A stretch of 64,000 bases of DNA from Candidatus Omnitrophota bacterium (GCA_018830005.1 JAHJTE010000001.1:385332-449331); one strand, 5' to 3'. Counted from the first letter of the stretch, positions 1-64,000 are shown. Numbers and translations are program-made. Notes: generated by a model not told the origin, from the sequence alone.

Positions 1-99
1 CAGAAAATATAGCAAAATTCATTTTTAATAAATTAAAGGCCAAGATTAATAAGCGCACAAGGAAGCTCATAAAGGTAACTGTCTGGGAAACTGAAAGTA

Positions 100-786
100 A
101 TGAAGCCTCTTATCAGGAATAAGAAACAGAAGGCAATTGTTCTTTTATCGGGTGGCCTTGATTCAGCAACTACACTTTTTCTTGCTAAGAGTAAAGGATA
201 TCGAATTAGCGCCCTTATATTTGACTACGGCCAAAGACATAAAAAGGAAATTAATTGCGCCAAGACATTGGCAAAAGTAGCTGGTTGTGATTATCATATT
301 ATTAAGCTATCTTTGCCGTCATTGGGTTCAAGTCTTTTAAATAGAAATATTAATATTCCAAAAGCGCGCAAGGAAAGAAGCGGCATTCCTTCTACTTATG
401 TCCCGGCAAGAAATCTAATATTTCTAAGCATTGCTGCCTCTTATGCCGAGAGCATGAGAGCAGATACTATTTTTATTGGTGCAAATGCAGTGGATTTCTC
501 TGGATATCCTGATTGCCGGCCGCGATTTTACTCACAATTAAGAAAGGTAATAAAAATTGGCACAAAAGCAGGCGTTGAAGGAAAGGCATTAAGGATATTA
601 ACGCCTTTAATTAATAAAACGAAAAAAGAGATTATAAAATTAGGTGCCAAACTTGGTGTCCCATATGCCTTGACATGGTCTTGTTATGAGGGCGGGAAGG
701 TACCTTGTGCAAGCTGTGAAAGTTGCCTCTTGCGCAAGAAAGGTTTTCAAGAAGCCAAGCTGAATGATCCCTCTAGCAAGAGTTAA
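100..786 (+). CDS. queC: 7-cyano-7-deazaguanine synthase QueC
   Basis: N-terminal PP-loop 'LLSGGLDSAT'. C-terminal Cys cluster 'CYEGGKVPCASCESC', typical of the QueC Zn site. Length 228 aa. Followed by queE and queF in an operon. Confidence 0.88.
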   Translation: MKPLIRNKKQKAIVLLSGGLDSATTLFLAKSKGYRISALIFDYGQRHKKEINCAKTLAKVAGCDYHIIKLSLPSLGSSLLNRNINIPKARKERSGIPSTYVPARNLIFLSIAASYAESMRADTIFIGANAVDFSGYPDCRPRFYSQLRKVIKIGTKAGVEGKALRILTPLINKTKKEIIKLGAKLGVPYALTWSCYEGGKVPCASCESCLLRKKGFQEAKLNDPSSKS

Positions 787-788
787 AA

Positions 789-1469
789 ATGAAAGACGAT
801 ATTATTGCTAAAATCAGCGAAATCTTTACAAGTGTTCAAGGCGAAGGCCCTTATTTAGGAAGCCGCCAGACATTCATTAGATTTTATGGGTGTAATTTAT
901 CCTGTCGCTTCTGTGATACCGAAAATTATCACTTTTTACAATATTCTACATCTGAGATATTAGAGGAAATAATGTCTAAGCCTCATTGTGATTTCTTAAG
1001 CATTACTGGCGGCGAACCCTTGTTACAGGTAATATTTTTACAAGAACTTCTGCCAAGGTTAAAGAAAGAAAGCTTCAAGATCTATTTAGAAACCAACGGG
1101 ACTAAGACTGATGAACTTATCTCAGTGATAGATTTTATTAATATTATCTCTATGGATTTTAAATTACCTTCCAGTACAGGTCAAAAAAGTTATTTTAGAG
1201 AACATGAGCAGTTTTTAAAAGCTGCTAGAAAGAAAGAGGTGTTTGTTAAGGCAGTAATTACGGATTCAACCCTTATTTCAGATTTAAAGACAGCGGTTGA
1301 AATTATTAAAGGCGTAGATAGAGGAATCCTTTTTGTTTTGCAGCCGGATACAAATCAGTTAAGTCATAATCTGTTTCAGAAAATAGAGACTTATCGCGCC
1401 TTTGCTTGCGAACATCTAGAAAATGTACGTATAATACCCCAGGTGCATAGATTAGTAGGATTAAGGTGA
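789..1469 (+). CDS. queE: 7-carboxy-7-deazaguanine synthase QueE (radical SAM)
   Basis: Radical-SAM cluster motif 'CNLSCRFCDT'. Length 226 aa. Lies between queC and queF. Confidence 0.85.
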   Translation: MKDDIIAKISEIFTSVQGEGPYLGSRQTFIRFYGCNLSCRFCDTENYHFLQYSTSEILEEIMSKPHCDFLSITGGEPLLQVIFLQELLPRLKKESFKIYLETNGTKTDELISVIDFINIISMDFKLPSSTGQKSYFREHEQFLKAARKKEVFVKAVITDSTLISDLKTAVEIIKGVDRGILFVLQPDTNQLSHNLFQKIETYRAFACEHLENVRIIPQVHRLVGLR

Positions 1470-1473
1470 TTAG

Positions 1474-1887
1474 ATGAGAGGGAAGAAAATAAAAAAGTCC
1501 TTGAAGTCTTCTTATGAAGGCCGACAGAAAGAAATAAGGCTTCTTCAAACCCCCAATATTGAAGTTTGGAAAAATAAATATCCTGATAAAGATTACACTG
1601 TAAAAATAGAAACCAGCGAATTTACCTGTATTTGCCCTAAGACTGGTTTGCCTGATTTTGCCACCATAACTATCGAATACAAGCCGGATAAATTCTGTCT
1701 GGAATTGAAATCGTTTAAGATGTATTTGACATTTTTTCGCCAGATTGGTATATTTCATGAGCATGTGATAAATAAGATTTTTGACGATTTATTAGCAGCC
1801 TGTCGACCAAAAGAGATGACGATTATCATGGTTTTTAATGCCCGGGGCGGGATTACTACAACTGTTAAACGGGAGTATAAGCCGTGA
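1474..1887 (+). CDS. queF: NADPH-dependent 7-cyano-7-deazaguanine reductase QueF (type I)
   Basis: Motif 'EFTCICPKTGLPDFATI', the QueF catalytic Cys region. Length 137 aa. Confidence 0.85.
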   Translation: MRGKKIKKSLKSSYEGRQKEIRLLQTPNIEVWKNKYPDKDYTVKIETSEFTCICPKTGLPDFATITIEYKPDKFCLELKSFKMYLTFFRQIGIFHEHVINKIFDDLLAACRPKEMTIIMVFNARGGITTTVKREYKP

Positions 1888-2723
1888 GAATTATTGATAG
1901 TAGGAAGATTAAAGAAGCTGTTAGTGATTTAGCAATAAAGGCAAATATAAATTTGCGGCCCGATGTATTAGACGCTCTCAAAAAAAGATTTAAATCTGAG
2001 AGAAAGAAAGAAGCGCGTTGCGCTTTAGGCTATATTATTGACAATGCCAGGATTGCTAAAAAAGAACATCTTGCAATCTGTCAGGATACAGGCCTGCCTG
2101 TAGTCTTCATAGATTTGGGAGATCAAGTCCACGTTAGGGGGAACCTTAATAACGCAGTCCAGGCTGGAATCAGCGATGGCTATAGAAAAGCGCGTCTGCG
2201 TCAATCTGTTATTTTAGACCCTTTAAGGCAGAGTATTAAAACTGATTTTGTGCCTGCGTTAGTCAATGTGCGAATCCTGAAGGGAAAGCGCATGGGCCTG
2301 GCAGTATTACCTAAAGGATTTGGCTGTGAAAATAAAGCTGCTTGTTTTATGTTTAATCCCACAACCGATATAGAAAATATTATTGATTGGATTATAGACG
2401 TAACTAAACGCGCAGGTCCTGATGCCTGCCCACCCTATGTTTTAGGCGTAGGTATTGGAGGTACTGCTGATGAAGCAGCGCGCCTGGCAAAACATGCACT
2501 TTTGCGGCCCATCAATAAGAAAAATCAAGATAAATTCCTATCTAGGTTAGAAAAAAAGCTCTTAGATAAGATAAACCGCAGCGGAATTGGCGCTTTTGGC
2601 TTGGGAGGTAATACGACTGCACTAGGAGTTAATATAGAAACAGCACCTACTCATATTGCGGGCTTGCCGGTTGCGGTTAATGTCAGCTGTCATGCCTTAA
2701 GAAGCGCCAGGAAAATTTTATAA
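1884..2723 (+). CDS. Fe-S hydro-lyase, class I fumarate/tartrate hydratase alpha subunit
   Basis: 279 aa with Cys residues spaced as in the FumA N-terminal / TtdA family. Start overlaps the queF stop. A beta subunit follows. Confidence 0.7.
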   Translation: MRIIDSRKIKEAVSDLAIKANINLRPDVLDALKKRFKSERKKEARCALGYIIDNARIAKKEHLAICQDTGLPVVFIDLGDQVHVRGNLNNAVQAGISDGYRKARLRQSVILDPLRQSIKTDFVPALVNVRILKGKRMGLAVLPKGFGCENKAACFMFNPTTDIENIIDWIIDVTKRAGPDACPPYVLGVGIGGTADEAARLAKHALLRPINKKNQDKFLSRLEKKLLDKINRSGIGAFGLGGNTTALGVNIETAPTHIAGLPVAVNVSCHALRSARKIL

Positions 2724-2726
2724 ATT

Positions 2727-3266
2727 ATGAAAAAGATTACGCTACCTTTTGATAGTAAAACGCTGACTCATCTTGAGGCAGGAGAAGAATTGTCTCTGAG
2801 CGGTATTATTTATACTGCAAGAGACCAGGCGCACAAAAGATTAGTGGCATTATTAAAGAAGAGAAAGAAATTGCCTATTGATTTGAAAACCTCGGTTATT
2901 TATTATTGTGGACCTAATCCAGGCAAAGGAAAATTTGCGCTTGGTGCCTGTGGTCCGACAACGAGTAGCAGGATGGATAAATTGACTCTACCGCTTTTGA
3001 AATCAGGATTGAAGGCTGTAATCGGCAAAGGTAGACGCTCAGAGGAAGTTCGTAGAGGCCTTAAAAAGACTAATGGTGTGTATCTGCTTGCGCCATCAGG
3101 ATGTGGTGCGTTATTAGCTAAAAAGGTAAGAAATGCAAAGGTAGTGGCTTTTTCTGATTTGAAGTCAGAGGCAATATTTAAACTTAAGGTGTGCGATTTT
3201 CCGGTGATTGTGGGCATAAATAGTCATGGAAAAGATATATACGATAGGAAGGAATTACAATGTTAA
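2727..3266 (+). CDS. Fe-S hydro-lyase, class I fumarate/tartrate hydratase beta subunit
   Basis: 179 aa, FumA C-terminal / TtdB-like. Forms a two-gene arrangement with the preceding alpha subunit. Confidence 0.7.
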   Translation: MKKITLPFDSKTLTHLEAGEELSLSGIIYTARDQAHKRLVALLKKRKKLPIDLKTSVIYYCGPNPGKGKFALGACGPTTSSRMDKLTLPLLKSGLKAVIGKGRRSEEVRRGLKKTNGVYLLAPSGCGALLAKKVRNAKVVAFSDLKSEAIFKLKVCDFPVIVGINSHGKDIYDRKELQC

Positions 3267-3973
3267 GAGAAAATAATCGTGGGTTGAAAAATTTAAGAAA
3301 GATTACAATTCAGCGTAATTATTCAAAATATGCTGAAGGCTCTTGTCTTATTGAACTAGGAAATACACGTCTAGTCTGTACTGTAAGTGTTGATAATACT
3401 GTTCCGCCTTTTTTAAGAGATACAGGTACGGGTTGGGTCACAGCCGAATACGGCATGTTACCGCGTTCTTGTAACGTGCGTTTGAGCCGAGATAAAATGT
3501 CGGGCCGGACTTACGAGATTCAGAGGCTCATCGGTAGATCTTTACGAGCTGTCATAGATATGAATAGGCTGGGAGAGAGGACGTTACGCATTGATTGCGA
3601 TGTAATACAGGCTGATGGCGGTACGCGAACCGCAGCCATTAGCGGTGCTTTTGTTGCTTTAGTTGATGCCTTAGATGGCCTGAAAAGACAGGGCGTATTT
3701 CGCAAATTACCAATAAAGGATTATTTAGCAGCAACGAGCGTGGGCAAGATTGGCAGCGATATATTGTTGGATTTAAGCTATGAAGAGGACTCGAAGGCAG
3801 ATGTAGACATGAACGTAGTTATGACCGGAAGTGGTGAATTTGTTGAAGTGCAGGCAACTGGTGAGAATTCATCCTTCAGCCGCAAAGAAATAGATGCCTT
3901 TTTGCAGCTTGCTAAAGAAGGCATTGATGAGATAATCCAGATTCAGAAGAAGACCTTAGCTAATGTTATCTAA
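3260..3973 (+). CDS. rph: ribonuclease PH
   Basis: 237 aa with RNase PH family signatures such as 'CTVSVDN' and 'DCDVIQADGGTRTAAI'. Confidence 0.88.
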   Translation: MLRENNRGLKNLRKITIQRNYSKYAEGSCLIELGNTRLVCTVSVDNTVPPFLRDTGTGWVTAEYGMLPRSCNVRLSRDKMSGRTYEIQRLIGRSLRAVIDMNRLGERTLRIDCDVIQADGGTRTAAISGAFVALVDALDGLKRQGVFRKLPIKDYLAATSVGKIGSDILLDLSYEEDSKADVDMNVVMTGSGEFVEVQATGENSSFSRKEIDAFLQLAKEGIDEIIQIQKKTLANVI

Positions 3974-4583
3974 GTTGGAGTTACTAGTAGCAACGCGCAA
4001 CAGGAAAAAGTTTAGAGAGATAAAGCAATTGCTTAAGCCTAGTCGCTTTAGACTTAGCTCTTTGGCAGATTTTGCGAATCTTCCCAAGGTTAAAGAGACG
4101 GGAAAAAGCTTTAAGGAGAATGCCGAGAAAAAAGCACGTCAGATTTCTCGTTTAACCTCTAGGCTGACATTGGGTGAAGATTCTGGTCTATGCGTTAATG
4201 CCCTGGGTGGGGCTCCCGGGATTTATTCCTCGCGCTTTGCAGGATTACATAAGTCTGACGAAGACAACAATAATAAATTATTAAGAAAACTAGACTGTTT
4301 GCCACTTTCGGAGAGAAAGGCGCACTATGTATGCGCTATTGCCTTAGCCTATAAAGGAAAGATATTGGCAAGCTTCGAAGGTAGGTGTCATGGCCTTATT
4401 GGGTTTAAGAAGAGGGGTTCATCTGGTTTTGGTTATGACCCTGTATTTATAATTCCTCATCGTAATAAGACATTTGCTCAGCTTGGCCTAAAGGTAAAAC
4501 ACACGATGAGTCATCGCAGAAAGGCAATCAGAAAATTAAAAGCATTTTTAAGGAAGGCCGAAGATATCCTTAAAAGGTTTTAA
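3963..4583 (+). CDS. rdgB: non-canonical purine NTP pyrophosphatase (RdgB/Ham1 family)
   Basis: 206 aa with 'ATRNRKK' and 'FGYDPVF' Ham1 motifs. The classic rph-rdgB pair. Confidence 0.85.
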   Translation: MLSKLELLVATRNRKKFREIKQLLKPSRFRLSSLADFANLPKVKETGKSFKENAEKKARQISRLTSRLTLGEDSGLCVNALGGAPGIYSSRFAGLHKSDEDNNNKLLRKLDCLPLSERKAHYVCAIALAYKGKILASFEGRCHGLIGFKKRGSSGFGYDPVFIIPHRNKTFAQLGLKVKHTMSHRRKAIRKLKAFLRKAEDILKRF

Positions 4584-7079
4584 GATATCTAGTTGGAGTT
4601 TTTTCGGCATAATCTTATATTCGGGTTGTTTTAAACTGCCACTTACTTTCACAACAAGATATTTGTTTATTTCGGCAAAAATATTCGTTATTAGTTTTCT
4701 TAGATCTGCCGAGTGTTCAATATATTCTTCGCTGAATTCACAATAGACGTCAAAATTAAGCATTCCATCAAAACCTAACCAGCCTTCTGCAGCTAGATTC
4801 ATTTGCGGACTTGCAAGAGTTAAATCTTGCGTAGAGATACGCTTATCAGCAATCCTGAATGTGGCCTCACCCTCATTAAAATTAATGCGGGAAAACTCCG
4901 GAAGTAGCAAAATCTCCCCTAGGCCTTTAAGTAATTTTAACTCCCAGATCTTGCCTTCTTTTATATTAAGTTCACCCTCACCGGATAAGGTTTCAATTAT
5001 TGGCCTTTTTGCATTTAGTATAGCTTTGGCTGAAAGTATGCCGCTGATATCTTTATCTTTAAAGGCCGTATCGCTTTTTAGTTTTGCAAGATCAACATTT
5101 TGGATATCAACGTCCAAATCTAACTGGAAGGTCTCAGGTAGAATTTCGCCTTTACCTTTAAGTTTAAAGTTCCCTCCATAGAGATTACCAAAAAATGAAA
5201 GCTTCTTTATTATGTTATTTGTTTGTTTATAGCTCAGTTGTAACTTATCTAGGTTAAGTCTAGCAACCTTTAGTGATTCGGATTCAGCATTTAAAGTTAA
5301 GGCCCAGTCCGTAAAGCTAAGAAGGGGGCCTTGAATTTGTGTCTCTAGATTAATATTTCCTTTTGGCCCAAGTTGTTTCAGCGTTTCCTCGAATTGTGGT
5401 AGCCAGTGTATGAGGTTGGAGGTCTCTAATTTTATTTTCGTATTTAAACTAATTCTCGATTCCTCTCCTTCGCTAAAATACACAACACCGTCTGCAATTA
5501 AGGTTGAGTCAAAAGAGCTTATACTTAAGTTTTCGATTTCTGCATTTTCTTTGTTTAAGGAGACTTGCGTGCGTAGATTTAGAAGCGGCGAAGACACATT
5601 AAATTTTAGTTTCGGCGCATTGAAGTCTTCAACAACCCCTGAGGTATTAAAATCCTGATTGTAAATAGAAAAGTTAATATCCTTCCAATTCAGGGCTGTT
5701 TCATTCAGGATAAGACTCCCATTTATATTTGAGATTTCGTTTTTTAAAGCCCTTAGTTTTAAATTCAGATCAAACAGCTCTGCATTAACAGTAAATTTTT
5801 TATTCTCAAGTTTAGCAGGTTGCCCCATTGTTGCTTCCAGATGAGCCCTCAGGTTTAGTTTTCCGGAAATTTCCTCTATTGTTTTTAAGGTTTCCTCGGG
5901 AAGAAAAATACTTAATTCTTCTGTATCTAATTTTTCAGAATAGACGTCCAATGTTAAAGGTGAGGCTCCAGCATTCTTCTGAAGCGGCATTAAAGGAATT
6001 TTTGCTGTTGCCTTTAGCTTATTTTCCTGCCAGAGACCTTCAAATTCTTCTAATGATGCATAATTATCTTTGATGCTAAATTTTGCCCTAATCTTCTTCA
6101 GGGAATTAAGGAATTTTAAGCCATTTATTTCTGTATCTCGGAACTCGACATCTCCGGATAAAGATGAAATATTTGGATTTTCAAACGCTGATTCTATTGA
6201 GGAGTTTAAAGATAGCTTTAGTTTTCCCCTAGAGGATATATCAAGGCTATCAACATCAAAATTTTCTATTTGTGCATCGCTTGAAATAGTGAGAGTTTTA
6301 CTGGAGAGGGAGTAATCTAGATTTGCTTTCATGTTTTCCAGGTTAAAACTTTTGATATTTGTGTTAGGCATATTGAAATATCGCCAGATATCTGCCAGCT
6401 CGATATCCTTTGTCTCAGTTTTGATTGTAATTGCTTGCTCTTTGAGATTTATTTCTCCTTCAGCAAAGATTCTGCCTTCGCTAGTTAAATTACTTCCAAC
6501 ATCTGAGCTTAATCTAAAGACGATATTCTCTAGATTGCCAGGATTTATATCGAGGTTGAAGTTTCTAAATTCTTTGTTTATACTAGGTGTAATAGCATTA
6601 TCTTGAACGAAGACCTTACCGGATATAACCTTAATTTTTGACAATACAAGCGGCAGTTTAGATTTACCCTCAGTCGTCCCTTTCTTTAGGAATTCCTGTA
6701 TGTTCCAAGTTTCTTTATCGCCTCTTTGGAGCTTGATAGATGGTCCGTTAATGTATAAGGTGGGGATAATTATGCGTTTTCCTTCTAGTGAGGGGAAAAG
6801 CATTATATTGAAGCGGACTTGCTCTACGGTAATAGGTCCATCTTTTGGTTCCTGGCCTTCTTCAAATAAAGAGATATCTTCTATAACAACCCCTTTTAAT
6901 ATTTCATAGGAGATACTCTTGATTCTTATTTTAAGATTAGTGTGTTTTATGACTGAATCTTCGATGAGAACTTTTAAGGTCTTAGGAACATAAGTATCTT
7001 TTAAGTAGAAGTAGCCTAGAATAAGGAGGGTAAATATAACTAGACTTACAAGGAGAGAGATAATTAGAACTTTTTTCAT
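4548..7079 (-). CDS. AsmA/TamB-like large membrane-anchored protein
   Basis: 843 aa with an N-terminal transmembrane segment and a long, repetitive beta-rich body, AsmA-like. The many + strand ORFs inside it are antisense artefacts. Confidence 0.5.
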   Translation of the reverse strand: MKKVLIISLLVSLVIFTLLILGYFYLKDTYVPKTLKVLIEDSVIKHTNLKIRIKSISYEILKGVVIEDISLFEEGQEPKDGPITVEQVRFNIMLFPSLEGKRIIIPTLYINGPSIKLQRGDKETWNIQEFLKKGTTEGKSKLPLVLSKIKVISGKVFVQDNAITPSINKEFRNFNLDINPGNLENIVFRLSSDVGSNLTSEGRIFAEGEINLKEQAITIKTETKDIELADIWRYFNMPNTNIKSFNLENMKANLDYSLSSKTLTISSDAQIENFDVDSLDISSRGKLKLSLNSSIESAFENPNISSLSGDVEFRDTEINGLKFLNSLKKIRAKFSIKDNYASLEEFEGLWQENKLKATAKIPLMPLQKNAGASPLTLDVYSEKLDTEELSIFLPEETLKTIEEISGKLNLRAHLEATMGQPAKLENKKFTVNAELFDLNLKLRALKNEISNINGSLILNETALNWKDINFSIYNQDFNTSGVVEDFNAPKLKFNVSSPLLNLRTQVSLNKENAEIENLSISSFDSTLIADGVVYFSEGEESRISLNTKIKLETSNLIHWLPQFEETLKQLGPKGNINLETQIQGPLLSFTDWALTLNAESESLKVARLNLDKLQLSYKQTNNIIKKLSFFGNLYGGNFKLKGKGEILPETFQLDLDVDIQNVDLAKLKSDTAFKDKDISGILSAKAILNAKRPIIETLSGEGELNIKEGKIWELKLLKGLGEILLLPEFSRINFNEGEATFRIADKRISTQDLTLASPQMNLAAEGWLGFDGMLNFDVYCEFSEEYIEHSADLRKLITNIFAEINKYLVVKVSGSLKQPEYKIMPKKLQLDILKPFKDIFGLP

Positions 7080-7202
7080 AAGTGCGTAGAAATAAAAGGA
7101 TTAAATGTAATTCCAACAAATTATAACTAATCAATCAGGCTAAAGCAAGCCTTTTCTAATAAGTTGAAAAGAAAAAAATTGCATGTTATAATAATGGCCT
7201 TA

Positions 7203-7277
7203 CGGGGCGTGGCTCAGTTTGGCTAGAGCGCCTGCTTTGGGAGCAGGAAGTCACAGGTTCAAGTCCTGTCGCCCCGA
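7203..7277 (+). tRNA. tRNA-Pro (anticodon UGG)
   Basis: Cloverleaf read by eye: acceptor CGGGGCG/CGCCCCG, D arm GCTC..GAGC, anticodon stem CCTGC/GCAGG with loop TTTGGGA, T arm ACAGG-TTCAAGT-CCTGT, discriminator A. C1-G72 is typical of tRNA-Pro. Confidence 0.85.
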
Positions 7278-7359
7278 TTAGAATATAATGTTATTTATTA
7301 GATGGTTGGAAAACTGATTCAATAGCTGACCTCTAATAAATAAGTTCTTTAAACTGTGG

Positions 7360-7667
7360 GCGCCCGTAGCTCAATAGGATAGAGCATCTGCCTTTCAAGT
7401 GACCCCGAGCGTAAGCGCGGGATAAACATGGGAGCCTTCATAGGGAAATGAACCTGTGGAGTGGACGTCGCTAATTCGGTAGATACCCTATTTTTTTTGG
7501 GGTAATACCGAGCTATCCTTAAGTAATGGGGAAAGTGTAGAGACTTTACACGGCGAGGCTGAGATGCCTAAGATAAAGTCCGGCCAGCAAGCTCGAAAAG
7601 AGTGGTCAAGGAAACTTGATGCTGGATGCTAAGCAGAGGGTTGCCCGTTCGATTCGGGCCGGGCGCA
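7360..7667 (+). tRNA. tRNA-Arg (anticodon UCU) interrupted by a group I intron in the anticodon loop
   Basis: 5' exon GCGCCCG-TA-GCTCAATAGGATAGAGC-A-TCTGC-CTT (to 7394). 3' exon CTAA-GCAGA-GGGTT-GCCCG-TTCGATT-CGGGC-CGGGCGC-A (7629-7667), followed by an encoded CCA. The spliced product closely resembles E. coli argU tRNA-Arg(UCU). Confidence 0.7.
7395..7628 (+). ncRNA. group I intron (about 234 nt), inserted between anticodon positions 34 and 35
   Basis: Contains a GGGAAA (P3/P4-like) element, a P7 pairing AGACT...AAGTC, and 'GTGTAGAGACT', which matches the Azoarcus/Anabaena tRNA intron P7 region. The intron ends in G (omega-G) and the 5' exon ends in U. The exact splice coordinates are uncertain by a few nt. 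Confidence 0.6.
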
Positions 7668-7682
7668 CCATATTTTAGAAAA

Positions 7683-8786
7683 ATGAGAATAATAGTTAAG
7701 ATTCTGGTAATTTTTCTGATAATCTTCGTCCTGCTTCTTGTTTCTTCTTATTTAATCTTAAGTATTCGCGGCAGGGAGATAATCGAACAGCAGTTGTCAA
7801 AGACAATTGATGCCCCAGTAAGCTTAGAAAATATCTCTTTGGGTTTTCCTGATACAATTAAGATTGAAAATTTAGAAATAAAAGACTTCTTAAAAACTAG
7901 TTTAAAGCTTAAACTAAATCCTTTAGGCTTATTCAGCGGCAAAGTAATACTAAACAACATTACCATTGATAAGCCGCAATTAGTTTTAAGGAGAGAAAAT
8001 GATGGCTCCTTAAAGATCCCTTTTAAGCGACAAGCAGGTACTGCCAGCCCAAAACAATTACCCATTATTTTAGGCTTAGATATACGCGATGGACATGTTT
8101 TTTTTATTGATAGCTCGCAAGATGATTACCGTCTCAATATTTACGACTTAGATGTTAAAGTACATAAGAGATCAATAGATTTGAAGCCGATATTTAATTT
8201 TGATGTTTCTGCCCAACTTGGTGAGAAGGCAAAGAACGGTAAAAATTTTGCTTCGGAAGGCTGGATAGATTTTTTCAAGAAAGACATGCAGGGCAATTTG
8301 GAAATTAAAGATTTTTATACTGACGACATTTTGCCGATTTATAATCGCTTATTAGGTAAGAACATTTCAGGGGCTACATTAGATTTTCAGGCAAAAATGA
8401 ACGCAGAGGATAATGATCTTAAGATTGATTGTCATCTGCTATTATCTGGAATCAAGACTCAAGAAGAGTCTGGGGCAGAAGGTAAAAATCATAAAGATAT
8501 TTTAGTTTTTTCCGAGCTGCTTGATATATTCTCAAACCCCGAAGGTAAGATTGAATTAGATTTTGTTATCCATACTAAATTGGATAATCCTAGATTTGAT
8601 AAGGTTGATTTTGGGGCAAGTCTCCTTAAGGCCGCAGCAAAAAATATCTTATCCAAACCCCAGGAAGAGATCACCTCCAGCGTAGAAGAGATAGGTAAGG
8701 ATATAAAAGATTGGGGAAAAGAGAAAGGGAAAGAACTTCTTAAAACAGAGGGCCTTAAGGATATAATTGATATATTCGGCAAATAA
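7683..8786 (+). CDS. AsmA-family N-terminal-domain membrane protein
   Basis: Start moved from the track's 7626, which overlaps the tRNA 3' exon, to the ATG at 7683 (MRIIVKILVIFL, a transmembrane segment). The AsmA-like N-terminal region resembles the 4548-7079 protein. Confidence 0.5.
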   Translation: MRIIVKILVIFLIIFVLLLVSSYLILSIRGREIIEQQLSKTIDAPVSLENISLGFPDTIKIENLEIKDFLKTSLKLKLNPLGLFSGKVILNNITIDKPQLVLRRENDGSLKIPFKRQAGTASPKQLPIILGLDIRDGHVFFIDSSQDDYRLNIYDLDVKVHKRSIDLKPIFNFDVSAQLGEKAKNGKNFASEGWIDFFKKDMQGNLEIKDFYTDDILPIYNRLLGKNISGATLDFQAKMNAEDNDLKIDCHLLLSGIKTQEESGAEGKNHKDILVFSELLDIFSNPEGKIELDFVIHTKLDNPRFDKVDFGASLLKAAAKNILSKPQEEITSSVEEIGKDIKDWGKEKGKELLKTEGLKDIIDIFGK

Positions 8787-8793
8787 GATAAAT

Positions 8794-8871
8794 GGTGGGT
8801 GTAGCTCAGCTGGATAGAGCACTTGATTGTGGTTCAAGTGGTCGCGGGTTCAAATCCCGTCACCCACCCCA
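8794..8871 (+). tRNA. tRNA-His (anticodon GUG), with G-1 and an encoded CCA
   Basis: G-1 plus acceptor GTGGGTG/CACCCAC, anticodon loop TTGTGGT, T arm GCGGG-TTCAAAT-CCCGT, discriminator C73, then CCA. Confidence 0.9.
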
Positions 8872-9217
8872 GCTTCATAACTCATTGTGAAACAATGAGT
8901 TACATCAATAACCCGACAGACATTGATTACCGGGGCGCTTTATCTCCTAGGGTTTACGATGGTTAGGGCGTTAGAAGTTTGTACCCGTCAGTAAAATACT
9001 CATTTCCACTCTCCGTGTAGTAGGCCTCTCTAAATCAGCGAGAATATCCGCATATTTGGCCAATTCCTCTCTTAGTTTATGTTGGCTAGTTTATGCGATA
9101 TTCGTCGATTTTCTTAAGATTTTATTTTTCAAAATGAGCATAAACTAAACTCGCGGAAAAATAAACAAGAGAGGTTTGCTCAAGTTGTTGTAAATTAGTT
9201 CCAATCTCTTAAGGGGG
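8866..9217 (+). repeat. R1: conserved ~350-bp structured repeat, copy 1, abutting the tRNA-His 3' end
   Basis: About 85-90% identical to copies at 10748-11098 and 13571-13920. It begins with the shared junction 'CCCCAGCTTCATAACTCATTG'. A compensatory hairpin sits near its 5' end and a nested imperfect palindrome (CCTCTCTTAGTTTAT...ATAAACAAGAGAGG) lies inside. Confidence 0.8.
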
Positions 9218-9232
9218 AGCCACTACTTATAG

Positions 9233-9270
9233 CCCCTTGTAACAAAATAAGTTGCAAGGGGTTATTATTT
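9233..9270 (+). terminator. terminator-like hairpin after R1
   Basis: Stem CCCCTTG...CAAGGGG followed by the T-rich 'TTATTATTT'. Confidence 0.4.
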
Positions 9271-9332
9271 GCGTATAATAATATCGATGAAGAAAATATA
9301 GTTTATTTATTTTGAGTAAAGGAGGAAATTTT

Positions 9333-10574
9333 ATGGCGACAGATTTTAAGTCAAAACAATTTGCTGCTGGAAGTTGTTACTCTTATATTTTGAGTTCAAA
9401 TTCACAAGCTTTAATTGTCGACCCGCATATAAGTTTATTAGAGGAATATAAGAAATACTTGGATAAGAATAAACTTAGGCTTAAGTTTGTAGTTGATACG
9501 CATACTCATGCGGACCATTTCTCTTTAGCTGCGATACTAAAAGATAAGTTTAATGCGTCTGTATTGATGCATGAAAAGGCCATATCAGAAGTAGCAGATA
9601 AAAGACTTAAAGATGGCGATGAGGTTGTCCTTGGTCAAAAACATTTTAAAGTCTTGTATGCACCAGGGCATACTGACGATACTATCAGTATTCATGGGGA
9701 AGGTATGGTGTTTACAGCTGATGTGCTTTTGATAGGAAGCGTAGGTAGGACAGATTTCCAAAATGGTTCTCACGAATCTATGTTTGATACTTTACAAAGA
9801 CTAAAGAACCTTCCGAATGAAACAATAGTATTTCCTGCTCATGATTATAACGGAAGAAAGTCTTCTACAATAGTTAAAGAAAAGACAACAAATCCTTTTA
9901 TGAAGGAGAGTAGTAAAGATGCATTTATTCAGAATGCCCGTTCTAAAAAGCTACCCAAACCTTTTAATATTGATAACATTATTCGGGTAAATCAAAAAGG
10001 CCAAGCTAAAACTTTAGAGATAATTGCACCCAAAGTTGCACAGGAGATTATAGCTAAGGACTCAAATGTTAAATTATTAGATGTGCGCTCAGCTTTAGAA
10101 TATAATGAAGTCCATATCAATCACTCTATGAATGTTCCAATAGATATGATTAGTTCTAAAATAAAGGATTTGAGTGAATCTGCTCAGGCATATATAGTTT
10201 TGTGCCACACAGGGAATCGTTCTCCCATGGCAGCGGATATGTTACTGCAGTCAGGTATTCGTTCGGTAAAGGTGATGTCAGGGGGAATGACACGTTGGCA
10301 GAAGGAAAGGCTTCCTGTTGTAAAGGGAGAAGGTGGTATTTCATTAGAGCGGCAAGTCAGAATAATTGCTGGGGTATTGGTATTGTTTGGAATAATAATG
10401 GCTCAGTTTGTGAATAATGCTTTTATTTGGATTGCAGTCTGGGTTTGTTGTGGACTTATTTTTGCTGGATTGACAAACAATTGTCTTATGGGTATGATAC
10501 TGATGAAATTGCCCTATAATAAGAAAATGTATAAAGCTAAATTAGGAGGTGGAACCTGTTCAATTAGTCAGTAG
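9333..10574 (+). CDS. MBL-fold metallo-hydrolase (persulfide dioxygenase-like) fused to a rhodanese domain and a DUF2892/YgaP-like membrane tail
   Basis: 'HTHADH' metallo-beta-lactamase motif. Rhodanese active-site 'CHTGNRS'. Two C-terminal transmembrane helices. Start chosen at the ATG at 9333, preceded by AAGGAGG. Cargo of cassette 1. Confidence 0.7.
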   Translation: MATDFKSKQFAAGSCYSYILSSNSQALIVDPHISLLEEYKKYLDKNKLRLKFVVDTHTHADHFSLAAILKDKFNASVLMHEKAISEVADKRLKDGDEVVLGQKHFKVLYAPGHTDDTISIHGEGMVFTADVLLIGSVGRTDFQNGSHESMFDTLQRLKNLPNETIVFPAHDYNGRKSSTIVKEKTTNPFMKESSKDAFIQNARSKKLPKPFNIDNIIRVNQKGQAKTLEIIAPKVAQEIIAKDSNVKLLDVRSALEYNEVHINHSMNVPIDMISSKIKDLSESAQAYIVLCHTGNRSPMAADMLLQSGIRSVKVMSGGMTRWQKERLPVVKGEGGISLERQVRIIAGVLVLFGIIMAQFVNNAFIWIAVWVCCGLIFAGLTNNCLMGMILMKLPYNKKMYKAKLGGGTCSISQ

Positions 10575-10687
10575 TTTTATAGGCGTGTTAAACCTTCCAT
10601 TTACTTTTTAGCACTAAAGATAGTCGCATTATCTAATAACTTTTCGGTTTCTTCGCTTAAACACCACTCCTTAAACTCCTCCAAAAA

Positions 10688-10747
10688 GTTGCGAATGTCG
10701 TCCAATAGGGGAGAGTTTTTCCTCGCTGAGTATAACTCCCTCAGGTA
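10688..10747 (+). repeat. T element: ~60-bp cassette-tail motif, copy 1
   Basis: 'GTTGCGAATGTCGTCCAATAGGGGAGAGTTTTTCCTCGCTGAGTATAACTCCCTCAGGTACC'. Variants occur at 12418-12451, 13509-13570 and 14853-14980. Confidence 0.75.
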
Positions 10748-11098
10748 CCCCAGCTTCATAACTCATTGCAGCGCAATGATTTACATCAACGCCCCGACGG
10801 ACATCGATCGCCGGGGCGCTTTATCTCCTAGGGTTTACGATGGTTAGGGCGTTAGCAGTTTGTTCTCGTAGGTAAAATAATCATTTCCACTCTCTGTGTA
10901 GTAGGCCTCTCTAAATCAGCCAGAATATCCGCATATTTGCCCAATTCCTCTCTTAGTTTATGGGCGCTAGTTTATGCGATATTCGTCGATTTTCTTAAGA
11001 TTTTATTTTTCAAAATGAGCATAAACTAAACTCGCGGAAAAATAAACAAGAGAGGTTTGCTCAAGTTGTCGTAAATTAGTTCGAATCTCTTAAGGGGA
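10748..11098 (+). repeat. R2: structured repeat, copy 2
   Basis: Aligns base-for-base with R1 and R3. Its 5' hairpin reads CATTGC-AGC-GCAATG. Confidence 0.8.
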
Positions 11099-11112
11099 GA
11101 AAATTCCACTAG

Positions 11113-11150
11113 CCCTCTGCAAATTAAAAACTTGCGGAGGGTTTTTGTTT
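11113..11150 (+). terminator. rho-independent terminator-like hairpin after R2
   Basis: CCCTCTGCAA...TTGCGGAGGG followed by TTTTTGTTT. Confidence 0.5.
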
Positions 11151-11225
11151 GAGGTAGAATATAGCACTATAAAGAGAATTGCAATTAACGAAAGTTAGAT
11201 AAAGAGAACAAATGCGAGGTGTTAT

Positions 11226-11864
11226 ATGTCATCAGAAAAAAACAAGGTAATAAACCCCGTAATTGAAGCCATAAACAAGAGGTTGTCTGTCAGGTCTTAT
11301 GAGCCAAAACCAATTGCGAGAAATGTCATCAGTACGATCATCGAGGCTGGCAATCAGGCACCTTTTATGTCGGAGAAGCATGGGAAGCCTGAAGACCTTA
11401 TTCAGCCTTGGCGGTTTGTTGTTGTGGAAGATTCAGAGTTTAAGCAAAAACTAGTTCAGGCTACCGAACCTATCAGGTCAAGGTTCATCGAAGGCATGAA
11501 GGAGACTGTGCCTGAAATGCACAAGCAGGTAATGAAGTTCTACAAGGAGATAGGCGAACCCAAAGATATGGTTTATTATTCTGCACCTGTCATCCTCTTT
11601 GTCATAGGCCCAGCGGGATCTGATATAAGTTGCGCGCTTGCCTGTGAAAACATCATGATTGCCGCAACCTCTTTTGGTCTGGGAAGCTGTTATGTGGGAT
11701 TCGGCGCAATGGTCACAGACGATGCTGATATCGTAGAAGCCCTTGAGCTAACGGAGGATGAACGAATCTTCGGGCCTATCGTGCTTGGCTATCCAAAAAG
11801 CTATTCCAGTGCACCGGATACTATACGGCCGAATAAAAAAGAACCCAGGATTAAATGGATCTAG
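11226..11864 (+). CDS. nitroreductase-family protein (cassette 2 cargo)
   Basis: 212 aa with an NADH oxidase/nitroreductase-like pattern ('RLSVRSYEPKPI...'). Noticeably higher GC than the flanks. Confidence 0.6.
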   Translation: MSSEKNKVINPVIEAINKRLSVRSYEPKPIARNVISTIIEAGNQAPFMSEKHGKPEDLIQPWRFVVVEDSEFKQKLVQATEPIRSRFIEGMKETVPEMHKQVMKFYKEIGEPKDMVYYSAPVILFVIGPAGSDISCALACENIMIAATSFGLGSCYVGFGAMVTDDADIVEALELTEDERIFGPIVLGYPKSYSSAPDTIRPNKKEPRIKWI

Positions 11865-11960
11865 AAGTCACAGGTATGTTGAAAAAGGGCACAAAAAGGG
11901 AAATGTAGTCATAACCGTGGAACCCGCCCCCAAAGTAAAGGAGCAGTTTAGGAGGGAGAT

Positions 11961-12320
11961 ATGAAGAGATTTATACTCTATTTAGTAAGATGGCAACTAA
12001 GCACTCCTATACTTTGGTTAGTCTTAAGAAATTTAGGTGCAGGATTATGGCAAACTGTAGTAGCTAATTTGATTGGTGGTAGCATATTCTTTTGGGTGGA
12101 TAGATTTATCTTTACTTCTAAAGCCGTAGAGATGTGGCATTTTAAAGAAAGTGGGAGTTGTGATAATTGCGGTAAAGAAACAAGCCTATGGAGATTAGTA
12201 TTGGCTCCCAATTATGATAAGAGAAATTCGGAACCTGTATTCTTTTGTATGGAATGTTCCAAGAAGAGAACGGATGAACTGAGAATCAAAGGAATAAAAA
12301 TTAGAGGTAAGAGTAAATAA
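11961..12320 (+). CDS. hypothetical membrane protein with a C-terminal zinc-ribbon (CxxC...CxxC)
   Basis: 119 aa with two N-terminal transmembrane helices and 'CDNCGKE...CMECSKK'. Confidence 0.45.
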   Translation: MKRFILYLVRWQLSTPILWLVLRNLGAGLWQTVVANLIGGSIFFWVDRFIFTSKAVEMWHFKESGSCDNCGKETSLWRLVLAPNYDKRNSEPVFFCMECSKKRTDELRIKGIKIRGKSK

Positions 12321-12417
12321 ACAATTGTGCCCAACTTGTGCCCCAATGTAAAGGAGCAGCTTAGCCAATAAAAACCAGCTCTTTTGACAGCTTTCCAGCC
12401 TCTTCTGACCGTAAAAA

Positions 12418-12451
12418 GTTGCGAAAGTCGTCCAATAGGGGGAGTTTGACT
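12418..12451 (+). repeat. T element, copy 2, without an R repeat
   Basis: 'GTTGCGAAAGTCGTCCAATAGGGGGAGTTTGAC', followed directly by a terminator hairpin. Confidence 0.6.
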
Positions 12452-12458
12452 TTCCAAA

Positions 12459-12492
12459 CCTCTGTGATACAATGTGTTGCAGAGGTTTTTTG
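12459..12492 (+). terminator. rho-independent terminator
   Basis: CCTCTG-tgatacaatgtgttg-CAGAGG followed by TTTTTTG. Confidence 0.5.
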
Positions 12493-12524
12493 TTGGATAA
12501 ATAAATTATAAAAAGGAAAGAAAT

Positions 12525-13424
12525 GTGAAGCAACACAGAATTTTTAGGTTATCACTTTTAATAATGCTCTTGCTGGGTGGGCTCGGGCTTTCGCCTGTCC
12601 TTGCGCAGATCGATCCTCAGCAGAATGTTGAGACAGTCAAAATAGCGATCTCTACTGACGGCACAGCGATCAATTATTGCGAGCATGGGCAAGAGGATCC
12701 GACACTCGTATTCGTCCACGGATGGAGTTGTGACGCGAGCTACTGGAGAGAACAGGTTGAGTATTTCAAGAAGAAGTATCACATGGTTCTGATTGATCTG
12801 GCTGGGCATGGTCGTTCTGGGAGCGAACGTGAAAACTACACTATGGAAGCTTTTGGTCATGATGTTAAGGCTGTCGTCGAGAGTATCGGAGCAGAGAAGG
12901 TAATCTTGATCGGTCATTCCATGGGTGCCCTTGTAATCGCAAAGGCGGCCCGCTTGATGCCAGAGAAAGCTATTGGATTGGTCGCGGTTGATGACCTTCA
13001 GAACGTGGAGTATCCTCTGGGGGAAGAACAGTTCAGGGAGATGACTGCACCATTCAAAGAAGATTTCAAACAGGGTGTCAGAGATTTCGTTATAGGTATG
13101 TTGCGTTCTGACAACTCGCCGGTCAATGAATGGGTGATCTCTGATATGTCTTTGGCTAATCCCAAGGTTGCGCTCAGTGCAATAAACGAGTCATTAGGCG
13201 AGTATCTGGTAGGTGATGTGGCCAAGTTGTTTGATGAATTGGACATTCCAGTTATAGCTGTGAACGCCGACCTTTGGCCAACAGATGTCGAAGCGAACAG
13301 ACGGCACATAAAGGACTTTGAATTAATCGAGTTGGACGGACTGGATCATTTTCTGATGCTTAAAGCACCTGAGCGTTTCAACCCAGCGCTTGAGCAAGCT
13401 ATTAAAATGATACTTAAGAAATAA
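12525..13424 (+). CDS. secreted alpha/beta-hydrolase (cassette 3 cargo)
   Basis: Signal peptide. 'HGWSCDASYW' and 'GHSMG' nucleophile elbow. 299 aa. GC clearly higher than the genomic background. Confidence 0.7.
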   Translation: MKQHRIFRLSLLIMLLLGGLGLSPVLAQIDPQQNVETVKIAISTDGTAINYCEHGQEDPTLVFVHGWSCDASYWREQVEYFKKKYHMVLIDLAGHGRSGSERENYTMEAFGHDVKAVVESIGAEKVILIGHSMGALVIAKAARLMPEKAIGLVAVDDLQNVEYPLGEEQFREMTAPFKEDFKQGVRDFVIGMLRSDNSPVNEWVISDMSLANPKVALSAINESLGEYLVGDVAKLFDELDIPVIAVNADLWPTDVEANRRHIKDFELIELDGLDHFLMLKAPERFNPALEQAIKMILKK

Positions 13425-13508
13425 ATGAAGATGGTAGTATTAGGTTTTGAGATGTAAAATCATCTCCTCTTCGTCCGTAATGCACCAGCCCCTAAACTCA
13501 TCCAAAAA

Positions 13509-13570
13509 GTTGCGAATGTCGTCCAATAGGGGAGAGTTTTTCCTCGCTGAGTATAACTCCCTTCAGGTAC
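13509..13570 (+). repeat. T element, copy 3
   Basis: Nearly identical to T copy 1. Confidence 0.75.
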
Positions 13571-13920
13571 CCCAGCTTCATAACTCATTGTAGCACAATG
13601 ATTTACATTAACGCACCGGCGGATATCGATCGCCGGGGCGCTTTATCTCCTAGGGTTTGCGACAGTTAGGGCATTGCTTATTCCTTATCATTGCCGCAGT
13701 TATCTTTTTTACTCTCTGCTTACTAGGCCTCTCTAAATCAGCCAGAATATCCGCATATTTGGCCAATTCCTCTCTTAGTTTATGGACGCTAGTTTATGCT
13801 ATATTCGTTGATATAATAGAGTTTTTATCTTTAAAAATAAGCCATAAACTAAACGCGAGGGAAAATAAACAAGAGAGGCTTGCTCAAGTTGCCGTAAATT
13901 AGTTCGAATCTCTTAGGGGG
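13571..13920 (+). repeat. R3: structured repeat, copy 3
   Basis: Aligns with R1 and R2. Its 5' hairpin reads CATTGT-AGC-ACAATG. Confidence 0.8.
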
Positions 13921-13997
13921 AGTTGCTATCCTAACTCACAGTGATATAATATATTGCAGTGGGTTTTTGTTTTAGTTGAATATCAAAAGGAGAAGAG

Positions 13998-14780
13998 ATG
14001 AAGAGGAGAATATTTATTGATACTGTTATTGCGCTTCTTATTATTGTTTTTGTTGGATTTGCGTGTTTTCTAACAGAGCCTTTAGTTTCAGGTGCTGCAT
14101 TAAATGAAGAATGGAGTGTTTACCGCGATGCTTCAAATCGTTTTGAGTTTTCATATCCTGTAAGTTTCGGCATTCCGAGAAAGGACATAAGGACAGATAT
14201 GCCTGATGGTGATTCAGGGGAGATGATTTTATTTCCTGAATTCTCTCATGGATTGTGTAATGGTAAGATTATATTAGGCGGCGACCTCGAACTTAGATCT
14301 GGCAGGGTATGGGTAGGCATGCAGGCCTTAGGTGGATTATATGACCCTATAGCAGTTGGTGGATTTATAGATATGTTTCCTATTGCTATTCAAGAGAGAT
14401 TGCGTAGCCAAGCAGAAAATCTTACAATTTCAAACTTTTGTAGCGAATTATCGAAATCAAAACATATCTCAATCGATGACTCTGTTTTAAATAATGTTAC
14501 CCCTGAACAGAAACAAGTAATAATTGGATTGGACTCTCACGGAAACCTAAATCCTAAGGTAATTACTTGTAACGTATTGGGCGATACGATTATTTTTCAT
14601 AAAGAAGCCGTGTTTGAGTCTGGACTGGTCAGTAGTCTTCGGCAGATATATGGGGTAATCCGCTTCCTAAAAGGCCCTTTTAGTTCTGTGCAATTTATCC
14701 GGATTACACGCGACCCCCCAGATGAGGAATTGCTTGAGACAATGGCGAAGATAGTTCAGTCTTTCAAAGTGTTACATTGA
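13998..14780 (+). CDS. hypothetical membrane-anchored/secreted protein (cassette 4 cargo)
   Basis: 260 aa with an N-terminal transmembrane segment. No recognisable motifs. Confidence 0.45.
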   Translation: MKRRIFIDTVIALLIIVFVGFACFLTEPLVSGAALNEEWSVYRDASNRFEFSYPVSFGIPRKDIRTDMPDGDSGEMILFPEFSHGLCNGKIILGGDLELRSGRVWVGMQALGGLYDPIAVGGFIDMFPIAIQERLRSQAENLTISNFCSELSKSKHISIDDSVLNNVTPEQKQVIIGLDSHGNLNPKVITCNVLGDTIIFHKEAVFESGLVSSLRQIYGVIRFLKGPFSSVQFIRITRDPPDEELLETMAKIVQSFKVLH

Positions 14781-14852
14781 GCTTAGTTAAGTTTATATTA
14801 ACAATTACTTGAGACTCGGATTATGGATGTTGTTTTTTTCTGAGTCCAACCA

Positions 14853-14980
14853 GTTGCGAAAATCGTCCAATAGGGGGAATCCTATTTGAGATAATCAAAT
14901 TAGCTCTTTTTGACGGTATAAGGCCTAAACCAAGCAGAGAGTTTTCCCTCGCTGAGTATAACTCCCTTCAGGTACCCCAG
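14853..14980 (+). repeat. T element, copy 4, a long variant with a ~60-bp insertion, ending 'GGTACCCCAG'
   Basis: Both halves of the T motif are present, separated by unique sequence. It is not followed by an R repeat; the array ends here. Confidence 0.6.
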
Positions 14981-15279
14981 TAATTTCATTCTCTTAGCAT
15001 AATGGGAGAGTTTCAAGGCTATTGATCGGATACGGTCAATAGCCTTTTCTATCTGGCGCTGTGTCAAAGAGTTAGGGCATTATATTTATTGGCACTATAT
15101 CGAATTTTTCCGCACCATAAGCTGTTTATAAAGCCTCTCTGGATCAAGCCATTTTATTGCAAAAATAGGCATAATCCTCTCTTATATAATGCGTTCTATA
15201 TAATGAAAATATCGGCAATATTCGAGGGGTTTTCGAGCTTCACGAGGCCATTATATACGGGGAGAGAGGTTTTCTATCG

Positions 15280-16890
15280 TTACGCGGTAGGGTTTTTTAG
15301 CAGCTTCTGCCACATTTCGTTTTGTTTTTCCCAATTTAACTCTCGGCAGATTTTGTTGATCTTGTATTCGGGGATTAATGAGATGTTCTTATTGTCGGAA
15401 AGAAGGATTTCTTCTTGAATGTTTGGCGCAAGCATTAGCGCGTTCATGATTAAGTAGATTTTAACATCGCCTAAGTTAAGCCACTCAGCCATTTGTTTTA
15501 AGTCTTTCACTCGGTCGCTAGCGATTACGTCTTGTATTTGATGCGCTAAGATTAACCTTTGTCGTAGCAGTGGTTCGTTCTTAATATTTATCTGATTAGG
15601 AGGAACCGGCAGGTTTTTGAGTTCCTTGAGTTCTACCTTATATTGACGTTTCTTATTGTCTTTTAGCAAAACGATTTCAAGTATGCCTTTGTTACCATCG
15701 AAACTCGCCTCTTTAAGGACTGTTTTTATAATCGCAATTTTATCCTGCAAGCTAAAGGTATCCCATACTTTCTCGTCGAGCTTCGGCAGAGGAGTCAAGG
15801 TTTTGAGCAATTCGATGATTTTCTGTTCAATCTTCTGCGCGCTCAGTAAGCGGGTAGGACAGGTTTTGTAGCCGCGCTTACTGGCACTCATACAAAGGTA
15901 GTAGTGATACTTGTATTTGTTGGCTTTGATATTGTAGGAGAAGTACATCGCGCAGTTGCAAGCTTTACAGCGTAGGAGTCCGGTAAGCAACCCTACATGT
16001 TTAGTCTTTTTGGTCATTTTCCAGTCAGGCCTGTTTTCTGCAAGTATGCTTTGTGCTTTCTGGAAGGTTTCTTTCGAAATAATCGCTTCATGTTCTCCCG
16101 GATATAACTCGGCCTGGTATGAAACCTTGCCGGCGTAAAGCACATTTCTTAAGATTAGCTGAATACCGTTGCTTGTAAACTGAATCCCACCGAATTTTCT
16201 GCCTTTTTCAGATGTATGCTGTTTAGTTGTGTATCCAAGGTCATTCATAGATATCGTTACTGACAAAAGTGAGCGCTTCTCAATATATAGGTTAAAGATT
16301 TTGCGTATAAGCTTGGCTTCCTTCGGGTTAATTACGAGCTTATGTTTTTTCTTATCGATGCTATAGCCTAAAGATGGTCTTCCTCCGATCCATTTGCCTT
16401 TTCTCTTAGCAGCGCCCATCTTGTCGCGGGTTCTTTCGCTGATTATTTCGCGTTCAAACTGCGCAAAAGAGAGGAGGATATTAAGCGTAAGCCTGCCCAT
16501 CGAGTTTTGCGTATTAAAGTGCTGTGTTACTGATACGAAAGTGGCACCATGTTTTTCAAATACAGACAGGAGCTCTGCAAAATCAAGAAGTGAGCGTGAT
16601 AGGCGATCAACCTTATAGACTACTACGCAATTAATTTTATTGGCTTTGATGTCAGTAAGAAGCCTTTGAAGTGCAGGTCTGTCTGTATTGGCACCGGTGA
16701 ATCCACCGTCATCGTAGTATTCTGGCGAAGCTACCCAGCCTTCGTTTTTCTGGCTGGCAATGTAGCTTTCACAGGACTCGCGCTGGGCATCCAAGGTAGT
16801 AAAGTCACGCTCAAGTCCATCGCTGACCGATTTGCGCGTATAAATAGCGCAATTAATAATCTGTTTCTCTTTAGGTTCTATGGTTTTCAT
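15280..16890 (-). CDS. large serine recombinase (resolvase catalytic domain, recombinase domain, zinc beta-ribbon)
   Basis: 'IYTRKSVSD' catalytic Ser region, 'VDRLSRS' and 'FEREIISERT' resolvase motifs. The C-terminal Cys cluster 'CKACNC...YYLCMSASKRGYKTCP' matches the zinc ribbon of large serine integrases. 536 aa. Confidence 0.85.
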   Translation of the reverse strand: MKTIEPKEKQIINCAIYTRKSVSDGLERDFTTLDAQRESCESYIASQKNEGWVASPEYYDDGGFTGANTDRPALQRLLTDIKANKINCVVVYKVDRLSRSLLDFAELLSVFEKHGATFVSVTQHFNTQNSMGRLTLNILLSFAQFEREIISERTRDKMGAAKRKGKWIGGRPSLGYSIDKKKHKLVINPKEAKLIRKIFNLYIEKRSLLSVTISMNDLGYTTKQHTSEKGRKFGGIQFTSNGIQLILRNVLYAGKVSYQAELYPGEHEAIISKETFQKAQSILAENRPDWKMTKKTKHVGLLTGLLRCKACNCAMYFSYNIKANKYKYHYYLCMSASKRGYKTCPTRLLSAQKIEQKIIELLKTLTPLPKLDEKVWDTFSLQDKIAIIKTVLKEASFDGNKGILEIVLLKDNKKRQYKVELKELKNLPVPPNQINIKNEPLLRQRLILAHQIQDVIASDRVKDLKQMAEWLNLGDVKIYLIMNALMLAPNIQEEILLSDNKNISLIPEYKINKICRELNWEKQNEMWQKLLKNPTA

Positions 16891-17363
16891 AAATTAAAAA
16901 AATTATAGCCGTTCCAATGCACTCCGGTTATTTCTTCAGCTATGGTGGTAAGATGCTTATATATCTTCCCGTTATATTCAAAGCCATTATCAAGCACCTT
17001 GACCTGGATATTTTTGCCTTTATATTTCTTGATGATAACACTTCCTGGAATAGGAAGGCGTCGGTCTCTTCCAAGGCTTTTCTTTCTTGCCTGCGTTTCA
17101 AGGCTTATCTTCGGTCTAATCGACTTATTATTAACAGGATCATAAAGTTTTATAAGTTCTCTAAGCCTATTTTCCGCTTTTTGCGATAAGCTGCCATATT
17201 TAAGCTCCTGCAGGCCGTAGGCAATCCTTCTTATTAGGTAGATTTTATTGTCCGAAGTCGCCTTTTGGCCATTAAATAGCTCTTCGTATTTCTTTTGGAG
17301 CTTAGGAATGGTCTTCTTTTTGAGATCCGCAATTTTGGTTTCTAACGTCTCTTTCATTGGCAC
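16887..17363 (-). CDS. DUF2924-like protein, the usual partner of large serine recombinases
   Basis: 158 aa. Start overlaps the recombinase stop. The 'KIYLIRRIAYGLQE' pattern resembles the DUF2924 family (from memory). Confidence 0.5.
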   Translation of the reverse strand: MPMKETLETKIADLKKKTIPKLQKKYEELFNGQKATSDNKIYLIRRIAYGLQELKYGSLSQKAENRLRELIKLYDPVNNKSIRPKISLETQARKKSLGRDRRLPIPGSVIIKKYKGKNIQVKVLDNGFEYNGKIYKHLTTIAEEITGVHWNGYNFFNL

Positions 17364-17431
17364 ATTTTCCTCAGGTTACATAGGGCCATACAATTTGCGA
17401 TATAGCAAGGGGAAAGAGAGGTATTTTTTGG

Positions 17432-17460
17432 TTGTCAAAACAGACGCAGAGTTGTATAAT
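17432..17460 (+). promoter_or_regulatory. sigma70-like promoter (TTGTCA-N17-TATAAT)
   Basis: Near-consensus -35 and -10 hexamers with a 17-nt spacer, about 45 nt upstream of the excisionase-like gene. Confidence 0.5.
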
Positions 17461-17504
17461 AAATCACATCTTGCCACATTTTATACTATCCCAGGAGTTG
17501 AAAA

Positions 17505-17675
17505 GTGGAAACTCTCACCGTAGAAGAACTAGCTAAATATCTAAAACTCCACCAATATACAATCCGCCGCCTTGCACGAACTGGAAAAATTCCATCTTTT
17601 AAAGCTGGAGGACAGTGGAGGTTTCGTAAGGATGAAATCTATAAATGGTCTATTTCAAATAGGGAGCATAAATGA
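17505..17675 (+). CDS. excisionase-family helix-turn-helix DNA-binding protein (Xis/AlpA-like)
   Basis: 56 aa, GTG start after GGAG. 'LTVEELAKYLKLHQYTIRRLARTGKIPSFKAGGQWRFRKDEI' matches the excisionase-type HTH. Its stop overlaps the next gene's start (ATGA). Confidence 0.6.
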   Translation: METLTVEELAKYLKLHQYTIRRLARTGKIPSFKAGGQWRFRKDEIYKWSISNREHK

Positions 17676-20600
17676 GCACTCAATTTATCACAAATCAGGA
17701 TAGGCTTCTTTCAGATGTCGTAAATAATATCTTGCCTTCCTCAAAAAATCTATATTTTTTAATTGGATATTTCTATTTCTCTGGCTTTGAAGAAGTCTAC
17801 AAGAATGTCAAAGACAAAGAAATCAAGATATTAGTAGGTTTAGAGATAGAGCATGACATTACCAATAAAATCAGAGAATTTGAAATCATTCAAGAAGTGA
17901 ATACTTCAGGCGGTAAAATAAAAGATAGTTATTTTAAGTCTTTAGTTAAGCTATTTAATGATACAGATTTTTTCGATTCACATGTAAAACAAGAAGCCTT
18001 TAAGATATTTTTAGATAAAATTAAGGACGGCTCGTTAGAGATTAGAAAGACTCGTCAGCCTAATCACGCCAAGCTCTACATATTTGAAAATCAAGAGAAG
18101 TTTAGTCAAGGTGGAGATTATCCTGGTACAGTTATTACTGGATCTAGCAACTTTACTAGGTCTGGTTTCAAGGGGCGGTTTGAGATAAATGTTGTTTCAA
18201 GAGATGCTCGTAATTTCAGTGAAGCTTATAAGATTTTTCAAGATTTGTGGAAAAATTCTGTAGTGATAGTTGATAAAGAAAATATTGAAGATTTTTTCAG
18301 CAATGTAATAGATAATATTTGGTTAGATAGAATTCCTAGACCATTTTTAGTTTACGTGCGTGTATTAGAAGAATATTTTCTCGAATATAATAGGGATTTT
18401 GTAAGGTTGCCCGCTGAGATTACAAGGGGTAGATACATTAATCTCAAATATCAAATTGATGCAATAAAGCGCGCTTTGGATGTGCTGAAGAGGCACAACG
18501 GCGTAATTATTGCTGACGTAGTAGGCTTAGGCAAGAGTATTATTGCTTCTGCGGCTGCTCACAATCTGAATCTAAAAAGTATTGTTATTGTCCCTCCTCA
18601 CCTAAAAGCCCAATGGGATGACTATCGTTATGATTTTGAATTTAATGCCAAGGTTTACAGCTCTGGTAAAATAGAGCAAGCGTTAAAAGAAAATATTCAA
18701 GAGGAGGAGCAGCTCGTCATTGTTGATGAGGCCCATAAATATAGAAACGAATTAACTAGGGATTACGCAAGTTTACATAAATTATGTCAGCGTAATAAAG
18801 TAATGCTTCTATCAGCTACCCCGTTTAACAATCGGCCTCAGGACGTATTTTCAATGGTTAAATTATTTCAAATACCCACGAGATCGACTATTCAGACTGT
18901 AGATAATCTTTCGTTCCAATTTAAAAAACTTGTTTCGGAATTCCAAAAGATTAAACAAGATCAGCAAGGCAAAAAAGTAAGCAACAAGGTGATCGCCTCT
19001 CGCGTAAAAGAGGTAGCTAATGGGATCAGGGACATATTGTCGCCTTTGGTGATTAGACGGTCCAGATTAGATTTAGACGCCATAGAAGAATATAAAGAAG
19101 ATTTAAAGCGTCAAAAGATTCAATTTCCTAAAGTTAATCCACCTGAGATTCTTGATTATGAATTAGAGGATCTAAGTGATATTTATATAGATACTCTTGA
19201 TACTATATGCCCTGAAGATGAAAATGCAGGATTTATTGGAGCTAGGTACAAGCCGACCAGTTATATTAAGGATTTTGATAAATATAAGGATAGAATCGCA
19301 AAAGAAATGGGAGTTGATGAGAATTTATTACGTCAAACTCAAGTAAACTTAGCGAAGTTTATGAAGCGTTTATTGGTCCGTAGATTCGAGAGTTCAGTAT
19401 ATGCATTTCAGAAGACCCTTGATTCATTAATTCGTAATTCGGAACTTATGCGCGATTGGTATGATAAATTAGGTAAGATTCCAATATACAAAAAGGGTAA
19501 TCTACCAGATGTAGATATACTTCAGGAATCTGTCGGAGAAGATTTAGATGAAGAGTTAAGAGAAGCCACGCTTGAAGAGGAGTTAAAAGAACATATAGAA
19601 AAAGGCCTGTGGCTCATAGATAAAAAGGAGCTTAGAAAACAATTTATAGAGGATATTAATAGTGATATTAAGATGCTTAAAGAAGTTAGGGAGGAATGGT
19701 TTGAAGAAGGATTTCCGAAAGACCCTAAGCTCGAACACCTAAAAGAAATTTTACTAGAAAAGTTGAAATCAGAACCTGATAGAAAAATAGTTATTTTTAC
19801 TGAGTTTGCGGATACAGCTGGACATTTATACAAAAACCTTAAAGAAACTCTAAGGGTTTTTAAGTATTCTGCTCAAGACGCAAGTGAGAAAAACAAAAGG
19901 ATAATTAAAGAAAATTTTGATGCCGGCTACCGAGTTCAGGTAAATGATTATGATGTATTGATTGCTACTGATGCAATTTCAGAAGGGTTTAATCTGCACA
20001 GGGCAGGAATTGTTTTTAACTACGATATTCCTTATAATCCAACTAGGGTTATTCAAAGAGTAGGCCGCATAAATCGTATTAATAAAAAGGTATTTGATGA
20101 GCTGTTTATCTATAACTACTTTCCTACTGTAACTGGAGAGGAAGCAACAAGGATAAAACAAGTTTCTACTTTAAAGATCGCAATGGTACATGCACTTTTT
20201 GGAGAGGATACTAAAATACTTACTAAAGATGAGGAACTTCAAAGATACTTTGCTGATAAATTTGAGGAAACTTTAAGGAATGAAGAAGAGCTTTCACCAG
20301 AAGCTAAACATGAGAATTTCATCAAGAAATTACGTATTTCTGAACCACGCGTGATTGAAGAGGCTTTAAATTTACCACGGCGTTCTCGTGTTAAAAGAAC
20401 GGTTAAAAAGGATAAAAAAGGTGTAATTATCTTTGGCAAGAAAGGTGAAGAGCATGCTTTTAAATATGGAAATAAACAAGTTGAGTCAGTTTCTTTAAGT
20501 ATTCCTCAGGCTTTGGAATTATTCAAAGCAAAGGCTGAAGAGAAAGGCGAGAAAACTGGTAAATCTTTCGATGAAATTTATGAAAATGTTAGAATAAAAC

Positions 20601-20914
20601 TATTTTCTAAAAGAACTGAAGTCGCTAAAGATAGAGGAAAAAGAGATACTATTGATAAAGTGAATGTTTTGAAAAACAAGCTTCCTAAGGTAAAAGATTA
20701 TTTAGAAGATTTGTTGTATGTTGTGAATGATTTGGATGCTTTGCCGGATAGATATGAGAAATTAATAAGGGCAGTTGATTCAAAAAGCTTAGAGGAAGAT
20801 TTTAAGATTTTACAGAAAGAAGTGCCTCATAAATATCTTATCCAAATTATTGATAGAGAGCAGCGTATTGAAGAAGGCAAAGAGACCTTAATTTTATCAG
20901 AGGAATTAATTTAA
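17672..20914 (+). CDS. PLD-family nuclease domain fused to an SNF2-family (DEAH) helicase
   Basis: N-terminal HKD motif 'NHAKLYIF...GSSNFTRSG'. Helicase motif I 'DVVGLGKSIIA', motif II 'VIVDEAHKYRN', motif VI 'QRVGRINRI'. 1080 aa. Confidence 0.8.
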   Translation: MSTQFITNQDRLLSDVVNNILPSSKNLYFLIGYFYFSGFEEVYKNVKDKEIKILVGLEIEHDITNKIREFEIIQEVNTSGGKIKDSYFKSLVKLFNDTDFFDSHVKQEAFKIFLDKIKDGSLEIRKTRQPNHAKLYIFENQEKFSQGGDYPGTVITGSSNFTRSGFKGRFEINVVSRDARNFSEAYKIFQDLWKNSVVIVDKENIEDFFSNVIDNIWLDRIPRPFLVYVRVLEEYFLEYNRDFVRLPAEITRGRYINLKYQIDAIKRALDVLKRHNGVIIADVVGLGKSIIASAAAHNLNLKSIVIVPPHLKAQWDDYRYDFEFNAKVYSSGKIEQALKENIQEEEQLVIVDEAHKYRNELTRDYASLHKLCQRNKVMLLSATPFNNRPQDVFSMVKLFQIPTRSTIQTVDNLSFQFKKLVSEFQKIKQDQQGKKVSNKVIASRVKEVANGIRDILSPLVIRRSRLDLDAIEEYKEDLKRQKIQFPKVNPPEILDYELEDLSDIYIDTLDTICPEDENAGFIGARYKPTSYIKDFDKYKDRIAKEMGVDENLLRQTQVNLAKFMKRLLVRRFESSVYAFQKTLDSLIRNSELMRDWYDKLGKIPIYKKGNLPDVDILQESVGEDLDEELREATLEEELKEHIEKGLWLIDKKELRKQFIEDINSDIKMLKEVREEWFEEGFPKDPKLEHLKEILLEKLKSEPDRKIVIFTEFADTAGHLYKNLKETLRVFKYSAQDASEKNKRIIKENFDAGYRVQVNDYDVLIATDAISEGFNLHRAGIVFNYDIPYNPTRVIQRVGRINRINKKVFDELFIYNYFPTVTGEEATRIKQVSTLKIAMVHALFGEDTKILTKDEELQRYFADKFEETLRNEEELSPEAKHENFIKKLRISEPRVIEEALNLPRRSRVKRTVKKDKKGVIIFGKKGEEHAFKYGNKQVESVSLSIPQALELFKAKAEEKGEKTGKSFDEIYENVRIKLFSKRTEVAKDRGKRDTIDKVNVLKNKLPKVKDYLEDLLYVVNDLDALPDRYEKLIRAVDSKSLEEDFKILQKEVPHKYLIQIIDREQRIEEGKETLILSEELI

Positions 20915-20918
20915 TTTT

Positions 20919-23900
20919 ATGGATTTTAAAGTTACTTATGAACGAGAGAAATATCTAGATTTTTTCCAAAATCAATTCCTGCCTGAAGATTTTGAAAGTT
21001 GCGATGAGAGTATCGAATCTCAATTTAAACCCCAGCATATAAGCAAAGTCACCAAGATTGGTCAAGTTCCATCCCTCGATTTAAATATATACGAAATTAA
21101 GCATCATTCTGAGAATGATCCTCGCGTTTCACTTTCAAGAGATTCCTTTCGCATACTGGCACAATACGGGGTAAGAAGAGCACTAGCAATCTTTACGTCT
21201 TCAAGTTCATCTAATTATCGTTTATCTCTTATTACTATTGATTTAAAATTGGAAGGTAGGCGAGTTCAAAAGGAATATTCTAATCCCCGCCGATACTCTT
21301 TCTTTTTAGGTCCTGATACAAAAACACACACTCCAGAAGAGTATCTTATGAAACAGGGTCGAATAAAAAATTTTGAAGATTTAAAGAACCGTTTCTCAAT
21401 CGAGGTAGTAAATAAAGATTTCTACATGAAAATCGCGATTCTTTTTACTCAACTGGCTGGCGGTAAGCGCAAAATTGGACGTAAATCAATTGACGCTGGT
21501 AGAGGCCTATTGGACTTGCCTGGAACTAGTGATGATACTTTAGACAAAGAGTTTACTGTGAGGCTTATTGGTAGACTTGTTTTTTGCTGGTTTTTAAAGA
21601 GAAAACAGTCAGATAGGAATATTTCCCTTTTACCCGAAGAACTTCTTTCAGTAAATGCAGTTTTGAAAAATAAAGGCTATTACCATGGTATCCTGGAACC
21701 TTTATTTTTTGAAGTGCTTAATACTCCGGCAAAAGATCGCGATAAGAAATATCAAGAATCGACATGGTCACAAATTCCCTTCTTAAACGGTGGTCTTTTT
21801 ACACCGCATCATCATGATTTTTATGATCCGGGGCTTCTAGGGATTTCAAAGTATATAAACGTCCTCAAAATTCCTGACCATTGGATAAAAGAGTTATTTG
21901 ATGTTTTTGAAACTTATAACTTTACTATAGACGAAAATACTTCTGTTGATGTGGAGCTTTCCATTGAACCTGAAATGCTCGGACGTATCTTTGAAAATTT
22001 GCTTGCAGAGATTAATCCGGAAACCGGTGAGACAGCACGTAAGGCAACCGGCAGTTATTATACTCCACGACCCATTGTTGAATATATGGTGAGCGAGAGT
22101 TTAAAACAGTATCTTTTAACTAAGACAAAGCTTGAAGAAAATAAAATCACGCGTTTGCTTACCTATGAGGACGTTGAATTGAAGCTTACCAGCTCAGAGA
22201 AAGAATCTATCCTTAATGCTCTTGATGTTATTAAAATCATTGATCCTGCTTGCGGTAGTGGCGCTTTTCCAATGGGGATATTACAGAAGATGCTTGTTAT
22301 TCTCCAAAAGATTGATCCAGAATCTGAATGGTGGCTCGATAAAATGCTTTCGCGTATCGGCAACAAAACTTTAGAGAGAAAATTAAAAGTAGAAAATGTT
22401 AGCTATATTCATAAGTTAGGCATAATTCAAAACGCTATTTTTGGTGTAGATATCCAACCGATAGCTGTAGAGATTTCGAAGTTGAGGTTTTTCTTGTCGC
22501 TTATTGTAGACGAAACAGTAAATGATTCAAAGAAAAACCGTGGCATAGAGCCATTGCCTAATCTTGAGTTTAAATTTGTTTGCACTAATAGCTTGATAGG
22601 GCTTCCTAAAAAAGGTACCCAGCAGACACTTTTCGAAGCTGATGAAGATATTAAATCATTAAGGGATCTTAGAGACGGATATTTAAGAAGCTATGGCAGC
22701 GAGAAGAGGAAAGTAGAGAAAAGATTCCTTGAGCTACAAAGAAAAATGGCAAAGCATGCTTTAGGTTGGGCTCTTTTTGGGGGGGAAAAATCACAGACAA
22801 TGAAGCTATCACAGTGGAATCCATTCTCAGAAGAACCTTGCTCATGGTTTGATCCAGATTGGATGTTTGGGATAAAGGATGGATTTGATATTGTGATTGC
22901 CAATCCCCCATACATTAAAGAGTATGTTAACAGAAATGCATTCAAGGGATTTAGAAGCTCGCTTTATTATCAAGGCAAAATGGATATTTGGTATATGTTT
23001 GTTTGTAAGAGTTTAGACATAACAAGAGACGGCACAGGTTTAGTTACTTTTATCGCACAAAATAATTGGGTCACTAGTTATGGCGCCTCAAAGATGAGGA
23101 ATAAAGTTATAAAAGATGCTCAAATTTTGAACTTGATTGATTTTGGTGCTTTTAAGATATTCGAGTCTGGCATACAAACTATGGTTATGGTGTTTAGGAA
23201 AAATACTGATTTGGATAGTTACTCATTTGATTACAGGCGACTTCTTGGGAATGATCTTGAATTCGATGATGCTATTTTTCTTATTAATAAGGAAGATAAT
23301 CCTAAGTCAGAATACTTAACTCCTACGATTACAAGGATCAATTTTATAGATAAAACATTAACATTCAGCAGTTCTGATATTGAACCGATACTTGAAAAAT
23401 TATCATTAAAAGCAAATTTTCGATTTAACGATAAGGAAGTTGCAAACGGCATACACCATCATCACGATCGCGTGAATAAAAACCGCGAGGAAATTTTAGG
23501 TGGTCAATATAAGGTTGGGGATGGAATTTTCGTTCTAAGCAACGAAGAAAAGGAGCGAATTTCATTCACAAAAAAAGAGTTAGGCTTAATAAAGCCTTCC
23601 TATACCACAAAAGAATTGCTACGATGGTATGGAAATTCTACAAATAAAGAATGGGTTATCTACACGGATTCGAGTTTTAAAAATAAGAAACAAATTGAGA
23701 ATTATTTGAATATTAAAAGACATCTTGATCGTTTTAGGAAAGTTATTACTTCAGACAATAAGCCCTACGGTCTTCATAGAGCTCGAGATGAATATTTTTT
23801 TAGAGGAGAGAAAATTATAGCTGCAAGGAAATGTGCAAGGCCGACTTTCACCTATGTCGATTTTGATAGTTATGTTTCTGCAACATTTTATGTGATCAAA

Positions 23901-24239
23901 ACTGAAAGAGTTGACCAGCAATTTCTAACAGGTCTTTTAAATTCTAAACTGATTACTTTCTGGCTAAGACACAGAGGAAAAATGCAAGGCACTAATTATC
24001 AGATTGACAAGGAACCTATTATTAATCTCCCCATTTTGAAAGCCGATAAAAACGGTCAAAATGCAATCCGAAATATTGTTGCCAAAATCATCGATATTTT
24101 AAAATCAAAAGGCAGCAATGAGAAACAAGCCAAAGTCAAAGAATACGAACGCCAAATCGACCAGATGGTTTATAAGCTTTATGGTTTAACATCAGAAGAA
24201 ATGAAAATTGTAGAAGGACAATATGATAAAAAGAATTAA
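20919..24239 (+). CDS. Eco57I/PglX/MmeI-type gamma-class N6-adenine DNA methyltransferase (~1100 aa)
   Basis: 'GSYYTPRPIVEYMV' (motif X), 'IIDPACGSGAFP' (motif I) and 'VIANPPYIKEY' (motif IV), with a long C-terminal target-recognition region. The N-terminus has a possible D..ExK pattern ('SLDLNIYEIKH'). Confidence 0.8.
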   Translation: MDFKVTYEREKYLDFFQNQFLPEDFESCDESIESQFKPQHISKVTKIGQVPSLDLNIYEIKHHSENDPRVSLSRDSFRILAQYGVRRALAIFTSSSSSNYRLSLITIDLKLEGRRVQKEYSNPRRYSFFLGPDTKTHTPEEYLMKQGRIKNFEDLKNRFSIEVVNKDFYMKIAILFTQLAGGKRKIGRKSIDAGRGLLDLPGTSDDTLDKEFTVRLIGRLVFCWFLKRKQSDRNISLLPEELLSVNAVLKNKGYYHGILEPLFFEVLNTPAKDRDKKYQESTWSQIPFLNGGLFTPHHHDFYDPGLLGISKYINVLKIPDHWIKELFDVFETYNFTIDENTSVDVELSIEPEMLGRIFENLLAEINPETGETARKATGSYYTPRPIVEYMVSESLKQYLLTKTKLEENKITRLLTYEDVELKLTSSEKESILNALDVIKIIDPACGSGAFPMGILQKMLVILQKIDPESEWWLDKMLSRIGNKTLERKLKVENVSYIHKLGIIQNAIFGVDIQPIAVEISKLRFFLSLIVDETVNDSKKNRGIEPLPNLEFKFVCTNSLIGLPKKGTQQTLFEADEDIKSLRDLRDGYLRSYGSEKRKVEKRFLELQRKMAKHALGWALFGGEKSQTMKLSQWNPFSEEPCSWFDPDWMFGIKDGFDIVIANPPYIKEYVNRNAFKGFRSSLYYQGKMDIWYMFVCKSLDITRDGTGLVTFIAQNNWVTSYGASKMRNKVIKDAQILNLIDFGAFKIFESGIQTMVMVFRKNTDLDSYSFDYRRLLGNDLEFDDAIFLINKEDNPKSEYLTPTITRINFIDKTLTFSSSDIEPILEKLSLKANFRFNDKEVANGIHHHHDRVNKNREEILGGQYKVGDGIFVLSNEEKERISFTKKELGLIKPSYTTKELLRWYGNSTNKEWVIYTDSSFKNKKQIENYLNIKRHLDRFRKVITSDNKPYGLHRARDEYFFRGEKIIAARKCARPTFTYVDFDSYVSATFYVIKTERVDQQFLTGLLNSKLITFWLRHRGKMQGTNYQIDKEPIINLPILKADKNGQNAIRNIVAKIIDILKSKGSNEKQAKVKEYERQIDQMVYKLYGLTSEEMKIVEGQYDKKN

Positions 24240-26631
24240 AAAAATTAAAGGGGTTGGAAGATTTTTGAATGTCGGGCATACCGAGCTTGGCCGGCTGACC
24301 TTAATTTACGGCCCTAATTGTTACGGAAAATCAACCCTCGCCGACATTTTTCGTTCCATAGCGAATCAAAATCCGGAAGTTTTATTAAATAGACAATCAA
24401 TAATAAGGGACGGCAACCCAATTACCCAAGAGGTGTGTTTTAGTATCAAAAATGGTACAGATAAAACGGAACAAGATATTTCTTGTCTTAACCAAAGATG
24501 GAATACGAGCAATTTTAATTGCTCAATAGAAGTTTTTGACTCTCGCTTTATCGAGGACAATGTTTTTACAGGATTAACAATCTCAAGGTCTAATAAAGAA
24601 AATCTGACAAATTTACTAATAGGCGAGAAAAGTGTCGAGATTGGCAAACAAATAGATTCTTTAAAGAATAAATCACTCCGCGAAACGACAAAAACTATCG
24701 GCGAACTTGGAGATTTACTCAAAAGAAGTTTGGGAACTTTAGATTTAGGAATAAGCCTTGAAGACTTTATATCAGTCGAGAAGCCGGATGATATTGAAGC
24801 AACTAAAGCTGAATTAACTATGCTCCAGGGGAATCTGAAGAAATTTAGAAAATCAATTTCGGAAAAGAATAAAATTCTTGAACTCGATGAGCCGATAATA
24901 CTTTCTCTTGAAAATCCCGAACCGACAATCAAAATTCTAAAAGATTCGCTGGGAAAAGGCTTTGATGATATAAATGATACTGCATATAAGCGGATGCGAG
25001 AACATATAGAACAACACTTTAATTCCCATGATGGCGAAGAAGAAGAATGGATTGAAAAAGGAGTAAATGCCTATCTTAAACAAAATAAAGATGCAACCAT
25101 CTTAAATTGCCCGTTTTGTAGTCAATCTTTGGTTACAGTTGTTGATCTCATTGAGACATACAAAACAGTATTCAGCGAAGAATATGGAAGCTTTTGTAAT
25201 GAAGCTTTCAGAATACTGAATGATAAACATCAAGAATTCAATAAGCTTATTAGCGCTGTTAAATTAGTAGAAAATTCAGTAAATAAAAATTTGGCAAGTT
25301 GCCACCGCTGGCAGGATTACTTTACAGACGAGACTCAAAAACTCATTGAACAAATAGATAATCTTAGCAACAAAGCGAATAAATCCAATTGCAATCTTGT
25401 AGGCTTGATGGAAGAAGTTATTGGTAAATTTGGAGAACTTATCGCTGAAAAAAAGAAGAAACCTTTTGTTTGTATCAAGGAATACCCCGCCAGCGATAAA
25501 TTACTAATCGTTTATCAGCAGTTTGGAGAAATAATAAATCAATACAATGAATCTGTAAAATTACTTCTTAGGGAAATAAATACCCTTAAAACAAGGAGTC
25601 AGAACGACCAATTAATAAAGGAATCAGAGAAGTTGGGCAATAAGATAATAGATTTGAATATAAAAGTAAAAAGATACGAATTATCGGCCGATATAGATAA
25701 GGTACAACTCTTAAGAGGAAAGAAAGATAAAACAGAAAAGGAAATTAAAAAATTGCAGGAAGAACTAGAACGAGAAAATAAAGAATTTATTGAGCAATAC
25801 TTCCAGGATGCAACACAAATTTTTAATAGATTAGGCTCTATTGATTTTGAAATTCAAACAACTTATCGACGTTGGGGAGGTCAGCCGGTATATGAACCGA
25901 CAATAAAATTTGCAAATGAGGAAATTACTTTTGATCGGTTACCATTTATATTTAGTGATGCAGACAGGAGGGCTTTGGCATTTTCAATTTTCATTTCAAA
26001 ACTCAGAAAGAAAAGCGAGGCTGAATTAAAAAACACCATTGTTTTCTTAGACGACCCAATAACTAGCTTTGACGACAATAGGATTTCACAGACCTTTATA
26101 GAGATCAAGAATCTTACGACGTCTTCCCGCCAATTGATTATAGCTGCGCACCACAGCAGATTTTTACTTGATACTTACGAGAAACTGAGAAGTCTTCCGA
26201 ATTTGGATTTAAAATTTATTGAAATCAAAAGAGATGGTTTTGGTACTGTCTTCGGGTTGGTTAGTGATCCTAAAACTAGATTAGATCCCCATGCTCAAGA
26301 AATAGAGAAGATGGAAAGATTTATTAACGGCGATTCTGATGTAAACGCGTCGGACGTGCGCAGATCATTAAGACCGATACTACAAAAAGAGCTAGAGTGG
26401 AGGTTCAGAAAAAATTTAAAAGGAGTATCTGTTGAGGGGCTTGGCGATATTGTTACCAAACTAAAAGAAGGAAATTCAATAAATGAAGAGATGGCAAGAA
26501 AGATTTATGACTTTAATGACGTACTTAAAGACGACCATCATGGAGCAGTTTTAGATATGGACGAAGATACAAGGAATTTATCTAAAAACATCATTAAATT
26601 TATCTTTGAAGAACTAAACCCGGTAGTGTAG
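24223..26631 (+). CDS. ABC/SMC-like ATPase with a long coiled-coil insert (AAA_13/RloC-like)
   Basis: Walker A 'GPNCYGKST' at the N-terminus. Walker B/D-loop 'VFLDDPITSFDD' and H-loop 'AAHHS' about 600 aa downstream, with coiled-coil sequence between. 802 aa. Confidence 0.65.
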   Translation: MIKRIKKIKGVGRFLNVGHTELGRLTLIYGPNCYGKSTLADIFRSIANQNPEVLLNRQSIIRDGNPITQEVCFSIKNGTDKTEQDISCLNQRWNTSNFNCSIEVFDSRFIEDNVFTGLTISRSNKENLTNLLIGEKSVEIGKQIDSLKNKSLRETTKTIGELGDLLKRSLGTLDLGISLEDFISVEKPDDIEATKAELTMLQGNLKKFRKSISEKNKILELDEPIILSLENPEPTIKILKDSLGKGFDDINDTAYKRMREHIEQHFNSHDGEEEEWIEKGVNAYLKQNKDATILNCPFCSQSLVTVVDLIETYKTVFSEEYGSFCNEAFRILNDKHQEFNKLISAVKLVENSVNKNLASCHRWQDYFTDETQKLIEQIDNLSNKANKSNCNLVGLMEEVIGKFGELIAEKKKKPFVCIKEYPASDKLLIVYQQFGEIINQYNESVKLLLREINTLKTRSQNDQLIKESEKLGNKIIDLNIKVKRYELSADIDKVQLLRGKKDKTEKEIKKLQEELERENKEFIEQYFQDATQIFNRLGSIDFEIQTTYRRWGGQPVYEPTIKFANEEITFDRLPFIFSDADRRALAFSIFISKLRKKSEAELKNTIVFLDDPITSFDDNRISQTFIEIKNLTTSSRQLIIAAHHSRFLLDTYEKLRSLPNLDLKFIEIKRDGFGTVFGLVSDPKTRLDPHAQEIEKMERFINGDSDVNASDVRRSLRPILQKELEWRFRKNLKGVSVEGLGDIVTKLKEGNSINEEMARKIYDFNDVLKDDHHGAVLDMDEDTRNLSKNIIKFIFEELNPVV

Positions 26632-26727
26632 TAGTGAGTCCGGGGAAATTCCGGTGACACATACCTAATTTATTTAAGCCTGGTCGCGATTATATAGCCG
26701 GCAGATAAGTGAGGAGATATTAAATAA

Positions 26728-27411
26728 ATGATTAAGCTATCACGTTCAAAGTTAGAGTTATTTCTCGACTGCCCACGTTGCTTCTGGTTGAATATCAATA
26801 AGAAAATAAAGCGCCCACCATCATTTCCTTATACAATAAACTCTGCTATAGATGCTCTTTTAAAGCAAGAATTTGATGTCCATCGTGAAAACGGTACTGC
26901 CCATTACCTTATAAAGAAATATAATATAGACGCCATCCCTTATAAATGTAAAGAAATCAATGCCTGGCGACATAACTTCACTGGCATTCAGTTTCAGCAT
27001 AAGCCAACAGATTTCTTGGTTTTTGGCGCAGTTGATGATGTCTGGATAAATTCTCAAGAAGAATTAATAGTGGTTGATTATAAAGCCACTGGTGCAAAAG
27101 AATACAAAATTTATGACAGCTACAAGCGACAGTTGGAAATTTACCAATGGTTGCTTCAGCAGAACGGCTACAAAGTTTCAAAGACAGGTTATTTTCTCTT
27201 TGCCAAGGTAAATAAGGATGGCGGCTTTAAAGAAGGTAAGCTTTCTTTTGATTTATTTATCGAGCCACAGGAAGGTGATCGCTCTTGGGTAGAAAGCGCA
27301 ATTATTAATGCCCGTAAGGCCATAGATAATGATATACCGGTAGCAAGCGAAAACTGCATTTATTGTCAATTTATCAAAAACGGAGGATATTTATGTCTAA
27401 AGGAAAAGTAA
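26728..27411 (+). CDS. Cas4-like PD-(D/E)XK nuclease with a 4-Cys cluster
   Basis: N-terminal 'CPRCFW', core 'VVDYKATG...LEIYQWL' (D, E-x-K/QxxxY), C-terminal 'CIYCQF...YLC'. This is the Cas4/AddB-type Fe-S nuclease arrangement. Confidence 0.65.
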   Translation: MIKLSRSKLELFLDCPRCFWLNINKKIKRPPSFPYTINSAIDALLKQEFDVHRENGTAHYLIKKYNIDAIPYKCKEINAWRHNFTGIQFQHKPTDFLVFGAVDDVWINSQEELIVVDYKATGAKEYKIYDSYKRQLEIYQWLLQQNGYKVSKTGYFLFAKVNKDGGFKEGKLSFDLFIEPQEGDRSWVESAIINARKAIDNDIPVASENCIYCQFIKNGGYLCLKEK

Positions 27412-27668
27412 CAAAGGTTTCTGATGGGGATACTTTTAAAATTAGGGGAGGAAAAGCAATCCGCCTTGCAAATGTAAAAGCGCCTGAAATGGGAGCCAAG
27501 GGTGGCGCAAAGGCAAGAAATGAACTACAGGATATGATTGGAAACAAGACTATTAGTTATGATACAGTTGGAAAATCATATGGTAGAGATGTCGCAAAAG
27601 TTAAAATAGCTGGTAAGTCAGTAAACCAGGCGATGAGAAACAAAGGATATACAAACAGAGGCAAGTAG
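27393..27668 (+). CDS. staphylococcal-nuclease (SNase/thermonuclease)-like small nuclease
   Basis: 91 aa, start at the ATG after GGAGG. 'GDTFKIRGGKAIRLANVKAPE...YGRDVAKV' matches the SNase Ca-binding/catalytic region. Overlaps the preceding gene's end. Confidence 0.55.
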   Translation: MSKGKVTKVSDGDTFKIRGGKAIRLANVKAPEMGAKGGAKARNELQDMIGNKTISYDTVGKSYGRDVAKVKIAGKSVNQAMRNKGYTNRGK

Positions 27669-27826
27669 ATTTTCCTTGATTCTTCTATGATTTTAGTATA
27701 TAATTTTTATAGATAGCAAAAATAGATTGCTGAAAATATAGGTCTTAATAGGCCTGGAACCAAAAGCGCTAAAAAGCGCGTAACTTATGGAGCCAGGTCT
27801 TTTGTATTTTAAGGGGAGTACAAAAG

Positions 27827-27883
27827 GGAATCCTCCGGAAAATTGTTAAATAACAATTTCCCCTACCAAAAAGGAGGATTCCT
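27827..27883 (+). promoter_or_regulatory. RBS-sequestering hairpin in the 5' leader of the ParB-methyltransferase gene
   Basis: Perfect 10-nt inverted repeat GGAATCCTCC...GGAGGATTCC. The second arm contains the Shine-Dalgarno GGAGG, 6 nt before ATG 27884. An inner palindrome AAATTGTTAAATAACAATTT is also present. Confidence 0.5.
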
Positions 27884-29146
27884 ATGGAAATCCGTAAAAT
27901 TCCTATCTCTCAAGTTAAACCCCATCCAGACAATCCACGTGTTCCTCTCACGTCCCAGCATTCAGAATATAGGCAAATCAAAAAGAGCCTGAAAAAATTT
28001 GGGCTTGTGCTGCCTCTTGTTTGTAGCTCGCGGACGAATTATATACTTGGAGGTAATCAACGATACAGCGTATTGCTTACCGAGGGCGTAAAAGAAGTTA
28101 ACGTTGTTTTTGTTGATTTAGACCCTCAACGCGAAAAAGAGCTGATGATTGCGTTAAACGGAATTTATGGACTGTGGGATTATCCTAAATTAGCCGACAT
28201 TCTTCGGGACTTTGGACAACTTCCTGATTTTGATTTTGAGTCAATTGGTTTCACTGTACCTGATTTATCAAATATTTTAGATAATCATCTACCGCTACAG
28301 GATGATACTTTTGACTTTGATGCTGCGCTCGAATCAACTAAAGAGCCGGTTACAAAAAAAGGCGATGTCATTTCATTGGGCATGCATCATCGACTAATGT
28401 GTGGTGATGCGACAAGTGAAGAAGATATGTGTATGCTTCTCGGCGATACGAGGGTTGATTTGCTGGATATCGATTGGCCATACAATGTTAATTACATGGG
28501 AGGAAACTGTCCTCGTGTTGATACCCGACCTAAAAAATCCCGCCGATGGAGCAAGATTTATTCGGATAATCTTCCTCAGTCTGAATATGAAGTTTTTATG
28601 CGCAAGGTTCTCACGAATATAAAACTAAACCTTAAACCAGGTGGAGTTTTTTACCAGTGGCAAGCCCATCGTCAGCTCGGACCACTTTATCAGATTTTGA
28701 TAGATCTCGATTTTCATGTTTCATGTCTTATCTGCTGGAAAAAACAGTCCGCACCCATTTCTTATGCGGATTATTCGTTTCAGACGGAACAGGCTGTCTA
28801 TGGTTGGCTCAAAGGAGAAAGTCATTATTTTGCGGGAAAACCTGGAGCATCAAATTTGTGGGAAATTAAACGCGACTCCACGAAACTTTACGAACACCCT
28901 TGCCAGAAACCAGTAAGTTTAGCCCAGAAAGCAATAAAAAATTCTACGCGCCTCAATGACGTAGTGTTGGATGTTTTTCTGGGATCGGGTTCGGTTTTGA
29001 TAGCTGCCGAATCTCTTAGCCGCAGGTGTTTTGCGATGGAGCTCGATCCTAAATATTGCGACGTGATAGTAAAAAGGTACATAAATTTTGTTGGTAAAAG
29101 TAAAGTTTCTTCGGAAATATTGAATAAATACTGCGAGGAGGTTTAA
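27884..29146 (+). CDS. ParB-like nuclease N-terminal domain fused to a DNA methyltransferase (phage-type)
   Basis: N-terminal ParB/Srx fold ('KPHPDNPR'). Methyltransferase motifs 'DIDWPYN' (DPPY-like) and 'VLDVFLGSGSVLIAAE' (FxGxG). 420 aa. Confidence 0.7.
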   Translation: MEIRKIPISQVKPHPDNPRVPLTSQHSEYRQIKKSLKKFGLVLPLVCSSRTNYILGGNQRYSVLLTEGVKEVNVVFVDLDPQREKELMIALNGIYGLWDYPKLADILRDFGQLPDFDFESIGFTVPDLSNILDNHLPLQDDTFDFDAALESTKEPVTKKGDVISLGMHHRLMCGDATSEEDMCMLLGDTRVDLLDIDWPYNVNYMGGNCPRVDTRPKKSRRWSKIYSDNLPQSEYEVFMRKVLTNIKLNLKPGGVFYQWQAHRQLGPLYQILIDLDFHVSCLICWKKQSAPISYADYSFQTEQAVYGWLKGESHYFAGKPGASNLWEIKRDSTKLYEHPCQKPVSLAQKAIKNSTRLNDVVLDVFLGSGSVLIAAESLSRRCFAMELDPKYCDVIVKRYINFVGKSKVSSEILNKYCEEV

Positions 29147-29147
29147 A

Positions 29148-29840
29148 ATGGAAAATAAAAATCCAAAATCCGATAGAGAAGGAATTTCGTCAATTACATT
29201 GCTTCAGAAAATAAAATCAGGTGAAATTAGCCCCAAGATGTTAAGTAAAGAAGAACGCCAGGCATGTGTAAGTGTTCTTACTCTGCAGGAAGGATTTACC
29301 ATTGCCCAGATAGCGCAACTTATGTGCTGCTGCGAAAAAACAATTCAACGCGACCTCGCGGAAATAAGAAAGAAAAACTCTCTCGGCCCAAGTCTTGAGT
29401 TAGCAAAAGAGATAATAGGAGGATTTATCGTAAAGGCACAAGTTCACACGTCTCAGCTTATGCGTTTTGCCAGGAGCGGCGAAGGTTCCCTTGGTGAAAG
29501 AGTACAGGCAGAATTTTGTGCTTGGAGAGTCCGTAGGGAACTTATGGAAAAGCTCCAGACATTGGGATACTTACCATTGGTTGCCCAACGGGTCGAGGGA
29601 GAAATCTTCCATTATTGCGAAGACATAGATGGGGAAAAGGGTCTTTTGGAACTAAAGAAATCCTTGGATACTATTGAGACGACGGCTAAAGAAACCGGAA
29701 CACTTGATACCGAGACTCAGGAAAAGATACGTCAAATCAGAGCAAAAATCGAAAAAGCAGAGTTGGAATCGGAAGTAGATAACTTAAATAAAAAACAGGA
29801 TAATAATTTAGGAGAGCAAAATGAATCCGACACTAAATAA
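29148..29840 (+). CDS. putative terminase small subunit / HTH DNA-binding protein
   Basis: 230 aa with an HTH-like region 'FTIAQIAQLMCCCEKTIQRDLAEI'. Sits immediately upstream of and overlapping the terminase large subunit. Assigned by position only. Confidence 0.4.
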   Translation: MENKNPKSDREGISSITLLQKIKSGEISPKMLSKEERQACVSVLTLQEGFTIAQIAQLMCCCEKTIQRDLAEIRKKNSLGPSLELAKEIIGGFIVKAQVHTSQLMRFARSGEGSLGERVQAEFCAWRVRRELMEKLQTLGYLPLVAQRVEGEIFHYCEDIDGEKGLLELKKSLDTIETTAKETGTLDTETQEKIRQIRAKIEKAELESEVDNLNKKQDNNLGEQNESDTK

Positions 29841-31380
29841 AGCTAGAAACGCAATTTCCGAATTAAGAAGGATACAGGCAGAAAAATCAGTATTTTCTTT
29901 TGCCAAGACCTATATGTTGCATCATTTAAGCTACCCTTTATCACTCGCGCATTTGGAGAACTTCGAGCTGTTGCTTAATGCTACCAACAAGAGAGGTGAA
30001 AAAATTGCTATTGCAGCGCCAAGATGGTTCGGTAAGTCAACTCTAGCAACTCTTATATATGTAGTTTACTGTATTTGTTTTAAAAAAGAGAGGTTCATCA
30101 TTGTTATTTCCGAGACCTCCAGCCAGGCAGATCATCTTCTCGAAAATATTAAAAAAGAATTAGCCGAAAACGAGCTCCTCATGATTGATTTTCCGGAGAT
30201 TTTTGAGCATCGCGGCAGGCCTAGACCGCCTCGTTGGACGCAGGACCAGATTGAAACCAGAAACGGGATAAAAATACTTGCCTTGGGAACGCAGCAGCGG
30301 ATAACCGGTAGAAAGTACGGCAAATACCGTCCGAGTTTAATTATTCTGGATGATATTGAAAGCGCAAATAAAATTTATTCTGCGGAAAGTGCCGAGAAGA
30401 TGAACGATTGGTTCAATAAAAGCATACTCAAAGCTGGCGATGAACATACGAATTTCTTATTTATAGGGACAGTGCATCACCCGTGCTGTTTTTTTGCAGC
30501 ATATATTAAGCCGCCTATATGGCACGTCAAGAAATATAAGGCAATAATCAGCGAACCGAAGCATCCCGAACTCTGGAGCAAGTGTTTCAATATAAAGAAT
30601 AGCCGGGACGATTTCAAAGGGAAAAGGGGGTTGGATGCGGCTCGCGATTATTATATGAGTCAAAAAGCTCTTATGGATGAAGGGGTGGAGCTTCTTTGGC
30701 CTGCCAGGTGGAAGACTTTTGACATAATGAATATGAGGGATGATGATCAGGTTAGCTTTAGCGCTGAATTTCAGAATGAGCCAATTGACATAAAAACAGC
30801 ATTACTCAGGATAGATTTAGCCGAATATTGGAATAGACATTTTAAATCGCTTGAGGAGTTTCTTCATTATGTAGCAGACAACGTTGATTTCTATCTCGCC
30901 TGCGATCCATGCACAGGACTTGACGTTACAAGGGGAGACTATAGCGCTATTATTGTGATTGCGCGCGACAGAAGAGATGGCGTTTTGTATGTAATAATAG
31001 CCGACATTGAGCGTAGAGATATGGATAAAACTATAGCAGATATATTGGCTTACGCCAGGAGGTTTAGCTTTTCTATGGTTGGTGTAGAGGCAAATGGTTT
31101 TCAAGAGCTAGGGGTAAAATTACTTGAAGAGCAGGCTAGAAAAGAAGGAATTTATTTGCCTGTGGAAAGAATCAAGAATACAGGTGACAAATATAAAAGA
31201 ATACATACCTTAGCGCCACTTCTTAAGAACAGATCTCTACATTTGAATGAGGAACACAAAATCTTATTGGAACAAATGCAATTTTTTCCTCATGCCAAAC
31301 ATGATGATGCTCCCGATGCTTTGGAAATGTGCGTAAGATTGGCGGAAGAGCCGGGGCAAGTCCAAGTGGCTATACTATAG
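29821..31380 (+). CDS. phage terminase large subunit (ATPase plus RNaseH-like nuclease)
   Basis: Terminase Walker A 'AAPRWFGKST', Walker B 'LIILDDIES', and C-terminal nuclease acidic motifs 'YLACDPCTGLD' and 'HAKHDDAPDALEM'. Confidence 0.75.
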   Translation: MNPTLNKARNAISELRRIQAEKSVFSFAKTYMLHHLSYPLSLAHLENFELLLNATNKRGEKIAIAAPRWFGKSTLATLIYVVYCICFKKERFIIVISETSSQADHLLENIKKELAENELLMIDFPEIFEHRGRPRPPRWTQDQIETRNGIKILALGTQQRITGRKYGKYRPSLIILDDIESANKIYSAESAEKMNDWFNKSILKAGDEHTNFLFIGTVHHPCCFFAAYIKPPIWHVKKYKAIISEPKHPELWSKCFNIKNSRDDFKGKRGLDAARDYYMSQKALMDEGVELLWPARWKTFDIMNMRDDDQVSFSAEFQNEPIDIKTALLRIDLAEYWNRHFKSLEEFLHYVADNVDFYLACDPCTGLDVTRGDYSAIIVIARDRRDGVLYVIIADIERRDMDKTIADILAYARRFSFSMVGVEANGFQELGVKLLEEQARKEGIYLPVERIKNTGDKYKRIHTLAPLLKNRSLHLNEEHKILLEQMQFFPHAKHDDAPDALEMCVRLAEEPGQVQVAIL

Positions 31381-31412
31381 AGGTGGAATATCTATAAACG
31401 GGGAGGAGTGTA

Positions 31413-31634
31413 TTATTTAACGAAGAAATCGATACTCTTTTTGTAAATTTTTGCGAATTCTTTCAATTGAATAATGTCTACTCTGCGTTGACCAGCCTCT
31501 ATTTTTGAAACATAAGATTGCGTCCTGCCTAGCAATTTCGCAACATCTTCCTGCCTAAGGCCTCTTTCTTTGCGAGCTTTTATCAATTTGTTTACTAGCG
31601 CCTTGTGACCTTCTGAATAAATAGTTTTGTCCAT
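31413..31634 (-). CDS. XRE-family HTH transcriptional regulator
   Basis: 73 aa. 'RGLRQEDVAKLLGRTQSYVSKIEAGQR' is the canonical Cro/C1-type HTH. Confidence 0.8.
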   Translation of the reverse strand: MDKTIYSEGHKALVNKLIKARKERGLRQEDVAKLLGRTQSYVSKIEAGQRRVDIIQLKEFAKIYKKSIDFFVK

Positions 31635-31722
31635 ATGATTTGACTTCCTTCAACAATATGGTATATTACGTATTGGAATATGCCAAAATGGAATAATAAT
31701 AGACGAGGACAATAAGGATAGA

Positions 31723-32751
31723 ATGAATAAGGAAATTAATGCTGATGTGGAGTCAGGGGCTTCGAAAAGACTCCGTTTTGACGTTAAAACCCTTGAGCGC
31801 TACGAATTCGTTAACTATATAATCGAATATTTAAAGAATAATATTGGCGTTACAATAGAATCTCCAAACTACTCTAACCATCTTGCCTTTTATAAGGGCT
31901 CTATCCACGTTAAAAACAAACAATTACCTGCTACGATAGTAGGTTATGGTGGCTCAGGCACAGACTTAAGGGATTTACCTACACCCCTGCAAACAGAGCT
32001 ATTGCCTTTGGTATTTGAGTATTGGAATAAGATATCTGCTGGTAACAACGCCGTACCGCTTCTAATATTGGGGCATTCCTTTGATGAGGTATTTTTAAGA
32101 AAAATCCGCCTGCTTAAAATAGCTGTTCCGGATATCCGTTTGATACAGTTTATTAATGTTTACCGTTTTGAGTCTCTTCAAGAGCGCTTTAGGCGCTTAA
32201 AGGAGCATTTCGAAGGTAGCCTTACTAAAACTCTGAAGATAAAGAATGAAGTAATGGATTTTCAGGCAGCAGTAATGGTGTATCTTAAAAACGGCGGGAA
32301 ATTAGGAAGTTATAGCTACGATGTTCTTGATTGCGAAGTGCCTGCAGGTGAGGGGACAAAAAAGTCTGAGGTAATCGATATTCTTGCCCTTGAACGTAAA
32401 CGCAAGTGGCTTACGGTTATAGAGCTTAAATACGAGAAATTATTAAACGCACGCCTACAAAGCGTAATCTTCCAAGGGCTTGATTACTGTAATTGGGTTG
32501 AGGATCATAAAAGGGGTTTAGCAATGCTTTTTCCGGAGCATGCCATTGACGTGCGCCGAAGAACCAGGCTTATTTTAATCAACGGCCCTGAGAAGTTTCC
32601 AGAATTCCATGAAAAATTCGCTAAAGCATGCAATCTCCAGGACCGATACCAGGAAATCGAGCTTTACTTTATAAACGATCGTGTGCCGCTTCAATTTAGC
32701 CAGTTTGCTAAGCTATCGAAACCACAAGGAAAACCACAAGGAAAACGTTGA
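31723..32751 (+). CDS. hypothetical protein with a PD-(D/E)XK-like core; C-terminal tandem KPQG repeat
   Basis: 'VIDILALER...VIELKYEK' fits D...E-x-K. The 3' end carries a duplicated 12-nt unit (ACCACAAGGAAA x2). Confidence 0.4.
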   Translation: MNKEINADVESGASKRLRFDVKTLERYEFVNYIIEYLKNNIGVTIESPNYSNHLAFYKGSIHVKNKQLPATIVGYGGSGTDLRDLPTPLQTELLPLVFEYWNKISAGNNAVPLLILGHSFDEVFLRKIRLLKIAVPDIRLIQFINVYRFESLQERFRRLKEHFEGSLTKTLKIKNEVMDFQAAVMVYLKNGGKLGSYSYDVLDCEVPAGEGTKKSEVIDILALERKRKWLTVIELKYEKLLNARLQSVIFQGLDYCNWVEDHKRGLAMLFPEHAIDVRRRTRLILINGPEKFPEFHEKFAKACNLQDRYQEIELYFINDRVPLQFSQFAKLSKPQGKPQGKR

Positions 32752-32836
32752 CAAAGATTTATAAAGGGTATATATTAATAATGGTTTTAGAAAGTAGGGT
32801 CCTGAGTTGAAGGGGGAACCTGGACATTAAAAAAGT

Positions 32837-32876
32837 AAAACCTTTGCCCGGAAAAAAGGCAAAGGTTTTTTGTTTT
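32837..32876 (+). terminator. rho-independent terminator
   Basis: AAAACCTTTGCC-cggaaaaaa-GGCAAAGGTTTT followed by TTGTTTT. Confidence 0.6.
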
Positions 32877-32898
32877 ATAGGGGTTAAGGAGAAAAGAT

Positions 32899-33426
32899 AT
32901 GAAACATCCTTTTCATAAGAAAATTGGGGATTTAATCAATAATACAGTCTTTCCAGATTGCAAAATAATAAAAGACCCTGCCTGTGGTGGCGATCAGCAT
33001 ATACCGTTATTTTGTTCAGAAAAGCGCTCAAGAGAAACAGAATATTGCAATGTCGACCTCTTGATAACCGTTGATAATAAGATTAAGGTTATTATAGAAA
33101 TTGAAGAGGCTAATATTAAGCCCACGCAGATCTGTGGTAAATTCCTTACCTCGGCCTTATCGAAATATTTCATTCATGAATCTGAAAATAACAGCCTTGT
33201 TAGAATGGCAGATTCGGTCTTGTTTATCCAGATATTAGACACATTGAAGTTGAAAATAGATAAGACAGCGAAAACAAAGCAATGGGAGCAGATCAAAAAG
33301 TCTATCCAAAATATAATTTCTTTCAAGGAAAGCAGTATTAGCCAATACGAAATATTTTATGGGAATAAAGAAAAATTCGATGAGAAAAGATTAGTAGATT
33401 GCATCTCGGGATTTTTAAAACGATAG
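32899..33426 (+). CDS. hypothetical protein
   Basis: 175 aa ORF preceded by AGGAGA. No recognisable motif. Confidence 0.4.
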   Translation: MKHPFHKKIGDLINNTVFPDCKIIKDPACGGDQHIPLFCSEKRSRETEYCNVDLLITVDNKIKVIIEIEEANIKPTQICGKFLTSALSKYFIHESENNSLVRMADSVLFIQILDTLKLKIDKTAKTKQWEQIKKSIQNIISFKESSISQYEIFYGNKEKFDEKRLVDCISGFLKR

Positions 33427-33433
33427 GAGAAAA

Positions 33434-34036
33434 ATGACTATTAGAGAGCGATATGAAGATTTAAAGAAAAAAGTAGTTAAGCGTAGAGAAGAATTTGAAA
33501 CTTTTATCAATATGCTTGAAAAGGAAACTAGTTGGCTCACCAGCCCTGCAAGCACAAGGTTTCATTTAAATAAAGAAGGCGGGCTTTTGGAGCATAGCGT
33601 GGGCGTTACTGAAACACTTCTAAAATTACGTGAAACTCTCGCTCCTCAGTTATCTGAAGAATCCTGTGTTATTGTAGGGTTATTTCACGATGTCGGTAAA
33701 ATTGGTATGCCTGGTAAGCCAAGATACTTAAAGAATGACAATGAATGGGAAGTAAAGAATAGAGATAAGACTTATAAAGTCAATCCCAAAGAAGTATATA
33801 TGAACTTGGCGGCGCGCAGCCTGTACTTAATTGCAAAATATATTCCTTTATCCGATTCAGAAGCCCAGGCTATTTTGTATCATGACGGACAGTATGTCGA
33901 AGCCAATAAAGAAGTAGCGCACCGCGAAACGCCTTTGACTCTATTGGTGCATTTTGCCGATTGTTGGACTGCTCATGTATACGAAGAAAGGTATAGTATT
34001 CAGGAGGATACAAATTACTATGACAAAAAGGACTAA
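33434..34036 (+). CDS. HD-domain phosphohydrolase
   Basis: 'GLFHDVGKIG' HD motif and a later 'HFADCWTAH'. 200 aa. Confidence 0.65.
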   Translation: MTIRERYEDLKKKVVKRREEFETFINMLEKETSWLTSPASTRFHLNKEGGLLEHSVGVTETLLKLRETLAPQLSEESCVIVGLFHDVGKIGMPGKPRYLKNDNEWEVKNRDKTYKVNPKEVYMNLAARSLYLIAKYIPLSDSEAQAILYHDGQYVEANKEVAHRETPLTLLVHFADCWTAHVYEERYSIQEDTNYYDKKD

Positions 34037-34793
34037 AATCAATATACTTTTAACTAATGATGACGGCATTTATTCTGAAGGAATTCGAGCTCTTTACGAA
34101 TCGCTTAAAACAATAGGAAGAGTTACTATTGTTGCCCCCGATGCAGAAAGAAGCGCTGTAGGGCATGCGATTACGCTTTCCGATCCTTTAAGAGTTAAAA
34201 AAGTCAACAGAGGCGGTAAGTTCTTGGGCTATGCTACCACCGGCACTCCTGCTGATTGCGTAAAGCTTGCAATTAGGGCCTTATTAAAGAAAAAACCGGA
34301 TTTGATTGTTTCGGGGATTAATCTAGGGCCAAATGTAGGCTATAGCGTGCTTTATTCGGGGACAGTTTCAGGGGCAACAGAAGGAGCGATTCTAGGGATA
34401 CCGTCCTTTGCAATTTCCCTTGCCACTTTTACTAATCCTAATTACAGTTTTGCCGCTAAATTTGCCAAAAAACTCGCTAAACAGATCATTCAGAATAAGG
34501 GTTTGCCTAAAGGCACGCTTTTAAATGTCAATATACCGGCCGTAAACCAGAAATACATTAAGGGTGTTCGAATCGTCAAGCAGAGTGAAAAGGCGATCGA
34601 AGAGCGTTTTGATAAGAGGGAAGATCCTCGTAAGCGTATCTATTATTGGCTTACAGGCGAGGTTATTAAATCAGATAAAAAAGAGGATGCTGATATCGAA
34701 ACCATCCGCAGTAACTACATTTCCATTACCCCCATTCATTGCGATATGACCAATTACGATTTCCTAAAAGAACTTAAGAACTGGAAGTTTTAG
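34020..34793 (+). CDS. surE: 5'/3'-nucleotidase SurE
   Basis: 'ILLTNDDGIYSEGIRAL...VVAPDAERSAVGHAIT' is the SurE signature. Start moved to the internal ATG at 34020 (MTKRTKINILLTNDDG). Confidence 0.85.
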   Translation: MTKRTKINILLTNDDGIYSEGIRALYESLKTIGRVTIVAPDAERSAVGHAITLSDPLRVKKVNRGGKFLGYATTGTPADCVKLAIRALLKKKPDLIVSGINLGPNVGYSVLYSGTVSGATEGAILGIPSFAISLATFTNPNYSFAAKFAKKLAKQIIQNKGLPKGTLLNVNIPAVNQKYIKGVRIVKQSEKAIEERFDKREDPRKRIYYWLTGEVIKSDKKEDADIETIRSNYISITPIHCDMTNYDFLKELKNWKF

Positions 34794-34821
34794 CTGTATA
34801 CAGAGAGTTTTTCTGCCGCGC

Positions 34822-35017
34822 TATATTTCTGGGCCTCCTCATGGGAGTCACCTCTCAAATTTACCAATAGCTGTGTACGGAGAGGTCGTCCCCTTGTGGG
34901 ATATTACTGCCCCTCCTCATGGGAGTCACCTCTCAAATTTCATAAAAGCTGCGTCTAAAGAGGTCATCCCCTTGTGAAATATTTCTGCCCGGTCCGAGAG
35001 GAAATACCTCTTACTGG
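34822..35017 (+). repeat. tandem array of ~78-bp hairpin-forming repeats (2.5 copies)
   Basis: Units 34822-34899, 34900-34978 and a partial 34979-35017. Each contains CCTCATGGGAGTCACCTCTC...GAGAGGTC...CCCCTTGTG (stem ACCTCTC/GAGAGGT). Confidence 0.7.
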
Positions 35018-35122
35018 TATCTCGGAAGAACACATTTTATCTTGATTTTTGCAACAAGAAAACTATAATAGAATGAGTTAAATACGGATAATTTTTTAAG
35101 CTTTAAGCAAGGGATCAATATT

Positions 35123-35518
35123 ATGTTAGGATATTTAATTTTATTATTTACCGTAGTTCCAATTGTAGAGCTGGCGCTTTTGATTAAGGTTGGCCAATAC
35201 CTTGGCGTTGGTTATACACTTTTAATTGTTATTATTACAGGAGTGGTTGGGGCGTATTTGGCAAAACTGCAAGGGCTTCTTACTCTGCGCAGGATACAAG
35301 AAGAGGTAAATCAGGGTAGGATGCCGGCAGATAAATTGTTTGATGGTGTTTTGATTTTATGTAGTGGAATATTACTTTTAACCCCTGGGCTTATAACTGA
35401 TCTGACTGGCTTTCTGGGGTTGATTCCATTCACGCGAAATTTGTTTAAACAATGGCTTAAACGCAAAATTAAGGATATTATTAGCCAGGGAAGGGTTATT
35501 AGGATTTATCGTAATTGA
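35123..35518 (+). CDS. fxsA: FxsA-family inner-membrane protein
   Basis: 'VPIVELALLIKVGQYLG...GVVGAYLAKLQG' is typical of FxsA. 131 aa. Confidence 0.75.
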   Translation: MLGYLILLFTVVPIVELALLIKVGQYLGVGYTLLIVIITGVVGAYLAKLQGLLTLRRIQEEVNQGRMPADKLFDGVLILCSGILLLTPGLITDLTGFLGLIPFTRNLFKQWLKRKIKDIISQGRVIRIYRN

Positions 35519-35528
35519 TCTCTTTAAT

Positions 35529-36920
35529 TTATCTTCTAGATTTGGAAGGTAAAATTTTTAATTGTTTTCGATACTTGACTATGGTACGGCGGGAGACTGA
35601 AATTCCTTCTTGTTTGAGGTCTTTGGAGATTTTTTGATCGGCTAAAGGCTTCTCTTTATTTTCGTTTTCTATCAGGTCTTTTATTTTTGATTTTATTGTC
35701 TTGGATGAGAAAAACACGCCATTCTCTTGCTTAACTCCAGAATTTAGAAAATTTCGCACCTCAAAGATGCCGTATGCCGTCTGAAGATACTTGTTAGCGA
35801 TGGCTCTGCTTACTGTGGATTTATGTTTTCCAATCCTTTTGGCAATTTGCTCTAGAGTCATGGGTTTAAAATTAGCTGCGCCCTTATCAAAAAAATCCTT
35901 CTGAGCATAAACTACGTCTTCTATCACCTTTTGAACCGTCTCCTTGCGTTTATGAACTGCATTAATTAAAACCCTAGCTGCTTTAAGCCTTTCTTTTAAA
36001 TATTCTTTGGCGTCTTGAGGGGTATCTTTTCGCTTTATCATCTGTTTATATTTATCGTTAAGGGTAATGTGAGGCAATTCCCAATCATTCATTATGACCT
36101 CATATCCATCTTTACTTTTTCTTACAACTGCATCCGGTTTAAGATAATTGGTTTTTTCGTTGTTGAAAGCACGCCCGGGTTTGGGGTCTAAGGCGGCTAT
36201 TTCTTTCATAGCCTCTTTGATTTTTTCAACCGAAATTTTGAGTTTTTTGGCAATATACTTATATCTTTTCTTCTCTAGGAAAGGTAGATACTTATCTGCG
36301 ATTTGTCCTGCTAGTGAGTTTTCTTGGCCCTTGGCTTTTATTTGTATTAAAAGACATTCTCTTAAGTTTCTTGAGCCTACGCCAATAGGGTCAAAGGTTT
36401 GTATCAAAAATAATACTTTTTCGATTCTTTTGCCAATGGTGCTCGTCAAGGAGCCGCCTTCAGCGGAAGAGGTAATTGTATTCGCAGATTCAGCTATGTC
36501 TTCTAAAGAACACCGCAGATACCCGTCAGCATCTATATTTCCTATGATTAACTCTCCGATTTTCTGATCGAGCTTAGCATCAGTGAGTAACCGAAGTTGT
36601 CTTAAGAGATGATCAGCAAGTGTGGTAGGTCTAGTTATAAGGCTTTCTAAATAATTTTTCTTTTCTTCCTCATTATCTTGAAATTTTTCTTTAGACTTGG
36701 AAAATGAATCCGCACTTTCTAAATCCAATAAAGGATTTTCTTCGGCCTGCTGTTTTACAAATTCCTGTAGTTTGACCAGAGGTAACTGCAACAGGTTTAT
36801 AGACAGCCTCATCTGAGGAGTAAGTCTCAATTTATAGGTTAATTTATTGATGGGTTTTAGTTGTAGAGGCATATCTTTCTTTTTAATTAATGATTTAGTG
36901 GTAATCTGTATTATACTCAA
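35529..36920 (-). CDS. rpoN: RNA polymerase sigma-54 factor RpoN
   Basis: N-terminal Gln/Leu-rich region ('LQLPLVKLQEFVKQQAEENPLLD'). C-terminal RpoN box 'RRTIVKYRKQLKI' and HTH. 463 aa. Confidence 0.88.
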   Translation of the reverse strand: MSIIQITTKSLIKKKDMPLQLKPINKLTYKLRLTPQMRLSINLLQLPLVKLQEFVKQQAEENPLLDLESADSFSKSKEKFQDNEEEKKNYLESLITRPTTLADHLLRQLRLLTDAKLDQKIGELIIGNIDADGYLRCSLEDIAESANTITSSAEGGSLTSTIGKRIEKVLFLIQTFDPIGVGSRNLRECLLIQIKAKGQENSLAGQIADKYLPFLEKKRYKYIAKKLKISVEKIKEAMKEIAALDPKPGRAFNNEKTNYLKPDAVVRKSKDGYEVIMNDWELPHITLNDKYKQMIKRKDTPQDAKEYLKERLKAARVLINAVHKRKETVQKVIEDVVYAQKDFFDKGAANFKPMTLEQIAKRIGKHKSTVSRAIANKYLQTAYGIFEVRNFLNSGVKQENGVFFSSKTIKSKIKDLIENENKEKPLADQKISKDLKQEGISVSRRTIVKYRKQLKILPSKSRR

Positions 36921-37166
36921 AATTCTTAATTTGGCAAGTCTCGTTAGATATTTTCTTTTTATAAACCACTTTAGAAAGGGTAATATTTTCTAACGGGATA
37001 AATTAATTAAAGAATTTTAAAAAGAATTAATTTGAAAATATGGTCAGAAGAGGTTTAACAAAATTGTGTTTAACAAAATATTGTAGTAAGTACCACGCTA
37101 AATTTTATTTGACAAAAGTGACCAGATGTGGCAAAATAATTTCTCTGTAAGATAGGGCGAAAAGCT

Positions 37167-37712
37167 ATGTTGGATATAAAAATAGGACTTAAGATAAGAA
37201 GTATAAGAAATTCCAAAAGAACTACTCTTCAGGAATTAGCTAATATAACAAAACTAACCACGAGCTTCATCTCGCAGGTTGAAAGAGGTATTGCATCACC
37301 ATCTGTGGATTCTTTAAGAAAGATTGCTCAGGCTTTAGGTGTAAGTGCTGGACAATTCTTTGAAGAGGAGCTGAAAGAATTTACCTTTATTAGAAAGAAT
37401 AAGGCGCCAAAAGTAATAGACAAAGAGACAAAATCTTCATACGAGACATTAGTCTCTGATCTTTTAGGCGTAACGATGAAGCCGCTAATTATTAGGCTAC
37501 AGAAAGGCGGCGAGCTCAAAAAACAATTACTTCTTGAAGAAGGTGATGTATTCATAATGGTGATGGGAGGAAATGTAGAGCTCGTCTTTGATAAAGAGAA
37601 GTTTGTTTTAAATAAAGGGGATAGCTTCTATTGCAAGGGTCAAAATAGACCTCAGAAAATAATAAATGCTGGCAGTAAAGAAGCGACCCTTCTATGGGTT
37701 AAGAGCAAATAG
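37167..37712 (+). CDS. XRE-family HTH plus cupin-domain transcriptional regulator
   Basis: N-terminal HTH 'TLQELANITKLTTSFISQVERG'. The C-terminal beta-rich part has a cupin-like pattern. Confidence 0.65.
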   Translation: MLDIKIGLKIRSIRNSKRTTLQELANITKLTTSFISQVERGIASPSVDSLRKIAQALGVSAGQFFEEELKEFTFIRKNKAPKVIDKETKSSYETLVSDLLGVTMKPLIIRLQKGGELKKQLLLEEGDVFIMVMGGNVELVFDKEKFVLNKGDSFYCKGQNRPQKIINAGSKEATLLWVKSK

Positions 37713-37818
37713 GTCTTTTTAACAAAAAAGGCCTATTTTTTTGACATATGTTATACATTGATGTTGAATGTCATAAGTAAGATATAATGAGATAATACCT
37801 TGCAATATAAGGAGTTAG

Positions 37819-39657
37819 ATGGGAGCAAACATAAAAGATTTACCTAATGAGCGATTATTTATCAGCTCAGAGGTATTAAAGGCAGTTAATATAACCTATC
37901 GGCAGCTTTCTTATTGGGAGCTTAAAGGTATAATTAAGCCCACCTACCAAAAATTAGGTACTCGAGACTTTAAGCGCTATACCCAACAAGATATAGATAC
38001 TCTTGGGAGAGTTAAGGGTCTTTTAGACGAAGGTTATGCCCTTCCTGCAACTGATACTTTAAAGGAAATCGCCAGGAGAAAAGAAGCGGAGGAGAGCATC
38101 AAACACAAATTAGAATTTGAAAAAACTATTTCATCTATTTCTTCCCGATTTATCAGTGTTTCTAATATTGACGAGGTCATTAATGCTTCACTTGCTGATA
38201 TTGGTAGATTAAGCGGAGCCAACCGCAGTTATCTTTTTCTTTTTAAAGAAGACGGACTGACAACGATGGACAACACCCATGAGTGGTGTGCTGAGGGTGT
38301 GAGTCCTCAGATAGATAACCTCCAAAATCTTCCTTCAGATATGGTTCTATGGTGGATGAAGAAACTTCGTAATGGAGAAGTTATCCATATAAAAGATGTT
38401 TCAAAATTGCCTTCCGAGGCAAAAGCTGAAAAGGAAATACTGGAAGGACAGGATATCAAATCGCTTCTGGTATTACCATTAAGTATCGCAGGAAAGCTTG
38501 CTGGGTTTATAGGTTTTGACAACGTTGTGAGAACTGGAGAATGGAATAATGAGGATTTGGCTCTACTGCGTATTTCTTCGGAGATTATTGGAAATGCCCT
38601 TGAGCGCAAGAAGGCAGAGGAAAAAATTAGATTGTTCTCTGACGCCGTTGTAGGAGCTATTGATGCAATAGCAATAACTGATATGAAAGGCATTATCTCT
38701 TACGTTAATCCCGCCAAGGAAGAGACGTATGGATACAAGAGAGGAGAGCTTATAGGAAAGCATGTTTCTATTTTTAATCCAAAGCCAGAGATGTTTAAAG
38801 AAACACTGTTAAATTTGATGAAAACAGGTAACTGGCATGGAGAAGTTTTACAACAAAAGAAAAACAAAGAGATATTCCCAGCTCTGTTATCACTTTCAAT
38901 AATACGGGATGAAAAAGGAAAGGAAATAGGAATGATGGGTGTTGTCAGAGATATCACCGAACGCAAGAAGGTGGAGAAGAAGCAAGTACTAAGGTTTGAA
39001 ATTTTAAAAATCTTCCATCAACACGGCTCACTAAAAAACATGCATGAAAGAGCAATCTCTTTAATAAAAGAATATTTGGATTGCGAAGTAGTTGCCCTAA
39101 GACTAAAAAAGGATGAGGATTATCCTTATTTTATTAATAATGGTTTCCCTGAGGAATTTATAAAGTCGGAAAATTATCTTTGTATTTATGATGAAAAGGG
39201 AAATTGCTTAAGGGATTCCAGAGGTAAACTTGTTTTAGCCTGTATGTGCGGGATTGTCATTAATGCTAAGTTCAATCAAGATAAACCATTCTTTACTAAG
39301 AACGGCAGTTTCTGGACTAATAGCACAAGCGATCTTTTAGCATCTACAAATGAAAAGGAAAGAGGGGCCACTACCCGCAATGTATGTAATCAATATGGCT
39401 ATGAATCTGTTGCATTAATACCAATTAAATCAAGTGGCGATAATTTAGGGCTATTACACATCACCGATAAAAGACGAAATCTTTTCTCGGCTGACAATAT
39501 AAACTTTCTTGAGGAATTAGGACATATAATTGGCATGATGGTAGAATGCAAATGGACAGAGGAGACACTGCTAAAGTCAGAAGATAGGTATCGCAAGCTT
39601 CTTAAAAACTCTGATAAGGAACTGGTTAAATTTATTCAGAGTAAGGAAGTATCTTAG
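37819..39657 (+). CDS. MerR-type HTH, GAF, PAS, GAF sensory protein with no output kinase domain
   Basis: N-terminal MerR-like 'VNITYRQLSYWELKGII'. GAF-like blocks and a central PAS ('IAITDMKGIISYVNPAKEETYGYKRGELIGKH'). 612 aa. Confidence 0.6.
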   Translation: MGANIKDLPNERLFISSEVLKAVNITYRQLSYWELKGIIKPTYQKLGTRDFKRYTQQDIDTLGRVKGLLDEGYALPATDTLKEIARRKEAEESIKHKLEFEKTISSISSRFISVSNIDEVINASLADIGRLSGANRSYLFLFKEDGLTTMDNTHEWCAEGVSPQIDNLQNLPSDMVLWWMKKLRNGEVIHIKDVSKLPSEAKAEKEILEGQDIKSLLVLPLSIAGKLAGFIGFDNVVRTGEWNNEDLALLRISSEIIGNALERKKAEEKIRLFSDAVVGAIDAIAITDMKGIISYVNPAKEETYGYKRGELIGKHVSIFNPKPEMFKETLLNLMKTGNWHGEVLQQKKNKEIFPALLSLSIIRDEKGKEIGMMGVVRDITERKKVEKKQVLRFEILKIFHQHGSLKNMHERAISLIKEYLDCEVVALRLKKDEDYPYFINNGFPEEFIKSENYLCIYDEKGNCLRDSRGKLVLACMCGIVINAKFNQDKPFFTKNGSFWTNSTSDLLASTNEKERGATTRNVCNQYGYESVALIPIKSSGDNLGLLHITDKRRNLFSADNINFLEELGHIIGMMVECKWTEETLLKSEDRYRKLLKNSDKELVKFIQSKEVS

Positions 39658-39761
39658 TTGTAATTAGAAAAGACGTCATCGAGCGCAAAAACGCAGAGAA
39701 AACTGAGAAAAACGCTTTAAGGCAACATCGAATAAGGATTAAAATATAGAAAGGGTCGGTT

Positions 39762-40122
39762 GTGAGTAGCTCTATCACAGAAAAAATTAAAGAACACAGA
39801 AGATTCCCACGCATAAAAGATAATATTTTTGTCTCTTTTTCAGTTTAAGGGTAATGACAAAACATTTGAGGCAATTACTCAAGATATAAGCCAAAGTGGG
39901 CTAATGTTTAGGAGCTTTAATTTTATACCAAATGGCAGAAAATTAAGACTTGAAATATATCAGCCTCTAAATTATAATAAAGATACCTCTTTTGCTATCC
40001 CGGCAGAGGCTCAAGCAGACTGGATCAAGCAGGCCCGAGAGAATAATGAGAATTTTATTGGCGTAAAAATTACAAAGATGAATGAAAAGCATCAAGACAG
40101 TCTTGCTTTTCTATATAAATGA
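39762..40122 (+). pseudogene. PilZ-domain protein with an apparent -1/+1 frameshift in a T5 run
   Basis: One frame gives 'EHRRFPRIKDNIFVSFSV*' (RxxxR motif). The adjacent frame, the track's ORF 39829-40122 with a TTG start, gives 'FKGNDKTFEAITQDISQSGLMF' (DxSxxG). Together they form a complete PilZ c-di-GMP-binding site, split at 'CTCTTTTTCAG' (39834-39844). Confidence 0.5.
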
Positions 40123-40229
40123 TAGCTTAAAAAAGCAAGGCTAATTTTTTTGCTATGTTTTTTAAGTATTACTTAAAATAAATTAAGTATTACTTTATTT
40201 TTTAAGATATGTAAATAACAGAAGACTGT

Positions 40230-40586
40230 TTGATGTCAAATTCTAAAATAATTAAGAAATCCGGCTTTGATAAAAATAGTGGTTTTATATTTTATAGACT
40301 ACAAAACAGCAATAATGAAGAATTAAAAGAGTCAATTATCAATAATATAAGTGTTAATGGATTAAGCTTTAAAACTCCTGAGCCGATAACGCCGGGGGTT
40401 ATTTTAGAGTGCGAAATATACAAGCCAAGAGGTGATAAAAAAGATATAATTGTCTCTATTTGTGCCCAAGCTAAGGTGGTTAACGTAAAGAAGATTGGCT
40501 ATAGTGATGAATTTGCCAACAATAGATACAGAGTGGAATTGAAATTTTTAAAAAAGATACACAGTTTTAGCCCAGGTATAAATTAA
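40230..40586 (+). CDS. PilZ-like small protein (degenerate)
   Basis: 'NISVNGLSF' resembles the (D/N)xSxxG motif; the RxxxR motif is not obvious. 118 aa. Confidence 0.4.
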   Translation: MMSNSKIIKKSGFDKNSGFIFYRLQNSNNEELKESIINNISVNGLSFKTPEPITPGVILECEIYKPRGDKKDIIVSICAQAKVVNVKKIGYSDEFANNRYRVELKFLKKIHSFSPGIN

Positions 40587-40638
40587 CGATATCTGGGCAT
40601 TTTTATTTTTAGCACGTTAACAGGATAATAAAGGATTT

Positions 40639-41454
40639 GTGGTGAAGAAAAGGGGTAGAAGAAAAATAGAAGAAGGTAATCATAGAACGAGTTTTCTTAA
40701 ATCAGTTGAAAGGACGCTTGATGTCTTGGAATTTTTAAGTAAAAGCCGCTCAATTGGAATCACAGAGTTAGCTGATATTATAAAAATTGGAAGGAGTACT
40801 GCCCACCGCATTTTGTCTACCTTAGAAAAAAAAGGCTTTGCTGTCCAGGATCCTGAGACCGGAAAATATGCACTTGGGCATATGGTTTTTCAGCTAGCGA
40901 AGTCAGTTATTCATATGATAGAACCGGTAAAATATGTTAGGCCTTACTTAAGAGAACTTTGTGAAAAAATAGGAGAAAATATTGCCTTTGGCGTTATTAC
41001 CCCGGCAAAAGATAGAACCTTGATTTTAGCAGAAGAGATAGCTGACAAAGCTGTGATAGCAAGGCCAATTCTTTTTCAACGTTTCCCAATATATGTTTGT
41101 CCTTGCGGCAAGGCATATCTTCTTACATTAAACGATAAGCAGCTAAAAACTGCATTGTCCAAAAATGGCTTAATAAGATTTACTGAATATACACTTACTT
41201 CTTTACTTGGTTTGAAGAAGCATCTTGAGCGATTTCGCAAGAAAGGATATACCGTAAGTCAGAATGAATTTTCAATTGGGCTTTCTGCAATGGCTTCAGG
41301 TTTATGTGATGCAGAGAATAAATTTGCAGGAGGAATCATGATTGTAGGCCCAGCATTTAGATTTACCAATAGAAACATTAAACAATGGGGAGAGCTTTTA
41401 TTGCAGACAACTGCAAAGTTAAGTTTAGAATTTAAGGCAAAGGGCATCGTGTAA
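40639..41454 (+). CDS. IclR-family transcriptional regulator
   Basis: N-terminal wHTH ('LDVLEFLSKSRSIGITELADIIKIGRSTAHRILSTL') plus a C-terminal IclR effector domain. 271 aa. Confidence 0.75.
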   Translation: MVKKRGRRKIEEGNHRTSFLKSVERTLDVLEFLSKSRSIGITELADIIKIGRSTAHRILSTLEKKGFAVQDPETGKYALGHMVFQLAKSVIHMIEPVKYVRPYLRELCEKIGENIAFGVITPAKDRTLILAEEIADKAVIARPILFQRFPIYVCPCGKAYLLTLNDKQLKTALSKNGLIRFTEYTLTSLLGLKKHLERFRKKGYTVSQNEFSIGLSAMASGLCDAENKFAGGIMIVGPAFRFTNRNIKQWGELLLQTTAKLSLEFKAKGIV

Positions 41455-41513
41455 TTTTTTTAAATTGTAATGTGGAAAATCATTCCGCATATAAGAATTA
41501 TCAAGGTTAGAAA

Positions 41514-41726
41514 GTGAAAAGTGAAGCAGAATTAACATTACTGGTATTAGAGTGTTATTTAAAATATGGGCCATCTTTATCGATTAAGGACCTATATATA
41601 AGAACTAAGGTTTCAGAGAATAAAATAAAATACATTTTATCGGCTTTAGAAAAAAGAGGATATTTAACAAAAGCTAAAAATACCAAGGAATATATATTAA
41701 GTAAAAAAATCGCAATGTTGATATAA
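41514..41726 (+). CDS. small winged-helix-like hypothetical protein
   Basis: 70 aa. 'KIKYILSALEKRGYLTK' resembles a MarR/wHTH recognition helix. Weak. Confidence 0.3.
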   Translation: MKSEAELTLLVLECYLKYGPSLSIKDLYIRTKVSENKIKYILSALEKRGYLTKAKNTKEYILSKKIAMLI

Positions 41727-41756
41727 CTTTCTGCAATAAAGAGGGTTAAATAGGTA

Positions 41757-42998
41757 ATGGAAGAAGTTAAATTGTTGAATAATAATATTGAATCTGACAA
41801 GAGTAATATTACTGAGAATAGAGAGGCAAAAGAAAATCTTAAACAACACCAATTTATGGCAGAATCTAAGCATGGGGCCATCTTTTTTAAAAACACCGAA
41901 AGCCAATATATCCTTATTAACAATAAATTCTTAGAGATTTTGGGACTGTTTCAAGAGCAAGTTATTGGAAAAGATGATTATGAAATCCTACCAGATAAAA
42001 AAGAGGCTAAGAAAAACATTAAAGGCGACCAATTTGTTTTTAAGACAGGCAAACCAAGAGAAGTTACTAAACGCGTCATTGACACAAAGCGAAAAGAATG
42101 CTGGTTTCACACTATAAAACTTCCACAGTTTGATGAGCAAGGAAATATTGTTGGTCTAGTTGGCATTATCCGTGACATCACTGAGCGCAAAAAGACAGAG
42201 CAGGCACACGCAAAAATTGTAGAGGCGGAGAAGAAAAGGGCGGAAGAGTTAAGGAATGCTTATTCAGAACTACAAGAAAGTAGAGATGAGTTGGTTCGTT
42301 CTGACAAACTCGCCTATACTGGCCGGATAGCTGCCAGTATTGCTCACGAGATAAGAAACCCTTTGACTAATGTGACTATGTCTGCTCAACAAATAAAGCG
42401 AGTTATTAAGCCAAAACACCTTAGAAATAAACATATTGAGATTATTGAAAGAAATGTAGAAAGGATTAATTACTTAATTACGGAACTCTTAAATTGTGCT
42501 CGACCACCAAAACTTAATATACAGCCTTGCAATATACATAAACTGTTAAAAAGAGTCTTAAGTACGCTAATGCCTAAGATTAGTTCACAAAAGATAAAAA
42601 TAGTCAAAAAATTTACCTTTAGGCCAACCAAAATAAAAGTAGACAAGGAACAAATCGAACGTGTCTTCTCAAACCTAATCTTGAATGCTATTGAAGCTAT
42701 GCCTAAGGGAGGTAAATCGACTATTATTACAGAATTTAATGAAGACCTTTTTGTAGTAAAGATTCAAGATACAGGTCGAGGCATTCCTGAAAAGGATATT
42801 ATCAAGATATTTGACCCTTTCTTTAGTTCCAAGTCTACTGGAGTTGGCTTAGGATTAACTTTATGCTATGGGATTATTGTTAGTCACGGTGGCAGTATAG
42901 AGGTAAATAGTAAGCCACGTCAGGGAACTATCTTCACAGTCTCTTTGCCAGTTAAGGAGAACTCGACACACACACAGAGAGAATATACCCGTACTTAA
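41757..42998 (+). CDS. PAS-domain sensor histidine kinase
   Basis: PAS region, then H-box 'AASIAHEIRNPLT', N-box 'LNAIEAM', G1 'IQDTGRGIP', G2 'GVGLGLT'. Confidence 0.8.
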   Translation: MEEVKLLNNNIESDKSNITENREAKENLKQHQFMAESKHGAIFFKNTESQYILINNKFLEILGLFQEQVIGKDDYEILPDKKEAKKNIKGDQFVFKTGKPREVTKRVIDTKRKECWFHTIKLPQFDEQGNIVGLVGIIRDITERKKTEQAHAKIVEAEKKRAEELRNAYSELQESRDELVRSDKLAYTGRIAASIAHEIRNPLTNVTMSAQQIKRVIKPKHLRNKHIEIIERNVERINYLITELLNCARPPKLNIQPCNIHKLLKRVLSTLMPKISSQKIKIVKKFTFRPTKIKVDKEQIERVFSNLILNAIEAMPKGGKSTIITEFNEDLFVVKIQDTGRGIPEKDIIKIFDPFFSSKSTGVGLGLTLCYGIIVSHGGSIEVNSKPRQGTIFTVSLPVKENSTHTQREYTRT

Positions 42999-43024
42999 CA
43001 TGAAAAAATAGAAAAGGGAAGCTT

Positions 43025-43651
43025 GTGGCTGAGATAAAATATGATATTAGAAAAGGAATAGATATATACAGAGCAATTTATACTTCTCGCTTACAGAGCT
43101 GGATTTCTGAAGGTAAGATAAAGCAAGGAGAGGTTCTGGTTTGGCGAAGTGGACTTTCAGGTTGGCGCAGGCCCGAGGAACTCGATGAGCTTATACCATT
43201 TTTTGAAAAATGGGAAAAACGCCAGTTAAAAAAACTAAAAAGAAAAAAGCAGACAACCCAACCCTCAGCTTATAATGGGCAGATAAAGAATATTTTGATA
43301 GTAGATGATGAACAGGATATGTGCTCTCTTTTACAAGATGCCTTAAGCCAGAGAGATTTTAATGTAGCGGTTGCCAATACAAAAAAAGAGGCAATAAATT
43401 CTATTAGAAAAAAAGCGCCGGACTTGGTTCTTTTAGATTTAAAATTGCCTGATGCCAATGGAATAAAACTTTTATCCCGAATTAAAAAAATCCATCCCAA
43501 GACAGCAGTAGATATAATCTCTGCCTATGGGTCTGAAGAAAGTAAAGAAGAGGCAAAAGAAAGAGGAGCCCATAGTTTTATTGATAAGCCATTTACTGAG
43601 AGAGAGGTATTAAGGAGTATAAGACAATTAAATGGGGGAAGAAAGCATTAG
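43025..43651 (+). CDS. response regulator (REC domain with an ~85-aa N-terminal extension)
   Basis: 'ILIVDDEQD...LVLLDLKLPDANG...IISAYGS' receiver signature. 208 aa. Confidence 0.7.
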   Translation: MAEIKYDIRKGIDIYRAIYTSRLQSWISEGKIKQGEVLVWRSGLSGWRRPEELDELIPFFEKWEKRQLKKLKRKKQTTQPSAYNGQIKNILIVDDEQDMCSLLQDALSQRDFNVAVANTKKEAINSIRKKAPDLVLLDLKLPDANGIKLLSRIKKIHPKTAVDIISAYGSEESKEEAKERGAHSFIDKPFTEREVLRSIRQLNGGRKH

Positions 43652-45062
43652 CATGGAAACCATTCTAGTTATAGATGATAATAAGGACTTATGTTTTAAC
43701 CTTTCAACTATTTTAAAGGATGAAGGTTACAATGTATTTGCTGCAGAAGATGGGAAAGGAGCTCTTAAAGCAATTGAGAGAAATTCCCCTAATTTAGTTT
43801 TACTGGATATCAGACTTCCTGAAATGGGCGGGATGGAGATTTTAGAGAAGGCCAAAAAAATTGATAAGGATTTAATCATAATTATGCTTACTGCCTATGC
43901 AGATGTAAAAGATGCAGTAAGAGCAATGAAGTTAGGGGCGTACGATTATATTACTAAACCTTTTGATAACGAAGAACTAATTCTAATAATTAAAAGAGCT
44001 TTGCAAACCCAACATTTGAGCAAGGAAGTAGAGAGTTTAAGAAAAAGACTCGGTGAGAAGACAGATATAAAAGAAGTAATGGGAGAAAGTCCCCAGATAA
44101 AACAGGTTTTAAAACAGGTTGAGATTATTGCCCCTACAAATATGACGGTTATCTTGCAGGGTGAGAGTGGTACAGGTAAGGAACTCATTGCTAATATGAT
44201 TCATCGAAATAGCTTACGAAAAGATAAGATCTTTATTGCCATAGACTGTGGTGCAATTCCAGAGACATTGGTTGAGAGTGAATTATTCGGTTATGAAAAA
44301 GGGGCTTTTACTGGAGCAGATGATAGGAAGGAAGGTAAATTTGAGCAGGTAAATGGAGGGACCTTATTTTTGGATGAGATTACTAATTTACCTAACTCTT
44401 CCCAGGCAAAACTCCTGCGTGTAATTCAAGAAAGAAAATTGCAGCGCTTAGGAGGGAAAAAGGATATAAAAGTAGATGTAAGAATTATTGTTGCCACAAA
44501 CATTAATCTTTCTGAAGCTGTAAGGACAGGCGAATTAAGAGATGACCTTTTTCACAGAATAAATGAATTTCAAATCAGCCTTCCTTTGCTTTGCGAAAGA
44601 AAAGATGATATTCCTGTATTGGCTAAGTTTTTCCTGAATGAGGCTAATTGCGACCTCAATAAAAAAATAGAAGGAATATCTAGCGAAGCCATGAGGTTTC
44701 TTTTCGATTACCATTGGCCAGGAAATGTAAGAGAGTTAAAGAATACCGTTAGAAAAGCTGTGCTTTTATGCGATGATACTAATATCGGTCCTGCACATAT
44801 TTCCCTAAATGATGTCAGCATACCTAAAAATGAAGGTTTAAGCGTATTTAATCTTAAGCGAGATCTAGAGGAAGGCTCATCACTTCGTAAGATAACTAAA
44901 AATGCGACAAAACGGATAGAGCAGGAAGCAATTAAGCAAGCATTGGTTGAAGCCGGTGGCAATAAAACCAAGGCTGCCAAAATTCTTAAGATAGATCGTA
45001 TGAGCCTCTATTCGAAGATAAGAGAGTTCCAACTGGATGGAGAAGTGGTGAGTAAAAAATAA
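43632..45062 (+). CDS. sigma-54-dependent Fis-family response regulator (NtrC-like: REC, AAA+, HTH)
   Basis: REC ('VIDDNKD...LLDIRLPEMGG'). σ54 activator motifs 'GESGTGKE' and 'GAFTGA', and 'ESELFGYEKGAFTGA'. C-terminal Fis-type HTH. 476 aa. Confidence 0.88.
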   Translation: MGEESISMETILVIDDNKDLCFNLSTILKDEGYNVFAAEDGKGALKAIERNSPNLVLLDIRLPEMGGMEILEKAKKIDKDLIIIMLTAYADVKDAVRAMKLGAYDYITKPFDNEELILIIKRALQTQHLSKEVESLRKRLGEKTDIKEVMGESPQIKQVLKQVEIIAPTNMTVILQGESGTGKELIANMIHRNSLRKDKIFIAIDCGAIPETLVESELFGYEKGAFTGADDRKEGKFEQVNGGTLFLDEITNLPNSSQAKLLRVIQERKLQRLGGKKDIKVDVRIIVATNINLSEAVRTGELRDDLFHRINEFQISLPLLCERKDDIPVLAKFFLNEANCDLNKKIEGISSEAMRFLFDYHWPGNVRELKNTVRKAVLLCDDTNIGPAHISLNDVSIPKNEGLSVFNLKRDLEEGSSLRKITKNATKRIEQEAIKQALVEAGGNKTKAAKILKIDRMSLYSKIREFQLDGEVVSKK

Positions 45063-45435
45063 CTCCCCGTTATCTTAATAGCCTGCGTTTTGTTAATAAT
45101 CCGTGAACCCCGTTAGAAAGTTTGGAAGGAACTTCGAGCTTATCCTAAACTCATCTACTTTTCTCCCCCTCTACCTTTCGGAGGGAACTTTCTTTGTAAC
45201 GGGGTGAATATCTATGGATTGTAGAGTAAATTCTACAATATTGTATAGCCAACCTTACAATCTTTAAATTTTGCATATATATAGCTTTTTCCTACCAAAA
45301 ACTCCTTAAAGTTATTTCCCTAACCTATTGTAGTTAAATAAGAAAAAAATTTTTAGAATTTTTTTATTCAGGTCATATATGGCACAGTTGTTGCTTATTT
45401 ATATTAGGTAGAGATAAAATAAAAAAGGCAAAACT

Positions 45436-45831
45436 ATGAACCGAAGGGAAAATCAATTTAAAACTCGCTTATCTAAATCAAAAAAGATACTCCTTGTTGA
45501 TGATGAAAAGGATCTGTGCTCGATTATGAAAGAGATTATCAGAGATGCTGGCCACAGATTCCTCTGGGCTACTACAGTCATTGAGGGTCTGAAGAAATTC
45601 AAGAAATCAAGAGATCTGGATATGGTGATAGTTGACTTAAAATTAGGCCACGATAATGGCTTAACGTTTATAAGAAAGGCAATAGCAATTAACAACAAAG
45701 TAAAATTTGCAATGATATCTGCATATGGCAATCCTGAAGTAAAAGACAAAGCGAGGCAGTTAGGCGTAAGTCGTTTTTTAGATAAGCCATTGAGGTTAGA
45801 AGGATTATTAGAAATAATCAAGCAAAATTAG
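45436..45831 (+). CDS. single-domain response regulator (REC)
   Basis: 'ILLVDDEKD...MVIVDLKLGHDNG...ISAYG'. 131 aa. Confidence 0.7.
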   Translation: MNRRENQFKTRLSKSKKILLVDDEKDLCSIMKEIIRDAGHRFLWATTVIEGLKKFKKSRDLDMVIVDLKLGHDNGLTFIRKAIAINNKVKFAMISAYGNPEVKDKARQLGVSRFLDKPLRLEGLLEIIKQN

Positions 45832-46014
45832 GGTGTAAGAAAAGGAAACTGGATAATGTTTGAGACCCAAAATTATATACTTAAGGATATTATCTTTGCA
45901 GGTGTAGTTCTGTCTTTGGCTTTGGGCTTTGGTTTAGGTTTAAAGGGTAAGGCCGAAGATTTCTTAGGTAAGATTTTCAAGAAATAAATCTAAAAACGGA
46001 GGAGGTGAATTAAC

Positions 46015-46221
46015 ATGGCAGTAGAAAAAGCGATTGGTTCTTCCAGCTTGGTCGAAGTAGTTGACCGTATCCTGGACAAGGGCGTGGTAGTTGACGCTTG
46101 GGTAAGAGTCTCTTTAGTTGGTATAGAGATTCTCGCGATTGAAGCTAGAGTAGTAGTGGCATCAGTCGAGACTTACCTGAAGTATGCTGAGGCAATTGGT
46201 CTAACCGCAACAGCAGCCTAA
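46015..46221 (+). CDS. gvpA: gas vesicle structural protein GvpA
   Basis: 68 aa. '[51 protein letters not shown]' is the canonical GvpA sequence. Confidence 0.92.
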
Positions 46222-46330
46222 AGGATAAGATCAAGAGGGGTTCTTGCCGGGTCATCCTTGAGTCCAATGAGGACAAAAAGCATGGTTCGCCAAGGAATTC
46301 CTTCCTTCTAAAAGAGGAGTAATTTTAAAA

Positions 46331-47110
46331 ATGCCAGAAATCTTAGATTTAAAGAATGCCGCGGAAAATGCCATTTTTTCATATGAGACGAGGATCGAAA
46401 GCGTAAGGGCCATTTTTGATACTACACATCAGATCCTTGACGACTTCCAGGAGACTTTTCTTGACAATAAAGAAGAGGGGCGAAAAATCAATACCGAGCT
46501 GCGTGATATCCTCGCTCACAACGAACATTTAAGAAAAAAAGACTTTGATAGTATGACGCAGGGTATCTTATCAGCCCAGGAAGAACGGGAAGCGGAAGTA
46601 AAAAACTTATTGAAAGGTTATCTTAATCAACAAAGGGAAATGGCGCGCATCCTAAGAGAAAATCTGGCTAAATTTAAAGATGCCCTTGCCAAAGGTGATG
46701 TCCAAAGGGTCAAAGAATTCCAGGAGATGACTAAAGAGGTTCTTGCTAATCAGGATGCCAGAAAAGAAGAGGTTTCCTCCAAGCTAAAAGAATTTCAGAA
46801 AGAACAGCAAGAGATGGCAGAAAGGCTTAAAGCGCTTTTAGCCAAAGGAAGGAGCTTGAGGATAAGGGACCTTAAGGAAATGCTTCAGGGATTCAGGGCC
46901 CAACATAAAGGACGCCTGGCGCATCAGATAGAAAGAAGACAAGAGGTAAATAAAATACTTGGGCGAAAAATAGATAAAACAACCGAGGCAATTCACCCCG
47001 TTAGAAAAAGTGTGGATGCCGATAAAAAGACGAAAATTTATAACGGGGTTAATATAGATATAAAAAGAGATAGTCACGTAGAGGAAAAAGCAGAAACACT
47101 CAATAAATAA
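46331..47110 (+). CDS. GvpC-like coiled-coil protein, paralog 1
   Basis: The N-terminus 'AENAIFSYETRIESVRAIFDTTHQILDDFQ' is homologous to the N-terminus of the 47130 protein. K/E-rich heptad-like repeats ('KEFQ...') run through the rest. 259 aa. Confidence 0.5.
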   Translation: MPEILDLKNAAENAIFSYETRIESVRAIFDTTHQILDDFQETFLDNKEEGRKINTELRDILAHNEHLRKKDFDSMTQGILSAQEEREAEVKNLLKGYLNQQREMARILRENLAKFKDALAKGDVQRVKEFQEMTKEVLANQDARKEEVSSKLKEFQKEQQEMAERLKALLAKGRSLRIRDLKEMLQGFRAQHKGRLAHQIERRQEVNKILGRKIDKTTEAIHPVRKSVDADKKTKIYNGVNIDIKRDSHVEEKAETLNK

Positions 47111-47129
47111 CAAAAAGGAGGGGGTAAAA

Positions 47130-47828
47130 ATGGGAATAGCGGATAGCATGAAGGGTATTACCGAAAACATCATCGGTTCCTATGATGTGCGAGTGAAGGG
47201 GTTGAAAGATCTGGTTAGCGATACCCATAAAACTATTAAGGGTTTTACCGCTGACAGGAAAGAGATGGGTGAGGAACAAGCCAAGAATTTGGCTGATTTT
47301 GTTAATGATTTAACAAAGAGTGTAGGAGGCATGCTCAAAGGGTTTCAGGCTAGCCACAAAGATATGAGTGAGGATCAAGCTAAGAACTTAGCAGCTTTTG
47401 TTAAGTCCATAGCGAAGGATGTAGCCGCGCAATTAAAAGGTTTCCATGTAGATCGAGAAAAAATGTCAGAGGAGCTTAAAGAGTCTCTTGTAAAAGCAGT
47501 AAAGGAAATTGAGAGCTATATTCAAAAGAGATTAAAGGAATTCGATTCGGCTCATACTGAGATGTCCGACGCCTTAAAAAAGAGCCTGGCAAAATATGTC
47601 GGTGATATAGCCAGCGATGTCAAGAAACTTTTAGGCGAGTATGGCTCGGATATGGCAAAGGCAAAAGCGGCATGGCAGGGAATGGCCGGCTCTTTAGCTA
47701 AATCCAGAAAAGGCGGAGTGATGTCCAGGATTGAAGCCGGAGAGAAAGTAACTACGGTTGAGGAGGCTGTTGAGAAGAAAGGTAAAAAGAAGGGCGGAAA
47801 GAAAAGAGGAAGAAAGAAGAACAAATAA
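47130..47828 (+). CDS. GvpC-like protein with four tandem 33-residue repeats and a basic K/G-rich tail
   Basis: Repeats begin at KGFTADRKEM..., KGFQASHKDM..., KGFHVDREKM... and KEFDSAHTEM..., each 33 aa. 33-residue repeats are the hallmark of cyanobacterial GvpC. C-terminal 'KKGKKKGGKKRGRKKNK'. Confidence 0.6.
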   Translation: MGIADSMKGITENIIGSYDVRVKGLKDLVSDTHKTIKGFTADRKEMGEEQAKNLADFVNDLTKSVGGMLKGFQASHKDMSEDQAKNLAAFVKSIAKDVAAQLKGFHVDREKMSEELKESLVKAVKEIESYIQKRLKEFDSAHTEMSDALKKSLAKYVGDIASDVKKLLGEYGSDMAKAKAAWQGMAGSLAKSRKGGVMSRIEAGEKVTTVEEAVEKKGKKKGGKKRGRKKNK

Positions 47829-47846
47829 ACCTACCCCCCTGATAAG

Positions 47847-47935
47847 ACCTTTCCTTTTCCCGCTCAACAAGCTTTTATTTAGCGGGATCCCGCTCTGCGG
47901 GAAAAGGATTAGGAAGGTCTATCCCGCTGGATAAC
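47847..47935 (+). repeat. intergenic repeat element with nested CCCGCT/AGCGGG palindromes, copy 1
   Basis: 'CCTTTCCTTTTCCCGCTCAACAAGCTTTTATTTAGCGGGATCCCGCTCTGCGGGAAAAGGATTAGGAAGGTCTATCC'. Copies also at 50118-50205 and a partial at 51203-51250. Confidence 0.7.
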
Positions 47936-47985
47936 GTGAATCGCAAAGGGTTAAGGAGGTGTGATATCGGAGGAGGGATGAGTTT

Positions 47986-48309
47986 ATGAGTGAGATAAAA
48001 TGCGCTTTTTGTAAGGGAAAAGGTAAAGATCCTTTCAACCTGCTATCTAAGCTGGCCGCCTGTCAGGTATGCGGCGGTACAGGGAAGGTTAAGGTTGATG
48101 AGCCGATGATTAAATGCGCCTTTTGTAAGGCTACCGGTATTCATCCCCATAGCCGAGTTACTTGCTCTGCCTGTAACGGAAAAGGCAGCGTTACATGCCG
48201 AGGGGCTAAAGAGGAATGCCCTAATTGTGAAGGCACCGGTTATAAGGTAGACGGAAACCTCCCCTGCAGCTTATGCGGTGGTAAGGGGGTTATCCATAAG
48301 GGAGGCTAG
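47986..48309 (+). CDS. DnaJ-type zinc-finger (CxxCxGxG repeat) protein, stand-alone
   Basis: Six CxxC(x)G(x)G units ('CAFCKGKG', 'CQVCGGTG', 'CAFCKATG', 'CSACNGKG', 'CPNCEGTG', 'CSLCGGKG'). 107 aa. Confidence 0.6.
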   Translation: MSEIKCAFCKGKGKDPFNLLSKLAACQVCGGTGKVKVDEPMIKCAFCKATGIHPHSRVTCSACNGKGSVTCRGAKEECPNCEGTGYKVDGNLPCSLCGGKGVIHKGG

Positions 48310-48312
48310 GGC

Positions 48313-48657
48313 ATGGACAATATATCAGGCGATATGAAGTCTCTTTGTGAAGATATCGCTACGTCCCATGGAGACAGAAAGAGAAGCATAAAAGATTTAA
48401 AGGAACAAGCGATGGCCATCAGAGATAACGCCAGGAAGTTCGTAGGCCACTGCAGAAAAGTTCATAAGGAAATGGCCGAAGGTTTAACGAAAGGGCTTAG
48501 CGAGGATAGAAAAGAGCTGATCGGAAATGTGTTTTCTTTAAGGGAAGATTTTAGAAAGAAGGAAAAAGAGATCCGCGCCGATTTGTCCGAGGCAAGCAGA
48601 ATCTGGAATAAGATGAATAAAACTTTAGAATCCAAGAAAAGAGGTGAAATAAAATGA
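48313..48657 (+). CDS. small coiled-coil protein, short paralog of the GvpC-like family
   Basis: 'DIATSHGDRKRSIKDLKEQ' parallels 'VSDTHKTIKGF' and 'FDTTHQILDDF' in the two upstream proteins. 114 aa. Confidence 0.4.
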   Translation: MDNISGDMKSLCEDIATSHGDRKRSIKDLKEQAMAIRDNARKFVGHCRKVHKEMAEGLTKGLSEDRKELIGNVFSLREDFRKKEKEIRADLSEASRIWNKMNKTLESKKRGEIK

Positions 48658-49628
48658 TTGATGAGATGACTACAGTATTAGAGCCAAGTCCTTTGTCAGA
48701 TTTTGTGGAGACAAAGTACATCAAGGGTATCACCAATAGGGCCCTTGCCTATATAAAGGCGGATTTTCCGGTCCATTTTAGAGGGATATCCGGTTCCGGC
48801 AAGACCACGTTGGCTATGCACATAGCCAGTAAGATTAAAAGGCCGGTGGTTATGATTCACGGAGATGAAGAATTCACTACTTCTGATTTGGTAGGCGGCG
48901 AGTATGGCTATCGAGTTAGAAAGGTCGTAGACCGATTTATCTCAAGGGTATTAAAAACAGAAGAGGATATGGTAAAACGCTGGGTTGACAACCGCTTGAC
49001 CGTTGCCTGTAAATACGGATTTACTTTAATCTATGATGAATTCACCCGTTCTCGACCTGAAGCGAATAACATCCTTCTTTCAATCTTACAAGAGAAGATG
49101 ATGGATCTGCCTGTGGGAAGAGGCGGAGAGGAACCGTATTTGAGGGTTGACCCGGAGTTTAACGCTATCTTTACCTCTAACCCCGAAGAATATGCCGGTG
49201 TCCATAGGAGCCAGGATGCTTTAAGGGACAGGATGATTACCATGGACCTGGATTACTTTGACTATGAGACAGAGGTGGCCATTACTAAGGCAAAGTCTAA
49301 ACTCTCAAAACAACATGCTGAGATAATAGTCAATATCGTAAGGGGCTTAAGAGAGTCAGGAAAGTGTGAGTTTGCTCCCACTGTTCGCGGCTGTATTATG
49401 ATTGCCAAGACCCTTAAAGTCCAAGGCATTACCCCTATAAGAAGCGCCAATGGGGCTTTTACGCAGATGTGTCAGGATATATTGGCTTCTGAGACAAGCA
49501 GGGTCGGCTCAAAGACTAATCAGGACAGGGTAAAAGGAATAGTTAAAGAACTTGTCAAGAAAGAAGTCGGCACCGGGGAGACTATTAGTGTTAACAAGGA
49601 GACAGAGAAAGAGGCCGTTATTGCTTAG
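48654..49628 (+). CDS. gvpN: gas vesicle AAA+ ATPase GvpN
   Basis: Walker A 'GISGSGKTTLA', Walker B 'FTLIYDEFTRS', and about 320 aa of MoxR-like AAA+ fold, as in GvpN. Confidence 0.85.
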   Translation: MIDEMTTVLEPSPLSDFVETKYIKGITNRALAYIKADFPVHFRGISGSGKTTLAMHIASKIKRPVVMIHGDEEFTTSDLVGGEYGYRVRKVVDRFISRVLKTEEDMVKRWVDNRLTVACKYGFTLIYDEFTRSRPEANNILLSILQEKMMDLPVGRGGEEPYLRVDPEFNAIFTSNPEEYAGVHRSQDALRDRMITMDLDYFDYETEVAITKAKSKLSKQHAEIIVNIVRGLRESGKCEFAPTVRGCIMIAKTLKVQGITPIRSANGAFTQMCQDILASETSRVGSKTNQDRVKGIVKELVKKEVGTGETISVNKETEKEAVIA

Positions 49629-49639
49629 GGAGGTGGAAA

Positions 49640-49807
49640 GTGCCGCTTTTACGAGTTTTCTCGAAGATTGATGATAAAAATAAGATTACGATACCTCGCG
49701 GTATCCGTAAGGAGCTTAATATTAAGCCGGGCGATAGGTTAGAATTAACGCTTGGCGGAATAAATAAGGCAAGGAAATTGCTTGTCTCAAAATTAAGAGG
49801 GAGATAG
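49640..49807 (+). CDS. AbrB/MazE (SpoVT-AbrB) family DNA-binding protein
   Basis: 55 aa, GTG start after GGAGGTGG. 'KITIPRGIRKELNIKPGDRLEL' is the swapped-hairpin AbrB signature. Absent from the ORF track because it is under 60 aa. Confidence 0.55.
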   Translation: MPLLRVFSKIDDKNKITIPRGIRKELNIKPGDRLELTLGGINKARKLLVSKLRGR

Positions 49808-49811
49808 GCCA

Positions 49812-50117
49812 ATGAAAGGGATACAGCAAGTAACAAGCATTAAAGAGGTAAAAAGCATGCATTCTGTAGGCGCCAGGTCAATTCCTAAAGCGCAAAGGTC
49901 TGCCTATCTGGACTTGTACATAAATAGAAGAGAGAAAGATAGGCTTGAGAAAGAAATCTTTGTATTGGACAAAAGAAGAAACACCGCCAAAAGACTTTTA
50001 GACTCTATCAATAAGCGGATTGAAAAGTTGCAAGCTGAGACACACGGAGAACAGAAAATTAAGACTTATAGAAATATCCCCACAAAACCCCTGAAAACGC
50101 TGTCTATACAATATTAG
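49812..50117 (+). CDS. hypothetical basic protein
   Basis: 101 aa ORF with an RBS (GGGAGATAGG). No recognisable motif. Confidence 0.35.
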   Translation: MKGIQQVTSIKEVKSMHSVGARSIPKAQRSAYLDLYINRREKDRLEKEIFVLDKRRNTAKRLLDSINKRIEKLQAETHGEQKIKTYRNIPTKPLKTLSIQY

Positions 50118-50205
50118 GCCCTTTCTTTTCTCGCTCAACAAGCTTTTATTTAGCGGGATCCCGCTCTGCGGGAAAAGGATTAGGAAGGCCTATCTTTGTA
50201 GGATT
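50118..50205 (+). repeat. intergenic palindrome element, copy 2
   Basis: Near-identical to 47847-47935. Lies immediately upstream of the second DnaJ-zinc-finger gene. Confidence 0.7.
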
Positions 50206-50235
50206 AGTGGGCGGCAAAAAAAGGTGGCTTAAAGC

Positions 50236-50616
50236 ATGTATTGGAAGACATTTGACTGGAAGAGCCAAAAGGTTGGTCGAAAAGGCGAGGTCCTTAACAA
50301 GACGAGCTATAAATGCGGATTTTGTAAAGGAACGGGACTTATGCCCTCTAAAAAAAGCACACGATGCCCTGCCTGTTTAGGTGCCGGAACTGTAAAGGTT
50401 TCGTCACCAGCGGTTATTTGCGCCTATTGTAGTGGAGAGGGGCGCTCGCTCTTGAACAGAGATCTTACCTGTCTTATTTGTAAAGGGAAAGGCGTGGTAA
50501 GCATAAGCAGTAAAGATATCGAATCCTGCCCGGCCTGTAAGGGCAGGGGTAGAGAAAAAGGAGTGGATCTGTCCTGCTTGATGTGTAAAGGGAAGGGGAT
50601 TGTTCCAAAGAAATAA
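50236..50616 (+). CDS. DnaJ-type zinc-finger (CxxCxGxG repeat) protein, paralog 2
   Basis: 'CGFCKGTG', 'CPACLGAG', 'CAYCSGEG', 'CLICKGKG', 'CPACKGRG', 'CLMCKGKG'. 126 aa. Confidence 0.6.
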   Translation: MYWKTFDWKSQKVGRKGEVLNKTSYKCGFCKGTGLMPSKKSTRCPACLGAGTVKVSSPAVICAYCSGEGRSLLNRDLTCLICKGKGVVSISSKDIESCPACKGRGREKGVDLSCLMCKGKGIVPKK

Positions 50617-50683
50617 TTTTATCGTACTTATATTATATTGATAGATGAGTTTACATAATTACATGTTAGAGGGAGGAATATAG

Positions 50684-51202
50684 ATGGCAAGAGAAAAGAA
50701 AAAAAAGGAAGAAGAAATAGGTTTTGATTTTGGCATTGGTGGTTTATTTAAAGGCATTGAGAAGTTGGTTGACCTTGCGGCAGATTTAAAAGAAGCAGGC
50801 GGTGAAATCAAAAAAGAGGGTGAGATAGACCTAAGCCATCTTAAAGAAGGTATGAAGGGAGTTTTTGGTTTTTCTATAAAGACTGCTGTGGGAGGCAAGC
50901 CTATAGTCGAACCATTTGGTAATATTAAGAAGACCCCTAAAGGACCTACGGTTGACGAGGAAAGGGAACCGATTACTGATCTCTTTGATGAAAAAGAAGA
51001 GATTAGGATTTATGCAGAGATGCCTGGAATAAACCAAGAGGATGTAAAATTGGATTTAAAAGGCGATATCTTGGATATTTCCGCTCAGACAGGCGATAGA
51101 AAATACCACAAGGAGATTCTGCTTCCGGCAAAGGTTAAGACCGAGACTATCACCTCCAGCTATAAAAACGGTATTTTAGAAATAAGCATAAAGAAATGTT
51201 AA
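50684..51202 (+). CDS. Hsp20/alpha-crystallin family small heat-shock protein (GvpH-like position)
   Basis: C-terminal alpha-crystallin domain 'IRIYAEMPGINQEDVKLDLKGDILDISAQ...GILEISIKK'. Confidence 0.7.
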   Translation: MAREKKKKEEEIGFDFGIGGLFKGIEKLVDLAADLKEAGGEIKKEGEIDLSHLKEGMKGVFGFSIKTAVGGKPIVEPFGNIKKTPKGPTVDEEREPITDLFDEKEEIRIYAEMPGINQEDVKLDLKGDILDISAQTGDRKYHKEILLPAKVKTETITSSYKNGILEISIKKC

Positions 51203-51260
51203 GGCCCTTCCTTATAAGGATTAGGAAGGCCTATCCTTGTAGGATAAGAAGAAATGCTAA

Positions 51261-52199
51261 ATGGCATTAGTCGGATTAAGGGAAGATGCGTTAAAATTAA
51301 TTCTATTTGGTGGGAAGGGTGGTGTAGGAAAGACGACCTGTGCCTCAAGCACAGGTCTTTATTTAGCCAAACATTTTAAAACATTACTCTTTTCTACAGA
51401 TCCGGCGCATTCACTCTCTGATAGTTTAGGGCAGAAAATCGGCGATGAAATAAAAGAAGTTAAAGGTATAAAGAACTTAAGCGCTCTTGAACTAAGCGCG
51501 GAAAAGGCTCTTTCTAAATTTAAGGTTGAATACGAAGATGAGATAAAGAAAATATTGGATACCTCTACGTATTTAGACCAAGAAGACATTGATTCCATCT
51601 TTGCTTTGCCCATTCCAGGAATGGATGAGGTGATGGGTTTTAAGACCATAGTCGACTTAATAGAAGAAGCGAAATTTGATAAATACATTGTAGATACAGC
51701 ACCTACAGGTCATGCATTGCGACTTTTGACTCTACCAGAACTATTCGATGACTGGATTAAAGTTATGGCAAAGATGAGATGGAAGTATAGGTATATGGTT
51801 GAGACATTTGCGGGAAAATATAAACCTGATGAAGGTGATGATTTCCTATTAAGTATGAAAAAGACAGTGAAGAGAATAGAAAATCTTCTTAAGGATCAAA
51901 GTAGGTGTGAATTTATAGCAGTTACCATTCCAGAGGATATGGCGATTTCAGAGACAGAGAGATTGTTAAATAATTTGAGTCGCTATGGCATAAGGGTAAG
52001 GCAATTAGTAATAAATAATGTAATAGAGTCAAGAGATTGCAAGTTTTGCAGAGAAAGGAGAAAAGAGCAGGAAAAATATATAAGCCAGATAAGAAGAAAA
52101 TTTGGTAATCTAAAGATATCGATTACTCCATTGCAGCCTAAAGAAGTCAAGGGCATAGATGCTTTGAATAATTTTTCCCGCTTACTAACTCCTCTATAA
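51261..52199 (+). CDS. ArsA/GET3-family P-loop ATPase
   Basis: Deviant Walker A 'GGKGGVGKTT' and 'DTAPTGHALRLL' (the A-loop/switch II region of ArsA/Get3). 312 aa, single domain. Confidence 0.7.
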   Translation: MALVGLREDALKLILFGGKGGVGKTTCASSTGLYLAKHFKTLLFSTDPAHSLSDSLGQKIGDEIKEVKGIKNLSALELSAEKALSKFKVEYEDEIKKILDTSTYLDQEDIDSIFALPIPGMDEVMGFKTIVDLIEEAKFDKYIVDTAPTGHALRLLTLPELFDDWIKVMAKMRWKYRYMVETFAGKYKPDEGDDFLLSMKKTVKRIENLLKDQSRCEFIAVTIPEDMAISETERLLNNLSRYGIRVRQLVINNVIESRDCKFCRERRKEQEKYISQIRRKFGNLKISITPLQPKEVKGIDALNNFSRLLTPL

Positions 52200-52262
52200 G
52201 AGGCGGGATTCCGCCTTATATTAAATGATTGGCGGGAAAGGAATTTTCATTTCAGTAATATA

Positions 52263-54398
52263 ATGAAGAAAAACAATAATTCAATAATACTAAAAGTTAA
52301 AGAGGCCCTATCTAAAGATGTAGGTAGGGCAATTGCCAGGATCGACCCTGAGGATATAAAAATTTTAGGTATAGAAGTAGGTGAGATCATAGAGATTAAA
52401 GGCAAAAGAAAAACCCCTGCGAAAGTGATGCCTTGTTATGCTGAGGATAGAAGAAAAAAGATTATTCAGATGGATGGAATCTTAAGAGAAAATTCTAAAA
52501 TAGGATTAGATGAAAAGGTCAAGGTTCACAAAACTGACTTTAGGCCCGCCAGCAAAATTACACTTTCTTCTTTAACTATCTCGGGGTTGCTTCAAAGAGA
52601 AAAAGATACCAAATATATTGGTTCCCTTATCGAAGGATTACCTGTAACTTCTGGTGATAAAGTAAGAGCGAGATTATTTGGCACCAGAACCTCTGATTTT
52701 AAGGTAGAAGATACAATCCCTGACGGAGTTGTATTAATTAGCCCTACTACCTTAATAAGGATGAAGGCAAAAGGAGTTAAGGAAGAGAAGGCCAAAGTCT
52801 CTTATGAAGATATAGGTGGACTTGGTACCCAAATTCAAAGAATCAGAGAAATGATTGAATTACCCCTAAAATATCCTGAAGTTTTTGAGAGATTGGGTAT
52901 CGAGGCACCCAAAGGTGTCTTCTTGTATGGACCACCGGGAACCGGAAAGACTCTAATAGCTCGGGCAGTGGCTAATGAGACCGATGCCTATTTTACTCAT
53001 ATTTCAGGTCCACAAATTATGGGGAAGTTCTACGGAGAATCTGAAGGAAGATTAAGAGAAATATTTGAAGACGCGCAAGCCCACGCCCCTGCCATAATTT
53101 TTATTGATGAGATAGATGCAATCGCCCCTAAGAGAGAAGATATGGGCGGCGAGAAACAGGTTGAGAGGCGCGTTGTGGCGCAGCTTCTCTCGTTGCTCGA
53201 CGGATTAGAGTCCAGAGGCCAAATTATAGTCATAGGTGCGACAAATATACCTAATACTATAGACCCTGCCTTGAGAAGGCCCGGTAGATTCGATAGAGAA
53301 ATTTCAATTCCCATACCTGATAAGAACGGAAGATTAGAGATCCTCGAGATATACACGCGAGGTATGCCTTTAGCAGAAGACGTCAGCTTAGAAAAATTGG
53401 CTGAGATTACTCATGGTTTTGTGGGAGCCGACTTAGAGGCCCTGGCACGAGAAGCCGCGATGAGCGCTTTAAGAAAGATTTTACCCAAGATAGACTTCGA
53501 AATGGCAGAAATTCCTTATGAGACGTTGATGAAATTAGAAGTGACGATGGATAATTTTAGGGATGCCATGAAAGAAGTCGAGCCTTCGGCCATACGCGAA
53601 GTCTTTGTCGAGGTTCCGGATGTAAAATGGAGTGATATTGGTGGTTTGGAGAATATAAAAGAAGAGCTGAAAGAAGCGGTTGAATGGCCGCTGAAATATT
53701 CCGATGTTTTCAAAAAAGCCAATACAAATCCGCTTAAAGGAATACTTCTTTATGGAGTTCCCGGCACAGGAAAGACGCTCCTTGGGAAGGCAATCGCTAC
53801 TGAAAGCGGGGTTAACTTCATCTCAGTAAAAGGCCCTTCTTTGATATCCAAGTATGTAGGAGAAAGCGAAAAGGCTATCCGCGAGGTTTTTAAGATAGCG
53901 AAACAGGCTTCACCTACAATTCTATTTTTTGATGAGATAGATAGCCTTGTTCCCAGAAGAGGTTCAAGCAGTACAGATGCCCACGTAACAGAGAGAGTAA
54001 TAAGCCAGTTCTTAACTGAGATGGATGGGATTGAGGAACTTAAGGGGGTGGTGGTTTTAGCTGCGACTAATAGATTAGATTTAGTTGACCCAGCGATGCT
54101 ACGAAGTGGCAGATTTGACCTTTTACTTGAGCTGCCTTCACCAGATGAAAAAACCAGAGAAGAGATATTTAAAATACATACTAAAAATAAACCACTGGAT
54201 AAGGATATTGATTTGAAAGAATTTGCTAAAGTGGCCAAAGATAGGGTGGGTGCTGATATTGAGTTTATCTGTCGAAAGGCTTCTATGTTTGCGATAAGAG
54301 AATTTATAGAGAATCCGGAAAATAAAAAAGATGGGCCAATTATTAAGAAGAAACATTTTGAAGAGGCTATCAAAATAGTAAGCAACCAGAAAAAATAA
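52263..54398 (+). CDS. CDC48/VCP-like double-AAA+ ATPase
   Basis: N-domain, then two AAA modules each with 'GPPGTGKT' or 'GVPGTGKT' Walker A, 'IIFIDEIDA' / 'ILFFDEIDS' Walker B, and SRH regions. 711 aa. Confidence 0.85.
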
Positions 54399-54409
54399 GG
54401 AGGTTTAAA

Positions 54410-54568
54410 ATGGTAAAGATTATTGAGAAGATTAAGAATTTCTTTTGTGGTAAATTTGTATGCAAAGTTAAAAAGCCTGCCCAGCCGGCAGGCGGGGAAG
54501 AGCCTCAGCCCAAGGCTGATCAGCCTGAGGCTGATAAGACAGAGCAAAAGCCCCAAGAGCAGAAATAA
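54410..54568 (+). CDS. small protein (52 aa) with a PQ/E-rich acidic tail
   Basis: Strong RBS AAGGAGG 7 nt upstream. 'MVKIIEKIKNFFCGKFVCKVKKPAQPAGGEEPQPKADQPEADKTEQKPQEQK'. Absent from the ORF track (under 60 aa). Confidence 0.4.
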   Translation: MVKIIEKIKNFFCGKFVCKVKKPAQPAGGEEPQPKADQPEADKTEQKPQEQK

Positions 54569-54810
54569 TAGATTGAGCTTCTTTTTTTCTTCTTCGTTGT
54601 TTTCTCTTCCCCCGAATGTAGAAACTTCATAGAAGTTTTTACTTCGGGGTCCCGAATCCATTCGACAAGCTCAGGATTCGCACTGAGCAAAGTCGAAGTA
54701 CGAAGTGACACTTCGTAGAATAACTTCATTCGGGATTTGCCGCATAAGTTGCCTTAGGGGAGAGGCCTGCCAAGCCTCCTCTTAAGGCAAAAAGGTATGT
54801 TATGGGAAAG

Positions 54811-55851
54811 ATGGGTAAATATATTTATGGAATTATCCCTCGCCATTGCTCGGGACAGGTAAATTGCATTGCAGAAAAGTCTTTTGACTCGTTTCTAGCT
54901 AATAGCAGCGAGGAAGTTTGTACTGTTTCATTTCAAGATATAGCTGCAGTAGTAACTGACTCTGAGATAGTCGATTATACCCGTTTGCTTAAGGATGCGG
55001 TAGCCAGATACTTGATTAAGCATCAGCAGGTAATCGAAAAGCTTATGGAAAACTTTACGATTATTCCGATGCGATTAGGAACTTTTGCCAGTGATGAAGA
55101 CGAGGTGAGATATATTTTGGCTAAAGCCTATCCGAGGGTTAAAGACATATTTAATAAGATATCTGATAAGATAGAAATTGATGTAGCAGCTACATGGAGC
55201 GATTTTAATTCCATTCTTAAAGAGATTGGTGAGGAGAAAGAGATTAAGGAGATTAAAGAAAGGCTTTCAGCTAATCCTAAGGGCGTAACTCTAGACGAGC
55301 AGATGAAAATAGGGGTTATGGTTAAGAAGACACTGGATAAAAAAAGAGAAAAATACGCTGGACAGATACAAAAAGCTCTAACGCCTGTTAGCCAAGATTT
55401 CAAAGCGCATGGCCTTATGGATGATAAGATGGTGGTAAATTCTGCCTTTTTAATAAATAAGCATGAGTATGAAGATTTTGAAAGAATCATTGAAGAGCTA
55501 AATACTGAATTTCATGATGAGTTAAATTTTAGATGTGTAGGTCCACTTCCACCCTATAGCTTTTATACGCTTGAGGTAAAGAAGATGCAATTTAAAGAAT
55601 TAGATTGGGCGAGAAAGAGACTCGGACTTGTAAATGACTTTGTAACCAAAAGTGAAATAAAAAAGGCTCATCAGGCAAAGGCGTTTGCTTTGCATCCGGA
55701 TATGAATCCAAATGTCCCTGGCATAGAGAGAGAATTTGATGATGCCACCAAAGCCTATAAAACTTTATGGGAATATTGTCAGGGAGATAGTTGTTCTTTT
55801 AATGAAGATGAATTCAGGAAGAATGCAATTTTAGTAAAGGTGAGGGAGTGA
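54811..55851 (+). CDS. gas vesicle protein GvpF/GvpL family, paralog 1
   Basis: N-terminal 'GKYIYGIIP' and the overall GvpF/L pattern ('LKHQQVIEKLMENFTIIPMRLGT', C-terminal 'FRCVGPLPPYSF'). Has an extra C-terminal ~90 aa. Confidence 0.75.
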   Translation: MGKYIYGIIPRHCSGQVNCIAEKSFDSFLANSSEEVCTVSFQDIAAVVTDSEIVDYTRLLKDAVARYLIKHQQVIEKLMENFTIIPMRLGTFASDEDEVRYILAKAYPRVKDIFNKISDKIEIDVAATWSDFNSILKEIGEEKEIKEIKERLSANPKGVTLDEQMKIGVMVKKTLDKKREKYAGQIQKALTPVSQDFKAHGLMDDKMVVNSAFLINKHEYEDFERIIEELNTEFHDELNFRCVGPLPPYSFYTLEVKKMQFKELDWARKRLGLVNDFVTKSEIKKAHQAKAFALHPDMNPNVPGIEREFDDATKAYKTLWEYCQGDSCSFNEDEFRKNAILVKVRE

Positions 55852-55923
55852 TAGTTCAACAGGCTCTGGATCTTTTAAAGGATGCTGAACGAAGTCGAAG
55901 CAGGCAAAATCGAAGAGATTGAC

Positions 55924-56694
55924 ATGGAAAAGGAAGGTAAATATATCTATTGTATAATTGGCACAAAGCAAGAGAGAAACTTTGGGCCTATAGGGATTGG
56001 TGGAAGAGGAGATGATGTTTTGACTTTCGGCCATAACGACCTGAGTATGGTTGTGAGCAGCCACGCTATAACTAAATTTGTTGTTAACCGGGAGAATATG
56101 CTTGCCCATGAAAGGGTGATTGAGGAAGTGATGAAGGAATTTGACAGCGTGCTTCCGGTCAGGTTCGGGACTATTGCTTCAAACGCCGATGAGATAAGGA
56201 ATCTCCTGGGCAGAAGATACAGAGAATTGAAGAACGCGTTACGGGATTTGGACCACAAAGTAGAATTGGGCGTTAAAGGCGTATGGAAGAATATGGAGAT
56301 TATTTTCCAAGAAATCACCCAAGAAAATAAAGGAATCAGGAAGGCAAAAGAGGAAATTCAGAAGGATACTAATAGAAAAAACATCCAGGCTAAAATGGAT
56401 GTAGGTAAGATGGTGGAGAAGGCCTTGGAAAAGAAGAAAGAGAAAGAGGCGGAAAGAATCGTAGATGCATTGCGAAGAACAGCCTCTGACTATAAATTTA
56501 ATAAGACAATTGGCGATGAGATGTTTGTGAACGCCGCCTTTTTGGTAGATAAAGGCAGGGAAAAAGAGTTTGATAATATAATGGATGACTTAAGCGATGA
56601 GCATAAGGAGAGAGTGAAATTTATGTATACGGGGCCTTTGCCCGTATTTAACTTTGTCAATATTGTCATCTATCCTGAGGAGTGGGAGAAGTAG
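55924..56694 (+). CDS. gas vesicle protein GvpF/GvpL family, paralog 2
   Basis: 'GKYIYCIIG...LTFGHNDLSMVVS...MLAHERVIEEVMKEFDSVLPVRFGT...YTGPLPVFNF'. Start set at the internal M (MEKEGKYIY). Confidence 0.8.
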   Translation: MEKEGKYIYCIIGTKQERNFGPIGIGGRGDDVLTFGHNDLSMVVSSHAITKFVVNRENMLAHERVIEEVMKEFDSVLPVRFGTIASNADEIRNLLGRRYRELKNALRDLDHKVELGVKGVWKNMEIIFQEITQENKGIRKAKEEIQKDTNRKNIQAKMDVGKMVEKALEKKKEKEAERIVDALRRTASDYKFNKTIGDEMFVNAAFLVDKGREKEFDNIMDDLSDEHKERVKFMYTGPLPVFNFVNIVIYPEEWEK

Positions 56695-56697
56695 TTA

Positions 56698-57465
56698 ATG
56701 CAGACAGCTACAAAAGAAGGTAAATATATTTATTGCATAATAAAAGCAGGTGAACATAAAACTTTTGGTCCATTGGGGATTGGTGGAAGAGGAGACGAAT
56801 TACATACAATTTGTTTTGACGATATAGCAGCCATGGTTAGCAATTCTCCGACAATAAGCTATTCAGTTTCAAGGGAGAATATGCTTGCCCATGAGAAGGC
56901 GATAGAGGAGATAATGAAGAAGCATACGGTTTTGCCGGTCCGATTCTGCACGATCGCCCAGGATGAAGATAAGGTAAAAAAGATATTAGAAAAAGAGCAT
57001 GATAAATTTGCCGAGTTATTAAAAAGTATCGAAGGTAAAAAAGAGCTCGGACTAAGAGCGATATTTAAGGAAGATGTTATATATAAGGAGATAGCGGAAA
57101 AATACGAAGATATTAAGAAACTTAAAAAAGCGCTATCGTCTGAGCCTCCGGCAAAAACCTACTATCTGCGCGTGGAAGTTGGCAGGAAGGTTGAGGCTGC
57201 CTTGGAAAAAGAGAGAGATATCTATAAAGAGGAGATTTTAAATACGCTTTCACCGCTGAGCCAGGATATGAAGGTCAATGCTTCCTATGGCGAGCTGATG
57301 ATTATAAGCGCCGCCTTCCTGGTAGAAAATAGCAGAGAAGCGGAATTTGACCAAAACGTTCAGGCCCTTGCGGACAAATCTGGCGATAAAATGAAATTTA
57401 AATATACAGGCACGTTGCCGCCGTTTAATTTTGTGAATTTAGTGATCGAAACAGGGAAATACTAA
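56698..57465 (+). CDS. gas vesicle protein GvpF/GvpL family, paralog 3
   Basis: 'GKYIYCIIK...MLAHEKAIEEIMKKHTVLPVRFCT...YTGTLPPFNF'. Confidence 0.8.
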   Translation: MQTATKEGKYIYCIIKAGEHKTFGPLGIGGRGDELHTICFDDIAAMVSNSPTISYSVSRENMLAHEKAIEEIMKKHTVLPVRFCTIAQDEDKVKKILEKEHDKFAELLKSIEGKKELGLRAIFKEDVIYKEIAEKYEDIKKLKKALSSEPPAKTYYLRVEVGRKVEAALEKERDIYKEEILNTLSPLSQDMKVNASYGELMIISAAFLVENSREAEFDQNVQALADKSGDKMKFKYTGTLPPFNFVNLVIETGKY

Positions 57466-57466
57466 A

Positions 57467-57703
57467 GTGTTTTTAATTGATGATATTTTACTTGCACCAT
57501 TAAATGGTATAATCTGGCTGGGTAAAAAGATTAATGAAGTGGCAGAGAAGGAATTTTCTGATGAAGGGCTCATAAAAGAGAGACTCATGGAAATACAGCT
57601 TAAATTTGAGCTGGACCAGATCAGCGAAAAGGAATATAACAAACAAGAAGCGGAACTTTTGGCGCGATTGGATGCTATTAGAAAGGCAAAAGAGGAGGCG
57701 TAA
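57467..57703 (+). CDS. gvpG: gas vesicle protein GvpG
   Basis: 'MFLIDDILLAPLNGIIWLGKKINEVAEKEF...EKEYNKQEAELLARLD' matches the GvpG family. 78 aa. Confidence 0.8.
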   Translation: MFLIDDILLAPLNGIIWLGKKINEVAEKEFSDEGLIKERLMEIQLKFELDQISEKEYNKQEAELLARLDAIRKAKEEA

Positions 57704-57704
57704 G

Positions 57705-57968
57705 ATGGCTATTATAGATAATACCAGAAATGCGGTTGTTAAGTTTTTAAAAGAGACCCTTAATGTAAAAGATGCGAAGGTGATTAAGGCGATAAAGGTT
57801 CCTGAGGGTTGGGAAGCTGAGGCAGAAGTATATGAGGAGAGTTCATTTATAAAGTCCCTTGGACTTCCAACTAGGGTACAGGATAGGAATATCTACGCTG
57901 TTAAACTGAACGATACTTTAGAAGTCTTATCCTACGAACGCAAAGGGCAAGCAAGGTTAACCGAGTAA
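57705..57968 (+). CDS. small gas-vesicle-cluster accessory protein (GvpW/GvpO-like position), 87 aa
   Basis: Start set at the ATG after GGAGG, avoiding overlap with gvpG. Conserved position between gvpG and the next gvpF/L. Family assignment is uncertain. Confidence 0.4.
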   Translation: MAIIDNTRNAVVKFLKETLNVKDAKVIKAIKVPEGWEAEAEVYEESSFIKSLGLPTRVQDRNIYAVKLNDTLEVLSYERKGQARLTE

Positions 57969-57988
57969 TCTATTAAGGTGCAAAAAAT

Positions 57989-58855
57989 ATGGAAGTAGGA
58001 GAGAAAGGCCTTATTTATTTATATTGTGTTGCAGGAAAAGTGCCAAAACTAAAAGAAGTAGAGAATTTAGTTGATAGCCTTTATTTTGTTTATCACCGGG
58101 GTCTTTATGCAATAATCAGCAAAGTCAAAGAAAGGGAATTTAGTGAAGAGAATCTGAAGAAGAATTTGGCTGATTTAGAGTGGATTAAGGCAAAAGCAAG
58201 TATTCATGAAAAGATAATAGAAGGAGTTATGACAAAATCTAGCGTAATTCCTTTTAAGTTTGCAACTTTATTTAATACTATGGACAACCTTAAAATAATG
58301 CTTGATGAGCATGCCGAAAAGCTTAGCACGAATTTAAAGAACTTAGCTGACAAAGAGGAATGGGGGGTTAAGATTTACTGTGATATAGAAAAGTTAAAGG
58401 AAAATTTCATTCGGGAAGATAAAGAGATTTTAAACATAGATAAAGAAATCAATGGTTCGACTACGCTCACCATTGACCCTGAGCGAAGTCGAAGGGCCAA
58501 TTCTGTTGGGCCGGGTAAGGCATATCTTTTAAAGAAGAAAAAGGAAGAGTTGATAAAGGATAAAATAAATAACAGGATTAATAAATATAGCCAAGATAGT
58601 TTTCAGATACTAAAGAAGCTTTGCGTTGATGTGCGGATAAACAGGCTGTTGCCGAAAGAAGTGAGCGAAAGAAAAGAGGATATGATTTTAAATTCAGCCT
58701 TTTTAGTTGATAAAAGTAATGTTGCAAAATTTGCTAAGGTGATAAATATTCTCAAGAAACAATATGAGCAGCAAGGTCTTAATTTTGATTGCACAGGCCC
58801 CTGGCCGCCTTACAATTTCTGTGGTCTCTTAAAAGAAAAGATACACAATGGATAG
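57989..58855 (+). CDS. gas vesicle protein GvpF/GvpL family, paralog 4
   Basis: 'GLIYLYCVAG...IHEKIIEGVMTKSSVIPFKFATLF...CTGPWPPYNF'. Confidence 0.75.
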   Translation: MEVGEKGLIYLYCVAGKVPKLKEVENLVDSLYFVYHRGLYAIISKVKEREFSEENLKKNLADLEWIKAKASIHEKIIEGVMTKSSVIPFKFATLFNTMDNLKIMLDEHAEKLSTNLKNLADKEEWGVKIYCDIEKLKENFIREDKEILNIDKEINGSTTLTIDPERSRRANSVGPGKAYLLKKKKEELIKDKINNRINKYSQDSFQILKKLCVDVRINRLLPKEVSERKEDMILNSAFLVDKSNVAKFAKVINILKKQYEQQGLNFDCTGPWPPYNFCGLLKEKIHNG

Positions 58856-59099
58856 ACAAATTAAAACCCTGCAGGATAAAAATAGTTATTTGGATTTTCG
58901 TAAACAGGAAAGGGTCACGCTTTTAGAAATCCTGGATAGGGCTTTAGATAAAGGCGTAGTTATCTCAGGGGATATAGTTATTTCGGTAGCTGATGTAGAC
59001 CTTGTATATTTAGGATTAAAGGTCCTGCTTAGCTCAGTAGAGACGATGGAGCGATTAAGGGGTGCTCCTATGGCTGGTGCACAAGAGGAGCCAACTTAA
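58848..59099 (+). CDS. gvpJ: GvpA/GvpJ-family protein (GvpJ-like)
   Basis: 'LLEILDRALDKGVVISGDIVISVADVDLVYLGLKVLLSSVETMERL', the GvpA-fold core. 83 aa. Confidence 0.8.
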   Translation: MDRQIKTLQDKNSYLDFRKQERVTLLEILDRALDKGVVISGDIVISVADVDLVYLGLKVLLSSVETMERLRGAPMAGAQEEPT

Positions 59100-59101
59100 G
59101 G

Positions 59102-59983
59102 ATGAAAATATATGCCTATGGCATAATAGATTCTAATCCAGAAGAGATAGTTCTTCCTATACCTTTTAAGGAAGGGACTAATAGCGGGATGGACGAATCC
59201 TTAAGGGAGTTAGGCGAGGCCCCTGTCTATAATATCCCTTATCGTGATATCGCAGTAATAGTAAGTGAACTTAATGAGGAGGCGAAAGAAATAACCGATA
59301 CCTATATTTTAGAACACGAAAGAATTGTAGAAAGATTGATGGAAGGCTTCACAGTTTTACCAATGAGATTTTTAACAGTCTTCAATACCAAGAAGGACCT
59401 TCTTTCTATGGCAGAATTCTACTATGAAGATTTTAAAGACAATTTGGCAAGACTGCATAACAAAGTAGAATTCGGTATGAAAGTCATCTGGCCAGCAGAT
59501 ACCATAAAGCAGAGGATAGTTGATGTTTATCATAAAACTAAACATAATCCAGAAAGGATAGGCCTTCCCGATCTTCTTAAGGAAGGGCCTAATGTATCTA
59601 TATCTACAGAGTCTCCCGCAAAAACTTTTGTAAAAGAGAAGTTCCAGGAGCATATAATAGAAAAGGAATTTCAAGAGGAAGCCAATAGGTGCATTCAAGT
59701 GGTGGACGACTATTTTAACAGAATCGCTTGCGAAAAGAAGCTCAAGAGACTACAAACCGAGAATCTCCTTTTAAATTCCAGTTATCTGGTTGAGAAACAA
59801 AGACAAAATGATTTTAAGCAGGCATTTGAACAATTAAAGAATACACCCGGCGACCTTAAATTCTTGTTTAGTGGGCCCTGGCCTTGTTATAATTTTGTTA
59901 CTTTGACTAAAAAGCCTTCCTCGGTTGATTATTTTAATACTGAAGATATGTTAGGTAGATTACTTAAAACACAGGATTTGTAA
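59102..59983 (+). CDS. gas vesicle protein GvpF/GvpL family, paralog 5
   Basis: 'KIYAYGIID...ILEHERIVERLMEGFTVLPMRFLTVF...FSGPWPCYNF'. Confidence 0.75.
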   Translation: MKIYAYGIIDSNPEEIVLPIPFKEGTNSGMDESLRELGEAPVYNIPYRDIAVIVSELNEEAKEITDTYILEHERIVERLMEGFTVLPMRFLTVFNTKKDLLSMAEFYYEDFKDNLARLHNKVEFGMKVIWPADTIKQRIVDVYHKTKHNPERIGLPDLLKEGPNVSISTESPAKTFVKEKFQEHIIEKEFQEEANRCIQVVDDYFNRIACEKKLKRLQTENLLLNSSYLVEKQRQNDFKQAFEQLKNTPGDLKFLFSGPWPCYNFVTLTKKPSSVDYFNTEDMLGRLLKTQDL

Positions 59984-59984
59984 T

Positions 59985-60326
59985 ATGACAATGGAGAGAA
60001 TAATTGAAACAGATTCTGAAAGTGCGTTTATCGAAGAGATAGAGAAAGTTCAAGATGTGCTTCCTAAAAGGATTGATGCTAATTCTAAAAATGTAGAGAA
60101 GGGATTGGCAAAATTAGTCCTTACGCTTGTAGAATTAATTAGGAAGTTGCTTGAAAAACAGGCAATGAGAAGAATAGAAGGCGGTTCTCTTAGTGAGGAA
60201 GAAATCGAAGGAATCGGTGAGACGTTGATGAAGTTAGAAAATAAGATGAAAGAGCTAAAAGAGATTTTCGGACTTAAAGATGAAGAGTTAAATCTAAACT
60301 TGGGCCCATTAGGAGATCTGATGTAA
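59985..60326 (+). CDS. gvpK: gas vesicle protein GvpK
   Basis: 'GLAKLVLTLVELIRKLLEKQAMRRIEGGSLSEEEIEGIGETLMKLE' matches the GvpK family. 113 aa. Confidence 0.8.
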   Translation: MTMERIIETDSESAFIEEIEKVQDVLPKRIDANSKNVEKGLAKLVLTLVELIRKLLEKQAMRRIEGGSLSEEEIEGIGETLMKLENKMKELKEIFGLKDEELNLNLGPLGDLM

Positions 60327-60403
60327 ATGAGGCCATGACTTATGGAGCGAAGCGACATAAGTCATAAGGCCGAATTTATCCCGAGCGAAGCGAGGGATCT
60401 CAA

Positions 60404-60679
60404 ATGAGAGTCGATATGCATAAAGAAGAAACCAAAATAAGCTGTTTAGCATTTCAAAGACAGGAAGCGATAATTAGAGATTTTACAGATAAAATCAATG
60501 CGGTAAAAGTAGTACAGGAGAAAGCACGATTTGCCGAAGAGATACGGAAGGAAGTTGATGTGCTTCTTTCCTGCGCCGGTTATAAAAAAGAAAGTTTAGA
60601 TTGTAAGAACTGTCATTTCATTGCGAATTTGCGTAAAAAGACGGCGGATATAATTATAAAAGTGAAAAAACTAGCGTAA
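60404..60679 (+). CDS. hypothetical small Cys-containing protein in the gvp cluster
   Basis: 91 aa containing 'CAGYKKESLDCKNCHF'. No family recognised. Confidence 0.35.
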   Translation: MRVDMHKEETKISCLAFQRQEAIIRDFTDKINAVKVVQEKARFAEEIRKEVDVLLSCAGYKKESLDCKNCHFIANLRKKTADIIIKVKKLA

Positions 60680-60698
60680 AACGAAAGGAGAATAAGTT

Positions 60699-60998
60699 AT
60701 GGCTACTCCAAAGATGATGCATGCTACCGAGGCTACTAATCTCGCGGATATCTTAGAGAGGGTGTTGGATAAAGGCATAGTAATTGCCGGAGATATTAAG
60801 ATTCAACTTGCAGACATTGACCTTCTCAATATTAAGATAAGGCTCTTGGTTGCCTCTGTAGATAAGGCTATGGAGATGGGTATAAATTGGTGGCAACAGG
60901 ATTCTTACTTATCTTCAAAAGCAAAAGAAGAAGAGATTGGGAAAGAGAATAAAACCTTGAGGAAAAGATTAGAGCGCTTAGAAGCCAAGGTAAAATAA
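60699..60998 (+). CDS. GvpA/GvpJ/GvpM-family protein, third GvpA-fold paralog
   Basis: 'LADILERVLDKGIVIAGDIKIQLADIDLLNIKIRLLVASVDKAMEMGINWW'. 99 aa. Confidence 0.75.
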   Translation: MATPKMMHATEATNLADILERVLDKGIVIAGDIKIQLADIDLLNIKIRLLVASVDKAMEMGINWWQQDSYLSSKAKEEEIGKENKTLRKRLERLEAKVK

Positions 60999-61011
60999 AA
61001 GAAACTGGCAT

Positions 61012-61692
61012 ATGAGAACTCTTATCTATGTTCCTATTATACATACAAGCGCAGATCTCGGCTCTTTAGCCAAGGCTGTAGCTAAGCGAGGTATTGCTGA
61101 TTTAGGGCAAGAGCTTTGGAAAGAGCATAGAAAGACAGTGGATGGATTTTGGGATTGCCTATCAGTTTATTTCTTTCTTTTAGATGTACGTGGAATGAAA
61201 ATATATCAGGATGGAATGGTAGCAGAAGGTGAGGTGGGTGAGAAAATAGTTGAAGAAGGCCTAAAATCAGGAAGTAAAAATTATGAGATAGTTTCAAAGC
61301 TCCTTAAAAAGGGAGCTTTTTTAATTAAGACAGAAGATTTTGAACTCGTTAAGAAAGAGCGCGATAGGTTAGTTGTCATAACGCAGGCCAAGTCTATATT
61401 TAAGAAATTAATCGCAGTTATAAAATATAAATTAACCAAAAATAAGCTTTTAAGCAAAAGAGATAAATTTATTGCCAAAAGAATCGATGAAACCTTAGCT
61501 CATGGTGAAAAAGGCATTCTTTTTATTGGTGCTTTTCACAATATCAAGAAAAGATTACCCAAGAATATTCTCATTAGGGAAATAAAAGATACGGAAAAGG
61601 TTAAAGAATATCAGAAGTTACTTCCTTTCTACAATAAGCATAAACAGCGATTTGAAGAATTAGGCAGATACCTTATTTCTCCAATAAGTTAA
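61012..61692 (+). CDS. hypothetical protein
   Basis: 226 aa ORF immediately downstream of the gvp genes. No motif recognised. Confidence 0.35.
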   Translation: MRTLIYVPIIHTSADLGSLAKAVAKRGIADLGQELWKEHRKTVDGFWDCLSVYFFLLDVRGMKIYQDGMVAEGEVGEKIVEEGLKSGSKNYEIVSKLLKKGAFLIKTEDFELVKKERDRLVVITQAKSIFKKLIAVIKYKLTKNKLLSKRDKFIAKRIDETLAHGEKGILFIGAFHNIKKRLPKNILIREIKDTEKVKEYQKLLPFYNKHKQRFEELGRYLISPIS

Positions 61693-61693
61693 A

Positions 61694-62353
61694 ATGGAGG
61701 GGCAAATGAGAAAAATAAATTTAAATTCATTAGTTAGACCCAAGTTCCTTTGGATCAGCATTATTGTTCTTTTATTAGTTACGAGCACTATATTTTATAT
61801 CCTTGAAGAAAAGCAAAAGGCACTAAGAGTATTGACACAAAAACAATTAGCCAAAACTGTTGAAGAAAAAGATATAATCCAGAGAGATCTTAGAGAGACA
61901 AGCAAAGCAAAAAGAAGAGTAGAAGAAGAGTTGAAAGAAAAAAAATACCAAATTAAACTTACTTTAGATAGACTGGAAAAAGAGATAAATGTTAGGCGTC
62001 AAGCAGAAGGTCAGTTGATTGTAGTTTTAAGAGAAAAATGGGCTTTACAGGATGAGTTGAGTAAATTTACTAGGAAGCCAAAGACTATTGGGTTAGAAAG
62101 AATTATTGTCAGTGCTGCACCTGTATTAGTTGGGAAAGTCTTAGCAGTGGAAAAAGAGCATAGATTTGTTGTAGTAAATTTAGGTAAAGAGAATAATATA
62201 AAGTTAGGTGATATTTTATCAGTTTATCGAAAAGGTGAATTCATTGGGAGGGTGCAGATAGAAAAGGTAAAAGAAGAAATTTCTACAGCGAGTATTTTAC
62301 CCGAGTGGCAGGATCTAGAATTTAAAGAAAATGATGAGGTAAGAAAAATATGA
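61694..62353 (+). CDS. membrane-anchored coiled-coil protein with a C-terminal beta-rich domain
   Basis: N-terminal transmembrane segment, a coiled-coil centre, and C-terminal 'VLVGKVLAVEKEHRFVVVNLGKENNIKLGDILSVYRKGEFIGRVQIEKV' (FlgA/SAF-like pattern). Confidence 0.4.
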   Translation: MEGQMRKINLNSLVRPKFLWISIIVLLLVTSTIFYILEEKQKALRVLTQKQLAKTVEEKDIIQRDLRETSKAKRRVEEELKEKKYQIKLTLDRLEKEINVRRQAEGQLIVVLREKWALQDELSKFTRKPKTIGLERIIVSAAPVLVGKVLAVEKEHRFVVVNLGKENNIKLGDILSVYRKGEFIGRVQIEKVKEEISTASILPEWQDLEFKENDEVRKI

Positions 62354-62376
62354 GATGAAAGTTAAGGAGGAAGGCG

Positions 62377-63738
62377 ATGAAGACAATTTTTAAATCACAA
62401 GCTGCCATTAGTCCTTTTTGGATAATCTTATTATTTGGCTTTGCACTTATTAATCAGGCTATAGCGCAGGAGCCGCCAGAAAAATCTCTACTCACAGCAA
62501 CTAAAGAAGTTAAAGATAGTACAAGAATAGTAATTTCAACTTCTGGCCCTGTTAAATTTACTTCTTATTGGCTAGACAATCCGTATAGAGTGGTAATTAA
62601 ATTTCAATCAAAGAATGTTATAAGTAAAATAGACAATGAAGTCCTTTTGAATTTAGGCATAATAAAGAAGATTAGCAGCAGTTATTTTGGTAGAGGACAA
62701 AATAGACCTCTTAAATCATTAACCTTTGAGCTCAATCAGAAGGTACCATATAGAATATGGCAAGAATATGATGCTATTCTATTAGTTATTCAAGCACCTT
62801 TAGAGACATCTAAATTTTTACCGGGCGAAAAAGAACTTTTTATAGGAAATGAAGTTAGTGATGTAATGATTAAAAGATTAGAGGCAATGGATATGGCACT
62901 TACGCAAGTAGTGGGAGGGCAAGGACTTTTAGAAGTTTCTGAGGCAGAGATTGCCAAAGATGCTAGAGGAGAGATTGATGAAGCTAAAATAGAGACCACA
63001 TTGTCTAAGACTAAAGCTCTTTCAGTAGCAAATTATCTTGGGGTAAGAAAAAGTATGATGGGTATAGTAGCATGGTTTACAGGATTAGTTTTAGTTTCAG
63101 GCTTAGGATTTCTAGTCTGGCGTAGGTTTAAATCAAGTAAGGATAAAGAGCACAATAAACTTGAGTCAGAATTGCAAGAGAAAAATAAACGACTAGAGCA
63201 GGAAGAAATTATTCGTAAGGCAATGGCAAAAGCAGCGTTAGAAAAGGAAAAAGAAATTCAACAGCTTAAGAATTCCTTCGGATCAGTAAAAGATGAACTT
63301 ATTAAAAAGAAACTGGTGAAGAGGGAAATGTCTCCTGAGGAAAAAGAAAGGCCCTGGGTTCGCGGGAAATCACAAGAAAGACGCGCCTCTGCTCATTTGT
63401 CTCTAACAAAAGATTTTAATAAGACTATAATTTTAAGAATCGAATCTCAAAATTTACCACAGAGCATAAAATCTTTTGCCAAAGATATTAGTTCGGGAGG
63501 GTTATGCTTCGAGACAACAAAAGAGTTCGAGGAAAAAGGGCCAATTAATTTTAGGTTATTTTTTTATGGAGATCAGATTCCTATGATAAAGATCCAAGCA
63601 CACATTAGATGGAAAAAGAAAGAGGACTCAATTAATTATTACGGGGTCAACTTTGATTTGATAGAGGAGAAGGATAAGTTAGAGTTAGAACATTATATTG
63701 ATAGCAAACTAGGTAAGGCTACGATCTCTGAACTATAA
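62377..63738 (+). CDS. AMIN domain, transmembrane coiled-coil and C-terminal PilZ-domain protein
   Basis: Signal peptide. AMIN-like 'TRIVISTSGPVKFTSYWLDNPYRVVIKF'. Transmembrane segment 'IVAWFTGLVLVSGLGFLVW' and a coiled coil. C-terminal PilZ 'DISSGGLCFE'. 453 aa. Confidence 0.55.
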   Translation: MKTIFKSQAAISPFWIILLFGFALINQAIAQEPPEKSLLTATKEVKDSTRIVISTSGPVKFTSYWLDNPYRVVIKFQSKNVISKIDNEVLLNLGIIKKISSSYFGRGQNRPLKSLTFELNQKVPYRIWQEYDAILLVIQAPLETSKFLPGEKELFIGNEVSDVMIKRLEAMDMALTQVVGGQGLLEVSEAEIAKDARGEIDEAKIETTLSKTKALSVANYLGVRKSMMGIVAWFTGLVLVSGLGFLVWRRFKSSKDKEHNKLESELQEKNKRLEQEEIIRKAMAKAALEKEKEIQQLKNSFGSVKDELIKKKLVKREMSPEEKERPWVRGKSQERRASAHLSLTKDFNKTIILRIESQNLPQSIKSFAKDISSGGLCFETTKEFEEKGPINFRLFFYGDQIPMIKIQAHIRWKKKEDSINYYGVNFDLIEEKDKLELEHYIDSKLGKATISEL

Positions 63739-63757
63739 AGATTTACAAAAGCGTTTG

Positions 63758-64000
63758 ATGCAAAGCGTAGAAAGTAGAATCCGTGCATTACTAGCCCAGC
63801 AACTCGATACCTCAATAGAGAAAATTACGCCTGAGGCATCATTTGTAGATGATTTAGGTATAGAGTCTTTAGAAACTATCCAAATCGTAATGGCACTTGA
63901 GGAAGAGTTTAATATTGAAATTCCTGATGAAGACTCTGAACAGATGAGCAAGGTTAGGGATTTAGTTGAATATCTAGTGCACAAATTAAATAATAGTAAT
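63758..64000 (+). CDS. acpP: acyl carrier protein, 3'-truncated by the window edge
   Basis: 'FVDDLGIESLETIQIVMALEEEFNIEIPDE' is the ACP phosphopantetheine-attachment signature (Ser in DLGIESL). No stop codon before the window ends. Confidence 0.7.
   Translation, partial: MQSVESRIRALLAQQLDTSIEKITPEASFVDDLGIESLETIQIVMALEEEFNIEIPDEDSEQMSKVRDLVEYLVHKLNNSN

Follow-up and report, generated by a model that had tools for sequence, protein, structure and literature searches.

A conserved PLD-Snf2 and adenine methyltransferase gene pair in a probable composite defence island on a phage-like element of a Candidatus Omnitrophota genome

A block of co-directional genes in the genome of a Candidatus Omnitrophota bacterium encodes a PLD nuclease fused to a Swi2/Snf2-type ATPase, a large adenine methyltransferase (MTase), an ABC ATPase and two small nuclease-like proteins, raising the question of whether all of them act as a single defence system or only some belong together. 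A preliminary description had taken five of these genes for one DISARM-like system. Analysis of the block within its window (the whole stretch of 64,000 nucleotides that was analysed) rather favours, with a probability of roughly 70%, a composite defence island on a phage-like element, in which a two-gene ATP-dependent restriction-modification (R-M)-like system is accompanied by an HTH controller and an exchangeable second-line module, its mechanism being proposed by analogy.

ORF calls and Pfam searches confirmed five ORFs on the plus strand with the domains previously ascribed to them (Table 1), together with a sixth gene of the block that had been missed, coding for a 56-aa HTH protein. The genes had also been described as overlapping, which applies to the MTase/ATPase junction (17 nt, the ATPase start lying across the MTase stop) and to the Cas4-like/SNase-like one (19 nt), but not to the PLD-Snf2/MTase and ATPase/Cas4-like junctions, with gaps of 4 nt and 96 nt, respectively. 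The stop codon of the HTH gene overlaps the helicase start as ATGA, and the best sigma-70-like match of the region, found 5' of the HTH gene, is likely the operon promoter as predicted from sequence. The HTH protein matches a PHROG excisionase/regulator family (4.3e-11) and TIGR01764 (55 bits, cut-off 28.8), and scores 60 bits against MADS1 (cut-off 80). Of 121 related loci, ~29 have a small HTH ORF immediately 5' of the helicase (XRE-type in 19, excisionase type in 10), and the one in the window is probably a C-protein-like controller of the operon.

Table 1. Features of the gene block and its surroundings (window coordinates).
Feature	Position	Strand	Remarks
Large serine recombinase	15280-16890	-	Resolvase 3.8e-36, Recombinase, Zn_ribbon_recom
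DUF2924 protein	16887-17363	-	DUF2924 2.6e-36
Sigma-70-like promoter match	17432-17460	+	TTGTCA-17-TATAAT, 11/12, consensus match only
Small HTH gene	17505-17675	+	56 aa, excisionase-family/MAD1-like HTH protein
Core gene 1 (protein 1)	17672-20914	+	1080 aa, PLD nuclease (one HKD) at the N-terminus, joined to Swi2/Snf2-type ATPase
Core gene 2 (protein 2)	20919-24239	+	1106 aa, gamma-class N6-adenine DNA methyltransferase
Accessory ABC ATPase (protein 3)	24223-26631	+	802 aa, RloC/PrrC-like, AAA_13, PADLOC candidate PDC-S06
Accessory Cas4/AddB-like nuclease (protein 4)	26728-27411	+	227 aa, PD-(D/E)XK kind
Accessory SNase-like gene (protein 5)	27393-27668	+	91 aa, minimal SNase-like OB-fold protein
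ParB_N + N6_N4 methyltransferase	27884-29146	+	phage-type module
HTH protein, small-terminase position	29148-29840	+	230 aa, phage-type module
Large terminase (TerL)	29821-31380	+	phage-type module

Comparison of related loci identifies the PLD-Snf2/MTase pair as the only conserved unit, widespread and, as far as sequence indicates, R-M-like. The MTase gene lies at most 4 kb downstream of the PLD-Snf2 gene and on the same strand in all 50 genome loci with enough sequence, drawn from numerous bacterial phyla and from a single Methanosarcinales MAG, and the same holds for 41 of 43 IMG/VR viral-contig loci, down to 27-33% identity. A reverse check starting from three MTase homologues found the PLD-Snf2 gene upstream in each, and no conserved third gene was detected in 80 related loci. 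In the nearest relative (helicase 89% identical), the pair sits at another chromosomal site with other neighbours, beside an ATP synthase operon, and the ATPase, Cas4-like and SNase-like genes are missing. The first two ORFs 3' of the MTase (Pfam, 149 ORFs, 86 loci) are a mixed cargo of mostly ABC-type ATPases (AAA_23 13, AAA_15 12, SMC_N 12, AAA_21 9 and AAA_13 4, these families overlapping on the same proteins), together with KAP (4), TIR (3) and HNH (3). In the literature the pair is mentioned in passing and filed as Type IIG, as with a 'PLD + SNF' CDS adjoining Cj0031-like genes (PMC9881135), and no characterising report was found. In favour of an R-M-like pair, a Prevotella gene of 1117 aa, filed as 'Type IIG', preceded by an SNF2 helicase and possibly homologous to this MTase, methylated GGYGAB (m6A) in E. 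coli without other genes (PMC5608340).

Protein 1 matches PLDc_2 (1.9e-11), SNF2-rel_dom (2.4e-10) and Helicase_C (1.1e-17) in Pfam, as well as the PADLOC 'HKD+Snf2' model C3a139 (2.8e-41, residues 4-853). H132, K134 and GSSN157-160, and in the motor the Walker A GxGKS285-289, DEAH352-355 and R796/R799, are invariant among its homologues, and the C-terminal region (~860-1080), to which no fold was assigned, is likewise conserved. The best PDB folds for its AF2 model (pLDDT 72) are SWR1, SRCAP, Rad5, Chd1, RapA and CSB, and the modelled motor is of the Snf2 type.

Protein 2 begins with an unannotated N-domain (residues 1-~200), followed by a helical spacer like that of MmeI, the MTase core and, at ~780-1106, a specificity domain of the TaqI_C type. 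It matches Eco57I (3.8e-30), N6_Mtase (9.6e-14) and TaqI_C (1.1e-9) in Pfam, and retains N662-P-P-Y665 and the AdoMet motif D442-P-A-x-G-S-G, both invariant among homologues. Its N-terminal 780 aa show a median identity of 47% across loci and its C-terminal specificity part ~30%, with no match in 15 of the 50 loci, a variability suggestive of R-M-like evolution.

Features of this MTase also allow it to be read as a self-contained Type IIG enzyme, the PLD-Snf2 protein then being a separate helper or a merely linked helicase-nuclease defence. It joins a gamma-class N6-adenine MTase and a TRD in one chain, as the Type IIG definition asks, it finds its best PADLOC matches among the REBASE-derived REase_MTase_IIG models (2e-76, a relative's MTase reaching 2.4e-280), it has the MTase-TRD organisation and helical spacer of Type IIG/IIL enzymes (MmeI, BpuSI, Cj0031-type), and its fold resembles MmeI, BpuSI and DrdV. 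Cj0031-type enzymes, in turn, restrict phage (PMC4889913). The N-domain adopts an alpha/beta fold whose alpha-beta-beta-beta-alpha-beta layout is compatible with PD-(D/E)xK and might house a divergent nuclease, and the D..ExK pattern pointed out in the preliminary description is indeed present in the window sequence (D54...E59-x-K61). Nonetheless, among 40 homologues E59 is kept in 36 and K61 in only 9, no conserved Asp was found in the expected strand, and the N-domain gave no Pfam match even at E<=5. The MmeI-type nuclease proposed from that pattern is thus backed neither by conservation nor by Pfam, and the MTase appears, from its sequence, to have no evident nuclease of its own. The closest folds of the MTase-TRD part are, moreover, CamA, PglX, M.BseCI and the Type ISP enzyme LlaBIII, the first three being nuclease-less and not IIG enzymes. 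That MTase and helicase stay together so strictly despite wide divergence argues for interdependence of the two proteins, and an obligatory neighbouring motor-nuclease gene, like the lack of a conserved nuclease signature in the N-domain, sets the pair apart from Type IIG/IIL systems. A self-sufficient IIG enzyme is therefore considered unlikely.

The label 'RloC/AAA_13-like' given earlier to the ATPase holds. Protein 3 matches Pfam AAA_13 (5.7e-25) and, over its full length (residues 1-800 on model positions 1-782 of 784), PDC-S06 (PDLC04895, 2.8e-140), a published 'guilt-by-embedding' candidate from inside R-M, BREX and DISARM loci; no curated NCBIfam model matches it, and the PADLOC PrrC match spans only its ATPase part (5e-9). 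It bears the motifs GPNCYGKST and IVFLDDP, an AAHHS switch and, in the coiled-coil insert, a C296-P-F-C299 zinc hook that all of 13 homologues retain as CP[FLY]C, in agreement with the size (658-897 aa), ABC ATPase motifs and CXXC zinc hook within a coiled-coil insert reported for RloC (PMC2610378). When the anticodon-nuclease triad was sought as Arg-X3-Glu-X36-52-His, R717-X3-Q721-X50-H772 was found at the C-terminus. Hence, size, ABC motifs, zinc hook, an R-x3-[E/Q]-x50-H motif and the place after R-M-like MTase genes are common to this protein and RloC/PrrC, whereas the window copy and its nearest relatives (L014, L084, L085) carry Gln for the catalytic Glu, which is present in L083 and more distant homologues. 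Nuclease activity of the window copy is doubtful because of this replacement, and tRNase activity is putative.

The Cas4-like protein 4 matches PDDEXK_1 (1.2e-13, 52 bits, cut-off 22) and phrog_31195 (1.6e-17), and contains Cys15, Cys18 and a C-x2-C-x9-C motif near its C-terminus. It was rejected as a bona fide Cas4, since its scores stay below the cut-offs (Cas_Cas4 21.9 bits, just under 22.7; TIGR00372 35 bits against 65) and no CRISPR array is present in the window. A 51%-identical homologue lies behind a Ppl-like ABC ATPase in two related loci (L105/L106). Protein 5 matches Pfam SNase (1.4e-5). Of the alternative starts of its gene, 27363 and 27393, the ATG at 27393 is the most likely one, lying behind GGAGG and agreeing with the 91-aa gene call of the source contig. 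In its motif RLANVKAPE, a Lys presumably takes the position of Asp40, a Ca ligand of staphylococcal nuclease.

These accessory genes bear on the proposal that the five, or six, genes constitute one DISARM/BREX-like system with the ABC ATPase and small nucleases as obligatory subunits. The genes run in one direction with little space between them, and the MTase-stop/ATPase-start overlap recurs in L084 and L083. Among the five closest ATPase homologues from an independent search, four adjoin a PLD-Snf2/MTase pair, belonging to two clades only 31% identical, which means that the ATPase may be a true, if optional, partner and not a passenger; in CxC-ABC/Pbe systems, besides, a zinc-hook ABC ATPase accompanies a methylase and an HKD-SF2 helicase (PMC10853773). 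On the contrary, considering that (i) only 3 of the 50 genome loci have the ATPase behind the pair, which itself is syntenic in all of them, (ii) Cas4-like homologues were found in two near-duplicate viral contigs and in none of those 50 loci, (iii) no SNase-like homologue was detected near the pair in genome loci or viral contigs, (iv) the 89%-identical relative does without all three genes, (v) PADLOC gave neither a PbeC nor a DndD match for the ATPase, and (vi) curated DISARM, BREX and MANTIS models remain far under their cut-offs, a single system of five genes, as first claimed, appears distinctly improbable. Close ATPase homologues are, in addition, found directly 3' of a Type III Mod gene (L083) or, in L084 and L085, of a distantly related form of the pair, and the putative effectors that follow them differ, namely a caspase-like protein and a Hypoth_Ymh protein.

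Regarding the known systems themselves, class 1 DISARM shares SNF2, PLD and a large N6-adenine MTase with the block, and its DrmD and DrmMI models match in part. However, it has DrmA (a helicase associated with DUF1998) and DrmB (DUF1998), and its PLD protein DrmC is separate, while here PLD is fused N-terminally to Snf2. No DrmA, DrmB, BrxC or PglZ turned up when the flanking genes (7.6-41.5 kb) and the larger ORFs in the remainder of the window were scanned with Pfam, which bears out the absence of the first two noted in the preliminary description; its statement that the accessory genes are foreign to DISARM, BREX and Type ISP also stands. Membership in DISARM, on the contrary, fails: protein 1 reaches 139.7 bits with the DrmD model NF038317 (cut-off 610), over residues 554-880 only, and the DrmMI PADLOC models cover only residues 372-578 of the MTase (4.6e-17 and 5.1e-11, compared with 2e-76 for IIG). 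BREX needs a PglZ phosphatase and a BrxC/PglY ATPase, absent from the scanned ORFs and from the conserved neighbourhood, and its PglX model (NCBIfam NF033452) gives the MTase 96.4 bits against a cut-off of 500.

The composite island is better understood from its conserved pair, which in our best reading resembles a split Type ISP or a minimal MANTIS system. MANTIS (Gao_RL) is a BREX-related Type-2 system made of MtsA (DUF499 AAA+ ATPase), MtsB (small protein), MtsC (N6-adenine MTase) and MtsD (HKD-SF2 helicase-nuclease), with a PLD site that arises by dimerisation (bioRxiv 10.64898/2026.09.23.753747; PMC12839542). Its effector has the domain order of protein 1, a single-HKD PLD followed by an SF2 ATPase, and is likewise paired with a PglX-like adenine methyltransferase reading short asymmetric sites. 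However, neither the window nor 80 related loci revealed a DUF499/BrxC-like loader such as MtsA or a conserved small partner gene such as MtsB, the sole ATPase of the window is ABC-type and not AAA+, and MtsD is reported to be SauUSI-like whereas the motor of protein 1 folds like Swi2/Snf2 remodellers. Concurrently, NF042964 (NCBIfam 'phospholipase D-like anti-phage protein') gives protein 1 117 bits against 1100, in the helicase C-lobe region only, and the PADLOC PLD_Helicase model covers just residues 660-805. Type ISP enzymes (LlaGI, LlaBIII) share the MTase-TRD fold, as seen for LlaBIII, but consist of one polypeptide instead of two, and carry an Mrr-family PD-(D/E)xK nuclease (PMC2790908) and a Type I HsdR-like motor in place of PLD and Snf2.

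By analogy with these systems, the MTase would use its TaqI_C-type specificity domain to read a short asymmetric site and would methylate one adenine, self DNA probably being marked on one strand, as with CamA, PglX, LlaBIII and MmeI. On unmodified DNA, the site-bound MTase would recruit or activate the PLD-Snf2 protein, presumably by physical interaction, whose motor would translocate on double-stranded DNA with cleavage coupled to this movement. Each PLD-Snf2 chain contains one HKD and, therefore, two chains would be needed for one PLD active site; as in Type ISP, Type III and MANTIS systems, DNA with at least two unmodified sites should thus be cut preferentially. The ATPase, Cas4-like and SNase-like genes would form an exchangeable second-line module and not subunits of the pair, the ATPase perhaps guarding the R-M-like system or sensing DNA breaks. 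The earlier suggestion of a new methylation-based defence system is consequently reasonable for the two-gene core but not for all five genes.

The block sits on an integrated phage-like element, as anticipated by the earlier idea of a methylation-based defence carried by a mobile element. On one side, the recombinase and DUF2924 genes, divergent from the operon, constitute the integration module of the element, the nearest curated models of the recombinase being XisF and Ccr, both under cut-offs. On the other side, the ParB-methylase/terminase module shows PHROG matches (phrog_498 3.7e-110; phrog_38 1.5e-88), no capsid, portal or tail genes being recognised between terminase and surE, and the G+C of the block is lower than that of its flanks. 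That the block serves this element itself, be it by packaging or recombining DNA, by degrading that of the host or by methylating its own against restriction, would suit its position between both modules, the 40-odd IMG/VR contigs with homologous pairs, several beside TerL or a ParB-MTase, and the occurrence of Cas4-like exonucleases and SNase-like proteins in phages (PHROG matches), but it is made very improbable by the single weak match (26.6% identity) among 50,697 deposited phage genomes, by most loci, the 89% relative included, being chromosomal or plasmid-borne without nearby phage genes, and by the variable specificity domain and TIR, HEPN, KAP and ABC-ATPase neighbours, hallmarks of defence cargo. 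Similar surroundings recur elsewhere: a serine recombinase adjoins the pair in four other related loci, the ParB-MTase/HTH/TerL trio lies upstream of it in one, and a ParB-MTase and/or TerL is found near it in five.

The locus comprises a two-gene ATP-dependent restriction-modification (R-M)-like system with a controller, plus an RloC-like ABC-ATPase module with two small nucleases, all in a phage-like integrative element. The window matches a Candidatus Omnitrophota metagenome-assembled genome; its PLD-Snf2 protein shows 100% identity to an NCBI 'MAG: helicase' entry, and ENA contig k141_343398 carries its genes in the same order. The five forward-strand open reading frames of the preliminary description are present at the positions first read (table), and their domains agree with those initially assigned, namely PLDc_2, SNF2-related and Helicase_C in the first product, Eco57I/N6_Mtase/TaqI_C in the second, AAA_13 in the third, PDDEXK_1 in the fourth (where a Cas4 model falls just short of its cut-off) and SNase in the fifth. 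The overlap of neighboring genes holds at two of the four junctions and fails at the other two. A small HTH gene, absent from that description, precedes them; it is translationally coupled to the helicase gene through an ATGA overlap and itself comes after the region's best promoter-like site. Alignments of homologues show invariance of the HKD residues His132/Lys134, the GSSN motif, Walker A, DEAH and helicase motif VI, while the NPPY and AdoMet motifs of the methyltransferase do not vary either.

Coordinates of the operon, its flanking element and other features in the window
Feature	Position	Strand	Length (aa)	Remark
843-aa ORF	4548-7079	-	843	adjoins tRNA-Pro
Direct repeat	13501-13575 and 14845-14980			two adjacent segments
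ORF between the repeat copies	13998-14780		260	unannotated
Excisionase-family HTH gene	17505-17675		56
PLD-Snf2 gene	17672-20914	+	1080
Adenine methyltransferase gene	20919-24239	+	1106
ABC ATPase gene	24223-26631	+	802
ATPase residues R717, Q721, H772	26371-26538
Cas4-like gene	26728-27411	+	227
SNase-like gene	27393-27668	+	91	start probable
ParB_N-N6_N4 methyltransferase, HTH protein, large terminase and next two ORFs	27884-33426
Tandem 78-nt unit	34823-34990			surE-fxsA intergenic
Gas-vesicle gene cluster	46331-60326
AAA_5 protein	48654-49628			may be GvpN-like
ArsA-type ATPase	51261-52199
CDC48-like double AAA ATPase	52263-54398
GvpL/GvpF gene	54802-55851			C-terminal DnaJ domain
GvpL/GvpF gene	59102-59983

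Related loci (L numbers) were then compared, 80 of them on one-genome-per-species contigs, found by alignment of PLD-Snf2 homologues, and a further 52 on IMG/VR viral contigs; genome loci whose sequence runs 3 kb or more past the helicase were regarded as informative (n = 50). A methyltransferase gene lies on the same strand within 4 kb downstream of the helicase in 50/50 informative genome loci and in 41 of 43 viral-contig loci, including relatives at merely 27-33% identity. When the search was started in reverse from three methyltransferase homologues, the PLD-Snf2 gene was found upstream in all three. Genome hosts of the pair span Planctomycetota, Nitrospirota, Elusimicrobiota, Ignavibacteria, Bacteroidota, Cloacimonadota, Bacillota, Mesoaciditoga/Athalassotoga, Caldisericota and Spirochaetia, together with one Methanosarcinales MAG. 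On clustering all ORFs of the 80 loci no third conserved gene emerged, the next commonest cluster being a deaminase + HATPase_c_4 protein (13 loci). Regarding the add-on genes, the ATPase stands 3' of the pair in L014, L045 and L068 and in no further genome locus, the Cas4-like gene has homologues in just two viral contigs, the near-duplicates L105 and L106, and no homologue of the SNase-like gene was detected in the genome and IMG/VR sets, the SNase-domain genes further downstream in L151, L155 and L156 being unrelated to it. In the closest relative, another Omnitrophota genome with an 89% identical helicase, the pair adjoins an ATP synthase operon, has an XRE-type HTH gene upstream and is followed by genes entirely unlike those of the window. 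Since the pair recurs and the add-on genes do so rarely or never, the conserved, mobile unit is the two-gene pair, often with a small HTH gene in front (directly before it in ~29 of 121 loci, 19 XRE-type and 10 excisionase-type).

Locus L155 (recombinase, pair, 779 aa, 232 aa, NERD, SNase, terminase) was considered as a second copy of the five-gene arrangement and rejected, its downstream genes not being homologous to those of the window. Two plasmids also carry the helicase. On Parabacteroides distasonis plasmid NZ_OY725763 (L153, 21864-28527) a full-length, 46% identical copy is followed by a methylase and then by TIR and AAA genes, and on Thermus oshimai JL-2 plasmid pTHEOS02 (L154) a 34% identical homologue has genes for a DNA methyltransferase and a hypothetical protein upstream.

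The initial reading of the five genes as one DISARM-like system is not sustained, as curated models reject it and only two of the genes recur together. Membership in DISARM, BREX or the MANTIS-type PLD effectors is rejected by scores far below the respective cut-offs (DrmD model against PLD-Snf2, 139.7 bits for a cut-off of 610; PglX model against the methyltransferase, 96.4 for 500; MANTIS-type PLD effector model, 117 for 1100). The claimed absence of DrmA and DrmB was corroborated, and neither these nor BrxC, PglZ or DUF499 were found among the flanking genes (7.6-41.5 kb) and the larger ORFs outside that span. The nearest functional analogues are MANTIS, Type ISP and Type III systems. MANTIS (Gao_RL, a BREX-related Type-2 system) shares the HKD-SF2 effector architecture and a PglX-like methyltransferase with the pair, but the central component of MANTIS/Gao_RL and of Hma is a DUF499 AAA+ ATPase (PMC12839542; bioRxiv 10.64898/2026.09.23.753747), which the window lacks. 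Type ISP enzymes unite the same four activities in one chain, using other nuclease and motor families, whereas Type III systems offer an analogue in their two-gene Mod/Res logic.

The helicase-nuclease forms a coherent family. At E<=1e-10 its N-terminal 250 residues alone pick up 400 clusters built at 50% identity, the scan gave at least 518 genome matches, and in a word-indexed search over 7,000 clusters (90% identity) matched, the best 120 of which all share this architecture; full-length members measure 1060-1160 aa, with the PLD module N-terminal. The AlphaFold model (pLDDT 72) finds its top PDB matches among Swi2/Snf2 double-stranded DNA translocases, namely SWR1, SRCAP, Rad5, Chd1, RapA and CSB. 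Each chain carries one HKD motif; in known PLD nucleases, among them BfiI, SauUSI and MtsD, one active site is built by a dimer (bioRxiv 10.64898/2026.09.23.753747).

In the methyltransferase, the N-terminal 780 residues are conserved (median identity 47%, 50 loci) while the C-terminal specificity domain is at ~30% identity and escapes detection altogether in 15 of these loci, as is usual where R-M specificity turns over. Since genes of this kind are reported to undergo programmed inversion (PMC9881135), shufflon-type inverted repeats were looked for around the specificity domain, and none was found. Residues 1 to ~135 make up an alpha/beta domain in which a D..ExK pattern had been suspected. 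This domain has no Pfam match even at E<=5, Glu59 is kept in 36 of 40 homologues and Lys61 in only nine, so that the pattern is not conserved, and the invariant residues, Arg101, Ser103 and Arg125, are not acidic. Therefore, there is no good evidence in the protein sequence for a nuclease of its own.

On the model of Type ISP, Type III and MANTIS systems, we propose that the methyltransferase with its TRD would methylate adenine at an asymmetric site and thereby mark self DNA, and that at an unmodified site it would recruit or license the PLD-Snf2 protein. ATP-driven translocation would then let two motor-nucleases meet, their PLD halves making the active site that cuts, and the HTH protein would time expression as R-M controllers do. 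A 'Type IIG' gene of Prevotella intermedia (1117 aa), with a SNF2/RAD54 helicase upstream, was enough on its own to give m6A methylation at GGYGAB in E. coli (PMC5608340), a result that fits this scheme, its homology to the methyltransferase of the window being only putative. Tentatively, with a probability of roughly 0.4, HKD-Snf2 proteins and PglX-like methyltransferases would constitute a distinct and widespread class of ATP-dependent R-M, a 'split Type ISP' that is driven by a motor of the chromatin-remodeller type, has its PLD site formed by a dimer and works without a BrxC/DUF499 loader, and for which RloC-like ABC ATPases, that of the window included, would be a recurrent guard, firing on inhibition of the pair.

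As far as found, the core pair is widespread and experimentally untouched. The openly searchable literature, to which the search was confined, gave passing mentions and no paper defining or testing the pair as a system; one of them concerns a Cj0031-homologous Type II R-M CDS beside a CDS for phospholipase D and SNF domains (PMC9881135), and another is the Prevotella locus. PADLOC holds an HMM labelled 'HKD+Snf2', REBASE-derived 'Type IIG' models match the methyltransferase, and the NCBI pipeline labels one homologous pair 'SNF2-related protein' and 'N-6 DNA methylase'. BREX, DISARM and MANTIS each depend on additional ATPases or scaffolds, and the way they couple recognition to restriction is debated. 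Should the pair be self-sufficient, it would be the simplest known arrangement of a PglX-type 'hemimethylating' methyltransferase with a motor-nuclease, its two-protein version would provide a tractable model for the coupling of site recognition to restriction, and annotation would be corrected for a methyltransferase family now filed as 'Type IIG' stand-alone or under generic 'N-6 DNA methylase' / 'SNF2-related protein' names.

The ATPase matches the PADLOC candidate defence model PDC-S06 over its full length (2.8e-140); the source genes of PDC models are embedded in R-M, BREX and DISARM loci. It resembles RloC (PMC2610378) in size, in ABC motifs and in the CxxC zinc hook of its coiled-coil insert; the hook, C296-P-F-C299, is found in 13/13 homologues. 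The C-terminal Arg-x3-Glu-x36-52-His of RloC (PMC2610378) is also present, but with Gln for Glu in the window copy (R717, Q721, H772). Gln is likewise found in L014, L084 and L085, and the Glu of the RloC/PrrC triad is retained in L083 and in more distant homologues. Close homologues always lie just 3' of a methyltransferase gene. In L084 and L085 that gene belongs to a distantly related clade of the pair, and in L083 (5966-10403) the ATPase, 81% identical to that of the window, overlaps the stop of a Type III Mod gene; members of this subfamily thus occur with two or more kinds of R-M-like system. The gene after the ATPase differs by locus, with caspase-like and Hypoth_Ymh putative effectors elsewhere and the Cas4-like nuclease in the window.

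A Pfam census of the first two ORFs after the methyltransferase (86 loci) placed ABC-type ATPases as the top class (AAA_23 13, AAA_15 12, SMC_N 12, AAA_21 9, AAA_13 4 and OLD-TOPRIM 3, families that overlap on the same proteins), followed by KAP NTPases, TIR and HNH; SNase and PDDEXK_1 were not among the families recurrent in these 86 loci. Other loci have a deaminase + HATPase_c_4 protein, Bro-like PDC-S13 or a RhuM-like protein inserted between helicase and methyltransferase. Such downstream and inserted cargo follows the pattern of embedded or adjacent second-line defence known for Hma, BREX and Type I R-M (PMC12839542). The locus is a clear case of second-line defence genes lodged beside an R-M-like core, ABC ATPases being the commonest. 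The deaminase protein (~480-630 aa) combines N-terminal cytidine-deaminase, HATPase_c_4 and C-terminal wHTH domains, and most of its 13 loci (including L007, L014, L021 at 17863-19302, L033, L035, L037, L039, L062, L077, L078, L081 and L082) have its gene between the two genes of the pair; in PADLOC it weakly matches pAgo-associated and CARF-type regulators.

Identification of the fourth gene as Cas4 is rejected, because its product scores below both curated Cas4 cut-offs and no CRISPR array was found by Rfam and tandem-repeat scans of the window, which gave two tRNAs as their only findings. It is a generic PD-(D/E)XK nuclease with Cas4/AddB-like cysteines. Its homologue in L105/L106 (51% identical) comes after a different, Ppl-like ABC ATPase, which hints at an 'ABC ATPase + nuclease' module. 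Downstream of the pair, the viral contig L105 (16433-21326; also L106) encodes a 948-aa Ppl-like ATPase, the Cas4-like nuclease and a trypsin-like protease, a trio that may form an ATPase + nuclease + protease module. The 948-aa protein was discarded as a counterpart of the ATPase of the window, as it matches Ppl and their common part is only the ABC Walker B region. The SNase-like protein carries Lys where, as we take it, the Ca-ligand Asp stands in SNase, and may be non-catalytic.

The proposed mobile-element setting was borne out by a recombinase at the left and a ParB-methylase and a terminase at the right. To the left, a DUF2924 gene and a large serine recombinase gene are divergent from the operon; to the right lie the ParB_N-N6_N4 methyltransferase, a 230-aa HTH protein and the large terminase, then two ORFs of 342 and 175 aa with no match in Pfam, PHROGs or NCBIfam, and after these the host genes surE, fxsA and rpoN. 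No capsid, portal or tail genes were recognized in the element, so it is a degraded prophage or satellite-like. G+C is 33-37% in the operon versus ~40-42% in the flanks, and a search for direct repeats marking the element ends gave nothing convincing. A serine recombinase and/or ParB-methylase and terminase also stand beside the pair in L003, L103, L104, L108, L109, L126, L136, L142 and L155; most loci of the pair are not phage-like, and a search of deposited phage genomes for it gave a single weak match and nothing else.

Just left of the serine recombinase, a direct repeat (32 nt at 88% and 44 nt at 98%) brackets the 260-aa ORF and could be a repeated intergenic element or an insertion relic. 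The tandem unit between surE and fxsA is present in two-and-a-bit copies (82% match), with no Rfam match, and the ORF beside tRNA-Pro has no Pfam match at E<=1e-5. Further right, the window holds a gas-vesicle gene cluster with two GvpL/GvpF genes.
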